DNA of 64,000 nucleotides from Patescibacteria group bacterium (GTDB taxonomy: Bacteria; Patescibacteriota; Patescibacteriia; Patescibacteriales; UBA12075), in the NCBI GenBank assembly GCA_022705905.1, contig JAKJDO010000001.1, positions 28,692-92,691 of the forward strand. Reading direction: 5' to 3'. The notes under the pieces were generated by a model. The model was not told where the DNA came from. It saw nothing but the letters and a program-made list of their open reading frames with translations, and did not search any database. The stretch's first letter is position 1. Every line of letters starts with the position of its first letter. The translations under genes and the position numbers were made by a program. Below, in pieces: positions 1 to 64,000 of the stretch.

Positions 1-192
1 TTGAGCATTTTCATCGGCCTTATCTCCGTATTCTGGAAATTTTACTCGACTTTTTTTAACGCCGCCGGTCGCATTAGTAATTTTCTGCAATTCAGATAAT
101 ATCTCATTCCTTTTTTGCGTCAATTCTTTTTTGATTTGCTCAATAGTATTTTTGTCTAATACATTGTCATCTTTTTTAACTGCGTCTGTCAT
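1..192 (-). CDS. Partial CDS running off the window edge. The N-terminal 64 aa are MTDAVKKDDNVLDKNTIEQIKKELTQKRNEILSELQKITNATGG.., a coiled-coil start that could be DksA/TraR-like.
   Basis: Manual translation of the minus strand from an ATG at 190-192. The frame stays open to position 1. Confidence 0.3.
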   Translation of the reverse strand, partial: MTDAVKKDDNVLDKNTIEQIKKELTQKRNEILSELQKITNATGGVKKSRVKFPEYGDKADENAQ

Positions 193-309
193 ATTTTTAG
201 CTTCAATTTAAAATAAAAAATTCCCCAAAAATTTAGGAAAATCCCAAAATGAATATAATAATGATACAACATATTTCCGAATTTGGCAATATTATAAATT
301 TTGTATTAT

Positions 310-338
310 AAAAGGGGCCCAACGGGCCCCTTCTTTTT
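310..338. terminator. Bidirectional rho-independent terminator hairpin: aaaaGGGGCCCaacgGGGCCCCttcttttt.
   Basis: Perfect GC stem with a T-run on the plus strand and an A-run (U-run on the other strand) on the other side. Confidence 0.5.
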
Positions 339-772
339 ATATAAAAAATGAATTTGTGAGCCTAATGTTGAGCCCCATCCCTAAGAATTTGTTTAGTGTT
401 CATTAAACTATAATGGACAAGAAAATCCCGTTCTCAGGGGTAGTTTAAGGAGCTTTCCCTAATGGCTTTTTACCGGTCAATGGCAAGTTCTAATTTTTGT
501 TTTTTATTTTTTTTAAAACCTGCCTTTATTTTGTTTTTGTTTTTTTGCTTTTTTGACTAGTAAAAAGCAGAAAAATATATCCTGAAAAAATATTTAGATA
601 CATTTTTCTATAATTGATGTAAAACAGCGTACCTAATTATGTCTATTTATAGTATACCATATATTTTTAATCGGGTCAATAAAAAATAATAGACAAATAT
701 TAGCTTATATTAAATAATTTAATTTTATTTTACAACTTTAAGTACACTTTAATTTAGACAAAAGTTGTCTAT

Positions 773-801
773 TTATCCACACAACCCACCTTTTATCCAC
801 A
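773..801 (+). promoter_or_regulatory. Two perfect DnaA boxes (TTATCCACA at 773-781 and 793-801) in direct orientation, 20 bp apart, flanked by the palindromes tagacaaaagttgtcta and tagtctattattatttagacta.
   Basis: Exact match to the DnaA-box 9-mer consensus, read directly in the sequence. Confidence 0.5.
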
Positions 802-935
802 CAAAAACTTTAGTCTATTATTATTTAGACTAAAAAACCAGCAAAAAACTGACTAGCTAGTCTTGAAGCATTTTCCCCTAGACGCTAGGTCAGGAAAAAT
901 TCAATGATTATAGAAGAGTTTTCTGTAAAATTTGA

Positions 936-1006
936 GGTCTGGACCGGATTTGAACCGGTGAATAACAGTTTTGCAAACTGTTGCCTTACCGCTTGGCCAC
1001 CAGACC
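936..1006 (-). tRNA. tRNA-Cys (anticodon GCA).
   Basis: Cloverleaf folded by hand. Acceptor stem is GGTCTGG/CCAGACC, anticodon loop is TTGCAAA, and the T-arm is ACCGG-TTCAAAT-CCGGT. Confidence 0.8.
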
Positions 1007-1106
1007 ATAACATATTTTTAATATTAGCAAAAACTATGTTAAAAAACAAGTAATAAAAAATACCCGTTTCCGGGGTATATAAAAGGAATAACCTTTTTTA
1101 GGCCCT

Positions 1107-1652
1107 TCAAGGCGCAGCCAAAATCTCAACTTTTAATACTTTTATGCCAAATATTTTAGCCTCTTCCCTGTCTTTAAACCAAATATCAATATAATCATTA
1201 TAACGCGGGTTCATTCTATCTCTAACCACAAACACTTTATCGCCAAAGACGTCCGGCATCTTTATTTTTGTCCCAAAAGGCAAAAAATTAGCTGCTACCG
1301 AATCTTCGATGCCGTGTTCACACAAATTAAAACCATTGGCCGTCCGACAAGGATCGCCATCAGTTTGCCAAACATCAGAGGAATAAGCTGTAACCTTAAA
1401 AAAACCGCTCCTAGCAATTAATAAATCACCGTTCTCTGGCAAAAAATTCAATATTAGCAGGTCGTCGTCAGCAACAATTTGTTCTTCGGCTAACAACGAC
1501 GCTTGACCATCTTCATTAATTTGGCTGGCTAAAACTGGGACGGGATAAAGAATGAACTCGAAAACAACTAAAAAAACCAAGGACAAAACTATTTTCTTCC
1601 ACGTTTTTTTTGATAAAAATATATTATTTTTTTGTCTGTCTGGGGACGACAT
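1107..1652 (-). CDS. Secreted 3D-domain protein (MltA/YuiC/YabE-like peptidoglycan lytic-transglycosylase fold) with an N-terminal signal/TM segment.
   Basis: Hydrophobic N-terminus. The C-terminal block VTAYSSDVWQTDGDP...VVRDRM...IDIWF carries the three spaced Asp residues typical of the 3D domain. Confidence 0.55.
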   Translation of the reverse strand: MSSPDRQKNNIFLSKKTWKKIVLSLVFLVVFEFILYPVPVLASQINEDGQASLLAEEQIVADDDLLILNFLPENGDLLIARSGFFKVTAYSSDVWQTDGDPCRTANGFNLCEHGIEDSVAANFLPFGTKIKMPDVFGDKVFVVRDRMNPRYNDYIDIWFKDREEAKIFGIKVLKVEILAAP

Positions 1653-1860
1653 ACTTTATATAAAACAGTAAAAATAACTAATATTGCAAACAAAAAACCC
1701 TATCTCCAATAATTTTCCTTGGATGAATAGGGATTCTCTTGCTTCTATTTATATCATATCATACCAGGCGATAAAAGTCAACGAAATAATAGACTTAATA
1801 GATAAAAAAGAAGTCTAAAAAATGAAAGATAGACTTCTTCTTGTATTTTAAATTTTATAA

Positions 1861-2391
1861 TTAAAAACAATTTGGATCATTCATGCACTGCTGCAGCCCA
1901 CTAGGGACTTCTTCAAAAGTAGTTTCTGTCCAAATATCTGAAAAACTCCAACTGCTCCACCATTCAGAAAAGGACCATCCGCCGCCCGATCCAGAGCTAG
2001 AACTAGTGTCAACTGCGCCAGAACCGAATGGTATGGCATTAAATACAAAATATGTTATGGAATAAGCGGCTACGATAATAACTAAGCCAATCACGGCTTT
2101 AGTTATTGTGTCTTTAGCCTTAGTTACTTTTTGTTCATCGCCGCTGGCCGTCATCCAATTGAAGCCGGCATAAATTATAAGAATAACAAAAATTATGCCC
2201 AATATGCTTAAAAACCCCTGGATAACAGCCGCCATAATTGACCCTACATTTTCTGTCGTGCTAAAACCGCTGCGGCTGACAAAGCGATCATATTGAGTGT
2301 CAGCTAAAACCGCATTAAATAAAAACAAGCTCAAAACAAAAAGAAAAATAAAAATTTTTAACTTAATTTTATTGTTTTTGATAGTAAGCAT
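1861..2391 (-). CDS. VirB2/TrbC-like (T4SS-type) pilin paralog 1. It has a signal peptide, a variable ectodomain, two TM helices and a Trp/Ser-rich Cys-containing C-terminal tail.
   Basis: Core LSILGIIFVILIIYAGFNWMTASGDEQKVTKAKDTITKAVIGLVIIVAAYSI is shared by all seven tandem genes. Confidence 0.6.
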   Translation of the reverse strand: MLTIKNNKIKLKIFIFLFVLSLFLFNAVLADTQYDRFVSRSGFSTTENVGSIMAAVIQGFLSILGIIFVILIIYAGFNWMTASGDEQKVTKAKDTITKAVIGLVIIVAAYSITYFVFNAIPFGSGAVDTSSSSGSGGGWSFSEWWSSWSFSDIWTETTFEEVPSGLQQCMNDPNCF

Positions 2392-2400
2392 AAAAAATTG

Positions 2401-2787
2401 TTAATTTTGTCTAGACATCATAATAACGCCAACCACCAATTGGCCAATGGCGTAAGCGCCGGCTGTAATTATCAGGCCGATTATGGCGCGCTGGATGGTG
2501 CTTTTAGCCTTGTCTACTTTAGAGTTATCTCCGGCCGCCACCATCCAATTATAACCGCCATACAAGATTAAAACTGTAAAAATTATGCCTAATAATGAAA
2601 ATAAAACTTTAACAATGTCGCCGGCCATTTCAGCGGCCGTATATTCCGTCGCGGTCTTATAACCGCTGCTTGACTGCACCTTTTCCAGCTTATTTAACGC
2701 GGCGCTTTGCGCAAACACAAAATAAGGCAATATTAAAATTGCCACCAGAAACAAAAGATAAAAACTATTTTTTATTTTTTTACGCAT
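2401..2787 (-). CDS. VirB2/TrbC-like pilin paralog 2.
   Basis: Signal peptide plus the conserved core LLGIIFTVLILYGGYNWMVAAGDNSKVDKAKSTIQRAIIGLIITAGAYAI. Confidence 0.6.
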   Translation of the reverse strand: MRKKIKNSFYLLFLVAILILPYFVFAQSAALNKLEKVQSSSGYKTATEYTAAEMAGDIVKVLFSLLGIIFTVLILYGGYNWMVAAGDNSKVDKAKSTIQRAIIGLIITAGAYAIGQLVVGVIMMSRQN

Positions 2788-2822
2788 GATTTTAACTAAA
2801 TAATTAATAGACGCTCACTTTT

Positions 2823-3254
2823 TTAAGAAGTTAAAGAGCGTTCATAGGGCGCCACTATATTCATAACTATAAAATAAGTAATGGCATAGGCGGCAACCAC
2901 GATAACCAGGCCGATAACCGCCTCAGTTATTAAATCCTTACCCTTGGCCACCTGCTGCTCCTTGCCCATGGCTGTCATCCATAAATAACCGCCGTAAACT
3001 ATTAAACAAATAAATATTATCCCCAAAAATGATAAAAATATATTTATTATTCTGGCAACAACAAATTCCGGTGTCGTCCCTGTCTGATAGCCGCTGGCTG
3101 CCCTGGTGTAGCCAAAAGGCGTTTCCAGACTGACGCTAAAAGCGTCTTTCAAATTAATGGCCTGCGCCGCCGAACCGAACAAAAAACATATAAAAACTAT
3201 AAAGATGATGTAGCTAAAACTTCTCTTCATAATTGCTAAAATCAATATGATCAA
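2823..3254 (-). CDS. VirB2/TrbC-like pilin paralog 3.
   Basis: Conserved core FLGIIFICLIVYGGYLWMTAMGKEQQVAKGKDLITEAVIGLVIVVAAYAI. Confidence 0.6.
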   Translation of the reverse strand: MIILILAIMKRSFSYIIFIVFICFLFGSAAQAINLKDAFSVSLETPFGYTRAASGYQTGTTPEFVVARIINIFLSFLGIIFICLIVYGGYLWMTAMGKEQQVAKGKDLITEAVIGLVIVVAAYAITYFIVMNIVAPYERSLTS

Positions 3255-3299
3255 AAAAAGTCACCGAAATTTTTAAAATTTTATGATTGATGGCCTGCT

Positions 3300-3770
3300 C
3301 TACTGGGAGGTCTGGGTGGTGACAGTAGAAGAATCAAAGGAAATAATGCCGGTATCAATAGCGCTAATTATAAAATAACTAATAGCGTAAGCGGCCATAA
3401 CTATTATCAGGCCGATTAAAGAATTAGTTAATATATCTTTTGCTTTTTGAACTTTTTGCTGATCGCCCTTGGCTGTCATCCAAATAAAGCCGGCATAAAC
3501 CATCAAAATAAGAAAAATCACTCCTAAAAAAGAAAGTAAGGTTTGAATAACACTGCCGGAAATTTGAATTAATTTGTTCTCTGCCTGGTCAAGCTGCAAA
3601 GAGTTGTCATACCCCGCTCCGCCGCCAACTTTTTTCAAGCCGTTATTAAACAGGGTGGCGGAATTATCGGCTGCAAAAGACACTGAGGCAATTTGACTCG
3701 TGACAAAAATGCAAAAGAATATAACGGCTATAAATTTTAATTTTATAAATAACCTTTTATTTTTATTCAT
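3300..3770 (-). CDS. VirB2/TrbC-like pilin paralog 4.
   Basis: Conserved core FLGVIFLILMVYAGFIWMTAKGDQQKVQKAKDILTNSLIGLIIVMAAYAI. Confidence 0.6.
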   Translation of the reverse strand: MNKNKRLFIKLKFIAVIFFCIFVTSQIASVSFAADNSATLFNNGLKKVGGGAGYDNSLQLDQAENKLIQISGSVIQTLLSFLGVIFLILMVYAGFIWMTAKGDQQKVQKAKDILTNSLIGLIIVMAAYAISYFIISAIDTGIISFDSSTVTTQTSQ

Positions 3771-3775
3771 GGTGA

Positions 3776-4168
3776 TTAGCTGGTTATAACACTGCCGACA
3801 TAAGCGGTAATAGCATAAGCGGCTATAACTATTATTAAGCCGACAGCTGCGGCTTCCATTATATCTTTAGCCGTTTGCACGTTTTGTTGATTGCCGCGAG
3901 CTAACATCCAGGTAAAGCCGCCATAAATCATTAAAATTAAAAACAAAACGCCGATAAAAGACAGGCCGACGCCTATCGCGTTACCTATGGTCGTTGAGAT
4001 ATCTTTTTCCGGCAAGGTGCCATAAGCTTTTTCTGAAGATTGAGTTAAGCCGCTAAGAGCGCTGTCAACTGCTTTGCCCAGCGCGCTGTCAGCAATGCCA
4101 TAGCAAACAAAAAAAGCCAAAAAAATGGCTAAAAATGCTATCGTCTTTTTATATAAACCATTGCCCAT
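3776..4168 (-). CDS. VirB2/TrbC-like pilin paralog 5.
   Basis: Conserved core FIGVLFLILMIYGGFTWMLARGNQQNVQTAKDIMEAAAVGLIIVIAAYAI. Confidence 0.6.
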   Translation of the reverse strand: MGNGLYKKTIAFLAIFLAFFVCYGIADSALGKAVDSALSGLTQSSEKAYGTLPEKDISTTIGNAIGVGLSFIGVLFLILMIYGGFTWMLARGNQQNVQTAKDIMEAAAVGLIIVIAAYAITAYVGSVITS

Positions 4169-4287
4169 AAATTTTATTGCCTTTTGACGAAATTACTTCC
4201 GCCGCTATTAACACGAATTTTTCTTGCTAATGGCGGCGGACCCCTGAAAACAGGGGCCGCTTTTTATCTGCAATAAATATTCTGCGC

Positions 4288-4680
4288 TTAAGGGGTCGGG
4301 TTGCCAACGATGTTGTAAGCGAAGCCAACAACGATCTGAACGATGGCGTAAGCAGCGATAATGATGACTAAACCGATAATACCGGCGATAATAGTCTTTT
4401 TAGCCGAACCAACTCTGTCTTCATTGCCGCCAGCAGTAAGCCAAAGGAAGCCTCCGTAGAGGATTACGATAACGGCGATAATGCCCAAGAAAGTCATCAA
4501 ATAAGTGACGATATTAACTGCGGCCTCTTTTGGATCGTTGACGCTACTTGGTAAACCGAAATCGGCATCATTTATACCCAAAGGGTCAGTCGCTAGGGCG
4601 GGCAAGGCAACTAAAAGAGCTGGCATAATCATCGCTAATAAAGCCACGGCTGCCAATGCATTTTTAAATGTTTTTTTCAT
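4288..4680 (-). CDS. VirB2/TrbC-like pilin paralog 6.
   Basis: Conserved core FLGIIAVIVILYGGFLWLTAGGNEDRVGSAKKTIIAGIIGLVIIIAAYAIV. It is the closest paralog of gene 7. Confidence 0.6.
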   Translation of the reverse strand: MKKTFKNALAAVALLAMIMPALLVALPALATDPLGINDADFGLPSSVNDPKEAAVNIVTYLMTFLGIIAVIVILYGGFLWLTAGGNEDRVGSAKKTIIAGIIGLVIIIAAYAIVQIVVGFAYNIVGNPTP

Positions 4681-4793
4681 AATTTTTGACCTTTTAAATT
4701 AGTTAATAAATTTGACCTTTTTTTATATATTTATTAAATTTTTGCTATTGATTATTAATATCTAGATATAAACAATGTGTTTGTTTTTTTATT

Positions 4794-5174
4794 TTAGGCG
4801 CCGCTAAGCACGTTCATAGTCGTACTCACGATTATTTGAACTATAGCATAGGCTGAAATAATTATCACGAGTCCGATTAATCCGGCAATAATTGTTTTTT
4901 TGGCATCAGCAATTTTATCTTCATTGCCGCCAGCCACCATCCATTTAAAACCGCCCAGTAAAACTACAACTACGGCGATAATGCCCAAGAAAGTCATCAA
5001 ATACTTAACGGTGTTAACTGCTGCCGCTCGGGGATCACTGACTGAATTAGGCAGGCCTAAACTGCCTGCTTCATTCAATCCTAGATCGGCTTGGGCTTGA
5101 ACAGCTACCGCTAAAGCAGGAAAAATTATTAAAGCTAATGCGAGAGCTAAAAATAAATTAATTTTTTTGATCAT
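4794..5174 (-). CDS. VirB2/TrbC-like pilin paralog 7.
   Basis: Conserved core FLGIIAVVVVLLGGFKWMVAGGNEDKIADAKKTIIAGLIGLVIIISAYAIV. A G-rich RBS (gggaagggggtgagtc) lies just before the ATG. Confidence 0.6.
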   Translation of the reverse strand: MIKKINLFLALALALIIFPALAVAVQAQADLGLNEAGSLGLPNSVSDPRAAAVNTVKYLMTFLGIIAVVVVLLGGFKWMVAGGNEDKIADAKKTIIAGLIGLVIIISAYAIVQIIVSTTMNVLSGA

Positions 5175-5460
5175 GACTCACCCCCTTCCCGAATTTCTTC
5201 TGCTTGAAAAGAGACTTTTGGCATTTTAAAACAGAAAAAATTATTACTTATTTAGTTATCAACATTAATAATATTTTAACACTTTTTTTGTCAAAAAACA
5301 AATAATAGTGGTAAAATATAGCTGAATGGAAAAAATCTGCGGCTTCCGGCTAGGTTTTGCCTCGCGCCAAGCGAAGGAGTCGGTAGAATAAAGAAACTAT
5401 AGGCGGATAATCCAGCTGCTTCCTGTTTTTTTCTTTAATTTTTTACTATCTTATTATTTT

Positions 5461-7101
5461 GTGAAAAAAAATACCGGCAACATAATAATCTGGTCTTTGT
5501 TTTATAGCTTTGTTTTTGTTTTCCTTATTTATAATTCTTTTAGCTATCTTGACCCGGATTTAGGCTGGCATCTGAAAGTAGGCCAGCAAATAGCGGCCGA
5601 ACGAGCCGTCCCGGGTCTGGAAAATTACAATTATACATTGTCAGGTAAAAGTTGGGTTGATCATGAATGGCTAGCGAACCTGATTATTTTTCTAATCTAT
5701 GACCAGTTCGGCTACCTTGTTTTATCCGCGTTGTTTGCCCTGTTAATAATTCTGATTTTAATAATTCTAAACAGACAAATAAAAAAAATATGCCGGCAAT
5801 CTACCGAAAATTCTGCTTGGCTAACAATAATTATAATAATTTTAGAAATCCTGGGTGTGATAGCCGTCGCGCCGCATATTGGCGTCAGGATACAAGAAGT
5901 AGGGCTATTGTTTCTATTGCTGCTTCTGTTGGTTATCCAAAAATTTGAATCTGCTAAAAACTGGAAAACACTGTTATGGCTGCTGCCAATTTTATATTTT
6001 TGGTCTTGTTTGCACGGCAGTTTTTTAATCAGTCTTTTTATTTTAGGTTTTTGGATTTTTATAAAAATTATTGAGCGGCTGATTGCCGCCCGCTTTGGCT
6101 GTCGCCGTTTTTATTTTTTGAACTTTGAAAATAAAACAACTTGGCTGGACATAAAAAATTTCGCCTGGCTGGCATCAGCAGCTATAGCTAGCACCTTTTT
6201 TACTCCCTATGGTTTTAAGCTATATTCCTTTTTAGCCGACTATACTGATAATTTCTATGCTGAACATATTGTTGAGTGGCTGCCGGTTTTTACTTTTCCC
6301 TTTTCTTACGCGCAAATGTTTTACCTGTCTACGGCTATAGCCGTTGTCTTGATTTATTGCCTTAACTTTCACTATTCTCGAAAAAAAAACATCGCCTTCA
6401 CTCCTTCAATAAACCTCTGGCAGCTAGGCCTCTTTTTTGTTTTTTTGTTTTTAGCTTTTAAGTCACGACGTCACTTCCCGCTTTTTTTTATTGTCTCTCT
6501 ACCCATTATAGTGCAAATAATTTTTAATGAATTTCAATCGGCCAAAATTAACTTCAATCTTTTTAGAGGCTTTTTAATTAAATTTTATTTGCTGTCAGCC
6601 ATACTGCTGGCGGCAGCTGGATTAATTTTAAAAACTAATTTTACCAACGAACCATTTTTAAATAAAAATTTTTGCCAAACCTACCCCTGCGCCGCCATTA
6701 ATTTTCTAAAAAATAATGGCCAATATTCCAACCTGCGCTTATTTAACGATTATAATTGGGGCGGTTTTATGATTTGGACCTGGCCGGGGAAAAAAATATT
6801 TACAGACGGTCGTCTGCCACAATACCCCTACAATAATCATACCCTCCTAGAGGAATACTATGCATTTTTTGACGAGAAAAAAACAGAGGAGCGACTAGAC
6901 CAACATAACATTGAGCTCGTCTTGCTAAAAATAGAAAAACCACGAAAAATAAAAAGGTGGGAGCAAATAGTCTTCGGAATCAAAGATAGAGAGACTAAAA
7001 ATAATTTATCTAATTATTTAAGTGGCGCTAAAACATGGCGCTTGGTTTACACGGATGATATTAGCCAAATTTATGTTAAAAATAACAACGCCAATCAATA
7101 G
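5461..7101 (+). CDS. Polytopic membrane protein with more than 10 predicted TM helices and a C-terminal soluble domain. This is probably a GT-C fold glycosyltransferase or an oligosaccharyl/mannosyl-transferase-like protein.
   Basis: The hydrophobicity pattern is visible in the translation, and the gene sits in a glycosylation gene cluster. A promoter-like TTGTCA-18-TAAAAT lies at about 5296-5325. Confidence 0.4.
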   Translation: MKKNTGNIIIWSLFYSFVFVFLIYNSFSYLDPDLGWHLKVGQQIAAERAVPGLENYNYTLSGKSWVDHEWLANLIIFLIYDQFGYLVLSALFALLIILILIILNRQIKKICRQSTENSAWLTIIIIILEILGVIAVAPHIGVRIQEVGLLFLLLLLLVIQKFESAKNWKTLLWLLPILYFWSCLHGSFLISLFILGFWIFIKIIERLIAARFGCRRFYFLNFENKTTWLDIKNFAWLASAAIASTFFTPYGFKLYSFLADYTDNFYAEHIVEWLPVFTFPFSYAQMFYLSTAIAVVLIYCLNFHYSRKKNIAFTPSINLWQLGLFFVFLFLAFKSRRHFPLFFIVSLPIIVQIIFNEFQSAKINFNLFRGFLIKFYLLSAILLAAAGLILKTNFTNEPFLNKNFCQTYPCAAINFLKNNGQYSNLRLFNDYNWGGFMIWTWPGKKIFTDGRLPQYPYNNHTLLEEYYAFFDEKKTEERLDQHNIELVLLKIEKPRKIKRWEQIVFGIKDRETKNNLSNYLSGAKTWRLVYTDDISQIYVKNNNANQ

Positions 7102-8506
7102 CAACAACAAAATTTTGTCTTCCTTGAATATTTACCGGCTATTCTTCTGGATTTTCCTGTCTCTTTTAACCGTCTTACTCCACTCCAAACATTATATTGA
7201 TATTGACGAAGGACATGTTTTAGACGGAGCTTGGAATTTACTTAACGGTAAAAAACTATATTTTGATTTTTTTGAGTTTACCCCTCCTGGCGCTTATTAT
7301 TTAGTGCTTTGGTTATGGCAAATATTCGGCGTTAATTATTTAGTAGCTAAAATCGCGTCTTTAGCCGCGCTACTTCTAGCCGCGCTTGGTATTTATAAAA
7401 TTTGGTCGGCTGTAAGCCGCTATTTTAACATCAGCCGAGATTCTGTCTCTATATATCTAAGCATTTTTATTTTTATAATTTCCACCACCCACCTACCGAC
7501 TATCAGTTACCATACCTTCAATCTCGCTTTTACTGTCTGGGCGGTTTATTTTTTTATAAAAGCGCTCTCGATCCAGCCAAATAAAAATATTATTTTTTTT
7601 TCCGGATTGCTAACTGGCGCAGCTGCTCTATTTATGCAAAACAAGGGCGGTGCTCTGTTTTTAACCTTATTCTTATTTACCCTTTTTTTATTAATTAAAG
7701 AAAGAAAAAAAATATGGCTGCAATCATTGCTAATTTTATCAGTTGCGACGACACTGCCGATTATAACCCTGGCGGCTTTCTGGCCAGTTGGTTTGCTTTT
7801 TAAAAATTTAATCGCATTCCCGATATTTAACTACACCAAAGTGGCAATGGTTCCTTTTTATCTACTCTTTTTCTTTATTATTGTCTGGACGGGTGTTATT
7901 TGGCTGCTTAGAAAAAAAACCGCCACCGCCATACAATTTCTTTTTTTCTGGCAATTTATTTTGTTGTTTTCTATTTATTCTTTGGCCGACCATGCGCATC
8001 TATTGCTAGCTATATTCCCACTACTGGCGCTACTACCCGCTGTCCTTAATGAAATCAAAACGTCAATTTACAAAAATTATTTTTTTATCCTGACGGTGGT
8101 AACTATTTTTATCATTGTCTATCCCGCTCTTGTTTTTCTTAACAATTTTAAAAATTTGCCAACTGCAAAAGATTATAAATTTTTAGATTATATTGCCGCT
8201 AACTGCGACAAAACAGAATATTTATACGCCGGGCCGTTTATGTGCGGAATTTATTTTGAAACTCGAAAAATAAACCCAACGCCTTACGGCTGGCTTATTA
8301 CCAACCACCACACCGACGACCAATTTACCGACGCTAAAGAAAAATTAGAAATAAACACTCCAGCTTGCGCAATTTTAAATTACCAATTAGTCAAAAAATA
8401 TGGCTATAACATTGACAATCCGGTAGACAATTTTATTAAAGAGAACTATTATTTAGCTTATACCAGCAATGATGTAATGGTTTATAAAAAAAACCAACCA
8501 CAATAA
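7073..8506 (+). CDS. ArnT/PMT-family (GT83/GT39-like) GT-C membrane glycosyltransferase.
   Basis: A DE-type first-loop motif (DIDEGHVLDGAWNLL..PPGAYY) is followed by multiple TM helices. The ORF track starts it at 7022, overlapping the upstream gene. Internal Met codons at 7055 and 7073 are more likely starts, which implies translational coupling. Confidence 0.5.
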   Translation: MLKITTPINSNNKILSSLNIYRLFFWIFLSLLTVLLHSKHYIDIDEGHVLDGAWNLLNGKKLYFDFFEFTPPGAYYLVLWLWQIFGVNYLVAKIASLAALLLAALGIYKIWSAVSRYFNISRDSVSIYLSIFIFIISTTHLPTISYHTFNLAFTVWAVYFFIKALSIQPNKNIIFFSGLLTGAAALFMQNKGGALFLTLFLFTLFLLIKERKKIWLQSLLILSVATTLPIITLAAFWPVGLLFKNLIAFPIFNYTKVAMVPFYLLFFFIIVWTGVIWLLRKKTATAIQFLFFWQFILLFSIYSLADHAHLLLAIFPLLALLPAVLNEIKTSIYKNYFFILTVVTIFIIVYPALVFLNNFKNLPTAKDYKFLDYIAANCDKTEYLYAGPFMCGIYFETRKINPTPYGWLITNHHTDDQFTDAKEKLEINTPACAILNYQLVKKYGYNIDNPVDNFIKENYYLAYTSNDVMVYKKNQPQ

Positions 8507-8508
8507 AT

Positions 8509-9273
8509 ATGCTAAACGGAAAAAAAATCATAGTCGTTATGCCTGCTTACAATGCGGCCAAAACTCTTAAAAAAACTTACGAACAAATACCGCGAGATAT
8601 TGTTGACGATATCATTTTAGTTGACGATCGAAGCTCTGATGAAACTGTCAAGCAAGCCGAAAAATTGAACATCAAAACCTTTATACACGAAAAAAATAAA
8701 GGCTATGGCGGCAATCAAAAAACTTGCTATCAAGAGGCCCTTAAACTGGGCGCTGATATTGTAGTTATGCTACACCCCGATTATCAATACGACCCGCGCT
8801 TAATTACAGCTTTAAGTTCAATGATAGCTTCGGGTGTTTATGACGTGGCTCTCGGCTCAAGAATATTGGGAGGCGAGTCGGTTAAAGGCGGGATGCCCAG
8901 ATATAAATATTATCTAAATAGAATCCTGACTTTCATCCAAAATTTAGCCACCGGTAAAAAATTATCAGAATATCATACTGGCTACCGCGCCTTTTCCAGA
9001 AAAGTCCTGACTTCAATCCCTCTAAACAATAATTCTGATGATTTTGTGTTTGACAATCAGATGCTGATGCAAATTATATTTTTTAATTTTAAAATCGGTG
9101 AAATAAGCTGCCCGACAAAATACGAACCGGAATCGTCATCTATAAATTTTAAACGCAGTTGTGAATACGGCATCGGGGTTATTTTTACTATAATACAATT
9201 TTTTATAGCTAAATCAAAAATAACGACTATAAACATTTTCAGCGAAGAGAAGGCTAAAATTAATTTAAACTAA
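8509..9273 (+). CDS. GT2 polyprenyl-phosphate sugar synthase (Dpm1/ArnC/GtrB-like).
   Basis: N-terminal IVVMPAYNAAKTL...VDDRSSDET...KGYGGNQ is the GT2 Rossmann signature. Confidence 0.7.
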   Translation: MLNGKKIIVVMPAYNAAKTLKKTYEQIPRDIVDDIILVDDRSSDETVKQAEKLNIKTFIHEKNKGYGGNQKTCYQEALKLGADIVVMLHPDYQYDPRLITALSSMIASGVYDVALGSRILGGESVKGGMPRYKYYLNRILTFIQNLATGKKLSEYHTGYRAFSRKVLTSIPLNNNSDDFVFDNQMLMQIIFFNFKIGEISCPTKYEPESSSINFKRSCEYGIGVIFTIIQFFIAKSKITTINIFSEEKAKINLN

Positions 9274-10020
9274 ATGAAAGTCGATTTCTGCCTGCCGATT
9301 TATAATGAAGAAAAAATTTTAGAAAAAAATGTTTTAAAATTACTTAACTATTGCTCGGCGCAACAATTTAATTTTGATTGGAAAATTACTATCGTATCTA
9401 ACGGCTCTTCAGACAGCTCTTCAACTATTGGCGAAAAATTAAAAGCGGAAAATTCTGATAAAATTAATTTTATCAATATAAAAACCCCCGGCAGGGGTCA
9501 GGCCCTTAAAACGTATTGGCTAAAAAGTCCGGCTGATATAGTTGTTTACATGGATATTGATTTGGCCGTATCCTTGGACGAAATTCCGAGGCTAATCCAG
9601 CCTATTATTAATAAAACTTTTGATTTGCTTGTCGGCTCGCGCTTAATGCCGGAGTCAAAAATTAAAAGATCTTTTATTAGGGAGCTTAGCTCGCAAAGTT
9701 ACAATTTTTTATCCCGCGTTATTTTAAAACACAATTTTTCCGATATGCAATGCGGTTTTAAAGCTGTCAAAGCTGAAGTTTTTAAAAAAATCGCGCCGTA
9801 TATAAAAGACACTAAGTGGTTTTTTGATACCGAACTAATAATTTTTACAAAAATATTCGGTTATAAAATCAAAGAAATTCCGGTAAACTGGTCGGAAAAC
9901 AGATATGATGAGAGGGAAAGCAAGGTAAATATGTTCAAAGACAGTTTTAAATTCTTATATAATTTAATCGCGCTAAAAATAAGGCTGGCGAATATCAAAA
10001 AGAAAAATCTTGCCAATTAG
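9274..10020 (+). CDS. Second GT2-family glycosyltransferase.
   Basis: DFCLPIYNEEKIL...YMDIDLAV (DxD-type) motifs. The gene is adjacent to and in the same orientation as the first GT2. Confidence 0.65.
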   Translation: MKVDFCLPIYNEEKILEKNVLKLLNYCSAQQFNFDWKITIVSNGSSDSSSTIGEKLKAENSDKINFINIKTPGRGQALKTYWLKSPADIVVYMDIDLAVSLDEIPRLIQPIINKTFDLLVGSRLMPESKIKRSFIRELSSQSYNFLSRVILKHNFSDMQCGFKAVKAEVFKKIAPYIKDTKWFFDTELIIFTKIFGYKIKEIPVNWSENRYDERESKVNMFKDSFKFLYNLIALKIRLANIKKKNLAN

Positions 10021-10669
10021 TGGCGCTTAAATTTTTAACATCCACTGCCGCGGCAATGTTATATGGGCCGACACTTATTCTTTTTAATTTTTCTAAATAC
10101 GAGCCACAATTCAACCGCTCCCCAATATCATTAGCCAAGGCTCTAATATAGGTCCCGGTAGAACATGCTATTTTTATTTCTAAAATCGGCCAATCATATT
10201 TTAGGAGTTCAATATCATAGATGTTAATTCGCGACAACTTTCTTTCTACCACCTTGCCCTTCCTGGCTAATTCATAAAGTTTTTTACCATTCACTTTTTT
10301 AGCGCTAAACATCGGCGGCAGCTGATCTTGCTCGCCAACAAATTGCTGTAGAACATTTTTTACTTCATCAACACCAATTTTTTTAATGGTTTGCGGCCAG
10401 CTTGACATTCTTCCGGTACAATCAAATGTATCAGATGTAAAACCTAGACGTAATGTTGCTATATATTCTTTATCAAGCTTAGCAAATTTACCCATCTCTT
10501 TCGTAGCCTCACGTCCTATTGCCACAATCAAAACTCCTTCAGCAAAGGGATCCAACGTGCCAGCATGCCCAATTTTTTTAATGCCAGTTATTCGTCTTAA
10601 CTGATTAACTATATCGTGAGAAGTGGGCCCAACTGTTTTATTTATCACAATAAATCCTTGACTCGCCAT
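9995..10669 (-). CDS. truB: tRNA pseudouridine(55) synthase TruB.
   Basis: HAGTLDPFAEGVLIVAIG catalytic motif. Confidence 0.85.
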   Translation of the reverse strand: MASQGFIVINKTVGPTSHDIVNQLRRITGIKKIGHAGTLDPFAEGVLIVAIGREATKEMGKFAKLDKEYIATLRLGFTSDTFDCTGRMSSWPQTIKKIGVDEVKNVLQQFVGEQDQLPPMFSAKKVNGKKLYELARKGKVVERKLSRINIYDIELLKYDWPILEIKIACSTGTYIRALANDIGERLNCGSYLEKLKRISVGPYNIAAAVDVKNLSATNWQDFSF

Positions 10670-10857
10670 ATATAATTTGATTTTAAATTTTAAAACAATG
10701 ACTTAATTTATTAAAAATTATTTAAAAATTAGAAAATTAGAAATTATAAAATTTTCTACTCTAGCAAAATTCGTCACAAAAACGACCCAATACAGCCTCC
10801 AAGATTTCTCTAAATATTGACTTATTATAGATATTATTGTAAAGTTAAATAAAAATC

Positions 10858-10880
10858 AAGACAGTTAAGCTGTCTTTTTG
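10858..10880 (+). terminator. Hairpin aagacag-ttaag-ctgtctt followed by a T-run, 13 nt upstream of the infB ATG.
   Basis: Inverted repeat plus T-run, read directly. Confidence 0.4.
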
Positions 10881-10892
10881 TTAATAAAAGCC

Positions 10893-12866
10893 ATGAACAT
10901 CACGGAATTAGCCAGAATTTTAAAAATCACTCCGCAAGAGTTGCACGATTATCTGCCGCAACTAGGGTTTGATATTGGACAAAAGGCTATAAAAATTAAC
11001 GGTAGCGTAGCTAATAAAATAATTAGAGACTGGCCGCGATTAAAGCAGGAGATTCAACAAAAAAAATCGGCTGAAGCTGAAAAAGACAAGGCACAAACGA
11101 AAGACAACGTAGAGACAACAAAAAAAATTATTACAATTGCTAATTACATAAACGTCAGGGATTTGGCCGCTTCATCCGGCCTATCAGTCAACTCCATTTT
11201 ATCCGTACTGATGAAAAATGGAATCTTTATTTCTTTAAATGAAAAGATAGATTATGACACGGCTTGGCTAGTCGGTTCGGAACTAGGCGTAGAGGTTAAA
11301 CAGCAGCAAGCAGACGAGATGGAAGAAAAGAAGGAGACCAATAAATTAAAAGATATACTCTCCGCTGAAGACAAAGATAAGATGCAATCACGACCACCTG
11401 TTATTGTCGTTATGGGACACGTTGATCACGGCAAAACAAAGCTGTTAGATACTATTCGTGCCGCTCATGTTATTGATGGTGAAGCTGGCGGCATCACTCA
11501 ACACATCGGCGCCTACCAAGCTAAAAAGAAAGACCAAGTTATTACTTTTATTGACACTCCGGGACACGAAGCTTTTACTGCCATGCGCAGTCGCGGTGCC
11601 AAGATTGCTGACATTGCTATCTTGGTAGTGGCCGCGGACGACGGAGTAAAACCGCAAACCGTTGAAGCTTTTCGCATTATTGAAGCCGCGCAAATTCCAT
11701 TTATCGTCGCTATTAACAAAATCGATAAACCGGAAGCTAATATAGAAAAAACTAAGCAAGAACTTTCAAATCAGCTAAAAATTATGCCAGAAGATTGGGG
11801 CGGAAAGACTATCTGCGCTCCGATTTCGGCTAAAGATGGTACTGGCATCGACGATCTCCTTGATATGGTTCTTTTAATTGCCGAGGCGGAAATAGAAAAT
11901 ATTAAAGCTAACCCAAGCGCTTCAGCTGTGGGCACAATAATTGAGTCGCATATTGATAAAGGTTCCGGTCCAGTGGCTACTATTTTAGTCCAAAACGGCA
12001 CTTTAAAGATTGGCGATCAGTTAATGTTTAATAATATCAATATCGGTCGTGTCCGTAATCTAAAAGATTATCGCGGCAGCAATATCAATGACGCCAAACC
12101 AGCAACACCGGTACAAATTATCGGACTTAAAGCCATGCCGGAAGTTGGCGATGTCATTGAGGTCGGTGAGGGAGAAAAAATTAAATTTAAGAATGTTAAA
12201 AATTCTGCTGCGGCAGGCATAACAAATCAATCCGCCAGCGTTTCCGACGGCGACGAGAATGTCAAAAAAATTAACGTTATTATCAAGAGCGATGTTTTGG
12301 GCTCAGCTGAAGCGATTGAAGAGTCTTTAATGAAATTAAATTCTAAAGAAGTAAAAGTTAAAATAATCCATAAAGGCTTAGGTAACATCTCTGACGGCGA
12401 TATAAAACGAGCTGAAGCTGCTAAAAGCTCAATTTTAGGCTTTAATGTAAAAGTGGCGCCGAATATCCAGGAGCTAATTCGCGAAAAAAATATTGAGGTT
12501 AAAATTTACAATATTATTTACGATTTAATTAACGACATTAAAGAGCAAATTAAAAAAATGACTAGCCCTGTTTACAAAAGGGTTGACTTGGGAGAATTAA
12601 AAGTTTTGGCGGTTTTCCGTACTGAAAAAAATAATCAAATCATTGGCGGCAAGGTCATAAATGGAAAAGTAGAGAATAATGCTTCCGCTGAAATATTACA
12701 AAACAAGGCAGTCGTAGCTGCAGGCAAAATCGTGCGCCTCCAGTCAGGCAAACAAGACGTAAGCGTAGCTGACGAAAACCAAGAATGCGGTCTACAATAC
12801 GAAGGTGACCCGATCATTAAAGCTGGGGATATTCTTAAGGTTTATAAAGAGGTGGAAATAAAATAA
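10893..12866 (+). CDS. infB: Translation initiation factor IF-2.
   Basis: GTPase motifs [17 protein letters not shown] and DTPGHEAF. The ATG at 10893 is preferred over the TTG used in the ORF track. Confidence 0.9.
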
Positions 12867-12908
12867 TTAATTTTGATTTTTGATTTTTAAATTTTGAACT
12901 TTTAATAT

Positions 12909-13262
12909 ATGTCTCATCGCTTAGAACAAATAAATGAACTATTGCGCTCCGAATTATCTAACTTGCTAGCTAGAGAAGTGCCGCTAGAGAATGGGATGGT
13001 TACTATTACCTATGTTAAGTGCGGTGCTGATTTAAAAAATGCCACTATCGGTATCTCCGTCCTGCCGGAAGGACTGGCCGGCACGGCCCTAGAACAATTA
13101 AAAAAAATAAGCGGGCAATTGGCTCGAGAACTAAACAAGAAGATCAAAATAAAATTCATCCCCAGATTTTATTGGGAAATAGACAGCTTGGAAAGAAACG
13201 CCATAGAAATTGATAGAGCCGTCAGAGAGGCTAGGCGCAACGATGAACAATATGATAGGTGA
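12909..13262 (+). CDS. rbfA: Ribosome-binding factor A.
   Basis: 117 aa. The motif RSELSNLLAREV and the position directly after infB both fit RbfA. Confidence 0.8.
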   Translation: MSHRLEQINELLRSELSNLLAREVPLENGMVTITYVKCGADLKNATIGISVLPEGLAGTALEQLKKISGQLARELNKKIKIKFIPRFYWEIDSLERNAIEIDRAVREARRNDEQYDR

Positions 13263-14220
13263 GGCTAAATTTAAACAAACTTACCAAAAAATTTTAGATG
13301 CTAAAAATACTCTATTAACAATCCATGGACGTCCTGACGGCGATGCCATTTCTTCGCTTTGCATTCTAATTGAACTCTTAGAAAATAAACAAAAAATTTT
13401 TTTAGCTTATTCGCAAGACGTTATTCCTCGTTCTTATTTTTATTTACCTCATACCGAAAAAATCACTAACGATAAAGGGCAAATAAATTTTGATGACTTT
13501 GATTTAATTGTCGCCCTTGACTGCGGTTCTTTGGCTAGAACCGGATTAGTAAAAGAAATAAGCAGTCACCGCACCGATCAATTTATTATTGAATTCGACC
13601 ACCATCCGCTAATTGACGACTACGCCGACATCTCTAACCGCTATCCGGAACTAGCTTCAACCACGGAAGTGCTTTATCATTTTTTAAAAACTAATGAAAT
13701 TGCTATTAATAAAAACTATGCAAATTGTATTTTAACCGGTCTACTTACCGATACCGGTAATTTTCTCTTTCCGGTCACTTCTGACCGCGCTATTAGCATC
13801 GCTTCGGAAATGCTACTTTACGGCGCTAAATTCCCACAAATAATAGAAAGCACCCAGCGCAATAAAAGTCTTGGCGCCATGCGTCTCTGGGGCCATACTT
13901 TAAGCAACTTAATTGTCAATAAAAAATACAATATCGCGATAACCGTTGTCACCAAAGACGATATAGAAAAGAATAATGTTAGTGATGAAGAATTGGAGAG
14001 TCTTTCTAACTTCATTAGCAACTTGCATGACGTCAAAGCTATTTTGGTTTTACAGGAATTGTCAGACAACGAAATTAAAGGCAGTCTGCGCGCCACTCAA
14101 TCGAATCTAGATGTGTCAAAACTAGCCAGAATTTTAGGTGGCGGTGGTCATGTTAAGGCAGCCGGATTTAAAATAAACGGACAATTAACAAGAAGAGACG
14201 ACAAGTGGAAAATAATATAA
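13243..14220 (+). CDS. nrnA: DHH-family phosphoesterase (NrnA-like bifunctional oligoribonuclease/pAp phosphatase).
   Basis: DHH motifs HGRPDGDAISS and EFDHHP, and a GGGH motif near the C-terminus. The start was moved to an internal Met to avoid the overlap with rbfA. Confidence 0.7.
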   Translation: MNNMIGEAKFKQTYQKILDAKNTLLTIHGRPDGDAISSLCILIELLENKQKIFLAYSQDVIPRSYFYLPHTEKITNDKGQINFDDFDLIVALDCGSLARTGLVKEISSHRTDQFIIEFDHHPLIDDYADISNRYPELASTTEVLYHFLKTNEIAINKNYANCILTGLLTDTGNFLFPVTSDRAISIASEMLLYGAKFPQIIESTQRNKSLGAMRLWGHTLSNLIVNKKYNIAITVVTKDDIEKNNVSDEELESLSNFISNLHDVKAILVLQELSDNEIKGSLRATQSNLDVSKLARILGGGGHVKAAGFKINGQLTRRDDKWKII

Positions 14221-14346
14221 CTAAAAAACAATTTTTAATGATTGATCTCAAATTTTGAATGAATTTTTAATTTTTGAATGTTTAAAAATTAAATCATTAA
14301 ATTATTCATTAAAAATTTAAAATTAGAAATTAAAAATTATTTTGAA

Positions 14347-14375
14347 TTGACAACGTCTCAAAAAATATCTAAAAT
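14347..14375 (+). promoter_or_regulatory. Sigma-70-type promoter candidate for clpP: TTGACA-17-TAAAAT.
   Basis: Consensus hexamers with 17-nt spacing, about 35 nt upstream of the clpP ATG. Confidence 0.4.
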
Positions 14376-14410
14376 TATCAAATAACAAACTAATTATAAA
14401 ACCCAAATAT

Positions 14411-14989
14411 ATGCCTTTAATACCTACGGTCATTGAAAAATCGGGCCAAGTAGAACGGGCCTATGACATATACTCTCGCCTTCTGAAAGATCGCATTATC
14501 TTTTTAGGTGAGCCGATTGATGACCATGTTGCCAATATTGTCATCGCTCAATTTTTATTTTTAGATGCGGAGAACAAGAACAAAGATATAAAATTCTATA
14601 TCAATACGCCGGGCGGATCGGTTTCTGCTGGCATGGCTATCTACGATACGATGCAATATGTCAAAAGCGATGTTTGTACAATTTGCGTCGGCATGGCCGC
14701 CTCAATGGGTGCAGTGCTTTTAGCCGCTGGTGCGCCAGGTAAACGTTTTGCCCTACCCAATAGCGAAATCTTAATTCATCAAGTTATGGGTGGAGCTGAG
14801 GGCCAGGCCACTGACGTTAAAATACGAGCTGAACATATCTTAAAAATCAAAGATAAATTAAATAAAATACTAGCCAAACATACAGGACAAAAAATTACAG
14901 ATATTGAAAAAGACACTGATCGCGACCGTTTTATGTCCCCGGAAGAAGCTAAAAAATATGGAATTATTGATAAAATAATTGTTAAATAA
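14411..14989 (+). CDS. clpP: ATP-dependent Clp protease proteolytic subunit.
   Basis: [20 protein letters not shown] with a Ser-His-Asp triad context. Confidence 0.9.
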
Positions 14990-15006
14990 AAAAATAATTA
15001 AATTAC

Positions 15007-15030
15007 AAAACGGCCGTTCTTGGCCGTTTT
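15007..15030 (+). terminator. Rho-independent terminator after clpP: AAAACGGCC-gttctt-GGCCGTTTT.
   Basis: Perfect 9-bp stem plus T-run. Confidence 0.6.
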
Positions 15031-15329
15031 ATAATACTTGCCAAAACCATCAAACCGTGTTAGGATTATTTTTGTAATCCGCAAGGATGAAAAAAATAAT
15101 TAATAATTATTCTGTCGTTAGGAAAAAACTGTTGGCATAGCATAAATTTACTTTAATCTTAGGGAAAACTGTGAAACTTAATTATAACTTTTTGCAGACA
15201 ACCAAATACCTCAATCGATTTATTAAAATTGATTCTAGCCCAGCCAAAATTTAATTTGGCGATTTAAGATTATTGAAAATTTACTGGTAAGCAAAGCTTA
15301 AACCTCCTAACGATAGAGCCAGAATATTT

Positions 15330-16847
15330 ATGGAATTCATTATTTATGGAATTCTTCTGGTCATAGGTGGTTTTTTTGTTGGCTACTGGCTGCGCAAATT
15401 AAGAATGTCGCGTAAAATCATTTCAGCCGAACAAAAGGCGGAAAAGATTTTAGCAGATGTCAAAAATAAGCAGAACGAAATCATTTTGAGCGCCCAGGAA
15501 AAAGCGTTAAAAATTATTGAAGAAGCTAAAGACGAGGAAAAGAAAAGACGCCAAGAACTTAATAGCCTCCAATCCAGATTAGAAAAAAGAGAAACAACTT
15601 TCTCGCAAAAAATTCTAGAATTGCAGGACAAGCAACAATCTCTTTATGACAAAATCAACAAAGTAGAAGAGGTAAAAGAAAAAGTCCAAAAAATAAAAGA
15701 AGAGCAACTGGCTAAACTGGAAAAAATTTCAGGGCTGAGCAAAGACGAGGCCAAAGAAGTGATGTTCAAAAATTTGGAATCACAGATGAAGGACGATCTT
15801 CTGTCTCGCATTAAAAAATTAGAAGACGAAGCGACTGACAGTTTAGAAGAAAAATCACGAGATATCCTGGCTAGCACTATGCAGCGGCTAGTATCTAATT
15901 ACACGACTGAAATTACGACTACCGTAGTTGACCTGCCTGGCGATGAAATGAAAGGCAGGATTATCGGCCGTGAAGGCAGAAATATAAAAGTTATTGAACA
16001 ACTAACTGGCACGGAAATTATCGTTGATGATACGCCAAATGTCATAACCATTTCCGGCTTCTCGCCTATCCGTCGCCATATCGCTAAAAAAACTTTAGAA
16101 AGGTTAATTCTTGATGGCCGCATTCATCCAACTAAGATTGAAGAAGCTATCGAGGAATCTAAAAAAGAATTAGCTTTGGACATTAAAAAAGCTGGTGAGG
16201 AAGCGATGTATGAAGTTGGCGTTGCCGGCTTCGATCCTAAATTAGTACAAATTATCGGCCGCTTAAAGTACAGAACTAGTTACGGTCAAAATGCTTTAAG
16301 ACACTCGTTAGAGGTTGCTCATCTTTCAGCGCTTCTAGCTGAAGAATTAGGTATGGATGTTACTGTTGCTAAAAAAGCGGGCTTACTACACGATATCGGT
16401 AAAGCCGTTGACCACGAAGTCCAGGGCACACATCCAGAAATCGGTCGTGACATTGCTAAAAAGTTCAATTTACCACAAGAAATAATTGATCCGATTGAGA
16501 CTCATCACGATGACAGACCTCGAGGCTTAATTTCAATTATTGTTAAAGTAGCTGATGCTATTTCGGCTGCCCGACCAGGAGCTCGTCATGACACATACGA
16601 ACGATACTTGCAACGCTTAGAAGAATTGGAAAATATAGCTACTGGTTTTGAAGGTGTTGATAAAACTTATGCCATTCAAGCCGGTCGCGAAGTTCGAGTC
16701 TTTGTTATGCCCGATCAAGTAGATGACTTAGCTGCCCATAACTTAGCTCGCGATATCGCCAAAAAGATTGAACGGGAATTAAAATATCCAGGTGAAATTA
16801 AAGTTAATGTAATTCGTGAAATGCGCGTGACTGAATACGCTAGATAA
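15330..16847 (+). CDS. rny: Ribonuclease Y.
   Basis: N-terminal TM helix, a coiled coil, a KH domain (GRIIGREGRNIK) and an HD domain (LLHDIGK). Confidence 0.85.
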   Translation: MEFIIYGILLVIGGFFVGYWLRKLRMSRKIISAEQKAEKILADVKNKQNEIILSAQEKALKIIEEAKDEEKKRRQELNSLQSRLEKRETTFSQKILELQDKQQSLYDKINKVEEVKEKVQKIKEEQLAKLEKISGLSKDEAKEVMFKNLESQMKDDLLSRIKKLEDEATDSLEEKSRDILASTMQRLVSNYTTEITTTVVDLPGDEMKGRIIGREGRNIKVIEQLTGTEIIVDDTPNVITISGFSPIRRHIAKKTLERLILDGRIHPTKIEEAIEESKKELALDIKKAGEEAMYEVGVAGFDPKLVQIIGRLKYRTSYGQNALRHSLEVAHLSALLAEELGMDVTVAKKAGLLHDIGKAVDHEVQGTHPEIGRDIAKKFNLPQEIIDPIETHHDDRPRGLISIIVKVADAISAARPGARHDTYERYLQRLEELENIATGFEGVDKTYAIQAGREVRVFVMPDQVDDLAAHNLARDIAKKIERELKYPGEIKVNVIREMRVTEYAR

Positions 16848-16868
16848 TACTACATAAATTTCTTATAC

Positions 16869-16908
16869 AAAAAACCATTCTACTTATTCAAAGTTTAGTG
16901 GTTTTTTT
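16869..16908 (+). terminator. Terminator-like hairpin after rny: aaaaacca...tggttttttt, with a large loop.
   Basis: Inverted repeat plus T-run. The loop is unusually large. Confidence 0.35.
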
Positions 16909-17034
16909 GTATAAACAAATTTATAATTTCCAATTTTTAAATTTTAAATAATTTCTAATGCTTAATTTTAAAACATTAAAAATTTTAATCTTGTTTAAAA
17001 ATTAAAAATTACAAAATTAAAAATTTTTACCGCT

Positions 17035-17063
17035 TTGACTTAAATATTTATAATTGCTAAAAT
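17035..17063 (+). promoter_or_regulatory. Promoter candidate TTGACT-17-TAAAAT upstream of ymdB.
   Basis: Hexamer match with 17-nt spacing. Confidence 0.35.
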
Positions 17064-17090
17064 GGAGCTAACATTAAATAAACTCAAAGT

Positions 17091-17888
17091 ATGCTTAAAA
17101 TACTATTTATCGGCGATGTTTTTGGTAAAATGGGCCGGATCACCCTCAAAAGAACTGTCGGCAAGTTGAAAAGTAAATATAAAATTGATTTGGTAGTTGC
17201 AAATGCTGATAATTTGGCGCATGGCAAAGGCGTAACCGAGAGCACTTTAAAAGAAGCTCGAGAAGCGGGTGTTGACTTTTTTACTAACGGCGACCATGCT
17301 TTTGACGCCAATCAAATGGAACTTTATAAAAACCAACCAATTATCAGAGCGGCTAATTTCCCACCAGACACTCCGGGAAAAGGCTGGGCTATGGTCAATA
17401 CGAATGAATATAATATATTAATAATCAATTTGCTGGGCAGAGTTTTTATGAAAATGAATTATGATTGCCCTTTTAGAAAAATAGATGAAATATTAGCTAA
17501 TAATTTCTTGCCAGAAAATAAGCCATCTGCTATAATTATTGATATACACGCTGAAGCTACTTCGGAAAAAGTTGCTTTTAAACATTACGTTGACGGACGT
17601 GTTAGCGCCGTTCTCGGAACTCATACCCACATACCGACTGCCGACGCACAGATTTCTAGAAAAGGAACCGCTTTTGTTTCTGACGTCGGCATGGTGGGCA
17701 GCAACGAAAATTGTATCGGCGTTGATAAGGAATTTATTATCAAGGAATTTTTAACCCAGATTTCTTACCAGAAAAAAATTCCAGAAAAAGGAGAGTCAAT
17801 TTTTTGCAGCGTACTACTAACAATAAATCCTAAGACTGCTAAAACCGAAGCTATAAAACAAATTATTGAAAAAATTAATATAAATTAA
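17091..17888 (+). CDS. ymdB: YmdB-like metallophosphoesterase (2',3'-cyclic-nucleotide phosphodiesterase family).
   Basis: N-terminal ILFIGDVFGKMGR, and the conserved rny-ymdB gene order. Confidence 0.7.
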   Translation: MLKILFIGDVFGKMGRITLKRTVGKLKSKYKIDLVVANADNLAHGKGVTESTLKEAREAGVDFFTNGDHAFDANQMELYKNQPIIRAANFPPDTPGKGWAMVNTNEYNILIINLLGRVFMKMNYDCPFRKIDEILANNFLPENKPSAIIIDIHAEATSEKVAFKHYVDGRVSAVLGTHTHIPTADAQISRKGTAFVSDVGMVGSNENCIGVDKEFIIKEFLTQISYQKKIPEKGESIFCSVLLTINPKTAKTEAIKQIIEKININ

Positions 17889-17901
17889 TAATTACAAACA
17901 T

Positions 17902-18186
17902 ATGAACAAAGCAACTCTTATCGAAAAATTGGCAGCCGCAGCAGCTGTTTCTAAAAGAGACGCAGAAAATATGCTTGACGGCTTAGTAAAAATCATCATC
18001 GACGAACTCAAAGCTGAACGCGAAGTCACCATTACCGGTTTCGGTACATTTTTAGCCAGAAAAAGACATTCGCGCGGTGGCGTCAATCCGCAGAAACCAT
18101 CGGAAAGAATTCAGATTCCAGAAGTTACTGTTGCGAAGTTTAAAACCGGCAAGACCTTAAAAGACGCTTTGAAAGGCAAACTATAA
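17902..18186 (+). CDS. hup: DNA-binding protein HU.
   Basis: MNKATLIEKLA...ITGFGTF...RNPQT-like arm. Length is 94 aa. Confidence 0.85.
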   Translation: MNKATLIEKLAAAAAVSKRDAENMLDGLVKIIIDELKAEREVTITGFGTFLARKRHSRGGVNPQKPSERIQIPEVTVAKFKTGKTLKDALKGKL

Positions 18187-18212
18187 ATTTAACAACAATT
18201 TATCTTATACAC

Positions 18213-18243
18213 AAAAAACTGGATTTTCTAATCCAGTTTTTTG
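18213..18243 (+). terminator. Rho-independent terminator after hup: aactggatt-ttct-aatccagtt followed by tttt.
   Basis: 9-bp stem plus T-run. Confidence 0.6.
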
Positions 18244-18248
18244 TTTTG

Positions 18249-18320
18249 TGCTCCCGGCAGGATTCGAACCCACAATCCTTGGTCCGAAGCCAAGTGTGAT
18301 ATCCATTTCACCACAGGAGC
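18249..18320 (-). tRNA. tRNA-Arg (anticodon TCG).
   Basis: Manual fold. Acceptor GCTCCTG/CGGGAGC, anticodon loop CTTCGGA, T-loop GGTTCGAATCC. Confidence 0.75.
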
Positions 18321-18406
18321 TCTACTTCGCTAAAGCTTCGTAGAGCAAGCCGAAATTAGATAACTTATTCTTTTTGCCTGCCGTCCGGAGCTTTAGTGTA
18401 GAATAG

Positions 18407-18480
18407 TAGCTGGGGAGAGGTTTGAACTCTCGACCTTAGCGTTATGAGTGCTACGCTCTAACCAACTGAGCTACCCAGCC
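18407..18480 (-). tRNA. tRNA with CAT anticodon (Met, or Ile2 if lysidinylated).
   Basis: Manual fold. Acceptor GGCTGGG..CCCAGCT, D-arm GCTCAGTTGGTTAGAGC, anticodon loop CTCATAA. Confidence 0.7.
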
Positions 18481-18601
18481 ATTTTTTATTTATGATTTTT
18501 GAGATAATCAAGATTATTGGGATTTTTAGGATTACTATCATTCAACATTATCCTAAGAATCTCAAAGCTCTCAATAATCCCCACAATCCTAATATTAAAT
18601 A

Positions 18602-18674
18602 GTGCGCCCAGGGGGATTCGAACCCTCGACCGTCTCCTTAAGAGGGAGCTGCTCTACCAGCTGAGCTATGAGCG
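18602..18674 (-). tRNA. tRNA-Lys (anticodon CTT).
   Basis: Manual fold. Acceptor GCGCTCA/TGGGCGC, anticodon loop CTCTTAA, T-loop GGTTCGAATCC. Confidence 0.7.
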
Positions 18675-18736
18675 CATTTATTACAAAAAACTCCCTACGG
18701 AGTTCATTTTGATACTAACATAACTTGATAGAAAAA

Positions 18737-19114
18737 TCAAGCCTGATGTTTGGCGGCTTTTCTGGCGCCTTTTTCGTCTGAACCAAAATGATGGGCGATC
18801 TCATGTTTTACCGTATCAATAATATTCTTTTTACAATCTTCTGTATTGCTACTAGTTTGCATCAATGGTACACGAAAAATCGTAATTTTATCGGGCAAAA
18901 CGACTCCAAAATTAAGACGGCGAGATTGTATCACGCCCTCGTATAAACCTAGCAGGGAATATTTATTATACTTTTTAGTCTTACCCAGCTGCTCGCTCGT
19001 CGGAAAATCAGCGATAACAATAGCAACGTTATGCATCTTTTCTTTGAATTTATTCGGCAAATTATCTAATGCCTCTTCTACTATTTTTTCAAATTGTTCT
19101 TGGGGAATATTCAT
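18737..19114 (-). CDS. Small zincin-like metallopeptidase-family protein (Zincin_1/DUF1025-like).
   Basis: HEIAHHFG motif (HExxH) near the C-terminus. Confidence 0.5.
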   Translation of the reverse strand: MNIPQEQFEKIVEEALDNLPNKFKEKMHNVAIVIADFPTSEQLGKTKKYNKYSLLGLYEGVIQSRRLNFGVVLPDKITIFRVPLMQTSSNTEDCKKNIIDTVKHEIAHHFGSDEKGARKAAKHQA

Positions 19115-19217
19115 ATTAATTTATCATTTCGAGTGAAATTTAATGGAGCGAGAAATCTCTTAAACTACAAAGCCAACTTCAAGCTATTTCTCCCTGCGGT
19201 CGGAATGACAATAAAAA

Positions 19218-19913
19218 CTATTTATGTAGTATCGCATAATAATTATATGAATCGCTGTAAATTTTTTCTACTTTAAATCCTGCCTGCTGACAAACTTTCT
19301 TCAGCTCCCACTTATTAAAAGCGTGGTAATAACGTTTACTGACAATCATGCCCTGCGCGTTTTTCCAGTCGAACAAAATATCGCCCAGCTCCATCTTATT
19401 CTTTTTGATTAATTTAAGCAGAAAGAACTTAATAATTAATTTACGATGTTTTGGTTGAGACCATAAATTCCAAACAGAAACTATGACCTTGCCGTTATCG
19501 CCCACTTTATTTTTCAGCTGCCTAACTGCGTCAATCTGCAACTTTCGACTAGGAACGTGCTGTAATACAGCTATGCAAAAAACATAATCAAAATTTATCT
19601 CCGGAACCTGGCTCAGCTCCAAAATATCACCAACAGTAAATTTTGAGTTGGGATATTTAACTTTTGCCAATTCAATCAATTTCTCACTATTATCAACGCC
19701 TAGATATTTTATTTGTCTATCTTGCAAAGCCTCTAACAAGCGCCCGTTGCCGCAGCCGACGTCCAGTAAACTTTCGCCGTTTTTAACGTTTTTAACCAAT
19801 TCAACCAATTCTGGCCAAAGGTGTTTTTTCCTGGTTTCGTTAAATTGCTCAGCAATTTCTTCGTAATTTTTTTTAACAATATCTAGCAGTTCTTTTTGCG
19901 TTTGTTTGTTCAT
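19218..19913 (-). CDS. Class I SAM-dependent methyltransferase.
   Basis: Motif I LLDVGCGNGRLLE. Confidence 0.7.
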   Translation of the reverse strand: MNKQTQKELLDIVKKNYEEIAEQFNETRKKHLWPELVELVKNVKNGESLLDVGCGNGRLLEALQDRQIKYLGVDNSEKLIELAKVKYPNSKFTVGDILELSQVPEINFDYVFCIAVLQHVPSRKLQIDAVRQLKNKVGDNGKVIVSVWNLWSQPKHRKLIIKFFLLKLIKKNKMELGDILFDWKNAQGMIVSKRYYHAFNKWELKKVCQQAGFKVEKIYSDSYNYYAILHK

Positions 19914-19952
19914 ATTGCCAATATTTTACGACAAATTCAACTATTGTCAATG

Positions 19953-21947
19953 CTAGCGCTGCTTTTTTATCTTTTCGATATTATCCTTAATCAATTTTGT
20001 TTTTATTAAAAATTGTAGATGCTCAATAATCGTTTCTTCGTCTAGCTTCCGTTCTTTAGCAATTTTATTTATAGACAGTCCCCTGCTATACAATTCAAAG
20101 GTTTCCAATTGCGTTAACTTTGTATTAAGCCCAGATTTTTTATCTGACTCTTTTACGACAAATTCCTTTTCTTCTTTGCGTCTATAATAACGTCGATCGT
20201 CTCGATAAAAATCTTTTTTACTCTCTTCTTTGGCGCGGATAGCGTCGCCAGTTAAACAAACATCGCACTTACCGCAATTTTTAGTTTCACGATCGCCAAA
20301 ATATTCTAAAATATATTGCTGGCGACAACCGGTGTGATAAACATAATTTTCCATTTTATCAAGTTTGTGATAGGCGTGCGCCAATTTTTCCTTCAAAGCC
20401 CTAAAATCTATATCCACTTCGCTTAAATCCAATCTTTTTAAAATTCTGATTTCCGTTCCTTTAAAGGGCGGTTTATATTCCATTAAGCCTTTTTCAGCCA
20501 TTGATCTAATTAAACGCATCAACGATTCTTTTTTTATTTCTAAAATTTCGGCCACCTCTTCTAAATTAGCTTGCCAACCATTTTCTAGCTCAGAACTAAA
20601 CCGAGAGTAGAGTTTATGTAACAGGTCTAAACTTTTTTTAGAACGTTTCTGCAATTCTGTTATTACATCAGCAAAATCTTTTTGCAATTTTAGATAGGCG
20701 CTACCTTTTTTTTCATGAGAACGAGCGATCAGACCTTCTTTTTCCAACATCTTTAAGCTAGTACCGACAGCCATCTCCGGCAAGTTGTCGGATAAAATGG
20801 CGGCCAGTTCGGCATAAGTAATTTGTACAATATCCGACTCATAATTTAACAAAGTATTATAAATTTCTAAAATAATTTCCGGGGGCGGATTGTCGCCTTT
20901 AATAAAAAACTCTTGTAAATGCCGGTCGCGCGAATTGTAGAGCAATAAACAAAAACTTGGTTTGCCATCACGTCCTGCCCGACCCGCCTCTTGATAATAA
21001 GCCTCGATTGTACCCGGCATATCATAATGAATGACATAACGGACGTTGGCTTTATCTATGCCTAAGCCAAATGCATTGGTGGCTACAATAACTTTAACTT
21101 TGCCGTGTATAAAATTATCTTGAATCCATTTTCTTTCTTCAGCTTCAATGCCAGCGTGATAGCTAACCGCTTCAATATCATTCTCTAAAAGTACCTGTAA
21201 TAAATTATCAGCTCGAGCTCGAGTGCCAACGTAAATAATACCATGATCATCTGGTGCGCTGGAAATTGCATCAAGTACAAATTGCGGTTTTTTGGTCTCA
21301 TTGGCGTGAATGACACCAAATTGTAAATTATTCCTGGCAAAACCGGTAATTACTAGCTCCGGATTATTTAGGTCTAATTGTTTAATTATATCTTCACGCA
21401 CCTCTGGTGTGGCCGTAGCTGTTAAAGCGATAACTGGTGGATTGCCAACTTGAGCAATAGCTGAACGTAATTTTAAATAGCTAGGACGGAAGTCATGTCC
21501 CCATTGACTAATACAGTGAGCCTCGTCAATCGCAAACAAACTAACCTTAATATCATTAAGCGCGTTTAAAAAATCTAAACTATAAAATCTCTCTGGCGCT
21601 ATATACAATAATTTGTATTTGCCAGCTTTAACACCGTCTAAACGATTAGCAGTTTCGGCTGCGGAGATGGAAGAATTAATAAAAATTGCTGGTATGCCGA
21701 CACGAGATAAACTATCAACTTGATCTTTCATTAAAGATATTAATGGCGACACTACAATAGTCACGCCATCTAAAATTAAAGCCGGCAATTGATAGCAAAG
21801 CGATTTTCCGCCGCCAGTTGGCATAATGACTACTGTTGACTTACCGACTAAAACATTATCGATCGCCTGATCTTGACCTAGGCGAAAACTTTCATAACCG
21901 TAATGCTTTTTTAATATTGTTTTTAATTGTTGCTTTTTACTTTCCAT
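19953..21947 (-). CDS. recQ: ATP-dependent DNA helicase RecQ with a C-terminal Zn-binding, winged-helix and HTH extension.
   Basis: Motif [24 protein letters not shown] box [15 protein letters not shown], and a Cys cluster CGKCDVC. Confidence 0.85.
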
Positions 21948-22035
21948 AAAACTATTTTCAGCTTAACAAACCTGCCCGCTCCAGTCAAAAACCCTGCTAA
22001 CCGCAGGGCTTCTGTTCGTTTTTTCTAACAACAAA

Positions 22036-22371
22036 CTATTTTTTAATAGACATCACGTTTTTCTTTGCCATTTCAATTGCGTACTGCTCGGTTCCAGTTT
22101 CTTTTATCCTGGCAATAGAAGCATTTCTGTCTGATTTAAAAATTAGAGAAAATAATTTACTGATTGGATTGTTAAATTTTTTACAATCATTAGCGACTTT
22201 ATAAGTAGCGCAATCAGCACAGCTACTATATTTATTTTCGATACAGCAAGTTCTGATCTTGCACCAAGTTGCTTTTACATTTTCTTTGCAACCAGCGCAT
22301 TTTTTGTTTATAAATTTTTTACAAGCTCCGCAATAAAGCCCGCAATAAGCTACTAAGTTTTTGTCTGCCAT
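22036..22371 (-). CDS. Cysteine-rich DUF3795-like protein.
   Basis: CGLYCGACKKF...CAGC...C motif pattern. Confidence 0.5.
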   Translation of the reverse strand: MADKNLVAYCGLYCGACKKFINKKCAGCKENVKATWCKIRTCCIENKYSSCADCATYKVANDCKKFNNPISKLFSLIFKSDRNASIARIKETGTEQYAIEMAKKNVMSIKK

Positions 22372-22376
22372 ATTCT

Positions 22377-23222
22377 TTATTTATGCTTTTTTTTATATAA
22401 ATCTAAGGTATTTTTAAACAACATAGCAATCGTCATTGGACCCACTCCACCAGGCACGGGGGTAATGAAGCTAGCCTTGTTTTTAACGTCTTCAAAATCA
22501 ACATCGCCGCAGACCTTATCACCGTCCCTAGTTATGCCAATATCAATTATGACAGCGTCTTTCTTAATAATGTCGGAACTTACAAGCTTTGCTTTGCCAA
22601 CGGCTGAAATTAGAAGGTCGGCCTTAGCAGTTTTCTCCACTAAATTGATATCGCTGGACTTGGCTATTTGGACTCTACCACCCATGCACTCCAAGACTTT
22701 TTTAACACTGCGCCCAAAAATTTCTGAATTAATAATTGCGCAAATATTTTTACCTCGCATATCATAATCAATGCTTTGTAAAATTTCTAAAATCACGGCA
22801 ATCAGCGGCGGAACTACCTCTTTGTTGTTGCAACTGGCAAATAATTTTTTAACATTTTCCGGATGAAAACGATCAACGTCTTTAACAGGGTCAATGGCTC
22901 TAATTATACCGTCTGTATCAAATCCTTCTGGTAGGGGCAGCTGAATCAAAACAGCATCAACACTATCGTCTTTATTAAGAAATTCTATGGTGTCGTAAAT
23001 TTCTCGTTCAGAAATATTTTCTGGACATTTATAAATATGGGTATCTATGCCTACCTTTTTTGCCTCCTTTTCTTTCAAATTAACATACAAAACAGAGTCT
23101 TCTCTGTCGCCAATCAAAATAATAGCCAAACTGGGTCGTTCGCCCTTCAAATCATAAATTTCTTTCGCTACCTCGTCTTTTATTTTTTCGGCTAAAACCT
23201 GACCATTTATTATTTGGGCCAT
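22377..23222 (-). CDS. folD: Bifunctional methylene-THF dehydrogenase/cyclohydrolase.
   Basis: Rossmann motif PGGVGPMT and the expected N-terminal substrate domain. Confidence 0.85.
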   Translation of the reverse strand: MAQIINGQVLAEKIKDEVAKEIYDLKGERPSLAIILIGDREDSVLYVNLKEKEAKKVGIDTHIYKCPENISEREIYDTIEFLNKDDSVDAVLIQLPLPEGFDTDGIIRAIDPVKDVDRFHPENVKKLFASCNNKEVVPPLIAVILEILQSIDYDMRGKNICAIINSEIFGRSVKKVLECMGGRVQIAKSSDINLVEKTAKADLLISAVGKAKLVSSDIIKKDAVIIDIGITRDGDKVCGDVDFEDVKNKASFITPVPGGVGPMTIAMLFKNTLDLYKKKHK

Positions 23223-23881
23223 AAAGCAATAAAATACTTAATAAAAATTAGGGCAATCAAATGCAAAGGATAAAACCAATAAAAAAAATGTTTTGGCAAT
23301 TTAATTTTAATCAGCTGTTGCTGAAAATATATTGCTGGTATAAATCCTAAAAATGAAAAAAGTAATAAAATTTGATCACTAACTTTATACGCCAATAAAG
23401 AAAGCGCTGCTAGACAAACTACCAAAAGTAATTTTTGCGATCTAAAAAAATAAAAAAGACTTGTCATTATAATCCCATAAAGTCCGTAATCGCATTTTAT
23501 AAAATAAGCAAAAATAATAATTAGCAAAGCCAGCCAATACTTCCTTTTATCACAAGCGAAGATGAACAAGAGAGATAGCAAAAGAGAAAATATAATATTT
23601 AATTCATTCTTGCCAAAAAGTATCATAAAAGGAATTTGTGATATAGCACCAAAAAATAATAATCGATAAAAGTACATCTTTAGATTGGAAGTGTGTCGAT
23701 AGCCGTCGGCTATACCAGCCGCAAAAATAGGAAAAGCGATCCTTCCAATAATACGTAAGGGCATTATTTGCGGAAAAAAAACCAAGCCAACGTGGTCAAC
23801 AATCATTGACAACGCTGCCGCCAATTTCAAAAAATCATTTTTATCATTAATCAAGGATAATCCACTGCTATTTATCACCAT
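23210..23881 (-). CDS. TraX-family polytopic membrane protein. F-pilin acetylase TraX belongs to this family.
   Basis: N-terminal LKLAAALSMIVDHVG matches the TraX signature (K-I-A-x-x-x-M-x-x-DH-x-G). There are 6-7 TM helices. Confidence 0.5.
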   Translation of the reverse strand: MVINSSGLSLINDKNDFLKLAAALSMIVDHVGLVFFPQIMPLRIIGRIAFPIFAAGIADGYRHTSNLKMYFYRLLFFGAISQIPFMILFGKNELNIIFSLLLSLLFIFACDKRKYWLALLIIIFAYFIKCDYGLYGIIMTSLFYFFRSQKLLLVVCLAALSLLAYKVSDQILLLFSFLGFIPAIYFQQQLIKIKLPKHFFYWFYPLHLIALIFIKYFIALWPK

Positions 23882-23901
23882 TTAATATAGTTGAGATTGA
23901 A

Positions 23902-25149
23902 TTAAATACTAGGAATTGGGAATGCCAAGCACATTAACTTTACATCTTCTTTTATTTTTTCCAGCAGCTCAATTTCTTCTCTATGATCAATTGCACTATT
24001 AATCCAAGTAGCAATCTTTTTAATTTCATCCTCTTTCATACCGCGCGTGGTTATGGCTGGTGTTCCGAAACGAACGCCAGATGGATTAAGCGGCGGATTC
24101 GGATCGTTCGGTACAGTAGAGCGACTGACTGAAATACCAACTCGATCCAAAACCGCCTCCGCCTCTTTACCTGACAATCCTTTGCTCGTCATATCAACTA
24201 CTATCAAGTGGTTGTCAGTACCGCCAGATATAACTCTATATCCCATTTTTACCATTTCGTCTGACAAAGTGGCTGCGTTCTTTTTTACCTGTTTAATATA
24301 CTCTTTAAACTCAGGTTGCAACGCTTCGCCAAAAGCTACGGCTTTAGCAGCATTAATATGGTCATGCGGTCCGCCCTGCATGCCCGGAAAAACCGCTTTA
24401 TCGATCAATTTGGCGTATTGTTCTTTGCACATTATCATTGCTCCTCTCGGTCCGCGCAGTGTTTTATGAGTGGTGGTAGAAACTACGTCAAAAATTGGCA
24501 CAGGATTATCCATCTCACCAGCAGCAATTAACCCGGCTGTATGAGCAATATCGGCAAAAGTATAAGCGCCCACTTCATCAGCGATTTCTTTAAATTTCAT
24601 CCATTCAATTTCCCGCGAATAAGCGCTATATCCCGCTACAATCATCTTCGGTTTCTCGCGCAAGGCTACTTCTCTGACTTTTTTCATATCTATTTTACCG
24701 GTAGTTTCATCAACTTCATATTGAACAAAGTTATAAAGAATGCCGGAAAAATTTACCGGATGACCATGCGACAAATGACCGCCATGATCCAGCTTTAGAC
24801 CTAAAACTTTATCGCCTGGTTTTAAAAAAGCAAAATAAACAGCCGCATTAGCTGGCGAACCGGAAAGCGGCTGAACATTAACGTGATCAGCGGAAAATAG
24901 TTTTTTAGCGCGTTCAATAGCAATGTTTTCGACTTCATCAATACAAGTGTTGCCCCCGTAATATCTATGTCCCGGATAGCCTTCACTATATTTATTAGTT
25001 AGCACCGTTCCCATGGCTTCCAGCACTGCTTTAGAAACATAATTTTCCGAGGCGATCATTTCCATTTCTTCCGTTTGCCTGGTCATTTCCCTCTTTATCG
25101 CCACCATGACCTCTTCATCCTGATCCGCTAAATTTTTATAGTTTAACAT
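23902..25149 (-). CDS. glyA: Serine hydroxymethyltransferase.
   Basis: SENYVSKAVLEAMGTVLTNKYSEGYPGHRYYGG and a PLP-Lys region (TTTHKTLRGPRG). Confidence 0.9.
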   Translation of the reverse strand: MLNYKNLADQDEEVMVAIKREMTRQTEEMEMIASENYVSKAVLEAMGTVLTNKYSEGYPGHRYYGGNTCIDEVENIAIERAKKLFSADHVNVQPLSGSPANAAVYFAFLKPGDKVLGLKLDHGGHLSHGHPVNFSGILYNFVQYEVDETTGKIDMKKVREVALREKPKMIVAGYSAYSREIEWMKFKEIADEVGAYTFADIAHTAGLIAAGEMDNPVPIFDVVSTTTHKTLRGPRGAMIMCKEQYAKLIDKAVFPGMQGGPHDHINAAKAVAFGEALQPEFKEYIKQVKKNAATLSDEMVKMGYRVISGGTDNHLIVVDMTSKGLSGKEAEAVLDRVGISVSRSTVPNDPNPPLNPSGVRFGTPAITTRGMKEDEIKKIATWINSAIDHREEIELLEKIKEDVKLMCLAFPIPSI

Positions 25150-25489
25150 ATGTTTAAAATTTAATTCAAAATGTGTCGCTTCGCGACAGATATTATAAAA
25201 TTTTGGTGCAACTAATAAGTCATAGGCGGATTTTAAAAGCGAGATTTATCATCTCGCTATACCTATATTTTATGCTCAAAAATACGTTTTGTCAAAAACA
25301 AAAGAAGAGACCAACTTGCTGTCTCCTCTCCTCTTACAATAAAAAATTGGGACGTGCTGTTCCCTCTCCTTTCATAAATACACGTCGTCTGTTTTTTCCC
25401 TCTTGCCAAATAGCAGCCAGAAGATCGCCAACACAACCAATGCTAAAAGCTTAAGGATCCTCTTTCTCAAGGTGGCACTCCCTTCCTCT

Positions 25490-26077
25490 TTATCCTAATT
25501 TTTTATACGTCATCTTTTTTAGATCTGCCCACCAATCAGTAAATTCTGTCTGCTTCATTTCCGCTAGAATGCTTTTAGCTGATTCTGTTTCTAAAGCTTC
25601 CTCTACATTATTAATCCAATTCTGCGCGGAGCGATAACCTTGATCGTAATATTCTTTAGCCTGAAAAGCAACTTCCAGCCAATCAGAATCTTTAGCAACA
25701 ACTCCTTCTTGAGTTTTTCTCTCTTCTATCTCGTCAAAATAACCTTGCCATTTGTTTTTTACCTCTTCCCCTAACAATTCCAGCTGATCATCGAGCACCT
25801 TTCTTTCACCCTCTACTTTATCATAATACCTGGAAACTACTTTGTTAAAATCACCAGTCCGCGTTTCCGGGTTATCGTGCATTACTAATATCGACGCCAC
25901 CCGTTCTGGATTAACGCCTTCCATTACCGCTAGAATATAACCAATCTGCGCCGCTCGATAAACATGTTCACCAACGGTTACTGGATTCTTAACACCGGCA
26001 TGCCACCAACCGGTATGTACTTGCCGCTTTAATTGACCTAATTCAAAAATAAAATTTACTATATTTTTTATATCCAT
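25490..26077 (-). CDS. HD-domain hydrolase (YfbR-like 5'-deoxynucleotidase family).
   Basis: H...HD metal-binding motifs (GEHVYR, VMHDNPE). Confidence 0.55.
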   Translation of the reverse strand: MDIKNIVNFIFELGQLKRQVHTGWWHAGVKNPVTVGEHVYRAAQIGYILAVMEGVNPERVASILVMHDNPETRTGDFNKVVSRYYDKVEGERKVLDDQLELLGEEVKNKWQGYFDEIEERKTQEGVVAKDSDWLEVAFQAKEYYDQGYRSAQNWINNVEEALETESAKSILAEMKQTEFTDWWADLKKMTYKKLG

Positions 26078-26090
26078 ATATTTAAATTAA

Positions 26091-27779
26091 TTATAACAAT
26101 TTTTTAACCATATAACTGTTCTCTAAATCATAACCAAATTTTCTATAATAGTCTCGTACCCCGACCCCGGAAATAACCACCATTTTTTTATAGCCGTTCT
26201 TCTTCGCGATTTTCTCTGCTTCAGACAATAGTTTCCTGCCAAGGCCAGAATGCTGCGTTTTCTTCTTGCTGCCCACAGGCATTAGCTCACCATAAACATG
26301 CAGTTCTCTAATCAGCGCTGTTTTTTTCATCTCGAGCAAAGCGAGAGATCTCTTAGATTCTGTCTCTGACTTTAAGGGATTTCTCTCGTCACTTTGTGAC
26401 GATCGAAATGACAAATTATTTTTTGGCAAACGTAATCGGCAAAAGCCATACAACGTTTTTCCGTCTTTACTATTATAGCTAATGAAATATTCTTCGCCGC
26501 CTGACGCCTTGTAACTTTCAACTTTCAACTTTGCAACTTTTAGCCTCTTCTCTCGCGCCTCTCGGCAGCGAATACATCTACACTCCACACCACGGTCTTT
26601 CATAACCTGGCGTAGATTCGTAATCATATTGCCAGCAATGATTGATTCTGACGGAATGTCGCGTATCAATCTAATTATTCTTACATATTCCGGCGTTACT
26701 TGTTTACATTTTATGATCAGCTCTTCCAGCCTCTTGTTCGCATACGGTTTGTATTCGCCTTGTTTCCACCATTTATATAGCTCACTGCCTTTGGTCACGA
26801 CTGTCGGATAAAATTTAATTTGATCTGGCTGAAACCGTTCATCAGCAAATAACTGCTGATACATTTTAAAGTCTTTAGCTGGCGTTGAACCAGGCAGTCC
26901 TGGCATGATGTGATATGTAACTTTAAAACCGAAATCTTTTAGCAATTTTGTCGCCCGCGTAATGTCGGTTACATTGCTGCCTCGTTTATTTAATTTTAAA
27001 ATTTTATCATCAATAGCTTGCACGCCAATTTCCAAACGCGTACATCCTAATTCCCGCATTTGCCACAATTCTTTCTCGTTTATATAATCCGGTCTAGTTT
27101 CAAGTGTAATCCCTATTATCTTATATTTAGCTTTTTCATTTTTTTTCTGTTCTTTTAACAACTCTCTCTTTAGTTTTTTAATTTTTAGTTTTGAGTTGTA
27201 ATTTTGACTTTTGAATTTTGACTTTTGAATTTTATTAAATTCATTTGCCGCTTCAAAGCATTGCCAAACATACCAATATTTATACTCTCTCGGCAGGTAG
27301 CTCCATGTTCCACCAATAACAATCAATTCAATTTTTGTTGGTTCGTGGCCATTATTAACTAGCGCACGCAAACGATCTTGTACTTGAACGTAAGGATTAA
27401 ACTCGCAACGAATCGCGCGCATAACCGCTGGTTCATTAGACAAATAACTTTGCGGTACATTTTTTTCCGTCGGACAATAAGTGCACTTTCCTGGACAAGG
27501 ATACGGCATAGTTAAAACCGCTACCGGTGCGATACCCGACAAAGTCCTAATACTACGTTTGCGTAAAATCCTCAGTAAATCATTATTAGGCTGCCTTAAT
27601 TGTTTTTTAACCTGATTTTGATAGTATGACAAAATTTCGGAATTAAGAAAAATTTTAATCCCGTACTTTTTAGCAATTTTACGCTTTACCAACATTAAGT
27701 CATTGCGCGTTTTTATCTTCGCTCTTAGCAGCTCTGCAATGGCCCGTTGCTTGTTTTTGGTGTTTTTTGATGATATCAT
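26091..27779 (-). CDS. Elp3-family tRNA uridine(34) acetyltransferase homolog (radical SAM plus C-terminal GNAT).
   Basis: Radical-SAM Cys cluster YPCPGKCTYCP, a C-terminal GNAT region (QHSGLGRKLL), and a length of 562 aa. Confidence 0.7.
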   Translation of the reverse strand: MISSKNTKNKQRAIAELLRAKIKTRNDLMLVKRKIAKKYGIKIFLNSEILSYYQNQVKKQLRQPNNDLLRILRKRSIRTLSGIAPVAVLTMPYPCPGKCTYCPTEKNVPQSYLSNEPAVMRAIRCEFNPYVQVQDRLRALVNNGHEPTKIELIVIGGTWSYLPREYKYWYVWQCFEAANEFNKIQKSKFKSQNYNSKLKIKKLKRELLKEQKKNEKAKYKIIGITLETRPDYINEKELWQMRELGCTRLEIGVQAIDDKILKLNKRGSNVTDITRATKLLKDFGFKVTYHIMPGLPGSTPAKDFKMYQQLFADERFQPDQIKFYPTVVTKGSELYKWWKQGEYKPYANKRLEELIIKCKQVTPEYVRIIRLIRDIPSESIIAGNMITNLRQVMKDRGVECRCIRCREAREKRLKVAKLKVESYKASGGEEYFISYNSKDGKTLYGFCRLRLPKNNLSFRSSQSDERNPLKSETESKRSLALLEMKKTALIRELHVYGELMPVGSKKKTQHSGLGRKLLSEAEKIAKKNGYKKMVVISGVGVRDYYRKFGYDLENSYMVKKLL

Positions 27780-27815
27780 AATATTAGAACAGTATAACTA
27801 ATTAACCATAAATTT

Positions 27816-28982
27816 ATGAAAAAAACAATAGTTATAAGCACCCTTCTATTGTCTTTGGCCATATTTGTTCCGTTCGGGGTTCATGCCGCTATAGTTAAAG
27901 GCAGTCCCTCTGTTTATGTCGGCAGAGACGAAGTTGTGCCCGACAATCTTTATGCCGCAGGCAATGTCATCACCATTGACGGTACAATCAAGGGCGACTT
28001 AATTTGTGCAGGTATGACTGTGAATATCAATGGCCAAGTGGAAGGCGACATTATCTGTGCAGGACAAAATATAAATATTAATGGTTCGGCGTCAGGCAGT
28101 GTCCGCGTGGCTGGCAGTATTATCAACCTTAATAACAAAGTCGGGAGGAATGTAAATGCGGCCGGTGGTTTCGTCAATTTCGGCAGTAACGCTGATGTAG
28201 CACGCGATGTAATAATGGGTGCTGGCAATAGCGAACTGCGCGGAAAAATAAATGGTGATTTAGTGGCTGGTGGCGGAAATATGATTCTTGACGATGAAAT
28301 TAAGGGCAGTGCCAGACTTTGGATAGATCGCAATGTTAAAGGCGAGCGCCAACCTTTTACTGCGCAAACCAGCCCGTTAACACTGACCGACAAGGCCAGA
28401 ATAAACGGTTTCTTAGAATACACGTCGTCTGACAATGCGGATATCGCCGCTGGAGCAATTATCAAGGGCGAAACTAAACATAATCTACCAGAAAAAAAAC
28501 CGGCAGACCAAAAGGCTTTAGCCGCTATCTACGGTTGGATAAAACTAGTCTCTTTATTTGCTTGTTTGGTAGTTGGCATGGTGATCGTTAGCGTCTGGCG
28601 AGAAGAAACTAAAAAGATTATCGACCAAATGTTTGACAAAGTCGGACCATCGCTGGGCTGGGGCGTAGCCGTACTATTTTTAACACCGATCTTAGTCATA
28701 GTTCTAATGATAACTATGATCGGCATTCCGCTCGGACTTATCCTGGGTGCTCTTTGGATGATTGCTATTTATGTCAGCAAAATCTTTGCCGCCATTTTGC
28801 TAGGTCGCGAGTTAGTAAAAAAATTCTGGGACAAGAAGAAAGACTCTTTAATTACCGCTATGATTCTAGGCGTCTTTGCCCTCTGGATTCTATGCCTTAT
28901 TCCGATTGTCGGTTTTGCCGTCTGCTTCGTCGCCACTCTTTGGGGACTTGGCGGCCTCTGGCTATTCTTCAAAAGGACTTAA
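27816..28982 (+). CDS. Bactofilin-like beta-helical repeat protein with an N-terminal signal peptide and a C-terminal 4-TM membrane domain.
   Basis: Tandem G-D/N-hydrophobic repeats (GDLICAGMTVNINGQVEGDIICAGQNININGSASG...). The C-terminus is hydrophobic. Confidence 0.45.
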   Translation: MKKTIVISTLLLSLAIFVPFGVHAAIVKGSPSVYVGRDEVVPDNLYAAGNVITIDGTIKGDLICAGMTVNINGQVEGDIICAGQNININGSASGSVRVAGSIINLNNKVGRNVNAAGGFVNFGSNADVARDVIMGAGNSELRGKINGDLVAGGGNMILDDEIKGSARLWIDRNVKGERQPFTAQTSPLTLTDKARINGFLEYTSSDNADIAAGAIIKGETKHNLPEKKPADQKALAAIYGWIKLVSLFACLVVGMVIVSVWREETKKIIDQMFDKVGPSLGWGVAVLFLTPILVIVLMITMIGIPLGLILGALWMIAIYVSKIFAAILLGRELVKKFWDKKKDSLITAMILGVFALWILCLIPIVGFAVCFVATLWGLGGLWLFFKRT

Positions 28983-29158
28983 CTTGAAATACAAGCGGTG
29001 GTGATAAACTGCCGCTTTTTTGTTTGCTAAAGTTGAAGAAAAAGAGATATAATAAAAGCAAAGTTCGCATATAACTAGTTATGATGCCATCGCTCGTTCC
29101 GTTCGCAACAGCGCATAACTTAAAAATATTTATATTATTTTCAAATTAAATTATTGGC

Positions 29159-29479
29159 ATGAACAAAAAAATAACACTTGGAATTATTATTTTTACCATA
29201 TTAGCAATTGCCGTAAGTATATTTTTAGCATTTCCTAAAATTAAAGAATTAAATATTAAATTCTCAATAGAAAAAGCAAACTATTGCGAAGTAGATTCGG
29301 ACTGTGTTGATGCGGGAGGAAAATGCCCTTTTGGCTGCTATGCATATGTTAACAAAAATGAAGCTGAAAAAATCTCGCAATTAATCCAATCGTATGATTC
29401 CAAGTGTGTATACGGTTGCGTCTCGTGTCTAACTGCAACTTGTAAAAATAAAAAATGTGAAGAAGTGTGCGAACGATAA
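29159..29479 (+). CDS. Small secreted or membrane Cys-rich protein with 12 Cys residues.
   Basis: N-terminal TM helix and CxxDxDC.../CxxxC patterns. No recognisable family. Confidence 0.35.
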   Translation: MNKKITLGIIIFTILAIAVSIFLAFPKIKELNIKFSIEKANYCEVDSDCVDAGGKCPFGCYAYVNKNEAEKISQLIQSYDSKCVYGCVSCLTATCKNKKCEEVCER

Positions 29480-29560
29480 AATTCTTTTCCGCCATACTGT
29501 CAATCGGTTTCACTATTTGATTTTCTCTTGTAAAAAATAAGTTAAAAATAATTAATCTAT

Positions 29561-30925
29561 ATGCGAATCAACCCAAATATTTTTAAGGCTTACGATATCC
29601 GCGGAATTTACGGTCAAGATTTAAACGAAGACACTGCTTATCGTCTTGGACGAGCTTACGTTGAAATGAGAAGCGAGGAAAGTGGCCAAACCGATTTTAC
29701 TTTTGTTGTGGCGCGCGATATGCGCATCTCGTCTCCATCGCTTAAAGATTTTCTAATCAAGGGCATGGTAGAAGGTGGCGCTAATGTAGTTGATATCGAT
29801 CTAGCCTCAACACCGACTTTTTATTTTGCGGTGGCTAATTTTAATTATGATGGCGGGATTATCGTCTCCGCTTCGCACAACCCCAAAGAATACAATGGTT
29901 TTAAGCTAACGCGCGCTAAAGCCGTGCCGATTAGCGGGGAGACTGGAATGGATATCTTACGCGATAAAGTGCTGGCTGGAAATTTTAACACAGTGGAAAA
30001 AATCGGCGAAGTAATAAGCAGAAATGACATTCTAGAAAAGCAAGTCGGGCACGATTTGCAATTTACTGATTTAGACAAAATTAAGAAATTGAAAATAGTA
30101 GCTGACACTGCCAACGGTATGGGCGCGCAATATTTAGAGAAGTTATTCGCTAAATTACCTTGCGAACTAATTAAAATGAATTTTGAGCTAAACGGTAATT
30201 TCCCGAATCACGAAGCCGATCCTCTCAAAGATGAAAATAATAATGATCTGCAAGAAAAAATTATCGCCGCCAAAGCCGACTTAGGCATAGCGGTTGATGG
30301 CGATGGCGATAGAATATTCTTTATAGACAATACCGGAAGAACAATCGAACCGGCTATAATTCGCGGCATTTTATCAAAAATATTTTTACGCGAAAAACCA
30401 GGCGCAAAAATTGCTTACGATATTAGGCCAGGCAAAATTACGCCCGATATGATAAAAGAAGGCGGAGGTATCCCAATTATTACCCGTGTCGGCCACTCTT
30501 TGATCAAAGAAGTTGCGCTAAAAGAAGGAGCGTATTTTGCCGGCGAATCTTCAGGACACTTTTTTCTGAATTTACCGATCGGCTGCTTCGAAATGCCAAT
30601 GATAATGATTTTAAAATTATTAGAAGAATTTTCTCAATCCGGCAATTCGGTATCCGAATATACGCGCCCGCTCTATCGCTATTTTCATTCCGGCGAGATT
30701 AATTCAGTTGTTGAAGATAAAGAAGGAGTTTTCGCACAACTAAAAGAAAGGTACAATGATGCAGAAATTAACGAACTGGATGGCGTAACGATAACTTACC
30801 CTGATTTCTGGTTTAATGTCCGTGGCTCAAATACTGAACCAAAAGTTAGACTAAACTTAGAAGCAACTACCAAAGAATTAATGGAAGCCAAACGAGACGA
30901 AGTGTTAAAAATTATTAGAAGCTAG
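29561..30925 (+). CDS. Phosphomannomutase/phosphoglucomutase.
   Basis: Active-site SASHNPKEYNGFK and a DGDGDR metal loop. Confidence 0.8.
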   Translation: MRINPNIFKAYDIRGIYGQDLNEDTAYRLGRAYVEMRSEESGQTDFTFVVARDMRISSPSLKDFLIKGMVEGGANVVDIDLASTPTFYFAVANFNYDGGIIVSASHNPKEYNGFKLTRAKAVPISGETGMDILRDKVLAGNFNTVEKIGEVISRNDILEKQVGHDLQFTDLDKIKKLKIVADTANGMGAQYLEKLFAKLPCELIKMNFELNGNFPNHEADPLKDENNNDLQEKIIAAKADLGIAVDGDGDRIFFIDNTGRTIEPAIIRGILSKIFLREKPGAKIAYDIRPGKITPDMIKEGGGIPIITRVGHSLIKEVALKEGAYFAGESSGHFFLNLPIGCFEMPMIMILKLLEEFSQSGNSVSEYTRPLYRYFHSGEINSVVEDKEGVFAQLKERYNDAEINELDGVTITYPDFWFNVRGSNTEPKVRLNLEATTKELMEAKRDEVLKIIRS

Positions 30926-30950
30926 ATCGCAAAAGAATCCTAAAATAACT

Positions 30951-30980
30951 GAAGGCCTTGGTTTCGCGTCAAGGCCTTTG
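30951..30980 (+). terminator. Terminator after the mutase: ggccttg-gtttcgcgt-caaggcc followed by ttt.
   Basis: 7-bp GC stem plus T-run. It may also serve as the minus-strand terminator. Confidence 0.5.
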
Positions 30981-30999
30981 ATAAAACAAAAGAATTTTT

Positions 31000-31366
31000 C
31001 TAATTCTGACGATAGATAGCGATTCCCTTAAGAATGCTTCCGGGACCAACCATGATCCAAAGTCTTGCACCGGGAAGAACTTGGTAGCTATCGCCTAGAA
31101 TGATCTTGCAAGGATCATTCATGCCATGATATAACACCCCACCGCCATAATAAAAGAACATATTAATGCTGTATCTAGCAACACATGGCCTCTTAGATGT
31201 TAAAAACTCGATAAGCTTAATAGAGCACAGACCGCTCAGGGCCTGTCTTATTAGCTCCTCCCTTTCGTTGTACTGATCGCCGTGGCCATCAAACAATCCT
31301 CTAAAAAAGTCCAAGGGGTCGCAAAACAAAACCCAAAGTACCGATATTCAAGTTGTTCATGCCTTT
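31000..31366 (-). CDS. Hypothetical protein of about 120 aa, apparently frameshifted.
   Basis: A strong RBS-ATG gives a 19-aa frame (MNNLNIGTLGFVLRPLGLF*) that stops. A 109-aa ORF continues in another frame across a T-homopolymer (gggttttgttttgcg). Confidence 0.3.
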
Positions 31367-31383
31367 CCTCCTCGTATAATAAA

Positions 31384-32385
31384 CTATTTTATTCCTATTT
31401 TATTTTTTACTTCTCCCAAAGTCGTCTTAGCAATTGGTTCTACTTTTTTTGCCCCAGATTTTAATATCTCTTCTGTTTCCTCCGAACTGATCATATTATA
31501 CTTCTTCTGGAATTCCGTCAAGAACTGCTTAACAACCTCTGCCAAGTCTTTCTTCAAATCTCCATAACCCTTACTCTTATATTTATTTTCTAAATTTTTT
31601 ATCGTTTCATTTGCTAACAAAGAATAAATAACTAACAAATTGGAAATGCCTGGTTTATTTTTTACGTCGTATTTAATTTCGGAACCAGAGTCAGTTTCGG
31701 CGCGCATAATTTTTTTCGCGGCTTTGGCAGGATCGTCAGTCAAAGTAATATAGTTATATTCGCTCTTGGCGCTTTTACTCATTTTTTTAGTCGGATCATC
31801 TAAACCCATAATACGTGAACCTTCTTTTAAAATTTTTGGCTCAGGAAGAACAAAAGTCTCGCCAAATTGTTGATTAAAACGCCTGGCTAATTCTCTGGTT
31901 AATTCAACATGTTGCAATTGGTCATCACCAACCGGCACAACGTCAGTATTGTAAAGCAGGATATCAGACGCCATTAAAACCGGATAATCAAATAGTCCAA
32001 CACCGGCATTATCTTCTTTGCCGTCGCCAACTTTATCTTTAAATTGGGTCATGCGATATAAATCGGACATCCGCGTTACTGTATTTAAAATCCAAGCCAA
32101 CTCCGTGTGTTCCGTCACATCTGACTGTTGAAAAATAATTGATTTTTTTGGATCAATACCAGCGGCTAAATAAATTTTAGCGACTTCGATAATTTTCTTT
32201 TTTAAAACTTCTGGATCTTGTTTGACTGTTATGGCATGATAGTCAACTACACAAAAAATACAATTGTACTCATCTTGCAGTTCTCGCCATTGAGTTATAG
32301 CGCCAAGGTAATTGCCAATATGCAAATTGCCGCTTGGCTGAATGGCGGAAAATATTGTTTTTTTATTGTTTGTTGCTTGTTTCAT
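31384..32385 (-). CDS. trpS: Tryptophan--tRNA ligase.
   Basis: HIGH-type motif (PSGNLHIGNY) and KMSKS. Confidence 0.9.
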   Translation of the reverse strand: MKQATNNKKTIFSAIQPSGNLHIGNYLGAITQWRELQDEYNCIFCVVDYHAITVKQDPEVLKKKIIEVAKIYLAAGIDPKKSIIFQQSDVTEHTELAWILNTVTRMSDLYRMTQFKDKVGDGKEDNAGVGLFDYPVLMASDILLYNTDVVPVGDDQLQHVELTRELARRFNQQFGETFVLPEPKILKEGSRIMGLDDPTKKMSKSAKSEYNYITLTDDPAKAAKKIMRAETDSGSEIKYDVKNKPGISNLLVIYSLLANETIKNLENKYKSKGYGDLKKDLAEVVKQFLTEFQKKYNMISSEETEEILKSGAKKVEPIAKTTLGEVKNKIGIK

Positions 32386-32433
32386 ATAACCCTATTTTAT
32401 CTTAAAAATTACTTAATTTCAAGTTTGTTTTTA

Positions 32434-32464
32434 TGGTGAGGAATAAGTTTTACTTATTCCTCAC
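32434..32464 (-). promoter_or_regulatory. Perfect 13-bp hairpin GGTGAGGAATAAG-tttta-CTTATTCCTCACC immediately upstream of trpS.
   Basis: Seen directly. There is no canonical U-run, so this may be an attenuator or processing structure. Confidence 0.4.
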
Positions 32465-32485
32465 CATTCGATTGCAGACACGAGC

Positions 32486-32677
32486 CTAGACGCCTGTCCA
32501 GGGCCCTCTCCTTGTTAACTTTTCCCTGAGATCATCTGGCTTAAATCTGTCGGCATTTCTCATTCCACGTCTTTTATTCCGCTGCTGTTTTCTAGTTCCT
32601 GCTTTTTTTCTATGTCTCTCAATTGCTTTGACGATTGCCTTGTCGCGGTCACTGTTGGAATGATCCTTCATAAACAT
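32486..32677 (-). CDS. 63-aa very basic protein, possibly ribosomal protein S21-like.
   Basis: Strong RBS (agaggagga + 5 nt + ATG). KAIERHRKKAG...RFKPDDLREK loosely resembles S21 (ALRRFKR..EKAG...YEKP). GC is about 45%, higher than the host. Confidence 0.35.
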   Translation of the reverse strand: MFMKDHSNSDRDKAIVKAIERHRKKAGTRKQQRNKRRGMRNADRFKPDDLREKLTRRGPWTGV

Positions 32678-32693
32678 TCCTCCTCTTAGTCGT

Positions 32694-32864
32694 TTAGTCG
32701 TTGAAATACATCCGAAACCTTCTTGTGCATCCGCACTCTTTACGCGGGCTGCCCCAACCTGGCCTTATTGTTTCTATTTCTTTGTTGCAATGCGGACAGA
32801 CTTCTTTATTCCCCTCCTTAGTTTCTTGCTTGTTTTTTCTCTGAGTCGTCGTTTTGCCACCCAT
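32694..32864 (-). CDS. 56-aa zinc-ribbon protein (CPHC...CGC).
   Basis: RBS aaggaggt + 6 nt + ATG (Met66 of the longer ORF in the track). The gene starts immediately after the T-box terminator. Confidence 0.4.
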   Translation of the reverse strand: MGGKTTTQRKNKQETKEGNKEVCPHCNKEIETIRPGWGSPRKECGCTRRFRMYFND

Positions 32865-32880
32865 TCTTACCTCCTTGATC

Positions 32881-33285
32881 TTTAAATTTTTTCGTAAAAT
32901 AAAAACCCTCGTCTTTTTCTCCACACTAAAAATATGGAAAAAAGGACGAGGGCATTTGCCACCCGCGGTGCCACCTTCTTTGTCTCGCCGTAGTCCCGAG
33001 CATTCAGGACGAAGGCGGATTCGTTTTTTATCTGACGAATTAAAAAAATCCGTCAGCAAAACGGATCAAGACCACTTTTACTGACTCCATCCTACGCCAA
33101 GGCTCCGGATGGCAAGCCTACCAGCCTAAATTTGACGCGACGACATCAGTTATCCTTATTACGGAGGAAGCCGAATAACCACTAACGCAGTTATCACCCA
33201 CCCTGTCGAATGACGGGGTAAAATATGCCCAACCTCCCGCGAAAACGGGAGACATATTTATAGGTTTTAATAAATGTAATGTTCT
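32881..33285 (-). promoter_or_regulatory. T-box riboswitch leader, probably Trp-specific, with terminator and antiterminator.
   Basis: Minus-strand T-box sequence AAGGUGGCACCGCGGG (plus 32962-32976) matches the consensus AGGGUGGNACCGCGG. The UGGC bulge would pair with a tRNA ending GCCA (G discriminator, as in tRNA-Trp). The terminator is CCCUCGUCC...GACGAGGG plus U-run (plus 32906-32951), and its 5' strand overlaps the antiterminator partner CCUUUUUU of AAAGAAGG. The region is GC-rich and structured. Upstream (33297-33324) is a TTGACT-16-TACTAT promoter-like element. Confidence 0.55.
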
Positions 33286-33388
33286 AAAAATATAGTAGCA
33301 CAAACAAAAAATTAGTCAAATTATTGACAAAATAATATTTTTATGATATCTTTCCAAAAAAACAAAAAACAGCAAGGAGGCAACAGTC

Positions 33389-33715
33389 ATGAAGGATGAA
33401 AAAAAGATCCAAGAGGATAGAGAACGAGCAATCGTTCTGACCACTTTCATCGCTTTTGAAATATTGATGGGGGCGCTAGCTTTTTGGCTAGCGTGCGATG
33501 ATGTACGAATCATGCTCAAAGCATCATTCATTCATCAGTTCATTCGAAACTTCTGGTGGTCCAACGTATACTTCATAGCTATATTTATCACCATCGTATT
33601 GGCCATTCAGTTTCACCGCCACCAACTCACCACTCCCTTCTGGAAAAAAAGGGGGTGGCTACGCCGAACAAAAAACAAGATTCTCAAAGGAGACAGGATA
33701 GCTTATCTCCGATGA
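33389..33715 (+). CDS. Hypothetical small membrane protein (108 aa, 3 TM).
   Basis: Strong RBS (caaggaggcaacagtc ATG). No homology recognised. Confidence 0.3.
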   Translation: MKDEKKIQEDRERAIVLTTFIAFEILMGALAFWLACDDVRIMLKASFIHQFIRNFWWSNVYFIAIFITIVLAIQFHRHQLTTPFWKKRGWLRRTKNKILKGDRIAYLR

Positions 33716-33802
33716 GACAAGCCGGGCCGAGCAGATTACACCGCTCGGCCTTCACCATTCTAAATTGACATTTATTTATATAAATTGATACAGTAATACT
33801 AT

Positions 33803-34618
33803 ATGATTAATTTTTTACACAATTTTACCCCCAATCCAATTTTAATCTCATTTGGACCGCTTCATGTTTATTGGTACGGCATATTTATTGTTTTGGGCAT
33901 TATTGCAGCCTTAATTGTCGCTTTAAAATTAGCTGAGTATTACCAAATTAAAAAGGAAGGCATTGTTGATTTGGCCTTTTACTTAATTATTGGTGGTGTT
34001 ATTGGCGCGCGTATTTATCATATCTGTCTGAAATTTTCTTATTACGCTGAACACCAACTAGATATTTTCAAATTATGGAATGGCGGTTTGGCCATCCATG
34101 GCGCAATTATTGCCGGCGTAATTGTCATGTACGTTTTTGCTAAAAATAAAAATCTAAACTTCTGGCAACTTGCAGCTATAACAGTCCCCGGATTGGCGCT
34201 AGCTCAAGCTATCGGCCGCTGGGGAAATTATTTTAATCAGGAATTGTATGGCAGACCGACTACGTTACCTTGGGGCGTTCCTATTCAATTTAACAATCGT
34301 GTTCTTGAATATTATACCTCAAATTATTTTCATCCTACTTTTTTATACGAATCTTTGGGTTCGCTAATTATCTTTGCTGTTTTGTTATTTATGCATTACT
34401 TAATTATCAAAAAGCAAAAATTAAATTTTCGATATATCGTCTTCGCTTATTTGGTTTTATACTCTCTTTTAAGATTTGCAACTGAAATTTTACGCGTCGA
34501 CTCAACTACGATTTTTCTCGGTTTACGTTTACCACAAATAGTAAGCTTAATAATTATACTGACTTCCCTGACTTGGTTTATCTGGAATAGCCGTCATACT
34601 GCCCTTGCCAAAAAATAA
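33803..34618 (+). CDS. lgt: Prolipoprotein diacylglyceryl transferase.
   Basis: GPLHVYWYG..., GGLAIHGA and IGRWGNYFNQELYG signature. Confidence 0.85.
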   Translation: MINFLHNFTPNPILISFGPLHVYWYGIFIVLGIIAALIVALKLAEYYQIKKEGIVDLAFYLIIGGVIGARIYHICLKFSYYAEHQLDIFKLWNGGLAIHGAIIAGVIVMYVFAKNKNLNFWQLAAITVPGLALAQAIGRWGNYFNQELYGRPTTLPWGVPIQFNNRVLEYYTSNYFHPTFLYESLGSLIIFAVLLFMHYLIIKKQKLNFRYIVFAYLVLYSLLRFATEILRVDSTTIFLGLRLPQIVSLIIILTSLTWFIWNSRHTALAKK

Positions 34619-34638
34619 GTTATGTGTTAGTATCAAGT

Positions 34639-34660
34639 CGGTGGCTCTCACACCGTTTTT
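34639..34660 (+). terminator. Terminator after lgt: cggtg-gctctca-caccg followed by ttttt.
   Basis: Hairpin plus T-run. Confidence 0.5.
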
Positions 34661-34692
34661 ATTTTAAATTTTAATGGAAATATCATAAAACT

Positions 34693-34959
34693 ATGCCTAA
34701 TCTAAAATCGGCAAAAAAGGAATTAAGAAAAAGCAAAAAGAGACAAATTCGCAATACGCAAATTAATGATAACCTAAAAAAGCTTATCAAAAATAGCCGC
34801 AAAGCAATAGAGGCTAAAGACTCTAAGGCCAAAGAACTGGTAGCGCAAACTATGAAAGCTCTGGATAAAGCGGCGCAAAAAGGTATTATCAAAAAGAATA
34901 ACCGCGATCGTAGAAAATCAAGATTGCATACCAAACTGAATGCGATGCTGAAAAAATAA
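34693..34959 (+). CDS. rpsT: 30S ribosomal protein S20.
   Basis: MPNLKSAKKELRKSKKRQIRN. Length is 88 aa. Confidence 0.85.
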   Translation: MPNLKSAKKELRKSKKRQIRNTQINDNLKKLIKNSRKAIEAKDSKAKELVAQTMKALDKAAQKGIIKKNNRDRRKSRLHTKLNAMLKK

Positions 34960-34980
34960 TCCCTTGATTCACTATAAACG

Positions 34981-35008
34981 AAAAATCACCGAACAGGTGA
35001 TTTTTTGT
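34981..35008. terminator. Bidirectional terminator between rpsT and holA: aaaaatcacc-gaacag-gtgatttttt.
   Basis: Perfect stem flanked by an A-run and a T-run. Confidence 0.6.
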
Positions 35009-35020
35009 TTTATCTAAAAG

Positions 35021-36007
35021 CTATATTTTTGCAATCATTAAACTCAAGGCCGCTTTAAAATCTCCTTGTCCACTTTTTATTTTTCTATCGACCTCCAATA
35101 AATCGCTAAAAATCTTCTTTAGTAAATCCGAAGAAAAACCCCCAACCTGACCAGAGCATTTTTGCACTACGAAGGGATGAAAGTGCAATTGGCTAGTGAT
35201 CTTGCGCTGACTCATGCCTGCGTCTATAGCCTCTTTAACTTGCAGCAGTATTTTAAACTGGCGAATGATCATTGTTAGTAAATATTGTTCAGCCACACCA
35301 GCCTCCATTTCTTGCTCTAGCAATTTTATCGCTTGCGCTTTATTTTTATTACCAATAGCATCGGATAACGCAAAAATATTTTCATCAATTTTACCACGGC
35401 TTAAGGCCTCGACATCTTCCTCACTAATTACTGCTTCACTTTCTGGCAAAAGTTGCGCTTTCTTAAAATTTATTAGCTTTTCAATTTCATTATTAAGTTG
35501 CCATAAATCACTGCCAAACATGCTGGCTAGATTTAACACTGCTTGTGGCTTAACTTTAGCTTCACGAGCTGTAAATTCTTTTTTTATCCAAACTGCCGTT
35601 TCCGTGTTCGATAATTTTTTAAAATTCTGAGCATACTTCTGCTCGCTCAAAAATTTAAATAATTTATTTTTTTCCAATTTAGCGCCACTGGTTTCGTCCC
35701 AAAAAATAATTATATTATCATCTGCCTTGTCTTTACTCTTTGCTGTTTTTTTGAAATAGTCAAAAACTTTTTCTAGTATTTTCTCGCTCTTATTGCTAAA
35801 AATATTTTCTACGACAATCATGCGCTTGCGCGCAAAAAGCGAACGCGCGCCGATTGCCTCGCTTAATCCTTCGATCATTAAACTTTCACCAGCCAAACTA
35901 ACAATACCATTGCCAGTAGGATCAACTTCGCGGATGAACTTATCTTTCAATTCTTTTAGTTTTTGGCGGCTACGAAATGTATCTTCGCCGTATAAAAATA
36001 TAATCAT
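35021..36007 (-). CDS. holA: DNA polymerase III delta subunit.
   Basis: N-terminal IIFLYGEDTF..., AAA-like fold, and a length of 328 aa. Confidence 0.7.
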   Translation of the reverse strand: MIIFLYGEDTFRSRQKLKELKDKFIREVDPTGNGIVSLAGESLMIEGLSEAIGARSLFARKRMIVVENIFSNKSEKILEKVFDYFKKTAKSKDKADDNIIIFWDETSGAKLEKNKLFKFLSEQKYAQNFKKLSNTETAVWIKKEFTAREAKVKPQAVLNLASMFGSDLWQLNNEIEKLINFKKAQLLPESEAVISEEDVEALSRGKIDENIFALSDAIGNKNKAQAIKLLEQEMEAGVAEQYLLTMIIRQFKILLQVKEAIDAGMSQRKITSQLHFHPFVVQKCSGQVGGFSSDLLKKIFSDLLEVDRKIKSGQGDFKAALSLMIAKI

Positions 36008-36016
36008 ACCTGTTCG

Positions 36017-36057
36017 TCTCCTCTCCTTGTTTGAAGGGGGAGGTTGGGGTGGAGTTT
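36017..36057. repeat. G-rich palindromic repeat: ctcctctccttg-tttg-aagggggaggttggggtggag followed by tttt. It belongs to the same family as 40476-40535, 61143-61182 and 63968-63991.
   Basis: Recurring G-tract arm (GAGGG-Y-GGGG-TG-AGG) paired with a C-rich arm. Here it lies in the holA 5' UTR. Confidence 0.5.
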
Positions 36058-36314
36058 TAAAAACTGTAACAAAATGGCTTAAATTACGTATTATTAAGTA
36101 GAACTAATTTAATAATATGATAAATAGAAGATTACCGCAAATTAAACCAATCGTCAACCACGGCTCTGCTTGTGGCACTGGCTACATGTCAGACTTTTAT
36201 CGATCTGGCTGGTTTAAATTTGTATTGTAATCTTTTTTTCATATACATTCTCCAAATTTAGCCTTACCGGGTCGGTAAGGCTAAATTTTATTAACCAAAA
36301 AACTAGAAAGGAGA

Positions 36315-36875
36315 ATGTTTATGAAGCAAAACATCCCGTTTCTCAAAGGAGAAAAAATCAATCTTTGTCCTTTAAATGAAGAATTGCATTTAGATAATAC
36401 ATTACAGTGGCTAAACGACGAAGACGTTATCAAATGGTTATTGATGATTTTCCCTCTATCAGAAACTCAAGAAAAAGATTGGTTTGCCAAACGTTTAATC
36501 TTAAGCAACCCACCGTCTGATATACTTTTAGCTATTGTCTTAAAAGACGGAAAACACGTCGGCAATATTGGCCTGCATAAGATCGACTGGATTTCACGGC
36601 GCGCTGAATTAGGAATTGTTATCGGCGATAAAGAACAATGGGGTAAAGGCCTTGCTACTGAAGCTGAGAGCCTGCTTATAGATTTTGCCTGGAAAAAACT
36701 TAACCTCTGTAAAATTACTGCCCATGTCTTCTCCGACAATATTGCTAGCCTAAAAGCCTTACAAAAAAATGGCGCCGTCGAGGAAGCCAGGCTCAAAGAT
36801 CATATCTGGAAAAATGGAAAGTTTAACGATCTTATTGCTCTGGCGATTTTCAACAACCAAGAGTCGCCTAAATAA
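36315..36875 (+). CDS. GNAT-family N-acetyltransferase (RimJ/RimL-like).
   Basis: GNIGLHKIDWISRRAELGIVIGDKEQWGKGLATEA. Confidence 0.7.
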   Translation: MFMKQNIPFLKGEKINLCPLNEELHLDNTLQWLNDEDVIKWLLMIFPLSETQEKDWFAKRLILSNPPSDILLAIVLKDGKHVGNIGLHKIDWISRRAELGIVIGDKEQWGKGLATEAESLLIDFAWKKLNLCKITAHVFSDNIASLKALQKNGAVEEARLKDHIWKNGKFNDLIALAIFNNQESPK

Positions 36876-36876
36876 A

Positions 36877-36915
36877 GGCAAAGTTCACTCTTTACCGACC
36901 CGAACTTTGCTTTTT
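36877..36915. terminator. Bidirectional terminator: gcaaagttc...gaactttgc followed by ttttt.
   Basis: 9-bp stem plus T-run, between convergent genes. Confidence 0.55.
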
Positions 36916-36919
36916 AAAT

Positions 36920-38242
36920 TTATTTCAATTTTAGAACTTCTTGCTTGAATAACTTACCGCGCTCTTTATAGTTTTTAAACATACCAAAGCTCGCGCAGGC
37001 CGGTGACATTAAAACAACGTCTCCTAGTTTAGCATTCTTACGGGCAGTAGCAACTGCTTCTTTCATGCTGTTCACAACTTTAATTTTTTTCTTATCAAAC
37101 CTAACTTTTTCAACTTCTTTTTTCATTCTTAGCGTTGCATCACCTTTAAATAAAACTAAAAAATTAACTTTCTTATTAATAACTTTTGCTAGCTCCTTAA
37201 AATTAGAATTCTTTTCTGCTCCACCGGCAAGTAATATAATCGGCTGTGAAAAAGATTTTAAAGCAATAATCGTTGATTCTGGCGTAGTGGCGAAACTATC
37301 GTTATAGTACGCGACACCTTTGACATTACCAACCAGCTCAATGCGATGTTCCAGCCCTGAAAAATTTTTAACAGATTTAACAATAACTTTTTCTTTTATA
37401 CCAACAATTTTAGCAACCTCGACAGCTGCAGCAATATTTTCTTTATTGTGTTCTCCAACCAATTTACTTTTTAAATTAGATTTTTCAAAGAATTTAATTT
37501 TACTAGCTAACTTTATATTGTGAATTTTCTTCTTCAACTTGGAATTAGCAATAAAATATTCAGTTTTTTTCTGATATTTAGCTATATTTAATTTTGCCTG
37601 CCAGTAAATTTTAGCGTTTTTATGATAGTTCGGATTGTTAGGATCGGCCGGCGCTAAATGCTCATTAAAAAAGTTTGTCATCACTGCAATTTTTGGACTG
37701 ATTGTCATATCTTCCAGCTGAAAACTGGAAAGCTCAAAAACAATCCAATCGTTTTTTCTCACTTTCTCAAAAAAATCAAAGGGCGCTACGCCAATATTGC
37801 CCGCCAACCAAACGCGTTTTTTACCTTTCTTTAAAATATGGTAAATTAATGATGAAGTTGTGCCCTTACCTTTCGTACCAGTCACACCAATTATATTTTT
37901 AGTCGGACTTAGTTCTATAAAAAACTCAATCGGATTTATAATTTTTACGTTCATTTTTTTTACCTCAACCAATCCTTTATCAAACAATGGCCAGCCAGGT
38001 GAACGAAACAACAAATCAAATCCGCTTAAATTTTTGTTCGCGTCTTTACCTAATTTCCAATGTATATTTTTTCTAGTTCGCAAAACACTAAATTTTTTAC
38101 CCAACTCTTTCTCGTTCTTAAAATCACAAATAGTAATTTGGCAATCTATTTTTTTTCTAAGAAAAAATTTAATTAAAGCTAGATTTTCTATGCCTAGCCC
38201 CAGAAAAGCTATATTCTTATTTTTTAATGTTGACAAATTCAT
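36920..38242 (-). CDS. murD: UDP-N-acetylmuramoyl-L-alanine--D-glutamate ligase.
   Basis: N-terminal Rossmann (IAFLGLG) and the Mur ligase P-loop GVTGTKGKGTT. Confidence 0.8.
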   Translation of the reverse strand: MNLSTLKNKNIAFLGLGIENLALIKFFLRKKIDCQITICDFKNEKELGKKFSVLRTRKNIHWKLGKDANKNLSGFDLLFRSPGWPLFDKGLVEVKKMNVKIINPIEFFIELSPTKNIIGVTGTKGKGTTSSLIYHILKKGKKRVWLAGNIGVAPFDFFEKVRKNDWIVFELSSFQLEDMTISPKIAVMTNFFNEHLAPADPNNPNYHKNAKIYWQAKLNIAKYQKKTEYFIANSKLKKKIHNIKLASKIKFFEKSNLKSKLVGEHNKENIAAAVEVAKIVGIKEKVIVKSVKNFSGLEHRIELVGNVKGVAYYNDSFATTPESTIIALKSFSQPIILLAGGAEKNSNFKELAKVINKKVNFLVLFKGDATLRMKKEVEKVRFDKKKIKVVNSMKEAVATARKNAKLGDVVLMSPACASFGMFKNYKERGKLFKQEVLKLK

Positions 38243-38290
38243 ATTTTATAATAAAATCTTAACAATACAATAAATAAGGAGGAGTAAAAA

Positions 38291-38530
38291 TTGAAAAACA
38301 TAAGATACGAAGTAGTGGGCATACTAATAACTGGTGAAATTAGAGGAGGCGAGGTCTGTCCTCCGAGCATGTGGTATCATGTTAAAACTGGAAGAGAAAT
38401 TCTGGAAGCGACTATCTTTACCAAACAAGGACCTATTGAAATTGAAGTCTGTTGCAAAGGCTGGGCAGCAAAAACTCCAGAAGAGTTCTCAAAAGTTGAA
38501 CCCCTAACTAAATATTATATGTTCCAATAA
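38291..38530 (+). CDS. Hypothetical 79-aa protein (TTG start) with four Cys.
   Basis: Strong RBS (ataaggaggagtaaaaa TTG). No family recognised. Confidence 0.3.
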   Translation: MKNIRYEVVGILITGEIRGGEVCPPSMWYHVKTGREILEATIFTKQGPIEIEVCCKGWAAKTPEEFSKVEPLTKYYMFQ

Positions 38531-38582
38531 AACACCGGTCTTTATCCATCGTTGGCAGGCACTCTCAAAGCTCCTGCCTTTC

Positions 38583-41423
38583 TTATTTTAGCTCTCCCCA
38601 ACTATCTCCCGTATTAGCATCAACTACCACCGGCACTTTTAACTTTAACACTTCTTCCATTATCTTTTTAATCTTCTCAGACAATTCCTGTACTTTAGCC
38701 GATTTTATTTCAAAAAGCAATTCGTCGTGTACTTGTAAAATCATTTTTACATCTTCCGTTTTATATTCTTTTTTTATCATCTTCTCAATTTCAATCATGG
38801 CGATCTTTATCATATCCGCAGCTGTGCCTTGCAGCGGTGTGTTGATAGCCATGCGCTCGGCCGCTTTTTTAACCATAACTACTGACGAATTTATTTCCGG
38901 TAAATAACGCCGGCGGCCAAATAGCGTTTCCGAATAACCATTCTCCCGCGCTTCATCCACTACTTCTTCCACCCATTTCTTTATGCCTTGATAGGCTTTA
39001 AAATAATTGGCAATAAATTCACGCGCTCTGTCATAAGAAATGTCAGCCGTCTGCGACAAACCGTGCGGACCTTGACCGTATAAAATACCGAAATTAGTTG
39101 CCTTAGCTTCACGGCGCATTTCTTTCGTAACCTCCTCTAATTTAACGCCGTTAATAGCGGCGGCAGTGGCTATATGAATATCTTCCCCTTTTTTAAAAGC
39201 CTCGATCATTTTCTTATCGCCTGACATATGCGCCGCTAACCGTAACTCAATCTGTGAATAATCTAAACTTAATAATTTACATCCCGAGCAAGCAACAAAA
39301 GCCTTCCGAATTTCATTGCCCAATTCGGTGCGCACCGGAATATTCTGCAAATTCGGTTCGGTTGAAGATAAACGACCAGTCGCCGTAATCGTTTGATTAA
39401 AGCTGGTATGCAAGCGACCATCTTTTTTGCTAATTAAATCCGGCAAGGCATCGGCATAAGTTGAACTTAATTTTGCTAACTCGCGATATTCTTGAACTAG
39501 CCTAATAATCGGATGGGCGTCTTTTAATTTATCTAATTCATCAGCAGCGGTTGAAAATCCGGTTTTATTCTTCCCGATATTTAAAGACGAAATTTCTAAT
39601 TTTTCAAACAAAATTTCGCGTAACTGCTGAGTTGACTTAATGTTAAACTCTATGCCAGCTAATTTATATATTTTTTTCTCTAATGTCTTTATTCTTTTGT
39701 CTATTTCACGGCTTAATTCTACCAAAACATTTTTGTCGAGTAACACGCCTTTGTCTTCCATATCGGCCAGCACCGTCACAAGCGGCATTTCAATTTCATA
39801 AAATAATTTTTCCATTTTCTGTTCGCGCAATTGTTTGCTTAATGCATTTACGAGCCGCCTAGTAAAATCAGCGTCTTCACAGGAATACAAGCTTAACTTC
39901 TCAGCTTCAACTTCGTTAAAATTTTTCTTATCGCGCCCCTTGCCGAGCAAATCTTCTTTTGATATTTTTTCAAAACCTAATTCCGTAAACGTCACGGCGT
40001 CTAAATTATGCTGGCGTGTACCCGGATTTAACAAATAAGAAGCGATCATCGTATCAAAAGCAACGTTAGCTACATTAATGCCGCTGCTTTTCATTACTCG
40101 ATAATCAAACTTAATATTATGACCGTATTTCTCAATCTTGGGATTCTCAAAAATCGACCGTAAATTTTCTAGCCAAGGATGAATTTTATTCTCTTCTTTT
40201 TTGTTAAAATTGAAAAGAGTGTTTTGCTTGTCATCCTGAGCGCTAGCGAAGGATCTCGTTTTTTTCACCACGCTTACAAAATACGCCTCGCCGTCTTTCC
40301 AGGAAAAACTAATACCTAATAAATTTGCAATCAGGGGATCAAAAGAATCAGTTTCTGTGTCAAAAACAAATCTGCTTTGTTTTTTAAGTTTGCTTAAAAA
40401 ATCTAAAAACTTTTTCTCGTCATCGACTAAAATATATTTAAATTCTTTTTTATTCCTCTCAAATTTATCAAAAATCTCTCCTCCTTTCTCTCGCCCCCTC
40501 CCTTTTTGAAAGGGAGGGGCGGGGAGGGTTTTAGCGCTGCCTGAAAACAAACTATGAACGCGCGGCAAAAGCGACTTAAACTCTAAATCGCTAAACAATT
40601 TTACAACTTCTTCTTGCTTGATATTGCCAAACCGAGCATCGTCTAAATTAAACTTAATTTTTACATCACGTTTAATCGTTGCTAAACTTTTTGACATCAA
40701 CGCATCTTTTTTATGCTCTTTCAATAATTCTCTAATTCTATCTTTGATTTTAGCTGAATTAATATTTTTATAAACTCCATCTAAGGTTTTAAATTCAATT
40801 AATAATTCACTCGCGGTTTTCTCGCCAATGCCTTTTACGCCCGGAATATTATCGCTCGGATCGCCGCGCAAAGCCTTATAATCAATCATCTGCTCCGGTT
40901 TTAAACTAAAGCGCGCTTTCACTGTTCTAGCATCATACAAAATACTGTCAGACAAACCACGGCTCATCGTATAAACTTTAGTATTATCATCAACTAACTG
41001 CAAAGTGTCCATATCACCAGTTACAATAATCTTTTCAATATCACCATCAACTCTGGCGGTAATCGTGCCGATTAAATCGTCAGCTTCAAAGCCAGCTTCA
41101 GCAAAAACAGGGATGGCAAAAGCTTCTGCTAATTCTTTAACACGCGGAATTTGCGTATATAAATCATCCGGCGCTTTAACGCGCGTCGCTTTATAATCTT
41201 TATATTCAATATGCCGGAAAGTCGGCCCAGCTTTATCTAAAGTTAAAACAACATAATCAGGCCTAAACTCTTTTAACGCTTTAAGTAAAACAGTCGCAAA
41301 ACCATAAACAGCATTAACCATCTCCCCTTTTTTAGTGGTCATAGTTGGCGGTAAAGCGTGAAAACTGCGATGTATCAGCGCATTTCCGTCAATTATTATC
41401 ATTTTTTCCTTTTTGCTGGTCAT
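38583..41423 (-). CDS. polA: DNA polymerase I (5'-3' exonuclease, 3'-5' exo-like and polymerase domains).
   Basis: N-terminal IIIDGNALIHRSFHA, exo motif FDTETDS, and polymerase motifs (DYSQIELR, QVHDELLFE). Confidence 0.9.
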   Translation of the reverse strand: MTSKKEKMIIIDGNALIHRSFHALPPTMTTKKGEMVNAVYGFATVLLKALKEFRPDYVVLTLDKAGPTFRHIEYKDYKATRVKAPDDLYTQIPRVKELAEAFAIPVFAEAGFEADDLIGTITARVDGDIEKIIVTGDMDTLQLVDDNTKVYTMSRGLSDSILYDARTVKARFSLKPEQMIDYKALRGDPSDNIPGVKGIGEKTASELLIEFKTLDGVYKNINSAKIKDRIRELLKEHKKDALMSKSLATIKRDVKIKFNLDDARFGNIKQEEVVKLFSDLEFKSLLPRVHSLFSGSAKTLPAPPFQKGRGREKGGEIFDKFERNKKEFKYILVDDEKKFLDFLSKLKKQSRFVFDTETDSFDPLIANLLGISFSWKDGEAYFVSVVKKTRSFASAQDDKQNTLFNFNKKEENKIHPWLENLRSIFENPKIEKYGHNIKFDYRVMKSSGINVANVAFDTMIASYLLNPGTRQHNLDAVTFTELGFEKISKEDLLGKGRDKKNFNEVEAEKLSLYSCEDADFTRRLVNALSKQLREQKMEKLFYEIEMPLVTVLADMEDKGVLLDKNVLVELSREIDKRIKTLEKKIYKLAGIEFNIKSTQQLREILFEKLEISSLNIGKNKTGFSTAADELDKLKDAHPIIRLVQEYRELAKLSSTYADALPDLISKKDGRLHTSFNQTITATGRLSSTEPNLQNIPVRTELGNEIRKAFVACSGCKLLSLDYSQIELRLAAHMSGDKKMIEAFKKGEDIHIATAAAINGVKLEEVTKEMRREAKATNFGILYGQGPHGLSQTADISYDRAREFIANYFKAYQGIKKWVEEVVDEARENGYSETLFGRRRYLPEINSSVVMVKKAAERMAINTPLQGTAADMIKIAMIEIEKMIKKEYKTEDVKMILQVHDELLFEIKSAKVQELSEKIKKIMEEVLKLKVPVVVDANTGDSWGELK
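40230..40258. repeat. Solo arm of the GTCATYCTGAGCG...CGAAGRATCTCG repeat family, in-frame inside polA (encodes ..RSFASAQDDK..).
   Basis: Same 29-mer family as 41528-41577, 51801-51866 and 62016-62135. Confidence 0.5.
40476..40535. repeat. G/C-rich palindromic repeat inside polA: cgccccctcccttt-ttga-aagggaggggcggggaggg followed by tttt. It encodes ..LPAPPFQKGRGREKGGE..
   Basis: Hairpin-forming, compositionally aberrant, and the same family as the holA-UTR and yidD-yidC elements. Confidence 0.5.
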
Positions 41424-41437
41424 TGTTTTTTTCTTTT

Positions 41438-41462
41438 GTCATTCCCGCGCAGGCGGAAATCC
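41438..41462. repeat. Hairpin repeat GTCATTCCCGCG-cag-GCGGAAATCC (family of three copies: 41438, 51161, 56478).
   Basis: Near-identical 24-mers with an 8-bp stem attcccgc/gcgggaat, each just upstream of a gene start (polA here). Confidence 0.5.
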
Positions 41463-41527
41463 ATTTCCTTATTCATTCTACTCCTATTACACCACATAAA
41501 AACCCTTAAAACAAGCCCATCCTCTTT

Positions 41528-41577
41528 GTCATTCTGAGCGTCTGCCTTGCCTGGCAGGCGGGTTAGCGAAGAATTTC
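41528..41577. repeat. Solo copy of the GTCATTCTGAGCG..GCGAAGAATTTC repeat with an internal palindrome gccttgcctggcaggc.
   Basis: The family appears in four places in the window. Confidence 0.45.
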
Positions 41578-41688
41578 GTCTCCTTGCCTTTTACCTAACC
41601 AGGGTATAAAATTAAAGTGTAAAAAGCCAGATTATACCTATTATTTTTTATTGTTTTACTCGCTAGTTTTAAACAAAAAAACAACAAA

Positions 41689-42214
41689 TTCGCATATAAC
41701 TAGTTAAGTGGAATTTTTTTGCTCGCCTATAAGCGCAACATTTATTAAAACCAGATAAACAATTAACTACACGGAACTTCACGACATCAGAATCATCAAA
41801 CAGGACGAAAGAGGTATAATTTATGATTGTGGCAAATCCAGTTTTATTTCAAGAAAGAAAGGAACTATAAGTGCCAATCATAAACATGAAGATCCCGAAA
41901 TTGTTTACCTGGTTAAAGGAGAAGTGGAATTAACAATTGGTGATGAAACCCAAATTGTAAAAGCTCCAATCATGTTCAAGACTGATTCTAATGTTTATCA
42001 CAAATTGGTTGCGCTTACTGATATAGAACTTGTTATTGATAGAGACGGCGAGTAAAAAACTCAAGCCACGCTGCGCTCTCGTTCCGCTTCGCTTCAATCG
42101 GATCACTTAACAAGGGATATATGGTTCGGGGCTCGGCTCGCCCCTCACCCAAATTTTTCTTCCACTTCGTTCCAGAAAAACTTCGTATATACCTGATGTT
42201 ATGACGCCATCGCT
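41689..42214 (+). mobile_element. Candidate small insertion element of about 525 bp. It is bounded by TTCGCATATAACTAGTTA (left) and GTTATGACGCCATCGCT (right). The same two ends are directly juxtaposed at 29064-29094, which looks like an empty site. The cargo is a frameshifted cupin gene.
   Basis: An exact 18-mer is shared between 29064-29081 and 41689-41706. The 13-mer tgaYgccatcgct is shared between 29082-29094 and 42202-42214. Confidence 0.4.
41823..42055 (+). pseudogene. Cupin-domain gene interrupted by a frameshift. MIVANPVLFQERKEL* is followed in the +1 frame by ..SANHKHEDPEIVYLVKGEVELTIGDETQIV..DRDGE.
   Basis: RBS plus ATG, then a stop after 15 codons. The downstream frame has the cupin-like H.H..E...G pattern. 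The frame break is at an A-rich run. Confidence 0.4.
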
Positions 42215-42250
42215 ATCTTTATAGCTATTTAATTATTAATTAATAAAACA

Positions 42251-42631
42251 ATGAACGAACAACCAGACAAAATTGAACAAAAAATACTAGCCTCCGAAGT
42301 GTATGAGGCATCAACCCCAGATCAAAGCAGCCTTGAGAAAGAAGATGCAAACGAAGAAGTCGACGAAATAGTAAAAGACTATCTAAAAGAAGAACTAAAT
42401 GGCAAAGAGCCTGCAACTATGGAGGAAATTATTGCGAATGCTAATAGATTAAATTTAGAAGATCAAGAGATTATTGAATCAGTAGAACGTTTAGCTAAAA
42501 ACGGATTCTTAGACAAAATGGTTGAGGGCGACTATATAGCTTACAGCCTTAACCCAGTAGAAAATTATGGTTCAGAAAGATTGGCACAAAATGACGACGA
42601 AAAAGATAAAGGCTATGATTTAGCCGCTTAA
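42251..42631 (+). CDS. Hypothetical acidic protein (126 aa).
   Basis: Complete ORF, very acidic (E/D-rich), followed by a strong terminator. Confidence 0.4.
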   Translation: MNEQPDKIEQKILASEVYEASTPDQSSLEKEDANEEVDEIVKDYLKEELNGKEPATMEEIIANANRLNLEDQEIIESVERLAKNGFLDKMVEGDYIAYSLNPVENYGSERLAQNDDEKDKGYDLAA

Positions 42632-42642
42632 TTTACCAAATA

Positions 42643-42674
42643 CAAAACAGACCGGAAAAATCGGTCTGTTTTTT
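42643..42674. terminator. Bidirectional terminator: aaaacagaccgg-aaaaa-tcggtctgtttttt.
   Basis: 8-bp stem with flanking A-run and T-run. Confidence 0.6.
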
Positions 42675-42678
42675 ACTT

Positions 42679-42918
42679 TTATATAAGATGTTTTTTGGTA
42701 AAAGCGTAGCCTGAGCTTGATTTTAAATATTTTTCAAAACTATATGCCTTTTGTTTTTCAACAAAAGCAGAATACCAAACCAGAATATATGGTCGTTTTA
42801 TATTTGAATATCTGGTTTTTCCAGAATTGTGTTCATGTATTCTCCGCTTTAAATCAGATGTCGCCCCTATATATCGGCTACGATCTTTTTCGCTTTGAAG
42901 AATATAAACGTAATACAT
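42679..42918 (-). CDS. GIY-YIG nuclease-family small protein (YhbQ/UPF0213-like).
   Basis: MYYVYILQSEKDRSRYIGATSDLKRRIHEHN is a GIY-x10-YIG motif. It is a paralog of the 50700-51017 gene. Confidence 0.65.
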   Translation of the reverse strand: MYYVYILQSEKDRSRYIGATSDLKRRIHEHNSGKTRYSNIKRPYILVWYSAFVEKQKAYSFEKYLKSSSGYAFTKKHLI

Positions 42919-43035
42919 AACTTTGTTGCCCCACTCCGCTAGGCTTCGCGGGGCACCACTTCACTTTTTGATATAACTATTTTATTTTTATATGTGCGTG
43001 CACCGCGTAGCTTGGAGTAAAAGCGACAAGCGAAG

Positions 43036-43111
43036 TGGTGGACCGTACCGGGATCGAACCGGTCACCTCCTGCGTGCAAAGCAGGCACTCTACCAGATGA
43101 GCTAACGGCCC
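43036..43111 (-). tRNA. tRNA-Ala (anticodon TGC), CCA encoded.
   Basis: Manual fold. Acceptor GGGCCGT/ACGGTCC, anticodon loop TTTGCAC, T-loop GGTTCGATCC. Confidence 0.8.
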
Positions 43112-43188
43112 AGCCTATAAAATATGTCAGGGAATATTCCCTGGCAGACTATACTTTTATATCTTAAATCAGAAAAAAAAGCAAGACC

Positions 43189-43449
43189 CTAAACGTCCAT
43201 ATCATTAAGCTGCGGATACATCATCTTTATTACGGGCTTAAAAAGCCAAAACAAAAACGGTCCGATTAAGTTAAATGTCGTCAAAGCGCCCAAAAAAAAT
43301 ACAAAAATACCAATGAATTTATACCACAACCTGCTTCCGCCCCACTTTTCAAAGAAGGCTACTGGCCCAAGATTGTTATAAAGCCAATTGGCGTAATAGG
43401 TAACAGAAAAACCTAAGGCCAATAAAAGAATACCGATAACTGTTTGCAT
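43189..43449 (-). CDS. Small membrane protein (86 aa, 2-3 TM).
   Basis: Hydrophobic helices. No family recognised. Confidence 0.35.
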   Translation of the reverse strand: MQTVIGILLLALGFSVTYYANWLYNNLGPVAFFEKWGGSRLWYKFIGIFVFFLGALTTFNLIGPFLFWLFKPVIKMMYPQLNDMDV

Positions 43450-43481
43450 AGTTTTTGTATCTAATTTAAATTTTAATTTAA

Positions 43482-44834
43482 TTACTTTATATAGTTTAAC
43501 GGATTATATTTTGTTCCGTTAATAATAACTTCAAAATGAAGATGCGAACCAGTAGACCAGCCGGTTGATCCCATGGCTGCGATTGCTTGTCCTTTAGTAA
43601 CGGCCTCTCCTTTCTCTACATAAAATTTTGATAAATGGGCGTATCTGGTTTTTTTGCCACCGCCATGGTTAATGACTATCTGATTGCCATAGCCGGACCC
43701 CCAGCCCTCAATTTCAACTGTGCCCGAGTCGGCGGCATAAATCGGCGTGCCCAATGGTCCGGCAATATCAAGGCCGGTATGACGCCAAGAAAAATATTGC
43801 GTGATTTTTCTAACACCTGCCGGCCAATTCATCTTGTTGCCGGAAACAGGAGCAGCTCCCGGATCCTTAACTAAATCAACAATCGTAGAAATGCCGGTGT
43901 AACGGGTTGGCTGCGCAACCGGAGTCGATATTTTTTTACCGCCAGGAATAAATAATTTGTCGCCTACTGCCAATTTAGAACCATCTGCAATTTTATTGGC
44001 TTCAATAATTTTATTTTCTTCAATGTCATATTTTTTAGCGATGCTAGCCAGAGTGTCGCCCTTAGCCACTTGATGATTAAGACCGCTCATCGGCAAAATT
44101 CTCAATTTATCACCCGGCCTAATCAAACTATAAACGCTCAAATTATTCTCCCATAAAATCGTGCTGACGCTAATCTCAAATTTTTCCGCAATTGTGCTAA
44201 TAGTGTCGCCTTTCTCAACAACGTAAGTTGTCGTTTCTGTGCGCGGCCGCTTAGAGATCTTGGTCGTAGCAATATCCGGCTTAACCATAGAACCCCCTTC
44301 TTGAATGGTTTTTATCTCACCGCCCTCTTCTTCTCCGCTCATGCTAGCGGTTGTTTGCGGGCGAAAAGCGCTTAAATTGTCTAGATACGATTGTTGAATA
44401 GCGGAAATAGTTTGTTCTTGATTAAAAGTCTCAACAATAAGCTGTTGGTCATCATAACCAGGGGCGTTAAATTCATTGCTGATTAAATCAGCCAGTATTG
44501 TCCGCGCAGGATTAATCGGCATATTCTCGGCACTGGTTCGATAAGATAAATTTATAAAAAGAAGCAAGGCTGTCATGCTGACCACTAATATATGGACAAA
44601 TTTTTGTTTAAATAAAAAAACTACCGGATTATGCCTAGCTCTCTGCCAGCCCAATTTTTTAATTATAAAAAAATACCAACCATATATTCGCACAATCACT
44701 TTGTAAAAAATTATCCGTAAAATGAAACGTAATGGTAAAAAAATAATATACGTGAAGACGAATGCTAATACTTTCTTTAATAAAAGCAAAAAGCTAATCA
44801 AAACTAACAGTAGGGAAACGGCAAAATTTATCAA
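43482..44834 (-). CDS. M23-family peptidoglycan endopeptidase with an N-terminal TM segment and two LysM domains.
   Basis: LysM motifs (YVVEKGDTISTIAEKF, HQVAKGDTLASIAKKY) and the M23 catalytic region (HTGLDIAG..., GSTGWSTGSHLHFE). Confidence 0.8.
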   Translation of the reverse strand: MINFAVSLLLVLISFLLLLKKVLAFVFTYIIFLPLRFILRIIFYKVIVRIYGWYFFIIKKLGWQRARHNPVVFLFKQKFVHILVVSMTALLLFINLSYRTSAENMPINPARTILADLISNEFNAPGYDDQQLIVETFNQEQTISAIQQSYLDNLSAFRPQTTASMSGEEEGGEIKTIQEGGSMVKPDIATTKISKRPRTETTTYVVEKGDTISTIAEKFEISVSTILWENNLSVYSLIRPGDKLRILPMSGLNHQVAKGDTLASIAKKYDIEENKIIEANKIADGSKLAVGDKLFIPGGKKISTPVAQPTRYTGISTIVDLVKDPGAAPVSGNKMNWPAGVRKITQYFSWRHTGLDIAGPLGTPIYAADSGTVEIEGWGSGYGNQIVINHGGGKKTRYAHLSKFYVEKGEAVTKGQAIAAMGSTGWSTGSHLHFEVIINGTKYNPLNYIK

Positions 44835-45013
44835 GAGATTGGCGCCTTTCTTGTCTTTATTTTTAAAATTATTTTTTAACTGATAATAACCAATATATTT
44901 AAATTAGAATAAATAAAAAAAGCTTTAATATTAGCTTAAAATTTACAACTCAATTATCATTATTGCTAAAAATAACGTACCATGTTTTTTACCTCCAGTC
45001 AACCAAAAACAAA

Positions 45014-45043
45014 AAAGACTGTAAAAAAATATACAGTCTTTTT
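45014..45043 (-). terminator. Terminator after rnj: aagactgta-...-tacagtctt plus U-run on the minus strand.
   Basis: 9-bp stem with A-run and T-run. Confidence 0.55.
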
Positions 45044-45061
45044 CGCTATTTAGATACTATC

Positions 45062-46918
45062 TTACACCTTTATTATTACTGGCAGAACCATCGGACGACG
45101 TTTAGTCTGGCTAAATAAAAATTGTCCTATCTCGTTTCTAATCTTATTCTTTATATAATCATCGTCAGCCGGCGTGCGCGAATCATGATCTTTGACAATT
45201 TTCTTTACTTTCATTCTGGTTTTCTCGATTAAATCTTTATTCTCCTTCATATAAACAAAGCCGCGAGAAATAATATCCGGGTTGCCGATTGGATCGCCGG
45301 TTTTAGAATCAATAGTGGCGATAGCTACAATCATGCCGTCTTCGGACATAACGCGGCGGTCGCGCAAAACGATATTAGAAACATCGCCCACCCCCAAACC
45401 GTCAACCATGACATAATCAGTGGGCACTCTTTCGTCAGTCAACTTGCCAACTACTGTTTGCCCGCTTTTGCTAAGTTCAACTACCTGACCGTTGTCGGCC
45501 ACAAAAATTTTATTTTCCGAAATGCCAACTTGCGCCGCCAATTCAGCATGGGCCTGCAACATATAATGGTTAGCTTCAATCGGCATAAAAAATTCCGGTT
45601 TTAAAAGACGCATCATTAACTTCAAATCTTCTTGTTTGGCGTGACCGCCAGCATGAACATCCATCATTTCATAATGGATAATGCGAGCGCCCTGCCTAAC
45701 AATCATATCTTTTAAATTTTGAATACTGCGTTCATTGCCGGGAATAACCGACGATGAAAAAATGACAGTGTCGCCTGGCTTTAAACTAATGGTGCGATGG
45801 TCGCCATTCACTACGCGCATTAAGAAAGCGTTACTTTCAGCTTGAGCCCCTGTTCCTAAAATAATTACTTTTTTATCAGGCAATCTGTTCAAATCATGAT
45901 CGTTGATTAAAATGCTGGGATTAAATTTCAGATACCCTATTTGGTGAGCAATCTCGACGTTATCGTTCATGCTTCTGCCTTGCAAATATATTTTGCGGTT
46001 ATATTTCTCGGCTAAATCAAATATCTTCTGAACGCGACTTAATTGGGAGGCAAAAGTGCCGATAATGATGCGGCCTTCTAGCTTCTCAAAAATTTTATCA
46101 ATTTCGTCACCGATGGAAGATTCGGATACTTGGTAGCCTGGCTTACCGGAATCAGTTGAGTCAGACATCAAAAGTAAAATGCCTTTGCCGCCAATCTGGG
46201 CAATGCGATTTAAATCAGCTGGCTTGTCATTAACCGGGCTATAATCAATCTTAAAATCACCGGTATGAATAACCGTACCAATCGGCGTATGAATAATCAC
46301 TGCAAAAGTATCTGGAATTGAATGGTTCAGGCGTAAAAATTCCACGCGAAAATTACGACCTAATTGCAAAATGCTATTTTCATCAATTTCCTTAACGTTC
46401 AGCTTGGGACATCTCTTAAACTCTTCACAACGCTTTCTGACTAAACCAGCTGTTAATTTTCCCGTAAATATGGGCGGATTGCCGATATTGCCGATAATAT
46501 GGGGCACCCCGCCGATATGATCCATGTGCCCGTGAGTTATCACTACGCCCTTTATCCAATCCTTCTTGTCTTCAAGATAGGCAGCGTTAGGAATGATATA
46601 ATCAATGCCCGGCATATCTTCTTCCGGAAACTGCAGACCCATATCAATAATAATAATTTCTTTGTCATACTCAATTAAAGTCATATTGCGACCCACTTCT
46701 TCCAAGCCGCCGAGTACAATCACGCGTAGTTTTCCTTGCTCAAATTTAGCCTCTCTGTTTTTAGGCGCTAAGTGGGCATCTTTTCTGGCGTTGGCAGACT
46801 GGACTGTTGTTTTGCTTTCTTTGGCTGCTCGCAGACCGACATAAGAACGGCCGCTCGCCGGTTTGTCTTTTTTTTCTTCGCTAGTTCGCGATAAATTTGG
46901 TTTGTATTTTGTTATCAT
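45062..46918 (-). CDS. rnj: Ribonuclease J with a basic N-terminal extension of about 60 aa.
   Basis: Metallo-beta-lactamase motif VITHGHMDHIGG, beta-CASP and C-terminal domain. Length is 618 aa. Confidence 0.85.
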   Translation of the reverse strand: MITKYKPNLSRTSEEKKDKPASGRSYVGLRAAKESKTTVQSANARKDAHLAPKNREAKFEQGKLRVIVLGGLEEVGRNMTLIEYDKEIIIIDMGLQFPEEDMPGIDYIIPNAAYLEDKKDWIKGVVITHGHMDHIGGVPHIIGNIGNPPIFTGKLTAGLVRKRCEEFKRCPKLNVKEIDENSILQLGRNFRVEFLRLNHSIPDTFAVIIHTPIGTVIHTGDFKIDYSPVNDKPADLNRIAQIGGKGILLLMSDSTDSGKPGYQVSESSIGDEIDKIFEKLEGRIIIGTFASQLSRVQKIFDLAEKYNRKIYLQGRSMNDNVEIAHQIGYLKFNPSILINDHDLNRLPDKKVIILGTGAQAESNAFLMRVVNGDHRTISLKPGDTVIFSSSVIPGNERSIQNLKDMIVRQGARIIHYEMMDVHAGGHAKQEDLKLMMRLLKPEFFMPIEANHYMLQAHAELAAQVGISENKIFVADNGQVVELSKSGQTVVGKLTDERVPTDYVMVDGLGVGDVSNIVLRDRRVMSEDGMIVAIATIDSKTGDPIGNPDIISRGFVYMKENKDLIEKTRMKVKKIVKDHDSRTPADDDYIKNKIRNEIGQFLFSQTKRRPMVLPVIIKV

Positions 46919-47069
46919 AATTTATTTTATGTAAATTTAAAATTTACATTATATTTTTTTATTAATTATTAATTTCCGCCAAAGTTGCCGCTTGACAATA
47001 CTGCTTGAGTACTTCAACTGTCGACCAATCAGCTAAAAACGGCAAAAATCTTTGGTTAGAAAAAAACTG

Positions 47070-47153
47070 TGCCGGAAAGAGGACTTGAACCTCCATGGAC
47101 TTGCGCCCGCATGCACCTGAAGCATGTGCGTCTACCAATTTCGCCATTCCGGC
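47070..47153 (-). tRNA. tRNA-Leu (anticodon CAG) with a long variable arm.
   Basis: Manual fold. Acceptor GCCGGAA/TTCCGGC, anticodon loop TTCAGGT, long extra arm, T-loop GGTTCAAGTCC. Confidence 0.8.
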
Positions 47154-47229
47154 AATAGAATAAAACTGCGCTGAGTTAACCGCTCAACAACACTTCTTAT
47201 AATATATAAATAAGCTTATTGACTAATGA

Positions 47230-49197
47230 TTACCAAACTAATTTCTTGCCTGTTTGTAGATACCATTCCTGAACATTAGCAAAACGATCACAAGGCAATA
47301 ATATGTCTTTAACCGCAAAACCTTTTAACTTTGAGCTCTGCGGATAAATATATACCGGCGAATACATAAATATAGCTGGCAATTGCTCGGCGATTATTTC
47401 TTGAAATTTCTTATAAAGTTCTTGGCGTTTGGCAGTATCAGAAGTCAAGCGAGCGTCTTCCAACAACTGATCAGTCTCTTTGTCGGAAAAATTGGCAATA
47501 TTAAATCCTCCGACGCCGGTTTGGGATGAATGCCAAAAAGCATAAGGATCAGGATCACCACCTAACGCCTGGCCGTAAAACAAGGCGTCAAAATTACGGC
47601 CTTTTAAAACCTCAGTTTGTATCTGGCTGGCAGAAAAAAACTGTAGCTCGGTTTTAACTCCTAATGCCTCCCAAAAATTTTTTATTGATTCAGCCACAAT
47701 CTTGTTTTCATTACGATCAACTGTATTCAGTCTGATAATCAAAAATTCGCCTTTCTTCTGCCTCCACTTACCTTCTCCGACCCGTAAAATTTTATCAGCC
47801 GCGGCCATGGTCTGTTCGTCGCTAGAGCCTAGGGCTTCCGTGGCCTGTTGCACTTGTTCGGAAGTAACATCAACCAACTTCCAATCGGTATTGTTCAACA
47901 ATTCATCAGACTTGCTTGTATTATACTCGTATTTCTTAATATCCTGGTAATATGCAAAACTATTGGATAAAATCGGTCCGTCAACTAAATAAGCACTTCC
48001 GTTTAAATGCTCGTTAATTATCTGATTGCGATCAAGCGCATAAGCCAATGCCTGCCTAACTGCCTTATCAGCTAAAGCGGGGTTGCCCTGTTGGTTTAAA
48101 AAAACAGCAGTCAATTGCGGCATAAACAATCGATTAAAATTATAGCTTTTGGGCGTAATTATCTGATTTTTAAGACCCTCTGAAAGATAGCTGATGCCAT
48201 CAACTTCATTGTTGTTCAAAGCATTAATAGCCTCTTCAAAGCTCGGATAAAATTTAAAAACTATATTAACGTACGGCTTCTCGCCGTAATAATCATCGTT
48301 AATTGATAGACTGTACTCTTTAATATTACCGGCTTTATCAACTATATATTTATCAAAACGATAAGGCCCTGAGCCAATCGGTTTTTTTTGATATTGAGTA
48401 AGCTCAAAAGACTCTGGCGCGATCTCTCCCCATAAATTCGCGGGCAAAATGCCAAAAGTAAGCAAGTCCAAAAAAGCGGCATACGGCTCAGACAAAATAA
48501 ATCTTAATTTTTCGTTGTCTATTTTTTCAATTTCTACCCCAGAAAAGCTAGGGCGCAAAGGAGAATTGTACTGTTTATTTTTAATGGCCCCGAATGTAAA
48601 AACTATATCATCGGCATTCAATGAACTACCGCTAATCAAAGAGTTGCCAGATTGCCACCTTGCGTCTTCCTTGATGGTCAAAGTATAAACCTTATTATCA
48701 GCTGAAATTTCATAATTATCGACCAAGTCTTTAACTAATTCTCCGTTTTGGCCGCGTTTAAAAAGCGAAGAGTAAACTAAACTGCTTATATCATTATCAA
48801 CGTCATTAACTTTGGCATATAACGGGTTAACATGCACCGGCGAACCAACTAAAGCTTCGACATAAGTACCCCCACGCACCGGCACTAACTGCAAATGGTC
48901 TTTATAAAATTTACCTCCCAAGAAAACCAAGCAAATAATAATAATAAACAAACTGACTCTAACAACAAAAAGCTCCCGGGGACTAAGAAACCTTTTAATA
49001 TATTTTATTTGTTTGAAGCTGGGAATCCTAGTTTTAGACAATGAAAAAACTAATTTTTTATCTAGCTCTATCTGCTGGCGAGAATAATCGACTTTCTTGT
49101 TCTTAAAATTAAAAGAGGGCAAAAAATCAATCAAATTAGCAAAAGCCTCTTGGATGGTTTTAATTGTTTTTTTAAAAAATATAATCAATGAGTCCAC
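47230..49197 (-). CDS. ABC transporter substrate-binding protein, family 5 (peptide/nickel-type), membrane-anchored.
   Basis: N-terminal TM segment and SBP_bac_5-like core (..YTLTIKEDARWQSG..). Length is 655 aa. Confidence 0.6.
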   Translation of the reverse strand: MDSLIIFFKKTIKTIQEAFANLIDFLPSFNFKNKKVDYSRQQIELDKKLVFSLSKTRIPSFKQIKYIKRFLSPRELFVVRVSLFIIIICLVFLGGKFYKDHLQLVPVRGGTYVEALVGSPVHVNPLYAKVNDVDNDISSLVYSSLFKRGQNGELVKDLVDNYEISADNKVYTLTIKEDARWQSGNSLISGSSLNADDIVFTFGAIKNKQYNSPLRPSFSGVEIEKIDNEKLRFILSEPYAAFLDLLTFGILPANLWGEIAPESFELTQYQKKPIGSGPYRFDKYIVDKAGNIKEYSLSINDDYYGEKPYVNIVFKFYPSFEEAINALNNNEVDGISYLSEGLKNQIITPKSYNFNRLFMPQLTAVFLNQQGNPALADKAVRQALAYALDRNQIINEHLNGSAYLVDGPILSNSFAYYQDIKKYEYNTSKSDELLNNTDWKLVDVTSEQVQQATEALGSSDEQTMAAADKILRVGEGKWRQKKGEFLIIRLNTVDRNENKIVAESIKNFWEALGVKTELQFFSASQIQTEVLKGRNFDALFYGQALGGDPDPYAFWHSSQTGVGGFNIANFSDKETDQLLEDARLTSDTAKRQELYKKFQEIIAEQLPAIFMYSPVYIYPQSSKLKGFAVKDILLPCDRFANVQEWYLQTGKKLVW

Positions 49198-49260
49198 AAA
49201 AAAATATGAGCTTGGGTCGTTTGTTATAACAACAAAACAAACCCATTTATTAAGGAGTTC

Positions 49261-49476
49261 TTATTTTATAATGACGTAAAAGGAAATAGCGAAGAAGATA
49301 ATAGATAAAGCTATGGTTGAGATAAATATTTTCTTTTCTAGCCCGCGTTTAGCCATATAGAAACCGCCACCGCTGCCTCCAAAGACACCTGACAAACCGC
49401 CGCTCCTATTCTGCATCAAAACAGCCGTTATCAATAATATCGAAACAATAATTTGCAATATTTTAATAAAATCCAT
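49261..49476 (-). CDS. secG: Preprotein translocase subunit SecG.
   Basis: 71 aa, two TM helices, Gly-rich loop LMQNRSGGLSGVFGGSGGG. Confidence 0.7.
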   Translation of the reverse strand: MDFIKILQIIVSILLITAVLMQNRSGGLSGVFGGSGGGFYMAKRGLEKKIFISTIALSIIFFAISFYVIIK

Positions 49477-49518
49477 ATAAATAAATTATATCACATTTTG
49501 TCTTATTAGTCAATATAA

Positions 49519-49866
49519 CTACGTTTTTACAGTCTCTACTATTTTTTTCATTACCTCTTGGTTATTTTCGGCTAAATCAGCCAATACTTTCTTATCTATT
49601 AAAATATCCTTTTTCTTCAATAAGGCCATAAAACGGGAGTAGCTTAAATCGTATTCTTTAACAAAGGCGCTGATTTTAATATGCCACAAACCACGATTAA
49701 CTCTCTTTTTTTTGCGTCTGTCAACATAAGCATGAACACCAGCCTTAACTACCGCTTCTTTAGCGCGCTTAATTAATTTTTTACGCCCCCATTTATATCC
49801 TTTGGTTTTGGCTAAAAGCTTTTTTCTTTTTTTTGTATGAGAAGTTCCTCTTTTTACTCTTGGCAT
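49519..49866 (-). CDS. rplT: 50S ribosomal protein L20.
   Basis: MPRVKRGTSHTKKRKKLLAKTKGY. Confidence 0.9.
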   Translation of the reverse strand: MPRVKRGTSHTKKRKKLLAKTKGYKWGRKKLIKRAKEAVVKAGVHAYVDRRKKKRVNRGLWHIKISAFVKEYDLSYSRFMALLKKKDILIDKKVLADLAENNQEVMKKIVETVKT

Positions 49867-49898
49867 ATTTTTAAATAATAATTACTCAAAAACCTAAT

Positions 49899-50096
49899 TT
49901 AATTATAAGGCATCAGGGTTTTAATAGTTTTCTCTAAAGATGAATGTGTATCAATATCCCGTCTTTTATTACGCTTGGTTTTGCCTGATTCGCGAGCGTT
50001 AAAATGATCTTGTCCAGCTTTTCTTTGCTTGATTTTCTTGGTTTTAGTTATAGAAAAACGCTTGCTGGTGGCTTTGTGTGTCTTTATTTTAGGCAT
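49899..50096 (-). CDS. rpmI: 50S ribosomal protein L35.
   Basis: MPKIKTHKATSKRF. Length is 65 aa. The gene lies between infC and rplT. Confidence 0.85.
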   Translation of the reverse strand: MPKIKTHKATSKRFSITKTKKIKQRKAGQDHFNARESGKTKRNKRRDIDTHSSLEKTIKTLMPYN

Positions 50097-50149
50097 AATA
50101 TTTAATAAGTAATAATAAAAAACAGGTACTTTACCTGGTTTTTTACAGA

Positions 50150-50707
50150 TTAATCGTTACGATTGAATAACACCATATTATATCTTCCACCCTGTTTTGT
50201 CAAGTCCTGCTCAACGCCCAAATTCAAACCCTCTCTGGTCTGTAAATGTTTTACAAAATCTCTGATTGTTTCAGCGCCCTTCTCTGGAAATTGCTTTTCG
50301 CGCCCTTTAAGCATCAGCTCTATCTTCAATTTATCGCCTCTTTTTAAAAATTTCTCTGCCTGCTCAGCGCGCATTTCTGAATCATGCTGGCTAATTCTAA
50401 CTGACAGTCTAACGCATTTTAATTCCACTTTTTTCTGCTGAACTTTCTGCTTATGCGCCTTCTTTTCCTGCTCGTATTTAAATTGACCGTAATCCATTAT
50501 CTTAACCACCGGACATTCGCCTTTAGGATTAACTTCAACTAGATCCGATTCTGCTTCACGCGCCATTGCTAATGCTTCTTGAATACTAATCCGACCTCGA
50601 TTTTCTCCATTTTCATCAATCAGAAAAACCTCGGGTACACGAATTTGTTCGTTGACCCTAAATCGTTTTTCTTCGGTTGGTTTCGCTTTTTTCCAAGTTC
50701 TACGCAT
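50150..50707 (-). CDS. infC: Translation initiation factor IF-3.
   Basis: INEQIRVPEVFLIDENGE.. and the infC-rpmI-rplT gene order. Confidence 0.85.
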   Translation of the reverse strand: MRRTWKKAKPTEEKRFRVNEQIRVPEVFLIDENGENRGRISIQEALAMAREAESDLVEVNPKGECPVVKIMDYGQFKYEQEKKAHKQKVQQKKVELKCVRLSVRISQHDSEMRAEQAEKFLKRGDKLKIELMLKGREKQFPEKGAETIRDFVKHLQTREGLNLGVEQDLTKQGGRYNMVLFNRND

Positions 50708-51017
50708 AAAATGAGTGGCTACCCGCCAATTGGGCGGGCTCTCGACCTTGGCAAGGTCGCCCTTTAACTAAAGTGTTATTTAAAATCTTTTGGAGATCTT
50801 CTCTGCCGTGTCCAGTCTTAAAAAATCTTTCTCTTTTTCTTGCATCAATCTCATCTATAAACGCTTCGGCAAATATCAATTTGAACAATCTTCTATTTCT
50901 AGTAGATTCATTCGCTCCGTCGTTATGTTTTTTAATTCTTTCATCTAAATTTTCTGTGTAACCAATATATAATTTTTTATCTTTCAAACTTCTTAAGATG
51001 TAAACGTAATAAAACAT
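50700..51017 (-). CDS. GIY-YIG nuclease-family small protein. Its C-terminal tail reads through a tRNA-Gly-derived repeat.
   Basis: MFYYVYILRSLKDKKLYIGYTENLDERIKKHN motif. The gene is wedged between tRNA-Gly and infC. Confidence 0.6.
   Translation of the reverse strand: MFYYVYILRSLKDKKLYIGYTENLDERIKKHNDGANESTRNRRLFKLIFAEAFIDEIDARKRERFFKTGHGREDLQKILNNTLVKGRPCQGREPAQLAGSHSFYA
50739..50760. repeat. 22-nt exact duplicate of the tRNA-Gly anticodon-arm region (ctctcgaccttggcaaggtcgc; tRNA copy at 51061-51082) plus an adjacent pseudo-T-arm (cccgcc-aattg-ggcggg).
   Basis: Exact match seen in the sequence. It lies at the distal end of the GIY-YIG gene. Confidence 0.55.
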
Positions 51018-51032
51018 CTTTTTTATATTTCA

Positions 51033-51107
51033 TGGAGCGGGTAACGGGAATTGAACCCGTCTCTCGACCTTGGCAAGGTCGCATAATAGCCACTATACGA
51101 TACCCGC
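51033..51107 (-). tRNA. tRNA-Gly (anticodon GCC), CCA encoded.
   Basis: Manual fold. Acceptor GCGGGTA/TACCCGC, anticodon stem CGACC/GGTCG with loop TTGCCAA, T-loop GGTTCAATTCC. Confidence 0.8.
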
Positions 51108-51160
51108 CTACGTTCTGCTTCGACAGAACTCCGGCGGGGCAAGTCCGCCAGTTTTTCCGT

Positions 51161-51185
51161 GTCATTCCCGCGAAAGCGGGAATCC
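51161..51185. repeat. Hairpin repeat GTCATTCCCGCG-aaa-GCGGGAATCC (family copy 2).
   Basis: Perfect 8-bp stem with a GAAA loop. A GC hairpin ggcgg-ggcaagt-ccgcc plus T-run precedes it at 51132-51155. Confidence 0.5.
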
Positions 51186-51323
51186 AGAAAATTGTAGGAA
51201 ATAAAATTCTATACGAAAAAAGTTAAGAAATCAAAGATTCTTAACAATAATTATTATAGAGTAAAACTATTTTTTTGGCAAGGGCTTGAAAATAAGATAA
51301 AATTATGTTATAGTCCGAAAGAT

Positions 51324-51794
51324 ATGTCAGCCTTAGCAGTCAACAAAAGAGCCAATTTTGATTATGAAATAACCGACAAACATGAAGCCGGCATCGTTCT
51401 TTTTGGCCATGAAGCCAAATCAATCAAAACCGGGCACATCAGCCTAAAAGGGGCTTTTGTTACCGTAAAAAATACAACCAAAAACCTGCCGGAATTATAT
51501 CTGATCAACGCGCACATACCTCTTTATGCTAAAGCTAGCACTGTCAAATCATATGATCCTACGCGACCCAGAAAATTACTCCTGCACAAAAATGAAATAA
51601 ACAAATTAATTGGCAAGAAACAAGAACAAGGATTAACCTTGGTGCCGATCAAAATTTATTCTAAGCACAGTTTGATAAAACTAGAATTCGGTGTCGGCCG
51701 TGGCAAAAAAAAGTTCGACAAAAGAGAGGTGATAAAAAAACGCGAGGTTGATAAACAAATTAGAACTTTGACAAAAACGAAAGCAAGAAAATAA
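51324..51794 (+). CDS. smpB: SsrA-binding protein.
   Basis: MSALAVNKRANFDYEI..GIVLFGHEAKSIK. The gene is followed by tmRNA. Confidence 0.85.
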   Translation: MSALAVNKRANFDYEITDKHEAGIVLFGHEAKSIKTGHISLKGAFVTVKNTTKNLPELYLINAHIPLYAKASTVKSYDPTRPRKLLLHKNEINKLIGKKQEQGLTLVPIKIYSKHSLIKLEFGVGRGKKKFDKREVIKKREVDKQIRTLTKTKARK

Positions 51795-51800
51795 CCTACT

Positions 51801-51866
51801 GTCATCCTGAACGAAGTGAAGGATCTCGCAATTAAAAACAAGATTCTTCGCTTTGCTCAGAATGAC
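51801..51866. repeat. MITE-like inverted-repeat element. Arm gtcatcctgaacgaagtgaaggatctcg, 12-nt spacer, inverted arm agattcttcgctttgctcagaatgac. It lies between smpB and ssrA.
   Basis: The two arms are imperfect reverse complements and belong to the GTCATYCTGAGCG family. Confidence 0.5.
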
Positions 51867-51874
51867 AAAAATAC

Positions 51875-52254
51875 GGGGATGATAGGATTCGATAATAATG
51901 CCATCTAAAAACATTCGGAACGTGCCTGACACCACGCAAATCTGTCAAAAACAATAAGTGCAAAAAACTTATTAGCAAAAGCTATGGACGCTTTCCGCGC
52001 ACCAGCTTTCGCTCCTGTTCTTGCCTAAAAACGCAAGAGCCATCCGTCCAGTCAGGCCTGATAGCTGGTCACGGGTGTCATAACATCGGGCTTAGTTTAT
52101 AAAGACGTTCTGATTTATAGACAAAATTAAAGAACTAGCTATTATCGGTTTTGTTTAGTTTTCTACGTTAGTGGTTAAATTCCAAACTAAACTATTTCCG
52201 TAAATATGTTTTCTAGATTATTATTAGACGCGGGTTCAACTCCCGCCATCTCCA
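51875..52254 (+). ncRNA. ssrA: tmRNA (ssrA).
   Basis: 5' GGGGATGATAGGATTCGA and 3' GACGCGGGTTCAACTCCCGCCATCTCCA form the tRNA-like domain. An internal tag ORF (..AKAMDAFRAPAFAPVLA*) spans about 51975-52026. The gene is immediately downstream of smpB. Confidence 0.85.
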
Positions 52255-52270
52255 CTCGGTTTTAAAAAAG

Positions 52271-52304
52271 AAAAGGCGGCTCGCTGAGAACCGCCTTTTT
52301 TTGT
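52271..52304 (+). terminator. Terminator after ssrA: aaggcgg-ctcgctgagaa-ccgcctt followed by tttttt.
   Basis: 7-bp GC stem plus T-run. Confidence 0.6.
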
Positions 52305-52344
52305 TCATCAGTCTGCATACCGTCTGGCACGGCTGCTCGACTAC

Positions 52345-52698
52345 CTACTTGTATAAGATTTTGAGCGTGCCTGTTGGTATGTTGGCTGCCTCCACTTCGC
52401 AGGCACTCCTTATCTGCGGCGGTTCGCTACCGCCCGGCGAAAAGTACCATTTCGCAGCAATCTGACTCGCGAAACTGGGAGTAAGGCAAAAAACACACGC
52501 GTTGCGCCCAGACAGAGCCGGACTGATGATCGAGATCGTCTGGTACGTGACGTCGTATCCGACGATCTGACCAGTTATCGTTCTCTCCTCGCTATCGCCC
52601 CGTCTCCGATAAGAATAGGTAAAATTCTTTCCCACTGCCTCGTCAACTGGCGGCAACCCAACCCTCCTCAGAAACTCATCTATCTTTGTCTTATCCAT
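52345..52698 (-). CDS. Hypothetical 117-aa protein encoded by a GC-rich (about 52%) segment that looks compositionally foreign.
   Basis: RBS gagaggag + 7 nt + ATG. Composition differs sharply from its surroundings. It sits between ssrA and tRNA-Leu. Confidence 0.4.
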   Translation of the reverse strand: MDKTKIDEFLRRVGLPPVDEAVGKNFTYSYRRRGDSEERTITGQIVGYDVTYQTISIISPALSGRNACVFCLTPSFASQIAAKWYFSPGGSEPPQIRSACEVEAANIPTGTLKILYK

Positions 52699-52848
52699 TA
52701 TGAGCTCCTCTCTTAGAATGTTCGAATCTTAAAATACTATAGAAAAGCATTAATTATGTCAAGTTTGCATAAACTTGCCAAAACTAAAAACATCGGCTAC
52801 AATAATTTTGAGCATGACCTGCTTATTTTTTATTAGGAAGTCAAGCTT

Positions 52849-52932
52849 GCCGTGGTGGCGGAACTGGTAGACGCGCTGGACTTAAAATCCAGTTGTGGCG
52901 ACACAGTGAGGGTTCGATTCCCTCCCACGGCA
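52849..52932 (+). tRNA. tRNA-Leu (anticodon TAA) with a long variable arm.
   Basis: Manual fold. Acceptor GCCGTGG/CCACGGC, anticodon loop CTTAAAA, T-loop GGTTCGATTCC. Confidence 0.85.
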
Positions 52933-52935
52933 CAA

Positions 52936-52968
52936 AAAAAAGAGAGACCAACTTTGACCTCTCTTTTT
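52936..52968 (+). terminator. Terminator after tRNA-Leu: agagag...ctctct followed by tttttt.
   Basis: Inverted repeat plus T-run. Confidence 0.45.
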
Positions 52969-52981
52969 TATTCTTAAAAAT

Positions 52982-54268
52982 TTATTTTTCTACATTCCAT
53001 TCTTTCAGCTTATTAACTACTTTCTTACTAGCAAAAACGTTATAGACATAATTTAAATATTCCGGTGAATGAAGCTTTTTTAGAACTTCTTGATTGTCAT
53101 GATAATGTTTTTTCATTTCAGCAACGTGCTTTTCGACTTCCTCTTCTTCGACTTTGATATTTTCCCTTTCAGCAATTTCTCTAATTAGTAGAGACGCCTT
53201 TACTCTCTTAACCGCTTCTGGCAATAAATCTAGCATTAATTGATCGTGAGTTTTTTTGATGCTAGCTAAATAGTCCTCAAACTTACCACCCTGCTCGGCA
53301 ATGGTATGTTCTAGTTCATGAACCATATTGTGACTTTCATGTTCGATCAACATTTCTGGCAAATCATTAATTCTGGTTTTCTCTAAAATTTTTCCCAAGA
53401 TTTCTTTTTCTAAAACCTGTTCAGCCTCTTTATCTTTTTGATCAACAACGCTCTTCTTAACATTATTCTTAAAGTCTTCAAATTTCTTTAATCCAAAGGC
53501 ACTAGCAAAGTCATCGTCAAGCGCTGGCAGCTCTCTTTTATAAACTTCTTTAATTGTCACTCGGAAATCTACCATTTTACCAGCCAAATTTTTCATATGG
53601 AAATCAGCCGGATATGGCAGTTCAAATTCGCGCACGTCGCCCTTTTTAGCACCAATTATTTTTTTATCAAAGCCAGGGACAATATAATCTTTACCGACTA
53701 CAATCGCCGCATCTTTACCTTGCCCGCCCTCAACCGGCACTTTATCTAAAAACATAGCTAGGTCAACTAAAACCTTATCTCCGTCTTTTACTTCCTCGTC
53801 AGATAAAATTTCCTTAACGCGCATTTCACGTAAATCATTTAGAATTTTATTTATTTCCTCGTCTTCTACTTTTACCTCTTTCTTTTTTATTTTTAAATCT
53901 TTATACTCGCCTAATTTTATTTCTGGTAACACGGCTACAATGATTTTAAATTCTAAAGGATTGCCTGGTGCTAATTTGGTAATTTCAACTTTCGGTTGTC
54001 CGACAATTTGCCTCTCAATATTGTCTTTCAAAATCTGGTCGATGTTCTTGTGAATAGCTAAATTAGCTGCTTCTTCTAGAATCGTCATGTCGCCTATTTT
54101 CTGACGCAAAATGTCTATTGGCACATTACCAGGACGAAACCCATCAATCTTCACCTCCCGAGATACGTTCTTCGCGCCTTGTTCATAAAATGGCTTTAAT
54201 TCATCATAAGTCATCTCCACCGCTAGCTCAAATTGTGATTTCCCCAAATCTTTTTTTTCTATTTTCAT
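52982..54268 (-). CDS. tig: Trigger factor.
   Basis: N-terminal ribosome-binding domain (GFRPGNVP), PPIase and C-terminal domains. Length is 428 aa. Confidence 0.85.
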   Translation of the reverse strand: MKIEKKDLGKSQFELAVEMTYDELKPFYEQGAKNVSREVKIDGFRPGNVPIDILRQKIGDMTILEEAANLAIHKNIDQILKDNIERQIVGQPKVEITKLAPGNPLEFKIIVAVLPEIKLGEYKDLKIKKKEVKVEDEEINKILNDLREMRVKEILSDEEVKDGDKVLVDLAMFLDKVPVEGGQGKDAAIVVGKDYIVPGFDKKIIGAKKGDVREFELPYPADFHMKNLAGKMVDFRVTIKEVYKRELPALDDDFASAFGLKKFEDFKNNVKKSVVDQKDKEAEQVLEKEILGKILEKTRINDLPEMLIEHESHNMVHELEHTIAEQGGKFEDYLASIKKTHDQLMLDLLPEAVKRVKASLLIREIAERENIKVEEEEVEKHVAEMKKHYHDNQEVLKKLHSPEYLNYVYNVFASKKVVNKLKEWNVEK

Positions 54269-54277
54269 AGTTTAGAA

Positions 54278-55210
54278 TTATTTATCAAACACTTCTTGCA
54301 ACTTTGGTGTTACTTGTTTTTTACGCGATAAAATGCCTTCAATATAAACTCGGCTATTTTCTAGCCTTTTACCAAAAGCTTCGGCAAAACCGGCCTCATC
54401 ATCAGTCGCGACTAGAAACTGAGAACCTTCATTTATAATATCAGTAATAAACAAAATCGTTGTGTGATAGCCGTTGCTGCTTTTTATGTTTTGCAATTTT
54501 TCTAAAATTGAATCTTCCCTATTTTTAAATTCTGTTAAATCAACTGTTTCGACCTGGCCGATACCGAACTTACCGACCTTCATGGCGAAGTCTTTAAAAT
54601 CACTTTTGATTAAATTTTCATCTGACAATTCGGCTACACTGGCGCGAACTTTGAAAATCTCCATACCGAACTCCTGCCAATTTTCAATTTCAGCAATTTT
54701 CGCCAGGTCGGCAATAATGTCTTTGTCTTTAGCTGTGCAAGTTGGCGATTTGGTAATTACGGTGTCAACTAAAACAGCTGCTAGCATCAATCCGGCTAGT
54801 TTTTTGTCTAAAACTACATTGTTGCTTTTATATAAGTCAAAAACTATTGAGCAGCTTGAACCCCAAGGTTTAACGTAGAACAAAATTGGTTCACTGTATT
54901 TAAAATCAACTTTATGGTGGTCAATAACTTCAATAATTCTAGCGCTTTCAATACCATCAACGGCGTGTCCAAATTCATTGTGGTCAACTAGAACTACCTG
55001 TTTGTCAGCGGCATTATCAAGAATCGCCGGAACGTAAAAACCAAATTTATCTAAAGCATATTTTGTTTCCTTATTTACTTCGCTGGTGACAACCGCTTCA
55101 TATCGATCTGTGTTCTCTAAAATATTTTTTAAATTAGCATAGGCCATCGCCGCAAACACACTGTCCGCATCCGGCGATTTATGGCCGACTACATAAATTT
55201 TGTCTAACAT
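54278..55210 (-). CDS. ppaC: Family II (Mn-dependent, DHH) inorganic pyrophosphatase.
   Basis: VVGHKSPDADSVFAAMAY, DHN and DHH motifs. Length is 310 aa. Confidence 0.85.
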   Translation of the reverse strand: MLDKIYVVGHKSPDADSVFAAMAYANLKNILENTDRYEAVVTSEVNKETKYALDKFGFYVPAILDNAADKQVVLVDHNEFGHAVDGIESARIIEVIDHHKVDFKYSEPILFYVKPWGSSCSIVFDLYKSNNVVLDKKLAGLMLAAVLVDTVITKSPTCTAKDKDIIADLAKIAEIENWQEFGMEIFKVRASVAELSDENLIKSDFKDFAMKVGKFGIGQVETVDLTEFKNREDSILEKLQNIKSSNGYHTTILFITDIINEGSQFLVATDDEAGFAEAFGKRLENSRVYIEGILSRKKQVTPKLQEVFDK

Positions 55211-55231
55211 ATTTTTAAAATTAATTATTTT

Positions 55232-56488
55232 TTATTCTTGGACTTCAGCTTCTGGCTCTGGCGTTACTTCTTCTACGACCGGCTTCTTTTCTTCCGCTTC
55301 TTCAGCTTCCACTTTTTTACTTTTTTCGTCTTCGGTTTTTTCAACAATATCAATTTTCCAACCAGTCAATTTTGCCGCCAATCTCGCGTTTTGTCCGCCT
55401 TTGCCGATCGCTAAAGATAATTGCTCGGAAGACACTATCACAATCGCTTTCTTTTCCGCTTCATCTATTTCAATATTAATAATTTTAGCAGGCGATAAAG
55501 AGTTGCTAATATATTTGACAGGATCTTCATCGTAAGCAATAATGTCAACTTTCTCTCCGCCTAGTTCCTGGATGATCGTTTGGATGCGCGCGCCTCTTTG
55601 TCCCACACAAGAGCCGATCGGATCGACGTTGTCGGAATCGGTCCAAACTGCGACTTTTGAACGCGAACCAGCCTCTCGAGCCACACCTTTTATTTCTATT
55701 AAACCGTTGGAAATTTCCGGAATTTCCAGATAAAAAACTTTCTTTAAAATTTCATCCGAAGTTCTGGACAAAACAATCTCCGGTCCCTTAGTTTTTGAAC
55801 TTACTTCTTTAACAAAAACCTTGATGCGATCTCCGGTATTGTATCGCTCGCCTGGAATTTGCTCGTCAGGCGGCAAAACACCGACTGACTTGCCTAGGTC
55901 AACTAAAACGACCCTGCCTTCGCGTCTTTGCACAACACCGCTAACAACTTCATGCTCTTTGTCTTTAAAATCGGCAAATACCATTTCTCTTTCCGCTTCT
56001 CGCAGTCTCTGAATAATAACTTGCTTGGCGGTTTGAGCAGCCATACGACCATAAGACTCAGGTACTTCTAACTTCGTTTTTATTTCATCGCCGATTTTAG
56101 CTGTTTTTTTAATTAACTTGGCCTCAGTAATTTGCACTTCAGTTTTAGGGTTAAACCTTCTTTTTTCTTCTTCACCTTCTGCGCCCTCAGCTGAAGCCGT
56201 CTCGTTAGTTACAGCCGCTATCTCTTCCTCACCCTCTTCAATTATTTCTTCTTCTGGCATATCTTCAACCACAGTTTTTACGTCGTAAACTTTTGATTTG
56301 CCGGTCTCTGGATCAAACTCCACTTTAATATTTTGATTTTTTTTGCCGTAGTCCTTGCGATAAGCAGCGGCTAAAGCTGATTCAACTGTTTCAATAACGG
56401 CTTCGTAGCTTAGCCCCTTTTCTTCGCAAATTTGTCTAATAGCTTTTAATATTTCTGACATAATTTTATATTCTAGTGTCATTCCCAC
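55232..56488 (-). CDS. nusA: Transcription termination/antitermination factor NusA with an acidic insert.
   Basis: N-terminal domain (MSEILKAIRQICEEKGL), S1 and two KH domains. Confidence 0.85.
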   Translation of the reverse strand: MGMTLEYKIMSEILKAIRQICEEKGLSYEAVIETVESALAAAYRKDYGKKNQNIKVEFDPETGKSKVYDVKTVVEDMPEEEIIEEGEEEIAAVTNETASAEGAEGEEEKRRFNPKTEVQITEAKLIKKTAKIGDEIKTKLEVPESYGRMAAQTAKQVIIQRLREAEREMVFADFKDKEHEVVSGVVQRREGRVVLVDLGKSVGVLPPDEQIPGERYNTGDRIKVFVKEVSSKTKGPEIVLSRTSDEILKKVFYLEIPEISNGLIEIKGVAREAGSRSKVAVWTDSDNVDPIGSCVGQRGARIQTIIQELGGEKVDIIAYDEDPVKYISNSLSPAKIINIEIDEAEKKAIVIVSSEQLSLAIGKGGQNARLAAKLTGWKIDIVEKTEDEKSKKVEAEEAEEKKPVVEEVTPEPEAEVQE

Positions 56489-56501
56489 GCAAGCGGGAAT
56501 C
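56478..56501. repeat. Hairpin repeat GTCATTCCCACG-caa-GCGGGAATC (family copy 3), overlapping the nusA start region.
   Basis: Same family as 41438 and 51161. Confidence 0.5.
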
Positions 56502-56844
56502 TAAATTAATGAAAAAGGCTAGTTTATCTATTGATAACTAGCCTGAATGCCTCTTTATAATATCACGTCCCTGACTACTTGTCAAATTTAAAACAATATG
56601 ATAGCATTTACTTTGATAGTCAGAGACGACTATTTCTTTTTTTCAAGTCGGTTTTTCTATAAAATTTTAGCTGAGCGGCAGTCTTGTCTGGCTGCAATCC
56701 CACTGGAGATGAAGAATGGTTAGTTTAATTAACTGCCCTCAAAAACTTGCCAGGCTCGTCTTGCGTGTCGTGCGGGAAACGCCGCCCTGTCAAGGTCTAC
56801 AAATAAATTTATAAAATACACCTAATTAATAAAACCTTCAGCGC

Positions 56845-56919
56845 GGAGTGGTAGTTCAGTTTGGTTAGAACGCCGCCCTGTCACGGCGGAGGTCGCGGGT
56901 TCGAGCCCCGTCCACTCCG
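56845..56919 (+). tRNA. tRNA-Asp (anticodon GTC), flanked by an extended inverted repeat (ccttcagcgc...gcgctgaagg) and followed by a T-run.
   Basis: Manual fold. Acceptor GGAGTGG/CCACTCC, anticodon stem CCGCC/GGCGG with loop CTGTCAC, T-loop GGTTCGAGCCC. Confidence 0.8.
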
Positions 56920-57275
56920 CGCTGAAGGTTTTTTATTTTGGCGAGTCACGGTGGTAAGGATCTGTCTCGTTTGCCCGCCCAAAGCCGCAAGTATTTGCGA
57001 CGAGAGTAGTCTGCTCCATAAATGATAAAATGGTCTCAATAAAAAAACCTTTTTTGTTTTAATGGAGATCTTAATCAAAAGATGTTAAAATAAAAACAAA
57101 GTTAATTTAAAAAACATGCTACTAATAATAATCCTAATCATTTTTATCCTGATGGCTGGCGCTGCAATTTATCTTGGCGCTAAAGAAGACGAGAAAAAGA
57201 AAAAATAATTTTCAAAAAGACGACATAAAAAAACAACCTCAGAATTTTAAGGCTGTTTTTTTTATTAAAAATTTA

Positions 57276-58403
57276 TTATTGTTTAATCGGCATAATAATA
57301 TAAATGTACCCCAAATCTTTTTCCGATTTTAACACACAGGGCGTATTGCCATCAATAATGCCTAATTTAATTGTATCGCCTTCAATATTGTTGACGCCAT
57401 CCAGTAAATAACGAAAATTAACGACGATGCCGTTGTCTTTACCATTTACTGCCGCTTCCAGCTCGGTAATATTTTCGCCAGTCTGGCTGGAAGAAGAAGA
57501 AATAATAATCTTATTTTTACCTAAAGGAAAATCCAAGTTAACATCATTGACGCCTGACTTCGAAAAAATCGACGCCGCCTTAACAGCGCGCACTAATTCA
57601 TCGCGATTAACCGACACGCTCGTCTCGCTTTTAGAAGGAATTATCTGCTTATAGTCAGGATACTGACCTTCAATCAATCTTGAAACTAACTCGGTATTAC
57701 CGATTATAAATAAAATCTGGTTGTCATTCACATAAAACTCTATGTCTTCGCTTTCTTCGCTCAAATTCTCATTTTTAACAGCTGACATTATTCTAATCAA
57801 CTCCTGTAGCGTCTTGGCTGGAATAATTATTTTTTTGTCGGTTTTAGAGTTTGTTTTTATTTTTATTTCTTTTTCCGCTAGTCGATAGCTATCCGTAGCG
57901 GCCATAATTAATTTATCGCCACTAAAATAAAACTGCACGCCCGTCAGCTCAATTCTAGTTTCACTGTTAGATACGGCAAAAATAACTTGCGACAAAGCTT
58001 TTCTAAACTCATTAGCTTCAGCTTTAAAATATTCTTTTCTTTCCACTTTTGGGATTAACGGAAATTCGTCTGCCTCCTGGCCACGCACTACTGTTTTATA
58101 ATTTTCGCTTTTAATTAATAAATTACTGTCTTTGCGCTCTATTTCCACTTTTTTGTTAGGCAACAAAGCAATAAATTCCGAAACGACCTTAGAATCGACT
58201 GTAAATACGCCCTCTTTTTCAATCTTGCCCCGGACAGTTGCTGTAATGCCAACTTCTAAATCAGTAGTTATCAACCTAATATTGCCGTCTTTAGCCTCAA
58301 TCATAACATTGTTCAGAATCGGCAAATTTACGTTTTTGCCGGCAATATGACTGGCAATTAAAATACCGCTTTTAAAATTTTCCTGAAGGCTGGTAATTTT
58401 CAT
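57276..58403 (-). CDS. dnaN: DNA polymerase III beta sliding clamp.
   Basis: 375 aa with a three-domain clamp pattern. It follows dnaA directly. Confidence 0.85.
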   Translation of the reverse strand: MKITSLQENFKSGILIASHIAGKNVNLPILNNVMIEAKDGNIRLITTDLEVGITATVRGKIEKEGVFTVDSKVVSEFIALLPNKKVEIERKDSNLLIKSENYKTVVRGQEADEFPLIPKVERKEYFKAEANEFRKALSQVIFAVSNSETRIELTGVQFYFSGDKLIMAATDSYRLAEKEIKIKTNSKTDKKIIIPAKTLQELIRIMSAVKNENLSEESEDIEFYVNDNQILFIIGNTELVSRLIEGQYPDYKQIIPSKSETSVSVNRDELVRAVKAASIFSKSGVNDVNLDFPLGKNKIIISSSSSQTGENITELEAAVNGKDNGIVVNFRYLLDGVNNIEGDTIKLGIIDGNTPCVLKSEKDLGYIYIIMPIKQ

Positions 58404-58414
58404 ATTTTTATAAA

Positions 58415-59767
58415 CTAATTGTTGTTATATAAAAGCTGTTTAATAGACTCTATGTCTTGCTTGATGCGCTCGTTGTCGTCCGCTTCTTTCGTAATTTTGT
58501 TAAAGGCATGCATGGCAGTAGTGTGGTCGCGACCGCCAATTTCCTGGCCAATGGTCGGATAAGACGTGTTGGTCTCTTTGCGCATTAAAAACATAATAAT
58601 CTGCCGCGGATAAACCAGCTCTTTTTTACGGCACTTGCCAGTCAAGTCCTTGGTTTCAACATCAAAATATTTAGAAACAGACTCAATAATGTCTTTGCCG
58701 GTAATTGACTTGGTTTTAGTTGAGGTGATGATGCTGCCTAAGACGCTCTTGGAAGAATCAATAGTTGGCTTGGTGTTGTTAAATTCATGAAAAGCAATTA
58801 ACCGGTTCAGCGCCCCCTCCAGCTCGCGAATGTTGCTTTGAATATTGTTGGCAATATAATACAAAATTTCCGGGTCTAAAGAATAATTTTTTTCGCGGCA
58901 TTTAGCTTCTAATATTGCCATTCTGGTTTCAATGTCTGGCTGGGCAATGTCAACAATCATGCCCCACTCAAATCTAGACAACAGCCTTTTTTCTAAAGCT
59001 GGAATGGATTTAGGCGGGCGATCACAAGTCAAAACAATTTGTTTATTAGTTTGGTGAAGTTCGTTAAAAGTATGAAAAAATTCTTCCTGGGTGCCGTCTT
59101 TACCGGCCATAAACTGAATATCGTCTATCAGCAACAAATCAACGTTACGATAAAGGTCTTTGAATTCTTTGGCCTTGCCATTTTTTACTGAATGAATATA
59201 ATCGTTGGTAAAACGTTCACAGGTGATATATAAAATTTTATTGGTTCTTTTTGAAATTTCATGACCCACGGCTTGCAACAGGTGTGTCTTGCCCAGACCC
59301 ACGCCGCCATAAATAAACAAGGGGTTATAAGCATTGCCCGGATTGGCGGCCACTGCCTGGCTGGCGGCGTGCGCCAATTCGTTGCCTTTGCCGACAATAA
59401 AGCTTTCAAAATTATAGCGGGCGTTCAAGCCAAACTGATTAATGGAAACGGGTTCGCTACTCGCTTCTTCTTTTTTTATTTTTATTTTTTTAAGCAAATC
59501 ATCCATCGGGCTGTTTCTTCTGGTTTCAACTTTATAAAATATCTGCTTAACCGTCTTGGTGCTGACACTCTGGATTGCGCCAGAAATTTGCTGATGATAC
59601 TTTTTTTCCAACCAAGCCTTAGTAAAGGTGTTGGGCACACAAATGACAACCTTTTCGTCTTCAAACGAAGAAATAAAAGTGTTTTTAAACCAGGTGGTGA
59701 AATTTGCCTTGGATAAATTAAGTTCTATTTCGCCAAGCACCGCCTGCCAAAGTTGATCGTGATTCAT
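58415..59767 (-). CDS. dnaA: Chromosomal replication initiator DnaA.
   Basis: Walker A GGVGLGKTHLL, sensor motifs, and a C-terminal DNA-binding domain. Confidence 0.9.
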   Translation of the reverse strand: MNHDQLWQAVLGEIELNLSKANFTTWFKNTFISSFEDEKVVICVPNTFTKAWLEKKYHQQISGAIQSVSTKTVKQIFYKVETRRNSPMDDLLKKIKIKKEEASSEPVSINQFGLNARYNFESFIVGKGNELAHAASQAVAANPGNAYNPLFIYGGVGLGKTHLLQAVGHEISKRTNKILYITCERFTNDYIHSVKNGKAKEFKDLYRNVDLLLIDDIQFMAGKDGTQEEFFHTFNELHQTNKQIVLTCDRPPKSIPALEKRLLSRFEWGMIVDIAQPDIETRMAILEAKCREKNYSLDPEILYYIANNIQSNIRELEGALNRLIAFHEFNNTKPTIDSSKSVLGSIITSTKTKSITGKDIIESVSKYFDVETKDLTGKCRKKELVYPRQIIMFLMRKETNTSYPTIGQEIGGRDHTTAMHAFNKITKEADDNERIKQDIESIKQLLYNNN

Positions 59768-60358
59768 AGCCCAATGGTTAATAGTTAATTTAAATTTATT
59801 CTTTTTTAAAAGCGTTTTTAATAGCAGTTGGAATTATACCAGATAATAAAACTTTTAAAAACCCTAATTTTGTTTACAAGTTGTTTATAAACAGTGGAAA
59901 ATAAACATTCCATTTTTATTTTTATAAAGCCGGTTAATTTTTAAAAACTCGTTGGCAACAACCTCTATTTTTATAATTTAATTAAATATATAAAGATAGT
60001 AATAGTAATAATAAGGAGGTGGTTAAAGTTTAATTAATCTTTAATTTGTTTAATAATAGCGGTAAATGGCTATAACAAACTGTTGACAAGCCTGACCGAC
60101 TTTTGTGGATTGGGTTTAATAAAATGTGCTTAACTTCTCGTCTGGTGTTTTTAATACTAATGTTTTACACCCCTTGTACCAAAAAAACAACAGACATCAA
60201 ACAACAAGGCCACAAACAATACCACCACTTAATCACAGATAAGTGCGTCTTAAAAACGTTGACGCTCCATTTTATTTTTTCTAATTGACTAAAAAAAATT
60301 AAAATGTTATGTTAATCAAGAAAATAATATAAAAATAATTTTGTAATAAATTTATTTT
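59768..60358. promoter_or_regulatory. Candidate oriC, or at least the dnaA promoter region: an AT-rich 590-bp spacer between divergent rpmH and dnaA.
   Basis: Conserved rnpA-rpmH/dnaA-dnaN synteny. Only degenerate DnaA boxes are visible (ttataaaca, tgtggattg). Confidence 0.4.
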
Positions 60359-60508
60359 ATGCCTAAAAGAACTTACCAGCCAAATAAGCGTCGGGCTTCG
60401 AAAAAACATGGCTTCCGCAAGCGCATGCAAACCAAGTCTGGCAGAAAAGTTATTAAAGCCCGAAAAAATAGGGGTCGTAAAGTTTTAACCAAGAAGAAAA
60501 TTAAATAA
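60359..60508 (+). CDS. rpmH: 50S ribosomal protein L34.
   Basis: Manual translation [49 protein letters not shown]. The gene is below the ORF-track length cutoff. Confidence 0.8.
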
Positions 60509-60541
60509 ATTTTTAAACTTTGTTTTTTTTGTGGTTAATGT

Positions 60542-60883
60542 ATGTTAAAAAAATATAACCGGTTGGCAAAAACGAAAGACATAGACAGCGTATTTAAATA
60601 TGGTAAAAATAATTTCAGTAATTTTTTAGGAGCCAAAATTTTAGACAACCAGTTGGTTTTTAATAGATTTGCTGTTGTTGTCGGCACTAAAATAAGCAAG
60701 AAGGCCGTAGTCAGAAACAAGATTAAAAGACAAATTAGAGAGATTATAAAACAAGAACAGCCTGATTTTAAAACAGGAAAAGACATAATTATTCTAACTT
60801 TGCCAGCGATTTTTAATAAAAAATTTGCTGATATTAGGGAAGATTTAATAAAGGTTTTTAAAAAAGCCAGACTTTATAAATAA
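60542..60883 (+). CDS. rnpA: RNase P protein component.
   Basis: 113-aa basic protein with an RNR-like motif ([12 protein letters not shown]). It directly follows rpmH. Confidence 0.8.
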
Positions 60884-61140
60884 TGAAAAACAGCTTCGTT
60901 TATCTACCTCGTTATTTTTTGATCACGATAATTAAGTTTTATCAAAAAACGTTATCGTTTGATCACGGCCTGTTTAAACATCTTTTTCCCTATGGATTTT
61001 GTCGTTTTAAACCAACTTGCTCTGAATATGCTATAGCAGCTATTGCTAAGTACGGAGTGATTAGAGGTGGGATAAAGTCTGCTTGGAGAGTTGTGCGCTG
61101 TAATCCGTTTAATAAGGGCGGTTACGATCCATTAAAATAA
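60883..61140 (+). CDS. yidD: Membrane protein insertion efficiency factor YidD.
   Basis: FYQKTLS...[10 protein letters not shown]...[11 protein letters not shown] signature. Confidence 0.8.
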
Positions 61141-61142
61141 TT

Positions 61143-61182
61143 CGCCCTCGCTTTGTTTGGAGGAGAGGGTCGGGGTGAGGTT
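61143..61182. repeat. G-rich repeat copy between yidD and yidC: cgccctcgctttgtttggaggagagggtcggggtgaggtt.
   Basis: Family with 36017, 40476 and 63968. This copy contains the yidC RBS. Confidence 0.45.
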
Positions 61183-61198
61183 AAAATAAATTAAATCA

Positions 61199-61930
61199 AT
61201 GGAACAAGGAATATTTTTTACATTTTTTTATCAGCCGATTTTAAATCTGGTGGTTTTTTTATATAACATTATTCCTGGCCAAGACCTGGGTTTAACAATT
61301 ATTGCCTTAACCATAATTATTAAGGCTGCGTTATTACCATTATCAAAAAGTTCAATTAAATCACAAAAAGCATTACAAGAGTTGCAGCCCAAGATAGATG
61401 AACTAAAGGCTAAGTATAAAGATAAAAAGGAGGAAATGGGCAAGGCCATGCTGGAGATGTATAAGCAGAATAAAATTAACCCGCTCTCTTCTTGCTTGCC
61501 GCTTATTATCCAACTCCCCTTCTTAATCGCCGTTTTTCAAGTTTTTCGCGATGGTTTAGCTAACGGCGCTCTAAATAGCGTTTATTCTTTTATAGATAAA
61601 CCAGAGGTTATAAATCAGGTGGCATTCGGCTTTCTCGATCTGTCAAAAAACCACAATATAGTTTTAGCGGTTTTAGCCGGCGCGGCTCAGTTTTGGCAAT
61701 CAAAAATGATGATGACAAAGCGCCCGGCTGTTAAGATTCCGGAATCAAAGGACGAAGATATGGCCGCGATTATGAATAAGCAGATGTTATATATCTTCCC
61801 ATTGATGACCGTTTGGTTCTCCTACACCTTTCCGGCTGGTCTAGCGCTTTATTGGTTTGTTCTTACACTACTTGGAGTCGCTCAGCAATATTACATTTTT
61901 AAAAGCAAGAAGAAGGACGAAGTAAAGTAA
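61199..61930 (+). CDS. yidC: Membrane protein insertase YidC (short form).
   Basis: 243 aa with 5 TM helices. It follows rpmH-rnpA-yidD in the conserved order. Confidence 0.8.
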   Translation: MEQGIFFTFFYQPILNLVVFLYNIIPGQDLGLTIIALTIIIKAALLPLSKSSIKSQKALQELQPKIDELKAKYKDKKEEMGKAMLEMYKQNKINPLSSCLPLIIQLPFLIAVFQVFRDGLANGALNSVYSFIDKPEVINQVAFGFLDLSKNHNIVLAVLAGAAQFWQSKMMMTKRPAVKIPESKDEDMAAIMNKQMLYIFPLMTVWFSYTFPAGLALYWFVLTLLGVAQQYYIFKSKKKDEVK

Positions 61931-62015
61931 AATATTTTAGCTAGTTTTAAATAAAAAATGTCTATTATAGAATAGATGTTTTTTTATTTATATGCTATAA
62001 TTATTTTGTATTTTT

Positions 62016-62135
62016 ATGTCATCCTGAGGCTGTAGGCCGAAGGATCTCGGGTGTCTTGCAAGTTGTTCGTGTTTGCAAAACAACCAGAGATTCTTCGCTG
62101 CCTGCCTGCCGGCCGGCAGGCGCTCAGAATGACAT
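62016..62135. repeat. MITE-like inverted-repeat element of 120 bp. The arms are atgtcatcctgagg..gccgaaggatctcggg and cagagattcttcgc..gctcagaatgacat, each with an inner palindrome. Its right end overlaps the murI ATG.
   Basis: The arms are reverse complements of each other and belong to the GTCATYCTGAGCG family. The central part contains ttgcaa palindromes. Confidence 0.5.
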
Positions 62136-62976
62136 GCTAGTAATTATGATTGGAGTTTTTGATTCGGGCTTTGGCGGCCTCACAATTTTAAAAAGTTTTT
62201 TAGATAAGTTGCCTGAATACGATTATGTTTATTTAGGTGATAACGCGCGCGCGCCTTACGGCAGTAAGTCGCACGACACAATTTATCAATACACCTGCGA
62301 AGCATTAAAATTTTTATTTGCGCAAGGTTGCGATTTAGTAATTCTCGCTTGCAATTCTGCATCGGCTGAAGCCTTGCGTCAAGTCCAGCAAGAATTCTTG
62401 CCAAAGAATTTTCCCGACAAAAAAGTTTTAGGCGTGGTCGTGCCAATCGTTGAAGGCGTGACTGAATTTATAGAAAATAAAAAGTTGGATTCTAAAAAAG
62501 TTCGCGTTGGCATCATCGGTACGCGCGCGACGATTGAATCAAAAGTTTTTGAAAAAGAATTAGCGAAAAGAAATTTTTCCGGTGAGATTTTAGCTCGCGC
62601 CTGTCCCCTGCTCGTTCCGCTGGTTGAAGAAAACTGGACAAAGCGGCCGGAAACAAAAACAATTCTAAAAAAATATTTACAACCGCTAAAAACAAATAAC
62701 ATTAATATCTTAGTTTTAGCCTGTACTCACTACCCTATTTTATTTAATCAAGTTCAACACGCAATCGGTCGTAAAGTTTTTGTATTAAATCCGCCAGAGA
62801 TCGTGGCTGAGAAATTAAAAGATTTTTTAAAGCGCCATCCCGAGATAGAAACTAGACTCTCTAAAAATAAAAAAAGGTTGTTTTACACAACCGATAATGT
62901 TCAGCGTTTTTCCAAATTCACTTCGAGATTTTTAAACCTCCAAAGTCCTCAGATAGAAAAAACAAAAATAAGTTGA
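62134..62976 (+). CDS. murI: Glutamate racemase.
   Basis: VFDSGFGGLT and a CTHYP-type second active-site motif. The start is taken at an internal Met (the ORF track begins at 62056, inside the repeat element). Confidence 0.8.
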   Translation: MLVIMIGVFDSGFGGLTILKSFLDKLPEYDYVYLGDNARAPYGSKSHDTIYQYTCEALKFLFAQGCDLVILACNSASAEALRQVQQEFLPKNFPDKKVLGVVVPIVEGVTEFIENKKLDSKKVRVGIIGTRATIESKVFEKELAKRNFSGEILARACPLLVPLVEENWTKRPETKTILKKYLQPLKTNNINILVLACTHYPILFNQVQHAIGRKVFVLNPPEIVAEKLKDFLKRHPEIETRLSKNKKRLFYTTDNVQRFSKFTSRFLNLQSPQIEKTKIS

Positions 62977-63217
62977 TTTCATATAACGTTTAAGAATATC
63001 CGAAGTCCCGCCCATATTCTATGCGCAAGACTTTTAATATCCCAACATACTTTTTAATGGAACTAACCGTTTGAATATCATAGCGGGATTTGGGTCGAGA
63101 AAATTTTTCTTGCCTTGAAAATATATTTGTGAAAAATTTTTGAGCCGTATATTCTTTGTTATCGGATGTAGTCAAAAATCTCTTTCCTTATTAAAAGAAA
63201 TTTAATTTTTTGGCAAT

Positions 63218-63829
63218 TTATTTTGTTAACTGAAAACTTTTAAATATCTTACTAACATCTTGAAGCGCCACTGATCCTTGTTCTGTTGAATCTTGAACGA
63301 TTACTTTACCTAAAAATATATATTTGTCGTTACTTCCAATTTCAGTATTGCACGGATACATAGCAATTCCAGTTTCCTTCTGTTCCTTTTCACATTCGCT
63401 TACATCTTTTTCATATTCTTCTTTTAATTTTGAATCTATTATATCGATTGCAAAAAGACATTCTTTGTGGGCTGTTTCAAGACAAAATTTAATTCTTTTG
63501 CGGTTAGGGTCATTTAACTCAACATCTAGCATACCTTGATTGTAATCAATTTTTGTTTCAATGAAATAGTTTTTCCAATTATTTGTCAGAGTTATTTGGA
63601 ATCCATATTCCTGATTTGAATATATAGTATTGGCACTGTTTGTAATAGAATTATTATCGTTTTGCTGAATGGGCGTATTGGCAATTTGTTGAGGTGGTTG
63701 TTGCGTTGCTTGTGGAGTGACTACTGCTGGCAGCTGGTTATCTTGCTTTATCGTTGCAAAATATATAGTTGTGCCAAATAAGACAATGCCAACAGCTATT
63801 AAAATTGTAATGATTGTTTTTTGATTCAT
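63218..63829 (-). CDS. Hypothetical secreted or membrane-anchored protein (203 aa) with a Gln/Pro-rich linker and a Cys-containing C-terminal domain.
   Basis: N-terminal TM or signal segment. No family recognised. Confidence 0.4.
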   Translation of the reverse strand: MNQKTIITILIAVGIVLFGTTIYFATIKQDNQLPAVVTPQATQQPPQQIANTPIQQNDNNSITNSANTIYSNQEYGFQITLTNNWKNYFIETKIDYNQGMLDVELNDPNRKRIKFCLETAHKECLFAIDIIDSKLKEEYEKDVSECEKEQKETGIAMYPCNTEIGSNDKYIFLGKVIVQDSTEQGSVALQDVSKIFKSFQLTK

Positions 63830-64000
63830 TTGATTTAAAATATTTAGATTAAAATTATTGTTTATTTCAAGTTATCACGACCTTTGGAAAATTGCCAAAA
63901 AATTAAAATATAAATTGAGAGAGATTTTTGACTATTTCCGATAACTACTTATATACGAACTTTGTTTTAAAACCCTCTCCCCTTCCCGACGATTAAATTT

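Follow-up and report, generated by a model that had tools for sequence, protein, structure and literature searches.

Hairpin repeats of a Patescibacteria group bacterium as probable relatives of the Ssn-related motifs

The stretch of Patescibacteria group bacterium DNA analysed here (64,000 nucleotides, hereafter the window) contains a family of short hairpin repeats, with 12 arms distributed over nine sites, that can probably be classified with the Ssn-related motifs (SRMs). We put the probability of this reading, in which the repeats are REP-like, non-coding and non-autonomous and their arms are single-stranded DNA substrates of an Ssn-like nuclease supplied in trans, at roughly 0.75. Motifs of the SRM kind are already known; what is new here is the host phylum and a widespread subtype, type 1, that is missed by the published search pattern. 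The initial annotation had described four copies of a MITE-like family at gene boundaries, and its gene context (smpB, ssrA, polA and murI) is correct. All four copies exist where it placed them, including the inverted pair between smpB and ssrA and the solo arms at 41527-41577 and within polA, but they are only part of the family.

The 12 arms, six of them solo, were collected by a head search and pattern searches and can be written in a common frame, TGTCAT(Y)C – variable GC hairpin – G(R)ATC(TC). Six arms belong to type 1, which comprises the arms of the initial annotation (GTCATYCTGAGCG…CGAAGRATCTC). The pattern GTCATYCTGAR-N4-34-GAAGRATC has five matches in the window against 0.00 in 100 shuffles, and the sixth type-1 arm (41527) carries the tail TTTC in place of ATC-TC. 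One type-1 pair fills the spacer between the smpB stop (51794; gene 51324..51794) and the tmRNA start (51875; gene 51875..52255), which at 80 nt consists of 12 nt and the 68-nt pair. Its left arm (TGTCATCCTGAACGAAGTGAAGGATCTC, 51800..51827, plus strand) has its own stem, ATCCT/AGGAT, and its right arm (TGTCATTCTGAGCAAAGCGAAGAATCTT, 51840..51867, minus strand) stops 7 nt short of the 5' end of the tmRNA. The second type-1 pair, upstream of murI, consists of a left arm that matches the pattern (62017..62048, plus strand) and a right arm whose distal stem contains a GC palindrome of 22 nt (62087..62134, minus strand), and ends 12 nt before the true murI ATG at 62146. This copy had been described as overlapping the murI start codon and forcing a spurious N-terminal extension; the extension is indeed spurious, but the pair meets only a mechanical, TTG-started ORF. 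The two remaining type-1 arms are solo and associated with polA (38583..41423): one, with an inner GC hairpin, lies 104 nt upstream of the polA start (41527..41577, plus strand), and the other lies in frame within the gene (40229..40257, plus strand), where it is translated as RSFASAQDDKQ and forms part of a loop in the 3'-5' exonuclease domain. Type-3 arms occur at two sites, one in frame in an ELP3-like radical SAM gene (TGTCATTTCGA-TCGTCACAAAGTGACGA-GAGAAATC, 26378..26413, minus strand; peptide LSFRSSQSDERNP) and one in a degenerate head-out pair (19121..19210, minus strand), whose other arm is decayed and which separates a methyltransferase gene from a zincin-like gene.

The three other arms resemble a known motif. 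The Neisseria Transformation Sequence (NTS), CGTCATTCCCGCGMAVGCGGGAATCYRG, is 28 nt long and includes the older dRS3 repeat; a degenerate SRM has also been defined, with the search sequence HGTCWYN(0-2)YYVSBRHN(0-5)WNVSBRGN(0-2)RNCYNB, and Rickettsia is among the SRM-rich genera (Chenal et al., Nat Commun 2025, PMC11893778). The NTS-type arms of the window have the form TGTCATTCCCGCGAAAGCGGGAATCC and are located 53 nt upstream of tRNA-Gly (51160..51187), 14 nt upstream of the polA ATG (41437..41464) and 15 nt upstream of the nusA ATG (56477..56504), all on the plus strand. At 51160, 27 of the 28 positions of the arm agree with the Neisseria NTS consensus, within the one mismatch that the original authors allow (PMC11893778), and the other two have three mismatches each; shuffled sequences gave 0 matches. 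Type-1 arms do not match the NTS consensus. The published SRM pattern matches the arm at 51160 as its sole arm in the window and none of the six type-1 arms, a failure that reflects the narrowness of the pattern, since it also misses the type-1 arms flanking the Ssn gene of Planktothrix (see below). The window arms have in common with NTS and SRM the GTC head, the ATTC/GAAT basal stem, the C after the stem and a dispersal as singlets and inverted doublets in intergenic DNA. They differ from the published system in their patescibacterial host, in the presence of three subtypes together and in the two arms that lie in frame in essential genes. The nuclease of that system, SsnA, is a single-domain GIY-YIG protein of about 94 aa that binds the hairpin solely as single-stranded DNA, acts on neither double-stranded DNA nor RNA and cuts a few bases upstream of the hairpin; binding depends critically on the C 3' of the stem, and cutting on the three bases that lead into the stem (PMC11893778).

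In each window arm, the 5' head, (T)GTC, is fixed and is followed by a basal stem in which AT(Y)C pairs with G(R)AT; a C stands immediately after the stem on its 3' side, and the distal stem-loop varies freely provided that pairing is kept. Head, basal stem and tail recur in all subtypes, and at one locus outside the window (L143) a type-1-like and an NTS-type arm form a hybrid pair. The GTC head lies 5' of the stem in all clear arms, the exception being the decayed partner in the 19121 pair (ATC), and the C lies 3' of it in all arms except this partner and the arm at 41527, which has a T there. The inner part of type 1, in which CTGA…GAAG encloses a short hairpin resembling GCGNAGC or, alternatively, a long GC palindrome, sets it apart from the published SRM. 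The oligonucleotide d(GCGAAGC) is a well-known DNA mini-hairpin of unusual stability, a property that fits a function of type-1 arms at the level of single-stranded DNA. Long imperfect hairpins with nested GC palindromes, as first described, are borne out by folding the pairs as DNA (smpB-ssrA pair, 68 nt, -13.5 kcal/mol, z = -4.4; murI-upstream pair, 118 nt, -35 kcal/mol, z = -6.7), the palindromes being located in the distal part of single arms. The hairpin of the arm at 51160 has -9.0 kcal/mol (z = -4.0); with nearest-neighbour DNA parameters, short arms fold no better than shuffles (z from -0.1 to +0.6).

Covariation shows where the pairing lies. In 163 distinct type-1 arms, taken from the matches listed for at least 120 viral-contig loci, position 6 and its partner are T-A in 91, C-G in 65, C-A in 5 and T-G in 2, which amounts to Watson-Crick pairing in 156 of the 163 listed. 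This covariation is genuine because the search pattern permitted all four combinations, and the distal stems of these arms also display compensating changes. In both type-1 pairs of the window the left arm has C..G and the right arm T..A at this position, such that each arm pairs perfectly with itself and the hairpin between the arms contains a C·A mismatch; a pair on a Calothrix plasmid has the same self-paired arms and the same mismatch. Among the type-1 viral-contig matches listed, neighbouring arms have a head-out arrangement 18 times, against three tail-out and three tandem cases. Pairing within the arm is thus under selection, and the unit is the single arm rather than the pair, with arms occurring alone or as head-out inverted doublets. 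This anatomy is REP/REPIN-like and unlike that of a transposon with terminal inverted repeats.

The family is far from unique to the window, so that the condition under which the initial annotation would have been refuted does not hold. The type-1 pattern occurs at no fewer than 120 viral-contig loci and on plasmids of Planktothrix, Calothrix and Phocaeicola, and comparison with relatives, as proposed in the initial annotation, reveals arms that are polymorphic at smpB-ssrA and at polA. The smpB-ssrA spacer measures 41, 15 and 8 nt in three relatives with SmpB identities of 84%, 80% and 75%, respectively, and contains no arm in any of the three; seven contigs with an identical SmpB are 99.9-100% identical and uninformative on polymorphism. 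All three polA-associated arms are missing from the closest relative (L128/L129, 84% PolA identity) and from a second one (L130). A third relative (L131, 80% PolA identity) has a full type-3 pair at the exact site of the solo NTS-type arm at 41437 and a decayed in-frame copy at the site of the coding arm in polA. With these sites empty in close relatives, the suggestion of a small selfish or mobile element holds. Target-site duplications are absent both from the smpB-ssrA pair (flanks CCTAC|…|AAAATAC) and from the murI-upstream pair (flanks TTTTA|…|TGCTA); arms are therefore gained or lost between close relatives without them.

These observations bear on the MITE-like label. A classical MITE would be a deletion derivative of an IS, with terminal inverted repeats, that is mobilised by a DDE transposase in trans and produces a target-site duplication. 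Although the two inverted pairs, 68 and 118 nt long with a variable centre, and the presence/absence polymorphism among relatives are of the kind expected of such an element, the missing duplications in the flanks of both pairs, the solo state of half the arms (solo arms being as common as pairs), the complementarity and covariation inside each arm and the mismatch between the arms of both pairs all argue against it. Furthermore, no transposase is encoded by the window ORFs, none is recurrent near the 120 other loci listed, and arms flank GIY-YIG genes rather than IS elements. We consider a MITE in the strict sense most improbable.

The smpB-ssrA spacers of two other Patescibacteria (L216, 247 nt; L223, 163 nt) contain other GC-rich palindromic repeats, which suggests that this spacer is a recurrent landing site of small elements. 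In-frame arms are tolerated in protein loops. The PolA loop around residues 385-420 of the 3'-5' exonuclease domain (about 40160-40270 in the window) is hypervariable across Patescibacteria (homologs P0037-P0079), with repeated occurrence of peptides typical of translated small repeats (RSFA..DDKQ, LPAQAG, SPPRRDPARAG) and low-complexity runs (KSKVKSQKSKVKS, EVRSKKLEVRS). Rickettsia palindromic elements (RPEs) are lineage-specific repeats of about 100-150 bp that occur in frame in coding genes and are tolerated in surface loops. The arms resemble RPEs as small palindromic repeats inserted in frame, but they are 27-51 nt long with a head and tail common across phyla, whereas RPEs are longer and lineage-bound.

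The association of the arms with Ssn-clade genes in other genomes points to the enzyme that may be involved. The query was an Ssn consensus, and the resulting ORF was then checked by its NTS-rich flanks. The consensus had a single match in an N. gonorrhoeae chromosome filed among plasmids, and the 16 copies of NTS within 1.5 kb either side identify this ORF as the ssnA ortholog. Two N. gonorrhoeae chromosomes and one Aeromonas caviae chromosome sit among the PLSDB plasmids (NZ_CP119140.1, NZ_CP119142.1 and NZ_AP026896.1) and constitute a trap for plasmid statistics. Flanking GTC-hairpin-C arms, most of them in head-out pairs, also accompany the Ssn-clade genes of Aeromonas, Azospirillum, Rhizobium, Spirosoma and three viral contigs; the flanking arms are NTS-like in Neisseria, Aeromonas, Azospirillum and viral contigs, and sister arm types are found in Proteobacteria and Bacteroidota. 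Type-1 arms near-identical to those of the window (for example, GTCATTCTGAGTGAAACGAAGAATCTC) flank all four cyanobacterial Ssn-clade loci fetched, from Planktothrix, Anabaena, a Lyngbya-like mat contig and Coleofasciculus. On the Planktothrix agardhii plasmid, two head-out type-1 pairs lie upstream of the Ssn gene and one downstream, and the published SRM pattern matches none of these arms. Type 1 is thus a form of SRM beyond the published pattern. Around a Novosphingobium homolog, the head is of a variant form on both sides, and flanking arms are absent from the locus of a distant homolog in Subdoligranulum; in total, arms flank the GIY-YIG gene in 12 of the 13 Ssn-clade loci examined. Ssn proteins of three phyla are 46-55% identical among themselves. 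A search with the Planktothrix Ssn protein, WP_083616022.1, returned cyanobacterial neighbours only, a result that says nothing about Patescibacteria.

The Planktothrix agardhii Ssn gene (L295, NZ_LR882964.1, 12856-25113) is located inside a DISARM island, between an MmeI-type restriction-modification gene and drmA. Type-1 arms also occur within the MmeI gene at this locus, and several of the arms have stacked truncated heads, with two or three TGTCATTCTGAG before one tail.

The position of arms around the GIY-YIG gene also bears on a second alternative, in which the repeats are REPs or REPINs mobilised by a RAYT (an HUH tyrosine transposase of the IS200/IS605 type) and not by a GIY-YIG nuclease. 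REPs are short imperfect palindromes with a tetranucleotide head, GTAG, that occur as singlets and head-out doublets without target duplication; they and the RAYT transposases were reportedly described by Nunvar in 2010 and by Bertels and Rainey in 2011. The window arms have the same anatomy of a 5' head beside an imperfect palindrome, the same singlets and head-out doublets, mostly intergenic and without target duplication, and presumably the same dependence on a single-copy enzyme gene acting in trans. An analogy to REP elements was drawn by the Ssn authors themselves (PMC11893778). However, the head is GTC instead of GTAG, no Y1-transposase domain was found in the window ORFs or in the clustered ORFs near the 120 type-1 loci listed, and in the 12 of 13 loci above it is a GIY-YIG gene that holds the position that RAYT genes hold relative to REPs. 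The enzyme family associated with the arms is GIY-YIG in place of HUH-Y1, and mobilisation by a RAYT appears very improbable.

By analogy with the Neisseria work, we infer a mechanism that operates on DNA. An arm that becomes single-stranded, during DNA uptake, replication or repair, would fold, and its hairpin would be recognised as a substrate by an Ssn-like nuclease acting in trans; the repair or copying initiated by that nuclease could then spread the arm. The putative nuclease may be encoded by an Ssn-clade gene outside the 64-kb window or by the tRNA-linked GIY-YIG genes inside it (see below). In Neisseria, SsnA reduces the integration of incoming DNA that bears the motif (PMC11893778). 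Patescibacteria are thought to depend on DNA uptake, and a system that cuts single-stranded DNA at marked sites as it enters the cell would be relevant to their handling of foreign DNA.

The repeats extend the Ssn/NTS system of 2025 to the candidate phyla radiation and add to it the very widespread hairpin subtype GTCATYCTGAGCGNAGCGAAGRATCTC, known from Cyanobacteria, Patescibacteria, plasmids of Bacteroidota and numerous contigs labelled as viral. Since the published pattern misses this subtype, current motif counts are underestimates. The arms also explain an annotation nuisance, namely spurious ORFs and N-terminal extensions, and account for odd peptides in conserved proteins, such as RSFASAQDDK and the peptide of the radical SAM gene.

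The placement of the arms at gene boundaries could alternatively reflect hairpins that act as RNA, in the form of a leader, a processing structure or a terminator, rather than mobility at the DNA level. In the window, every solo arm turns its ATGACA end towards a start codon or RNA 5' end located shortly downstream. For solo and paired arms together, ATGACA ends are found 7-15 nt ahead of the start codons of polA, nusA, murI and the zincin-like gene and of the 5' end of the tmRNA, in each case on the sense strand. The smpB-ssrA pair must also be transcribed if a promoter is common to both genes, no promoter being called in the spacer. The orientation bias in the window is, however, confounded with replication direction. 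The window (G+C 37%) spans the replication origin region, with dnaA (58415..59767) and dnaN on the minus strand and rnpA, yidD, yidC and murI on the plus strand; the GC skew, negative from position 1 onward, reverses sign at about 60 kb, and left of this point the plus strand is therefore the lagging-strand sequence, on which all the sites that show the bias lie, left of oriC. Among the matches listed, 127 solo arms on other contigs show no consistent orientation towards the starts or the ends of genes. The terminator or promoter role that had been suggested for the repeats receives no support at the smpB-ssrA pair, where neither was called, and no T-run follows the hairpins. Two arms are translated, relatives lack arms at the same sites, and SsnA does not bind the RNA form of its motif (PMC11893778). 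No Rfam family matched the arms; at gathering and permissive thresholds, the only Rfam matches were the tmRNA, tRNAs and sub-threshold, miRNA-like hairpin noise. We regard an RNA-level explanation of the family as improbable, and RNA-level side effects could exist alongside the proposed action on single-stranded DNA. A hammerhead-like reading of GUC…CUGA…GAA was rejected because of a misfit in the core and the absence of an Rfam match.

No Ssn-clade ORF was found in the 64-kb window by tblastn, which distinguishes it from the published SRM-Ssn loci. The window represents 6% of the genome, and an Ssn-clade gene may therefore lie elsewhere. The window does encode two small single-domain GIY-YIG proteins of about 80-105 aa, which match PF01541 at E of about 1e-16: GIY1 (42679..42918, minus strand), directly downstream of tRNA-Ala, and GIY2 (50700..51017, minus strand), directly downstream of tRNA-Gly. 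In their clade, Y6, Y17, R27, H31 and E63 are invariant, close to Y6, Y17 and E64 of SsnA, the catalytic Tyr, Tyr and Glu that were mutated in the Nm protein (PMC11893778). The GIY2 model has a GIY-YIG fold (pLDDT 88.8), and a fold search of the PDB with this model returned only UPF0213, Slx1 and I-TevI. The best match among solved structures is BH0048 (sequence E 6e-8; Foldseek E 5e-5), and tblastn against plasmids gave B. subtilis yazA as the lone match. The UPF0213 proteins (BH0048, YazA and YhbQ) are, like the window proteins, small single-domain GIY-YIG proteins and are about as distant from them as the Ssn clade is. Identity to Ssn proteins is 31-40% over 65-80 aa, and the Ssn C-terminal block, REKQLKxW…NPxWxDL, is missing from the window proteins. 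Membership of the Ssn family has been defined either by a BLASTP match to Neisseria SsnA with E below 1e-10 and a query cover of 75% or more, or by cd10448 as top hit (PMC11893778). GIY1 matches the N. gonorrhoeae ortholog at E 1e-11 with only 64 of 94 residues covered, and GIY2 matches it at E 8e-7, which places both outside the BLAST definition, on coverage or on E-value. Both are best described as relatives of Ssn outside the Ssn clade and, judged from their sequences, as candidate nucleases.

Arms are scarce around homologs of these genes. In 80 GTDB loci (L133-L212, mostly Patescibacteria) that contain 96 homologs, 39 arm matches were found against 12 in a reversed-sequence control, with no type-1 match and one SRM match. 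Genuine arms lie within 200 nt of the gene at L136 and L143 only, among the 96 homologous genes; three of the six arm matches near GIY-YIG homologs were dropped as false positives within tRNA-Ser genes. In the window, the NTS-type arm at 51160 is 143 nt upstream of GIY2, with tRNA-Gly between them. Conversely, no GIY-YIG ORF was detected by HMM and motif regex in 1.13 Mb around the 120 type-1 viral-contig loci listed, a result that is uninformative because a trans-acting single-copy gene would give the same one. Clustering of ORFs around these 120 listed loci yielded phage structural genes only and no common enzyme.

The GIY-YIG homologs are linked to tRNA genes. A tRNA or tmRNA gene lies within 300 nt of 68 of the 96 homologs, on the same strand in all 68 cases, tRNA-Ser being the most frequent, and both window copies come after a tRNA gene (42679-43111, Ala; 50700-51107, Gly). 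As far as known, this neighbourhood is unlike that of UPF0213 and Ssn genes, and no description of it for the small GIY-YIG clade was found in the literature searched. Partial copies of the neighbouring tRNA frequently enclose the GIY-YIG ORFs. The C-terminal tail of the GIY2 ORF is an exact 21-22 nt repeat of the tRNA-Gly anticodon arm (50736-50757 versus 51061-51082). At L143 (2852-3253), the GIY-YIG ORF is preceded by the initial 24 nt of tRNA-His and followed by the complete tRNA, and an exact tRNA copy of at least 14 nt was found beyond the ORF in 12 of 63 cases, compared with 3 of 63 in a control stretch. The GIY-YIG ORF with its partial tRNA duplicate has the appearance of a cassette that inserts into tRNA genes and regenerates them. 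Phage T4 SegB, which is located in a tRNA cluster, offers a parallel. It is conceivable, though doubtful, that the three arm subtypes exist without an Ssn-clade nuclease and that the tRNA-linked GIY-YIG protein, as a mobile cassette restoring tRNA genes by partial duplication, is its counterpart in the candidate phyla.

Several other features of the window deserve mention. A tRNA-Asp gene (56831-56932) is located inside a perfect 21-bp inverted repeat, in which the acceptor stem is extended by 14 bp and followed by a T-run; as RNA, this region folds at -57 kcal/mol (z = -7.3), and the repeat may be a combined processing stem and terminator. Seven paralogous genes in tandem (1861-5174) encode proteins of 126-176 aa, every one of which has a match to PF18895, a family of type IV secretion system pilins. 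In a RecQ-like helicase (19953-21947), about 190 residues separate Helicase_C (end 328) from the RecQ zinc-binding domain (start 519), a stretch much longer than expected that suggests an inserted segment. Finally, three AT-rich inverted repeats in intergenic DNA (14225-14343, 16914-17028 and 44587-44688), with AAAATT-like arms of 34-40 nt that are 34-39 nt apart, may represent a separate repeat family or terminators.

Follow-up and report, generated by a model that had tools for sequence, protein, structure and literature searches.

Contig MWBG01000060 of Parcubacteria group bacterium ADurb.Bin316 shares 100% identity with the window, i.e. the whole 64,000-nt stretch of Patescibacteria DNA analysed here. 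The genes around the locus of interest are arranged in the order infC (-), a GIY-YIG gene (-), tRNA-Gly (-), smpB (+), tmRNA (+), a spacer, tRNA-Leu(taa) (+), tig (-), and a gene of the DHH family (-) (Table 1). The spacer between tmRNA and tRNA-Leu(taa) is 593 nt long and holds a single ORF, which encodes 117 aa on the minus strand and converges with the tmRNA gene. No other ORFs of at least 60 aa were found in 52256-52848. A preliminary description had delimited a foreign-looking insert at 52255-52848, which is the exact spacer as defined by ARAGORN and Rfam, and the 354-nt gene for a 117-aa protein is indeed present there; its strand (minus) was absent from that description and is added here. 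The 3' end of tmRNA forms one border of the inserted segment.

Table 1. Features of the region from smpB to tig (positions refer to the window).
Feature	Position	Strand	Source
smpB	51324-51794	+	
tmRNA (ssrA), tag AKNLLAKAMDAFRAPAFAPVLA	51875-52255/7	+	ARAGORN; Rfam RF00023, 149 bits
Hairpin with U/A runs on both sides	52268-52300	both directions usable	terminator scan; inverted repeat I3
117-aa orphan-family gene, 354 nt including stop	52345-52698	-	ORF list
Shine-Dalgarno (SD) sequence GAGAGGAG, 6 nt 5' of ATG	52705-52712	-	read from sequence
Promoter-like TTGACA-17-TAGTAT for the ORF	52734-52762	-	promoter scan; alignment A4
Promoter-like TTGCCA-17-TACAAT for tRNA-Leu	52775-52803	+	promoter scan; alignment A4
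tRNA-Leu(taa), other border of the segment	52849-52933	+	ARAGORN; Rfam
tig	52982-54268	-	

The ribosome-binding site ascribed earlier to this gene is readily recognized (Table 1). The SD sequence is kept with small changes in the related loci L001, L002, and L003, and GGGGGA precedes an internal ATG in L014. The -35 element of the promoter-like site of the ORF is invariant in all four gene-bearing lineages. The same is true for the promoter-like block of tRNA-Leu, which sits within the inserted segment, and the location of the -35 element of the ORF with respect to that block is conserved. The hairpin at the tmRNA end of the spacer is predicted to serve as a bidirectional intrinsic terminator common to tmRNA (+) and the ORF (-); an equivalent hairpin of different sequence is present in both L001 and L014. 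As judged from its sequence, the segment would constitute an autonomous unit of promoter, SD, ORF, and terminator.

The GC content of the ORF is 0.520, compared with 0.371 for the window and 0.34-0.40 for the neighbouring genes, in agreement with the contrast of about 52% against about 35% locally reported before. The GC maximum over all 354-nt segments of the window (0.545) begins at position 52310; the ORF represents the GC-richest stretch of the window. The proposed check of composition also bore out the atypical character of the gene: the ORF has a GC z-score of 3.2 in the distribution of 354-nt segments, and its GC3 of 0.593 exceeds by approximately 5 standard deviations the values of the 33 window ORFs of at least 200 aa (0.354 ± 0.045, maximum 0.459). 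With GC values of 0.475, 0.483, and 0.593 at the first, second, and third positions, the gene stands out at each of the three codon positions. Elsewhere in the window, a GC-rich stretch at 56700-57060 adjoins tRNA-Asp; no RNA family was found in that stretch.

The related loci display the same excess. In L001 and L002, the ORF has a GC content of 0.53 where its surroundings have 0.35; the corresponding values for L014 are 0.495 and 0.375. GC3 ranges from 0.56 to 0.62 in the ORFs of all four lineages and from 0.27 to 0.40 in the flanking genes. Synonymous divergence between lineages is saturated (pS of 0.71-0.83 for the window versus L003 or L014), and 31 of 40 invariant residues are encoded by differing codons. 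Since GC3 remains high despite saturated synonymous sites, the excess appears to be maintained and not to represent a fading foreign signature. AT-biased drift in the host should have removed most of it, so that simple amelioration of foreign DNA offers no explanation. Also, in the lineages of the window and L001, the inferred GC>AT and AT>GC changes occur in nearly equal numbers (20:21). The corresponding test of substitution direction gave p = 0.017 for all positions, with 15:10 and no significance at third positions, and is suggestive only as an argument against amelioration. The GC-rich codon usage would be upheld by selection and not be a relic of a foreign source.

By its pattern of substitution, the 117-aa ORF is a genuine protein-coding gene under purifying selection. 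The dN/dS values are 0.16 (window versus L001), 0.09 (window versus L003), and 0.19 (L001 versus L003); 38 of 57 and 59 of 102 changes fall at third positions; and the sole internal indel, a 3-nt deletion in L003, is in frame. The protein should, therefore, be of some use to the cell.

In AT-rich genomes, GC-rich islands flanked by RNA genes are frequently structured RNAs, and a structured RNA was for this reason tested first. According to this explanation, the GC-rich stretch would be a non-coding RNA and the ORF incidental. The location of the window's GC-richest segment between two RNA genes would fit, as would single-sequence folds that are moderately better than those of shuffled sequences (z = -2.7 for the plus and -3.1 for the minus strand). 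Rfam, however, detected nothing in the spacer when the whole window was searched at the gathering threshold (tmRNA and tRNA were recovered elsewhere), and a search of 52200-52900 with E-values up to 10 returned just tmRNA, tRNA, and noise. No conserved structure was recognized by RNAalifold in the four-lineage codon alignment: the structure conservation index (SCI) was 0.36 in sense and 0.29 in antisense orientation, no better than in codon or column shuffles (z of -1.0 to -1.5). Together with the codon-periodic change, the low dN/dS, the in-frame internal indel, and the free variation at most synonymous sites, these results largely refute a non-coding RNA, which we consider extremely improbable. 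The comparative data also exclude a conserved RNA structure as the keeper of the GC excess.

The encoded protein, annotated as 'hypothetical protein BWY51_00897', has no signal peptide, no hydrophobic or transmembrane segment, and a charge near neutral, and is predicted to be soluble. The preliminary description had called it Cys-containing; it has three Cys residues, of which C68 and C71, forming part of a CVFC motif, are invariant. Approximately 40 residues are invariant in the family, including those in the motifs GLPP, RRxG, CVFC, and WYxSxGGS. The AlphaFold2 model obtained with a four-sequence alignment (pLDDT 84, pTM 0.78) is predicted to be mostly beta: its approximately seven strands are accompanied by a helix at the N terminus and by two further, short helices. 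Small beta-barrel RNA-binding proteins of the Sm/LSm/SH3-like type were considered in view of the modelled N-terminal helix and bent strands and of the tmRNA neighbourhood.

A protein search recovered three clusters, namely the window protein itself, P0002 (85% identity), and P0003 (68% identity). HMMER, run exhaustively over 1.84 billion cluster representatives, added only P0004 (~40% identity). The family thus comprises four sequence clusters among ~15 billion proteins, with four clusters in 5.8 billion sequences or two representatives among the 1.84 billion, and a search with the four-sequence profile revealed no further members. The statement that the protein belongs to no recognizable family holds for Pfam, PHROGs, NCBIfam, and PADLOC, none of which gave a match for single sequences or for all four members. 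No homologue was detected in IMG/VR or in phage and plasmid collections. Foldseek comparisons with PDB and viral models yielded no match at E ≤ 0.001 (best 0.02), and TM scores did not exceed 0.44 among the 50 matches listed per library. The best PDB profile match was the FHA domain of RNF8 (E = 0.05 over 28 residues); it was rejected because the FHA Ser/His motif is absent, the window protein having no His.

Neither the DNA nor the protein sequence of the ORF displayed similarity to the rest of the window, and the ORF is therefore not derived from a duplicated tmRNA or tRNA. Another conceivable source is a de novo birth in situ, either from a GC-rich spacer or from foreign non-coding DNA, given that long ORFs arise easily in GC-rich DNA because stop codons are AT-rich. 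The extremely narrow taxonomic range of the family, with no homologue elsewhere, and the fast evolution of the protein would be compatible with such a birth. It is nevertheless made improbable by a compact fold that is predicted confidently from just four sequences, by strong purifying selection, by the ~40 invariant residues with their four motifs, and by a full set of expression signals already common to all lineages.

The homologues P0002, P0003, and P0004 are all encoded at the tmRNA/tRNA-Leu site and belong to one small clade of Parcubacteria. Four gene-bearing lineages are known, mostly from short metagenome contigs. The gene order tRNA-Leu(taa)-ORF-tmRNA-smpB is found in L001, L002, L014, and L015; tig follows beyond tRNA-Leu in L001, L014, and L015, and nusA and the DHH gene lie further out in L014 and L015. 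The arrangement in these relatives matches that in the window (nusA-DHH-tig-tRNA-Leu-ORF-tmRNA-smpB-tRNA-Gly-infC).

Sister loci were gathered by SmpB similarity (62-75% identity). The distance between tmRNA and tRNA-Leu, for which a comparison among relatives had been recommended, is 5-162 nt at sites of the empty type and 593 or 567 nt at those with the ORF. Namely, the two genes are separated by only 5 nt in L110 and 19 nt in L118, both of which are empty. The spacers of L104 (87 nt) and L105 (97 nt) are occupied by a long AT-rich hairpin with 36-nt arms, and in that of L106 (162 nt), 19 nt of the tmRNA 3' end recur without mismatch 52 nt downstream. In L103 (434 nt) and L115 (456 nt), the spacer carries a 23S_rRNA_IVP gene (PF05635) flanked by inverted repeats of 33 and 48 nt, respectively. 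A tyrosine integrase gene (PF00589, 1.7e-32) and an AAA_25 gene abut tmRNA in L116, where no tRNA-Leu was found in ~3 kb downstream. In L101, a copy matching the tmRNA 3' end at 20 of 21 nt is located 150 nt downstream, and the contig ends.

In a neighbour-joining tree of SmpB, constructed without support values, the ORF-bearing loci form one clade, and their sisters are empty or IVP-bearing. It follows that the gene was inserted and that in the ancestral state tmRNA was directly followed by tRNA-Leu. The empty sisters and the varied occupants further indicate that the site is a hotspot and that the gene was inserted once, long ago. Comparison of these loci confirms the tmRNA/tRNA-Leu junction of this clade as a genuine hotspot of insertion, as the earlier designation of the ssrA 3' end as a site of integration had implied. 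Six states of this one junction occur within one clade: an empty hairpin, an IVP gene in the hairpin loop, an integrase element, att-like scars, a GIY-YIG gene inside tmRNA, and the GC-rich orphan.

The proposed search for direct repeats gave a negative result: the 24-nt 3' end of tmRNA occurs once in the 64 kb, even with three mismatches allowed, and no meaningful or att-like direct repeat was found in 51800-53000. No integrase gene lies in or next to the inserted segment, the neighbours being smpB and tig. Genomic islands and islets inserted at the ssrA 3' end by tyrosine integrases have been described, for example, in Dehalococcoides (PMC3146451, PMC2764846), and tmRNA and tRNA genes are general targets of islands (bioRxiv 10.1101/2020.11.02.365908). 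The window gene resembles these islands in its location directly 3' of tmRNA, its atypical composition, and its variable presence among related lineages. It further resembles them in the occurrence of an integrase (L116) and of tmRNA 3'-end copies (L101, L106) at the same site in relatives. It differs from them in having neither an integrase nor an attL/attR repeat, in its size (one gene, 0.6 kb), in its fixation in the clade under purifying selection, and in a composition that is not decaying. Of the characters by which ssrA islands are recognized, an empty site in relatives and a composition unlike that of the host are thus present, whereas an integrase and an att repeat are absent. The window gene behaves like a one-gene islet at ssrA, yet lacks two defining attributes of such islets.

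Intervening-sequence proteins of 23S rRNA (PF05635) are four-helix bundles, the genes of which reside in hairpin loops of stable-RNA transcripts. The genes of this type in L103 and L115 share with the window gene the tmRNA-tRNA-Leu spacer and a product size of ~117-120 aa. Their flanking inverted repeats of 33-48 nt are located where empty relatives have the long hairpin. In contrast, none of the four members of the orphan family matches PF05635 or any other Pfam family, and the model of the window protein is mostly beta. The window gene is also located on the opposite strand, has its own promoter-like site and no long flanking inverted repeat, and is rich in GC; the IVP inserts are rich in AT (spacer GC of 0.30-0.34). 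It is, therefore, unrelated to the IVP genes occupying the same site elsewhere. As a small protein of unknown function with no homologue outside a narrow clade, its product is similar to the ORFans of Patescibacteria/CPR. Unlike usual native orphans, however, the window gene has a GC3 lying ~5 standard deviations above the genes of the genome, and this excess lasts across saturated divergence.

The divergence of the ORF is out of proportion to that of its flanks. Between the window and L001, amino acid identities are 85% for the ORF, 92% for Tig, and 84% for SmpB; the corresponding values for L014 are 39, 86, and 80%. In the former pair, dS is 0.59 for the ORF versus 1.14 for tig, and smpB is saturated. 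These comparisons are at odds with strictly vertical descent at an even rate. Sliding comparison revealed a tract of 93-100% identity at 53225-52627 within a background of 65-88%. This tract extends from the 3' end of tig through tRNA-Leu and the two promoters into the ORF, of which it includes the initial 70 nt. L001 and L002 share a block that is 98.3% identical, but beyond tRNA-Leu one has tig and the other tRNA-Gly. The high-identity tract and the differing flanks of L001 and L002 make it likely that relatives have exchanged DNA homologously in the vicinity of the conserved RNA genes. Additionally, the leader of L003 resembles that of L014, while its ORF resembles that of the window.

The same data could be read as repeated replacement, in which the lineages would each have drawn their copy independently from a gene pool that is richer in GC and unsampled, for instance the elements or phages of these hosts. 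Homology arms would have been provided by the conserved 3' end of tmRNA and by tRNA-Leu or its promoter. Such a history would account for a GC content that stays at 50% and for divergence that is uneven. It would suit the low identity of the ORF between the window and L014 against flanks at 80-86%, the window-L001 dS below that of the flanks, the tract around tRNA-Leu, the composite L003 locus, and values of GC1, GC2, and GC3 that are all like those of a ~50% GC genome. The pool itself left no trace, however, as no copy outside the locus was found in ~15 billion proteins, IMG/VR, phages, or plasmids. All four lineages keep the -35 element of the ORF and its placement with respect to the tRNA-Leu promoter, and the ORF relationships (L001 being closest to the window, followed by L003 and L014) do not contradict those of the flanks. 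We therefore consider repeated replacement unlikely, although less so than the other alternatives discussed here.

One contig, L005 (JGI sample 3300026159), counts against a single old insertion, as it joins the segment to an Anaerolineaceae tmRNA. In this contig, 621 nt that are 99.8% identical to window positions 52847-52227 are joined to another tmRNA, with the tag ANTRTYSALPLAA, and to corA. The host part is that of a member of the Anaerolineaceae (corA is 73% identical to that of a MAG), and its tmRNA-corA synteny is common to relatives. Taken at face value, L005 would be a real recent transfer from Parcubacteria to Anaerolineaceae, and the segment a mobile, integrase-less minimal cassette targeting the tmRNA 3' end. 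This 0.6-kb cassette would still be moving, even between phyla, by recombination through the nearly universal tmRNA 3' end, and its GC-rich composition would be kept by selection on the cassette itself. Apart from the near-identity of the 621 nt, the GC content of the host part (~52%, as in the ORF) would agree with this.

Scanning of metagenome contigs for an exact pattern of the L005-type tmRNA gave no matches, and the possibility of a chimera was addressed via the corA neighbour. The junction in L005 falls within 29 nt over which the two tmRNAs do not differ. L096, a contig of the same Anaerolineaceae species (99.8% identical) from the sister sample 3300026153, ends at exactly the last base of tmRNA, and L005, for its part, breaks off a single base before tRNA-Leu. 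Both ends of the segment in L005 thus fall on sequence shared between genomes and form repeat nodes of the kind that an assembly chimera would show. L005 also includes the AT-rich Parcubacteria promoters, nine of the ten contexts listed are those of Parcubacteria (22 contigs encode the identical protein), and the window has no att duplication. L005 is, on this sequence evidence, very probably an assembly chimera, and a mobile cassette is highly improbable. Cross-genome junctions located inside conserved tRNA or tmRNA ends of metagenome contigs call for caution when read as gene transfer.

We lean towards an old single insertion, retained vertically with some exchange and now a self-contained, selected unit. 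The ancestral arrangement would have been a tight smpB-tmRNA-tRNA-Leu(taa) unit, probably co-transcribed. A single insertion may date from the ancestor shared by ADurb.Bin316 (the window genome), L001/L002, L014, and probably L003, which make up a small subclade of Parcubacteria. Since then, the insert would have been inherited at the tmRNA/tRNA-Leu site, with some homologous exchange between close relatives. In its present form, a minus-strand promoter of the sigma-70 type would drive a short leader with a strong SD followed by the gene for the 117-aa soluble protein, and transcription would end at the hairpin that presumably also stops tmRNA transcription from the other side. The inserted segment would now supply the promoter of tRNA-Leu; this promoter and the tmRNA terminator may either have been brought by the insert or have evolved later. 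The original vehicle may have been an integrase-type element using the ssrA 3' end, comparable to that in the relative L116; the vehicle would since have lost its integrase and att copies. An integrase-mediated origin is suggested here by analogy with the occupants of the same site in relatives.

The initial view of the locus as a foreign insert is therefore upheld in part: the segment was inserted and its composition is atypical at all codon positions, but a recent arrival does not agree with the data. A recent or decaying remnant, in particular, is contradicted by purifying selection, by GC3 remaining high across saturated sites, and by the absence of integrase and att sequences. The occurrence of the same gene with the same composition at this site in relatives, without att-like repeats, had been named in advance as the outcome that would speak against an insert. 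Formally, this is what the gene-bearing relatives display (same site, same GC excess, no att repeats). The more distant relatives with SmpB identities of 62-75% change the picture, as their site is empty or otherwise occupied. On the comparative sequence evidence, the gene is fixed, selected, and clade-specific, and is not a recent foreign arrival.

The kind of hotspot involved is known; the orphan family is new, and a persistent GC3 excess sets it apart. The family is confidently folded in the model, under selection, and without a relative in ~15 billion proteins, and its GC3 stays ~25 points above that of the genome across saturated synonymous divergence. Both features deserve notice, although neither opens a long-standing question. 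The locus provides a small, clean case of streamlined symbiont genomes, those of the Patescibacteria, still gaining and keeping single genes at stable-RNA genes.

The tmRNA gene (ssrA) is occupied by an integrated element in a related Parcubacterium (L116, one of the loci fetched by SmpB similarity). The end of a tyrosine integrase gene falls within the tmRNA 3' end; next to the integrase gene comes an AAA_25 (RepA-like) gene. The GC content of the portion seen, which does not reach the far end of the element, is 0.35, similar to that of the host. In two other loci of this set, the last 19–21 nt of the tmRNA recur downstream of the gene, at a distance of 52 nt (L106) and 150 nt (L101). One of these copies is exact and the other matches at 20 of 21 positions; they are att-like scars left by earlier integration or excision events. 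The coordinates of all features are listed in the table.

Location of features at and around RNA genes in the window and in related loci
Feature	Location	Strand	Pfam match	Remark
Tyrosine integrase and AAA_25 element	L116 4405-7415			
Extra copies of tmRNA 3' end	L106 1701-1719; L101 3206-3226			
tmRNA to tRNA-Leu spacers	L103 1245-1678; L115 4539-4994; L104 3061-3147; L105 4420-4516			
GIY-YIG gene, 105 aa	window 50700-51017	-	PF01541, 9.7e-16	
Enlarged tmRNA gene	L107 4142-4834		PF01541, 1.2e-17	GIY-YIG insert inside
High-identity tract	window 52627-53225 vs L001			
tRNA-Asp surroundings	window 56774-56797 and 56867-56889; 56920-57060			
Doubled tRNA-Leu 5' end	L003 1-125			upstream of ORF homologue
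Parcubacteria/Anaerolineaceae join	L005 1-621 vs 622-3118			cf. L096, same Anaerolineaceae species, sister sample

In some relatives, the spacer between tmRNA and tRNA-Leu, which in the window holds the 117-aa GC-rich orphan gene (ORF), consists of a long AT-rich hairpin whose arms measure 36 nt. Two further lineages carry in this spacer a gene for a 23S rRNA intervening-sequence protein (23S_rRNA_IVP, PF05635), bracketed by inverted repeats of 33–48 nt. The architecture of these genes matches that of their counterparts in 23S rRNA intervening sequences but, unlike the latter, they are placed between tmRNA and tRNA and not inside 23S rRNA.

Also, two GIY-YIG genes were found near or inside RNA genes. 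The one in the window lies between infC and tRNA-Gly and overlaps the infC start by 8 nt. No such gene is present between tRNA-Gly and infC in L014, a relative with an ORF homologue, where the gap is only 38 nt. The GIY-YIG gene of the window is a second small insertion adjoining an RNA gene, less than 2 kb from the ORF. In the relative L107 (SmpB identity 68%), the tmRNA gene is 693 nt long as compared to the usual ~385 nt and contains an internal insertion of ~300 nt that codes for an 88-aa GIY-YIG protein. This insertion resembles an intervening sequence, here within tmRNA.

Sequence identity between the window and L001, a relative with an ORF homologue, is 93–100% along a tract that runs from the 3' end of tig across tRNA-Leu and the two promoters into the start of the ORF, and 65–88% elsewhere. 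This pattern suggests recent homologous recombination between lineages. The ORF block of L001 is 98.3% alike to that of another relative, L002, but the genes past tRNA-Leu differ (tig and tRNA-Gly, respectively). The short contig L003 (647 nt), also with an ORF homologue, has two tRNA-Leu 5' ends, CCAGTTCCGCCACCACGGCA and CCAGTTCCGCCACCCGGGCA, located ~95 nt apart and separated by a GC-rich piece of ~85 nt. Neither ARAGORN nor Rfam called a tRNA in this piece, and its folding was not above that of shuffled sequences (z = -1.1). The doubled 5' end may represent a recombination scar or a pseudo-tRNA.

A 15-nt exact repeat of the tRNA-Asp anticodon-arm region (AACGCCGCCCTGTCA) occurs in the window ~90 nt upstream of tRNA-Asp (56845-56920). 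The GC content around and directly past this tRNA is up to 0.545; neither an Rfam match nor an ORF of 70 aa or more is present in the GC-rich stretch. A 316-aa Zn-ribbon gene located between dnaN and tRNA-Asp in L014 is missing from the window.

Finally, the metagenome contig L005 joins a Parcubacteria segment with the ORF to Anaerolineaceae DNA inside 29 nt common to both tmRNA 3' ends. This contig is most likely an assembly chimera, and junctions of this type risk being misread as horizontal transfer.
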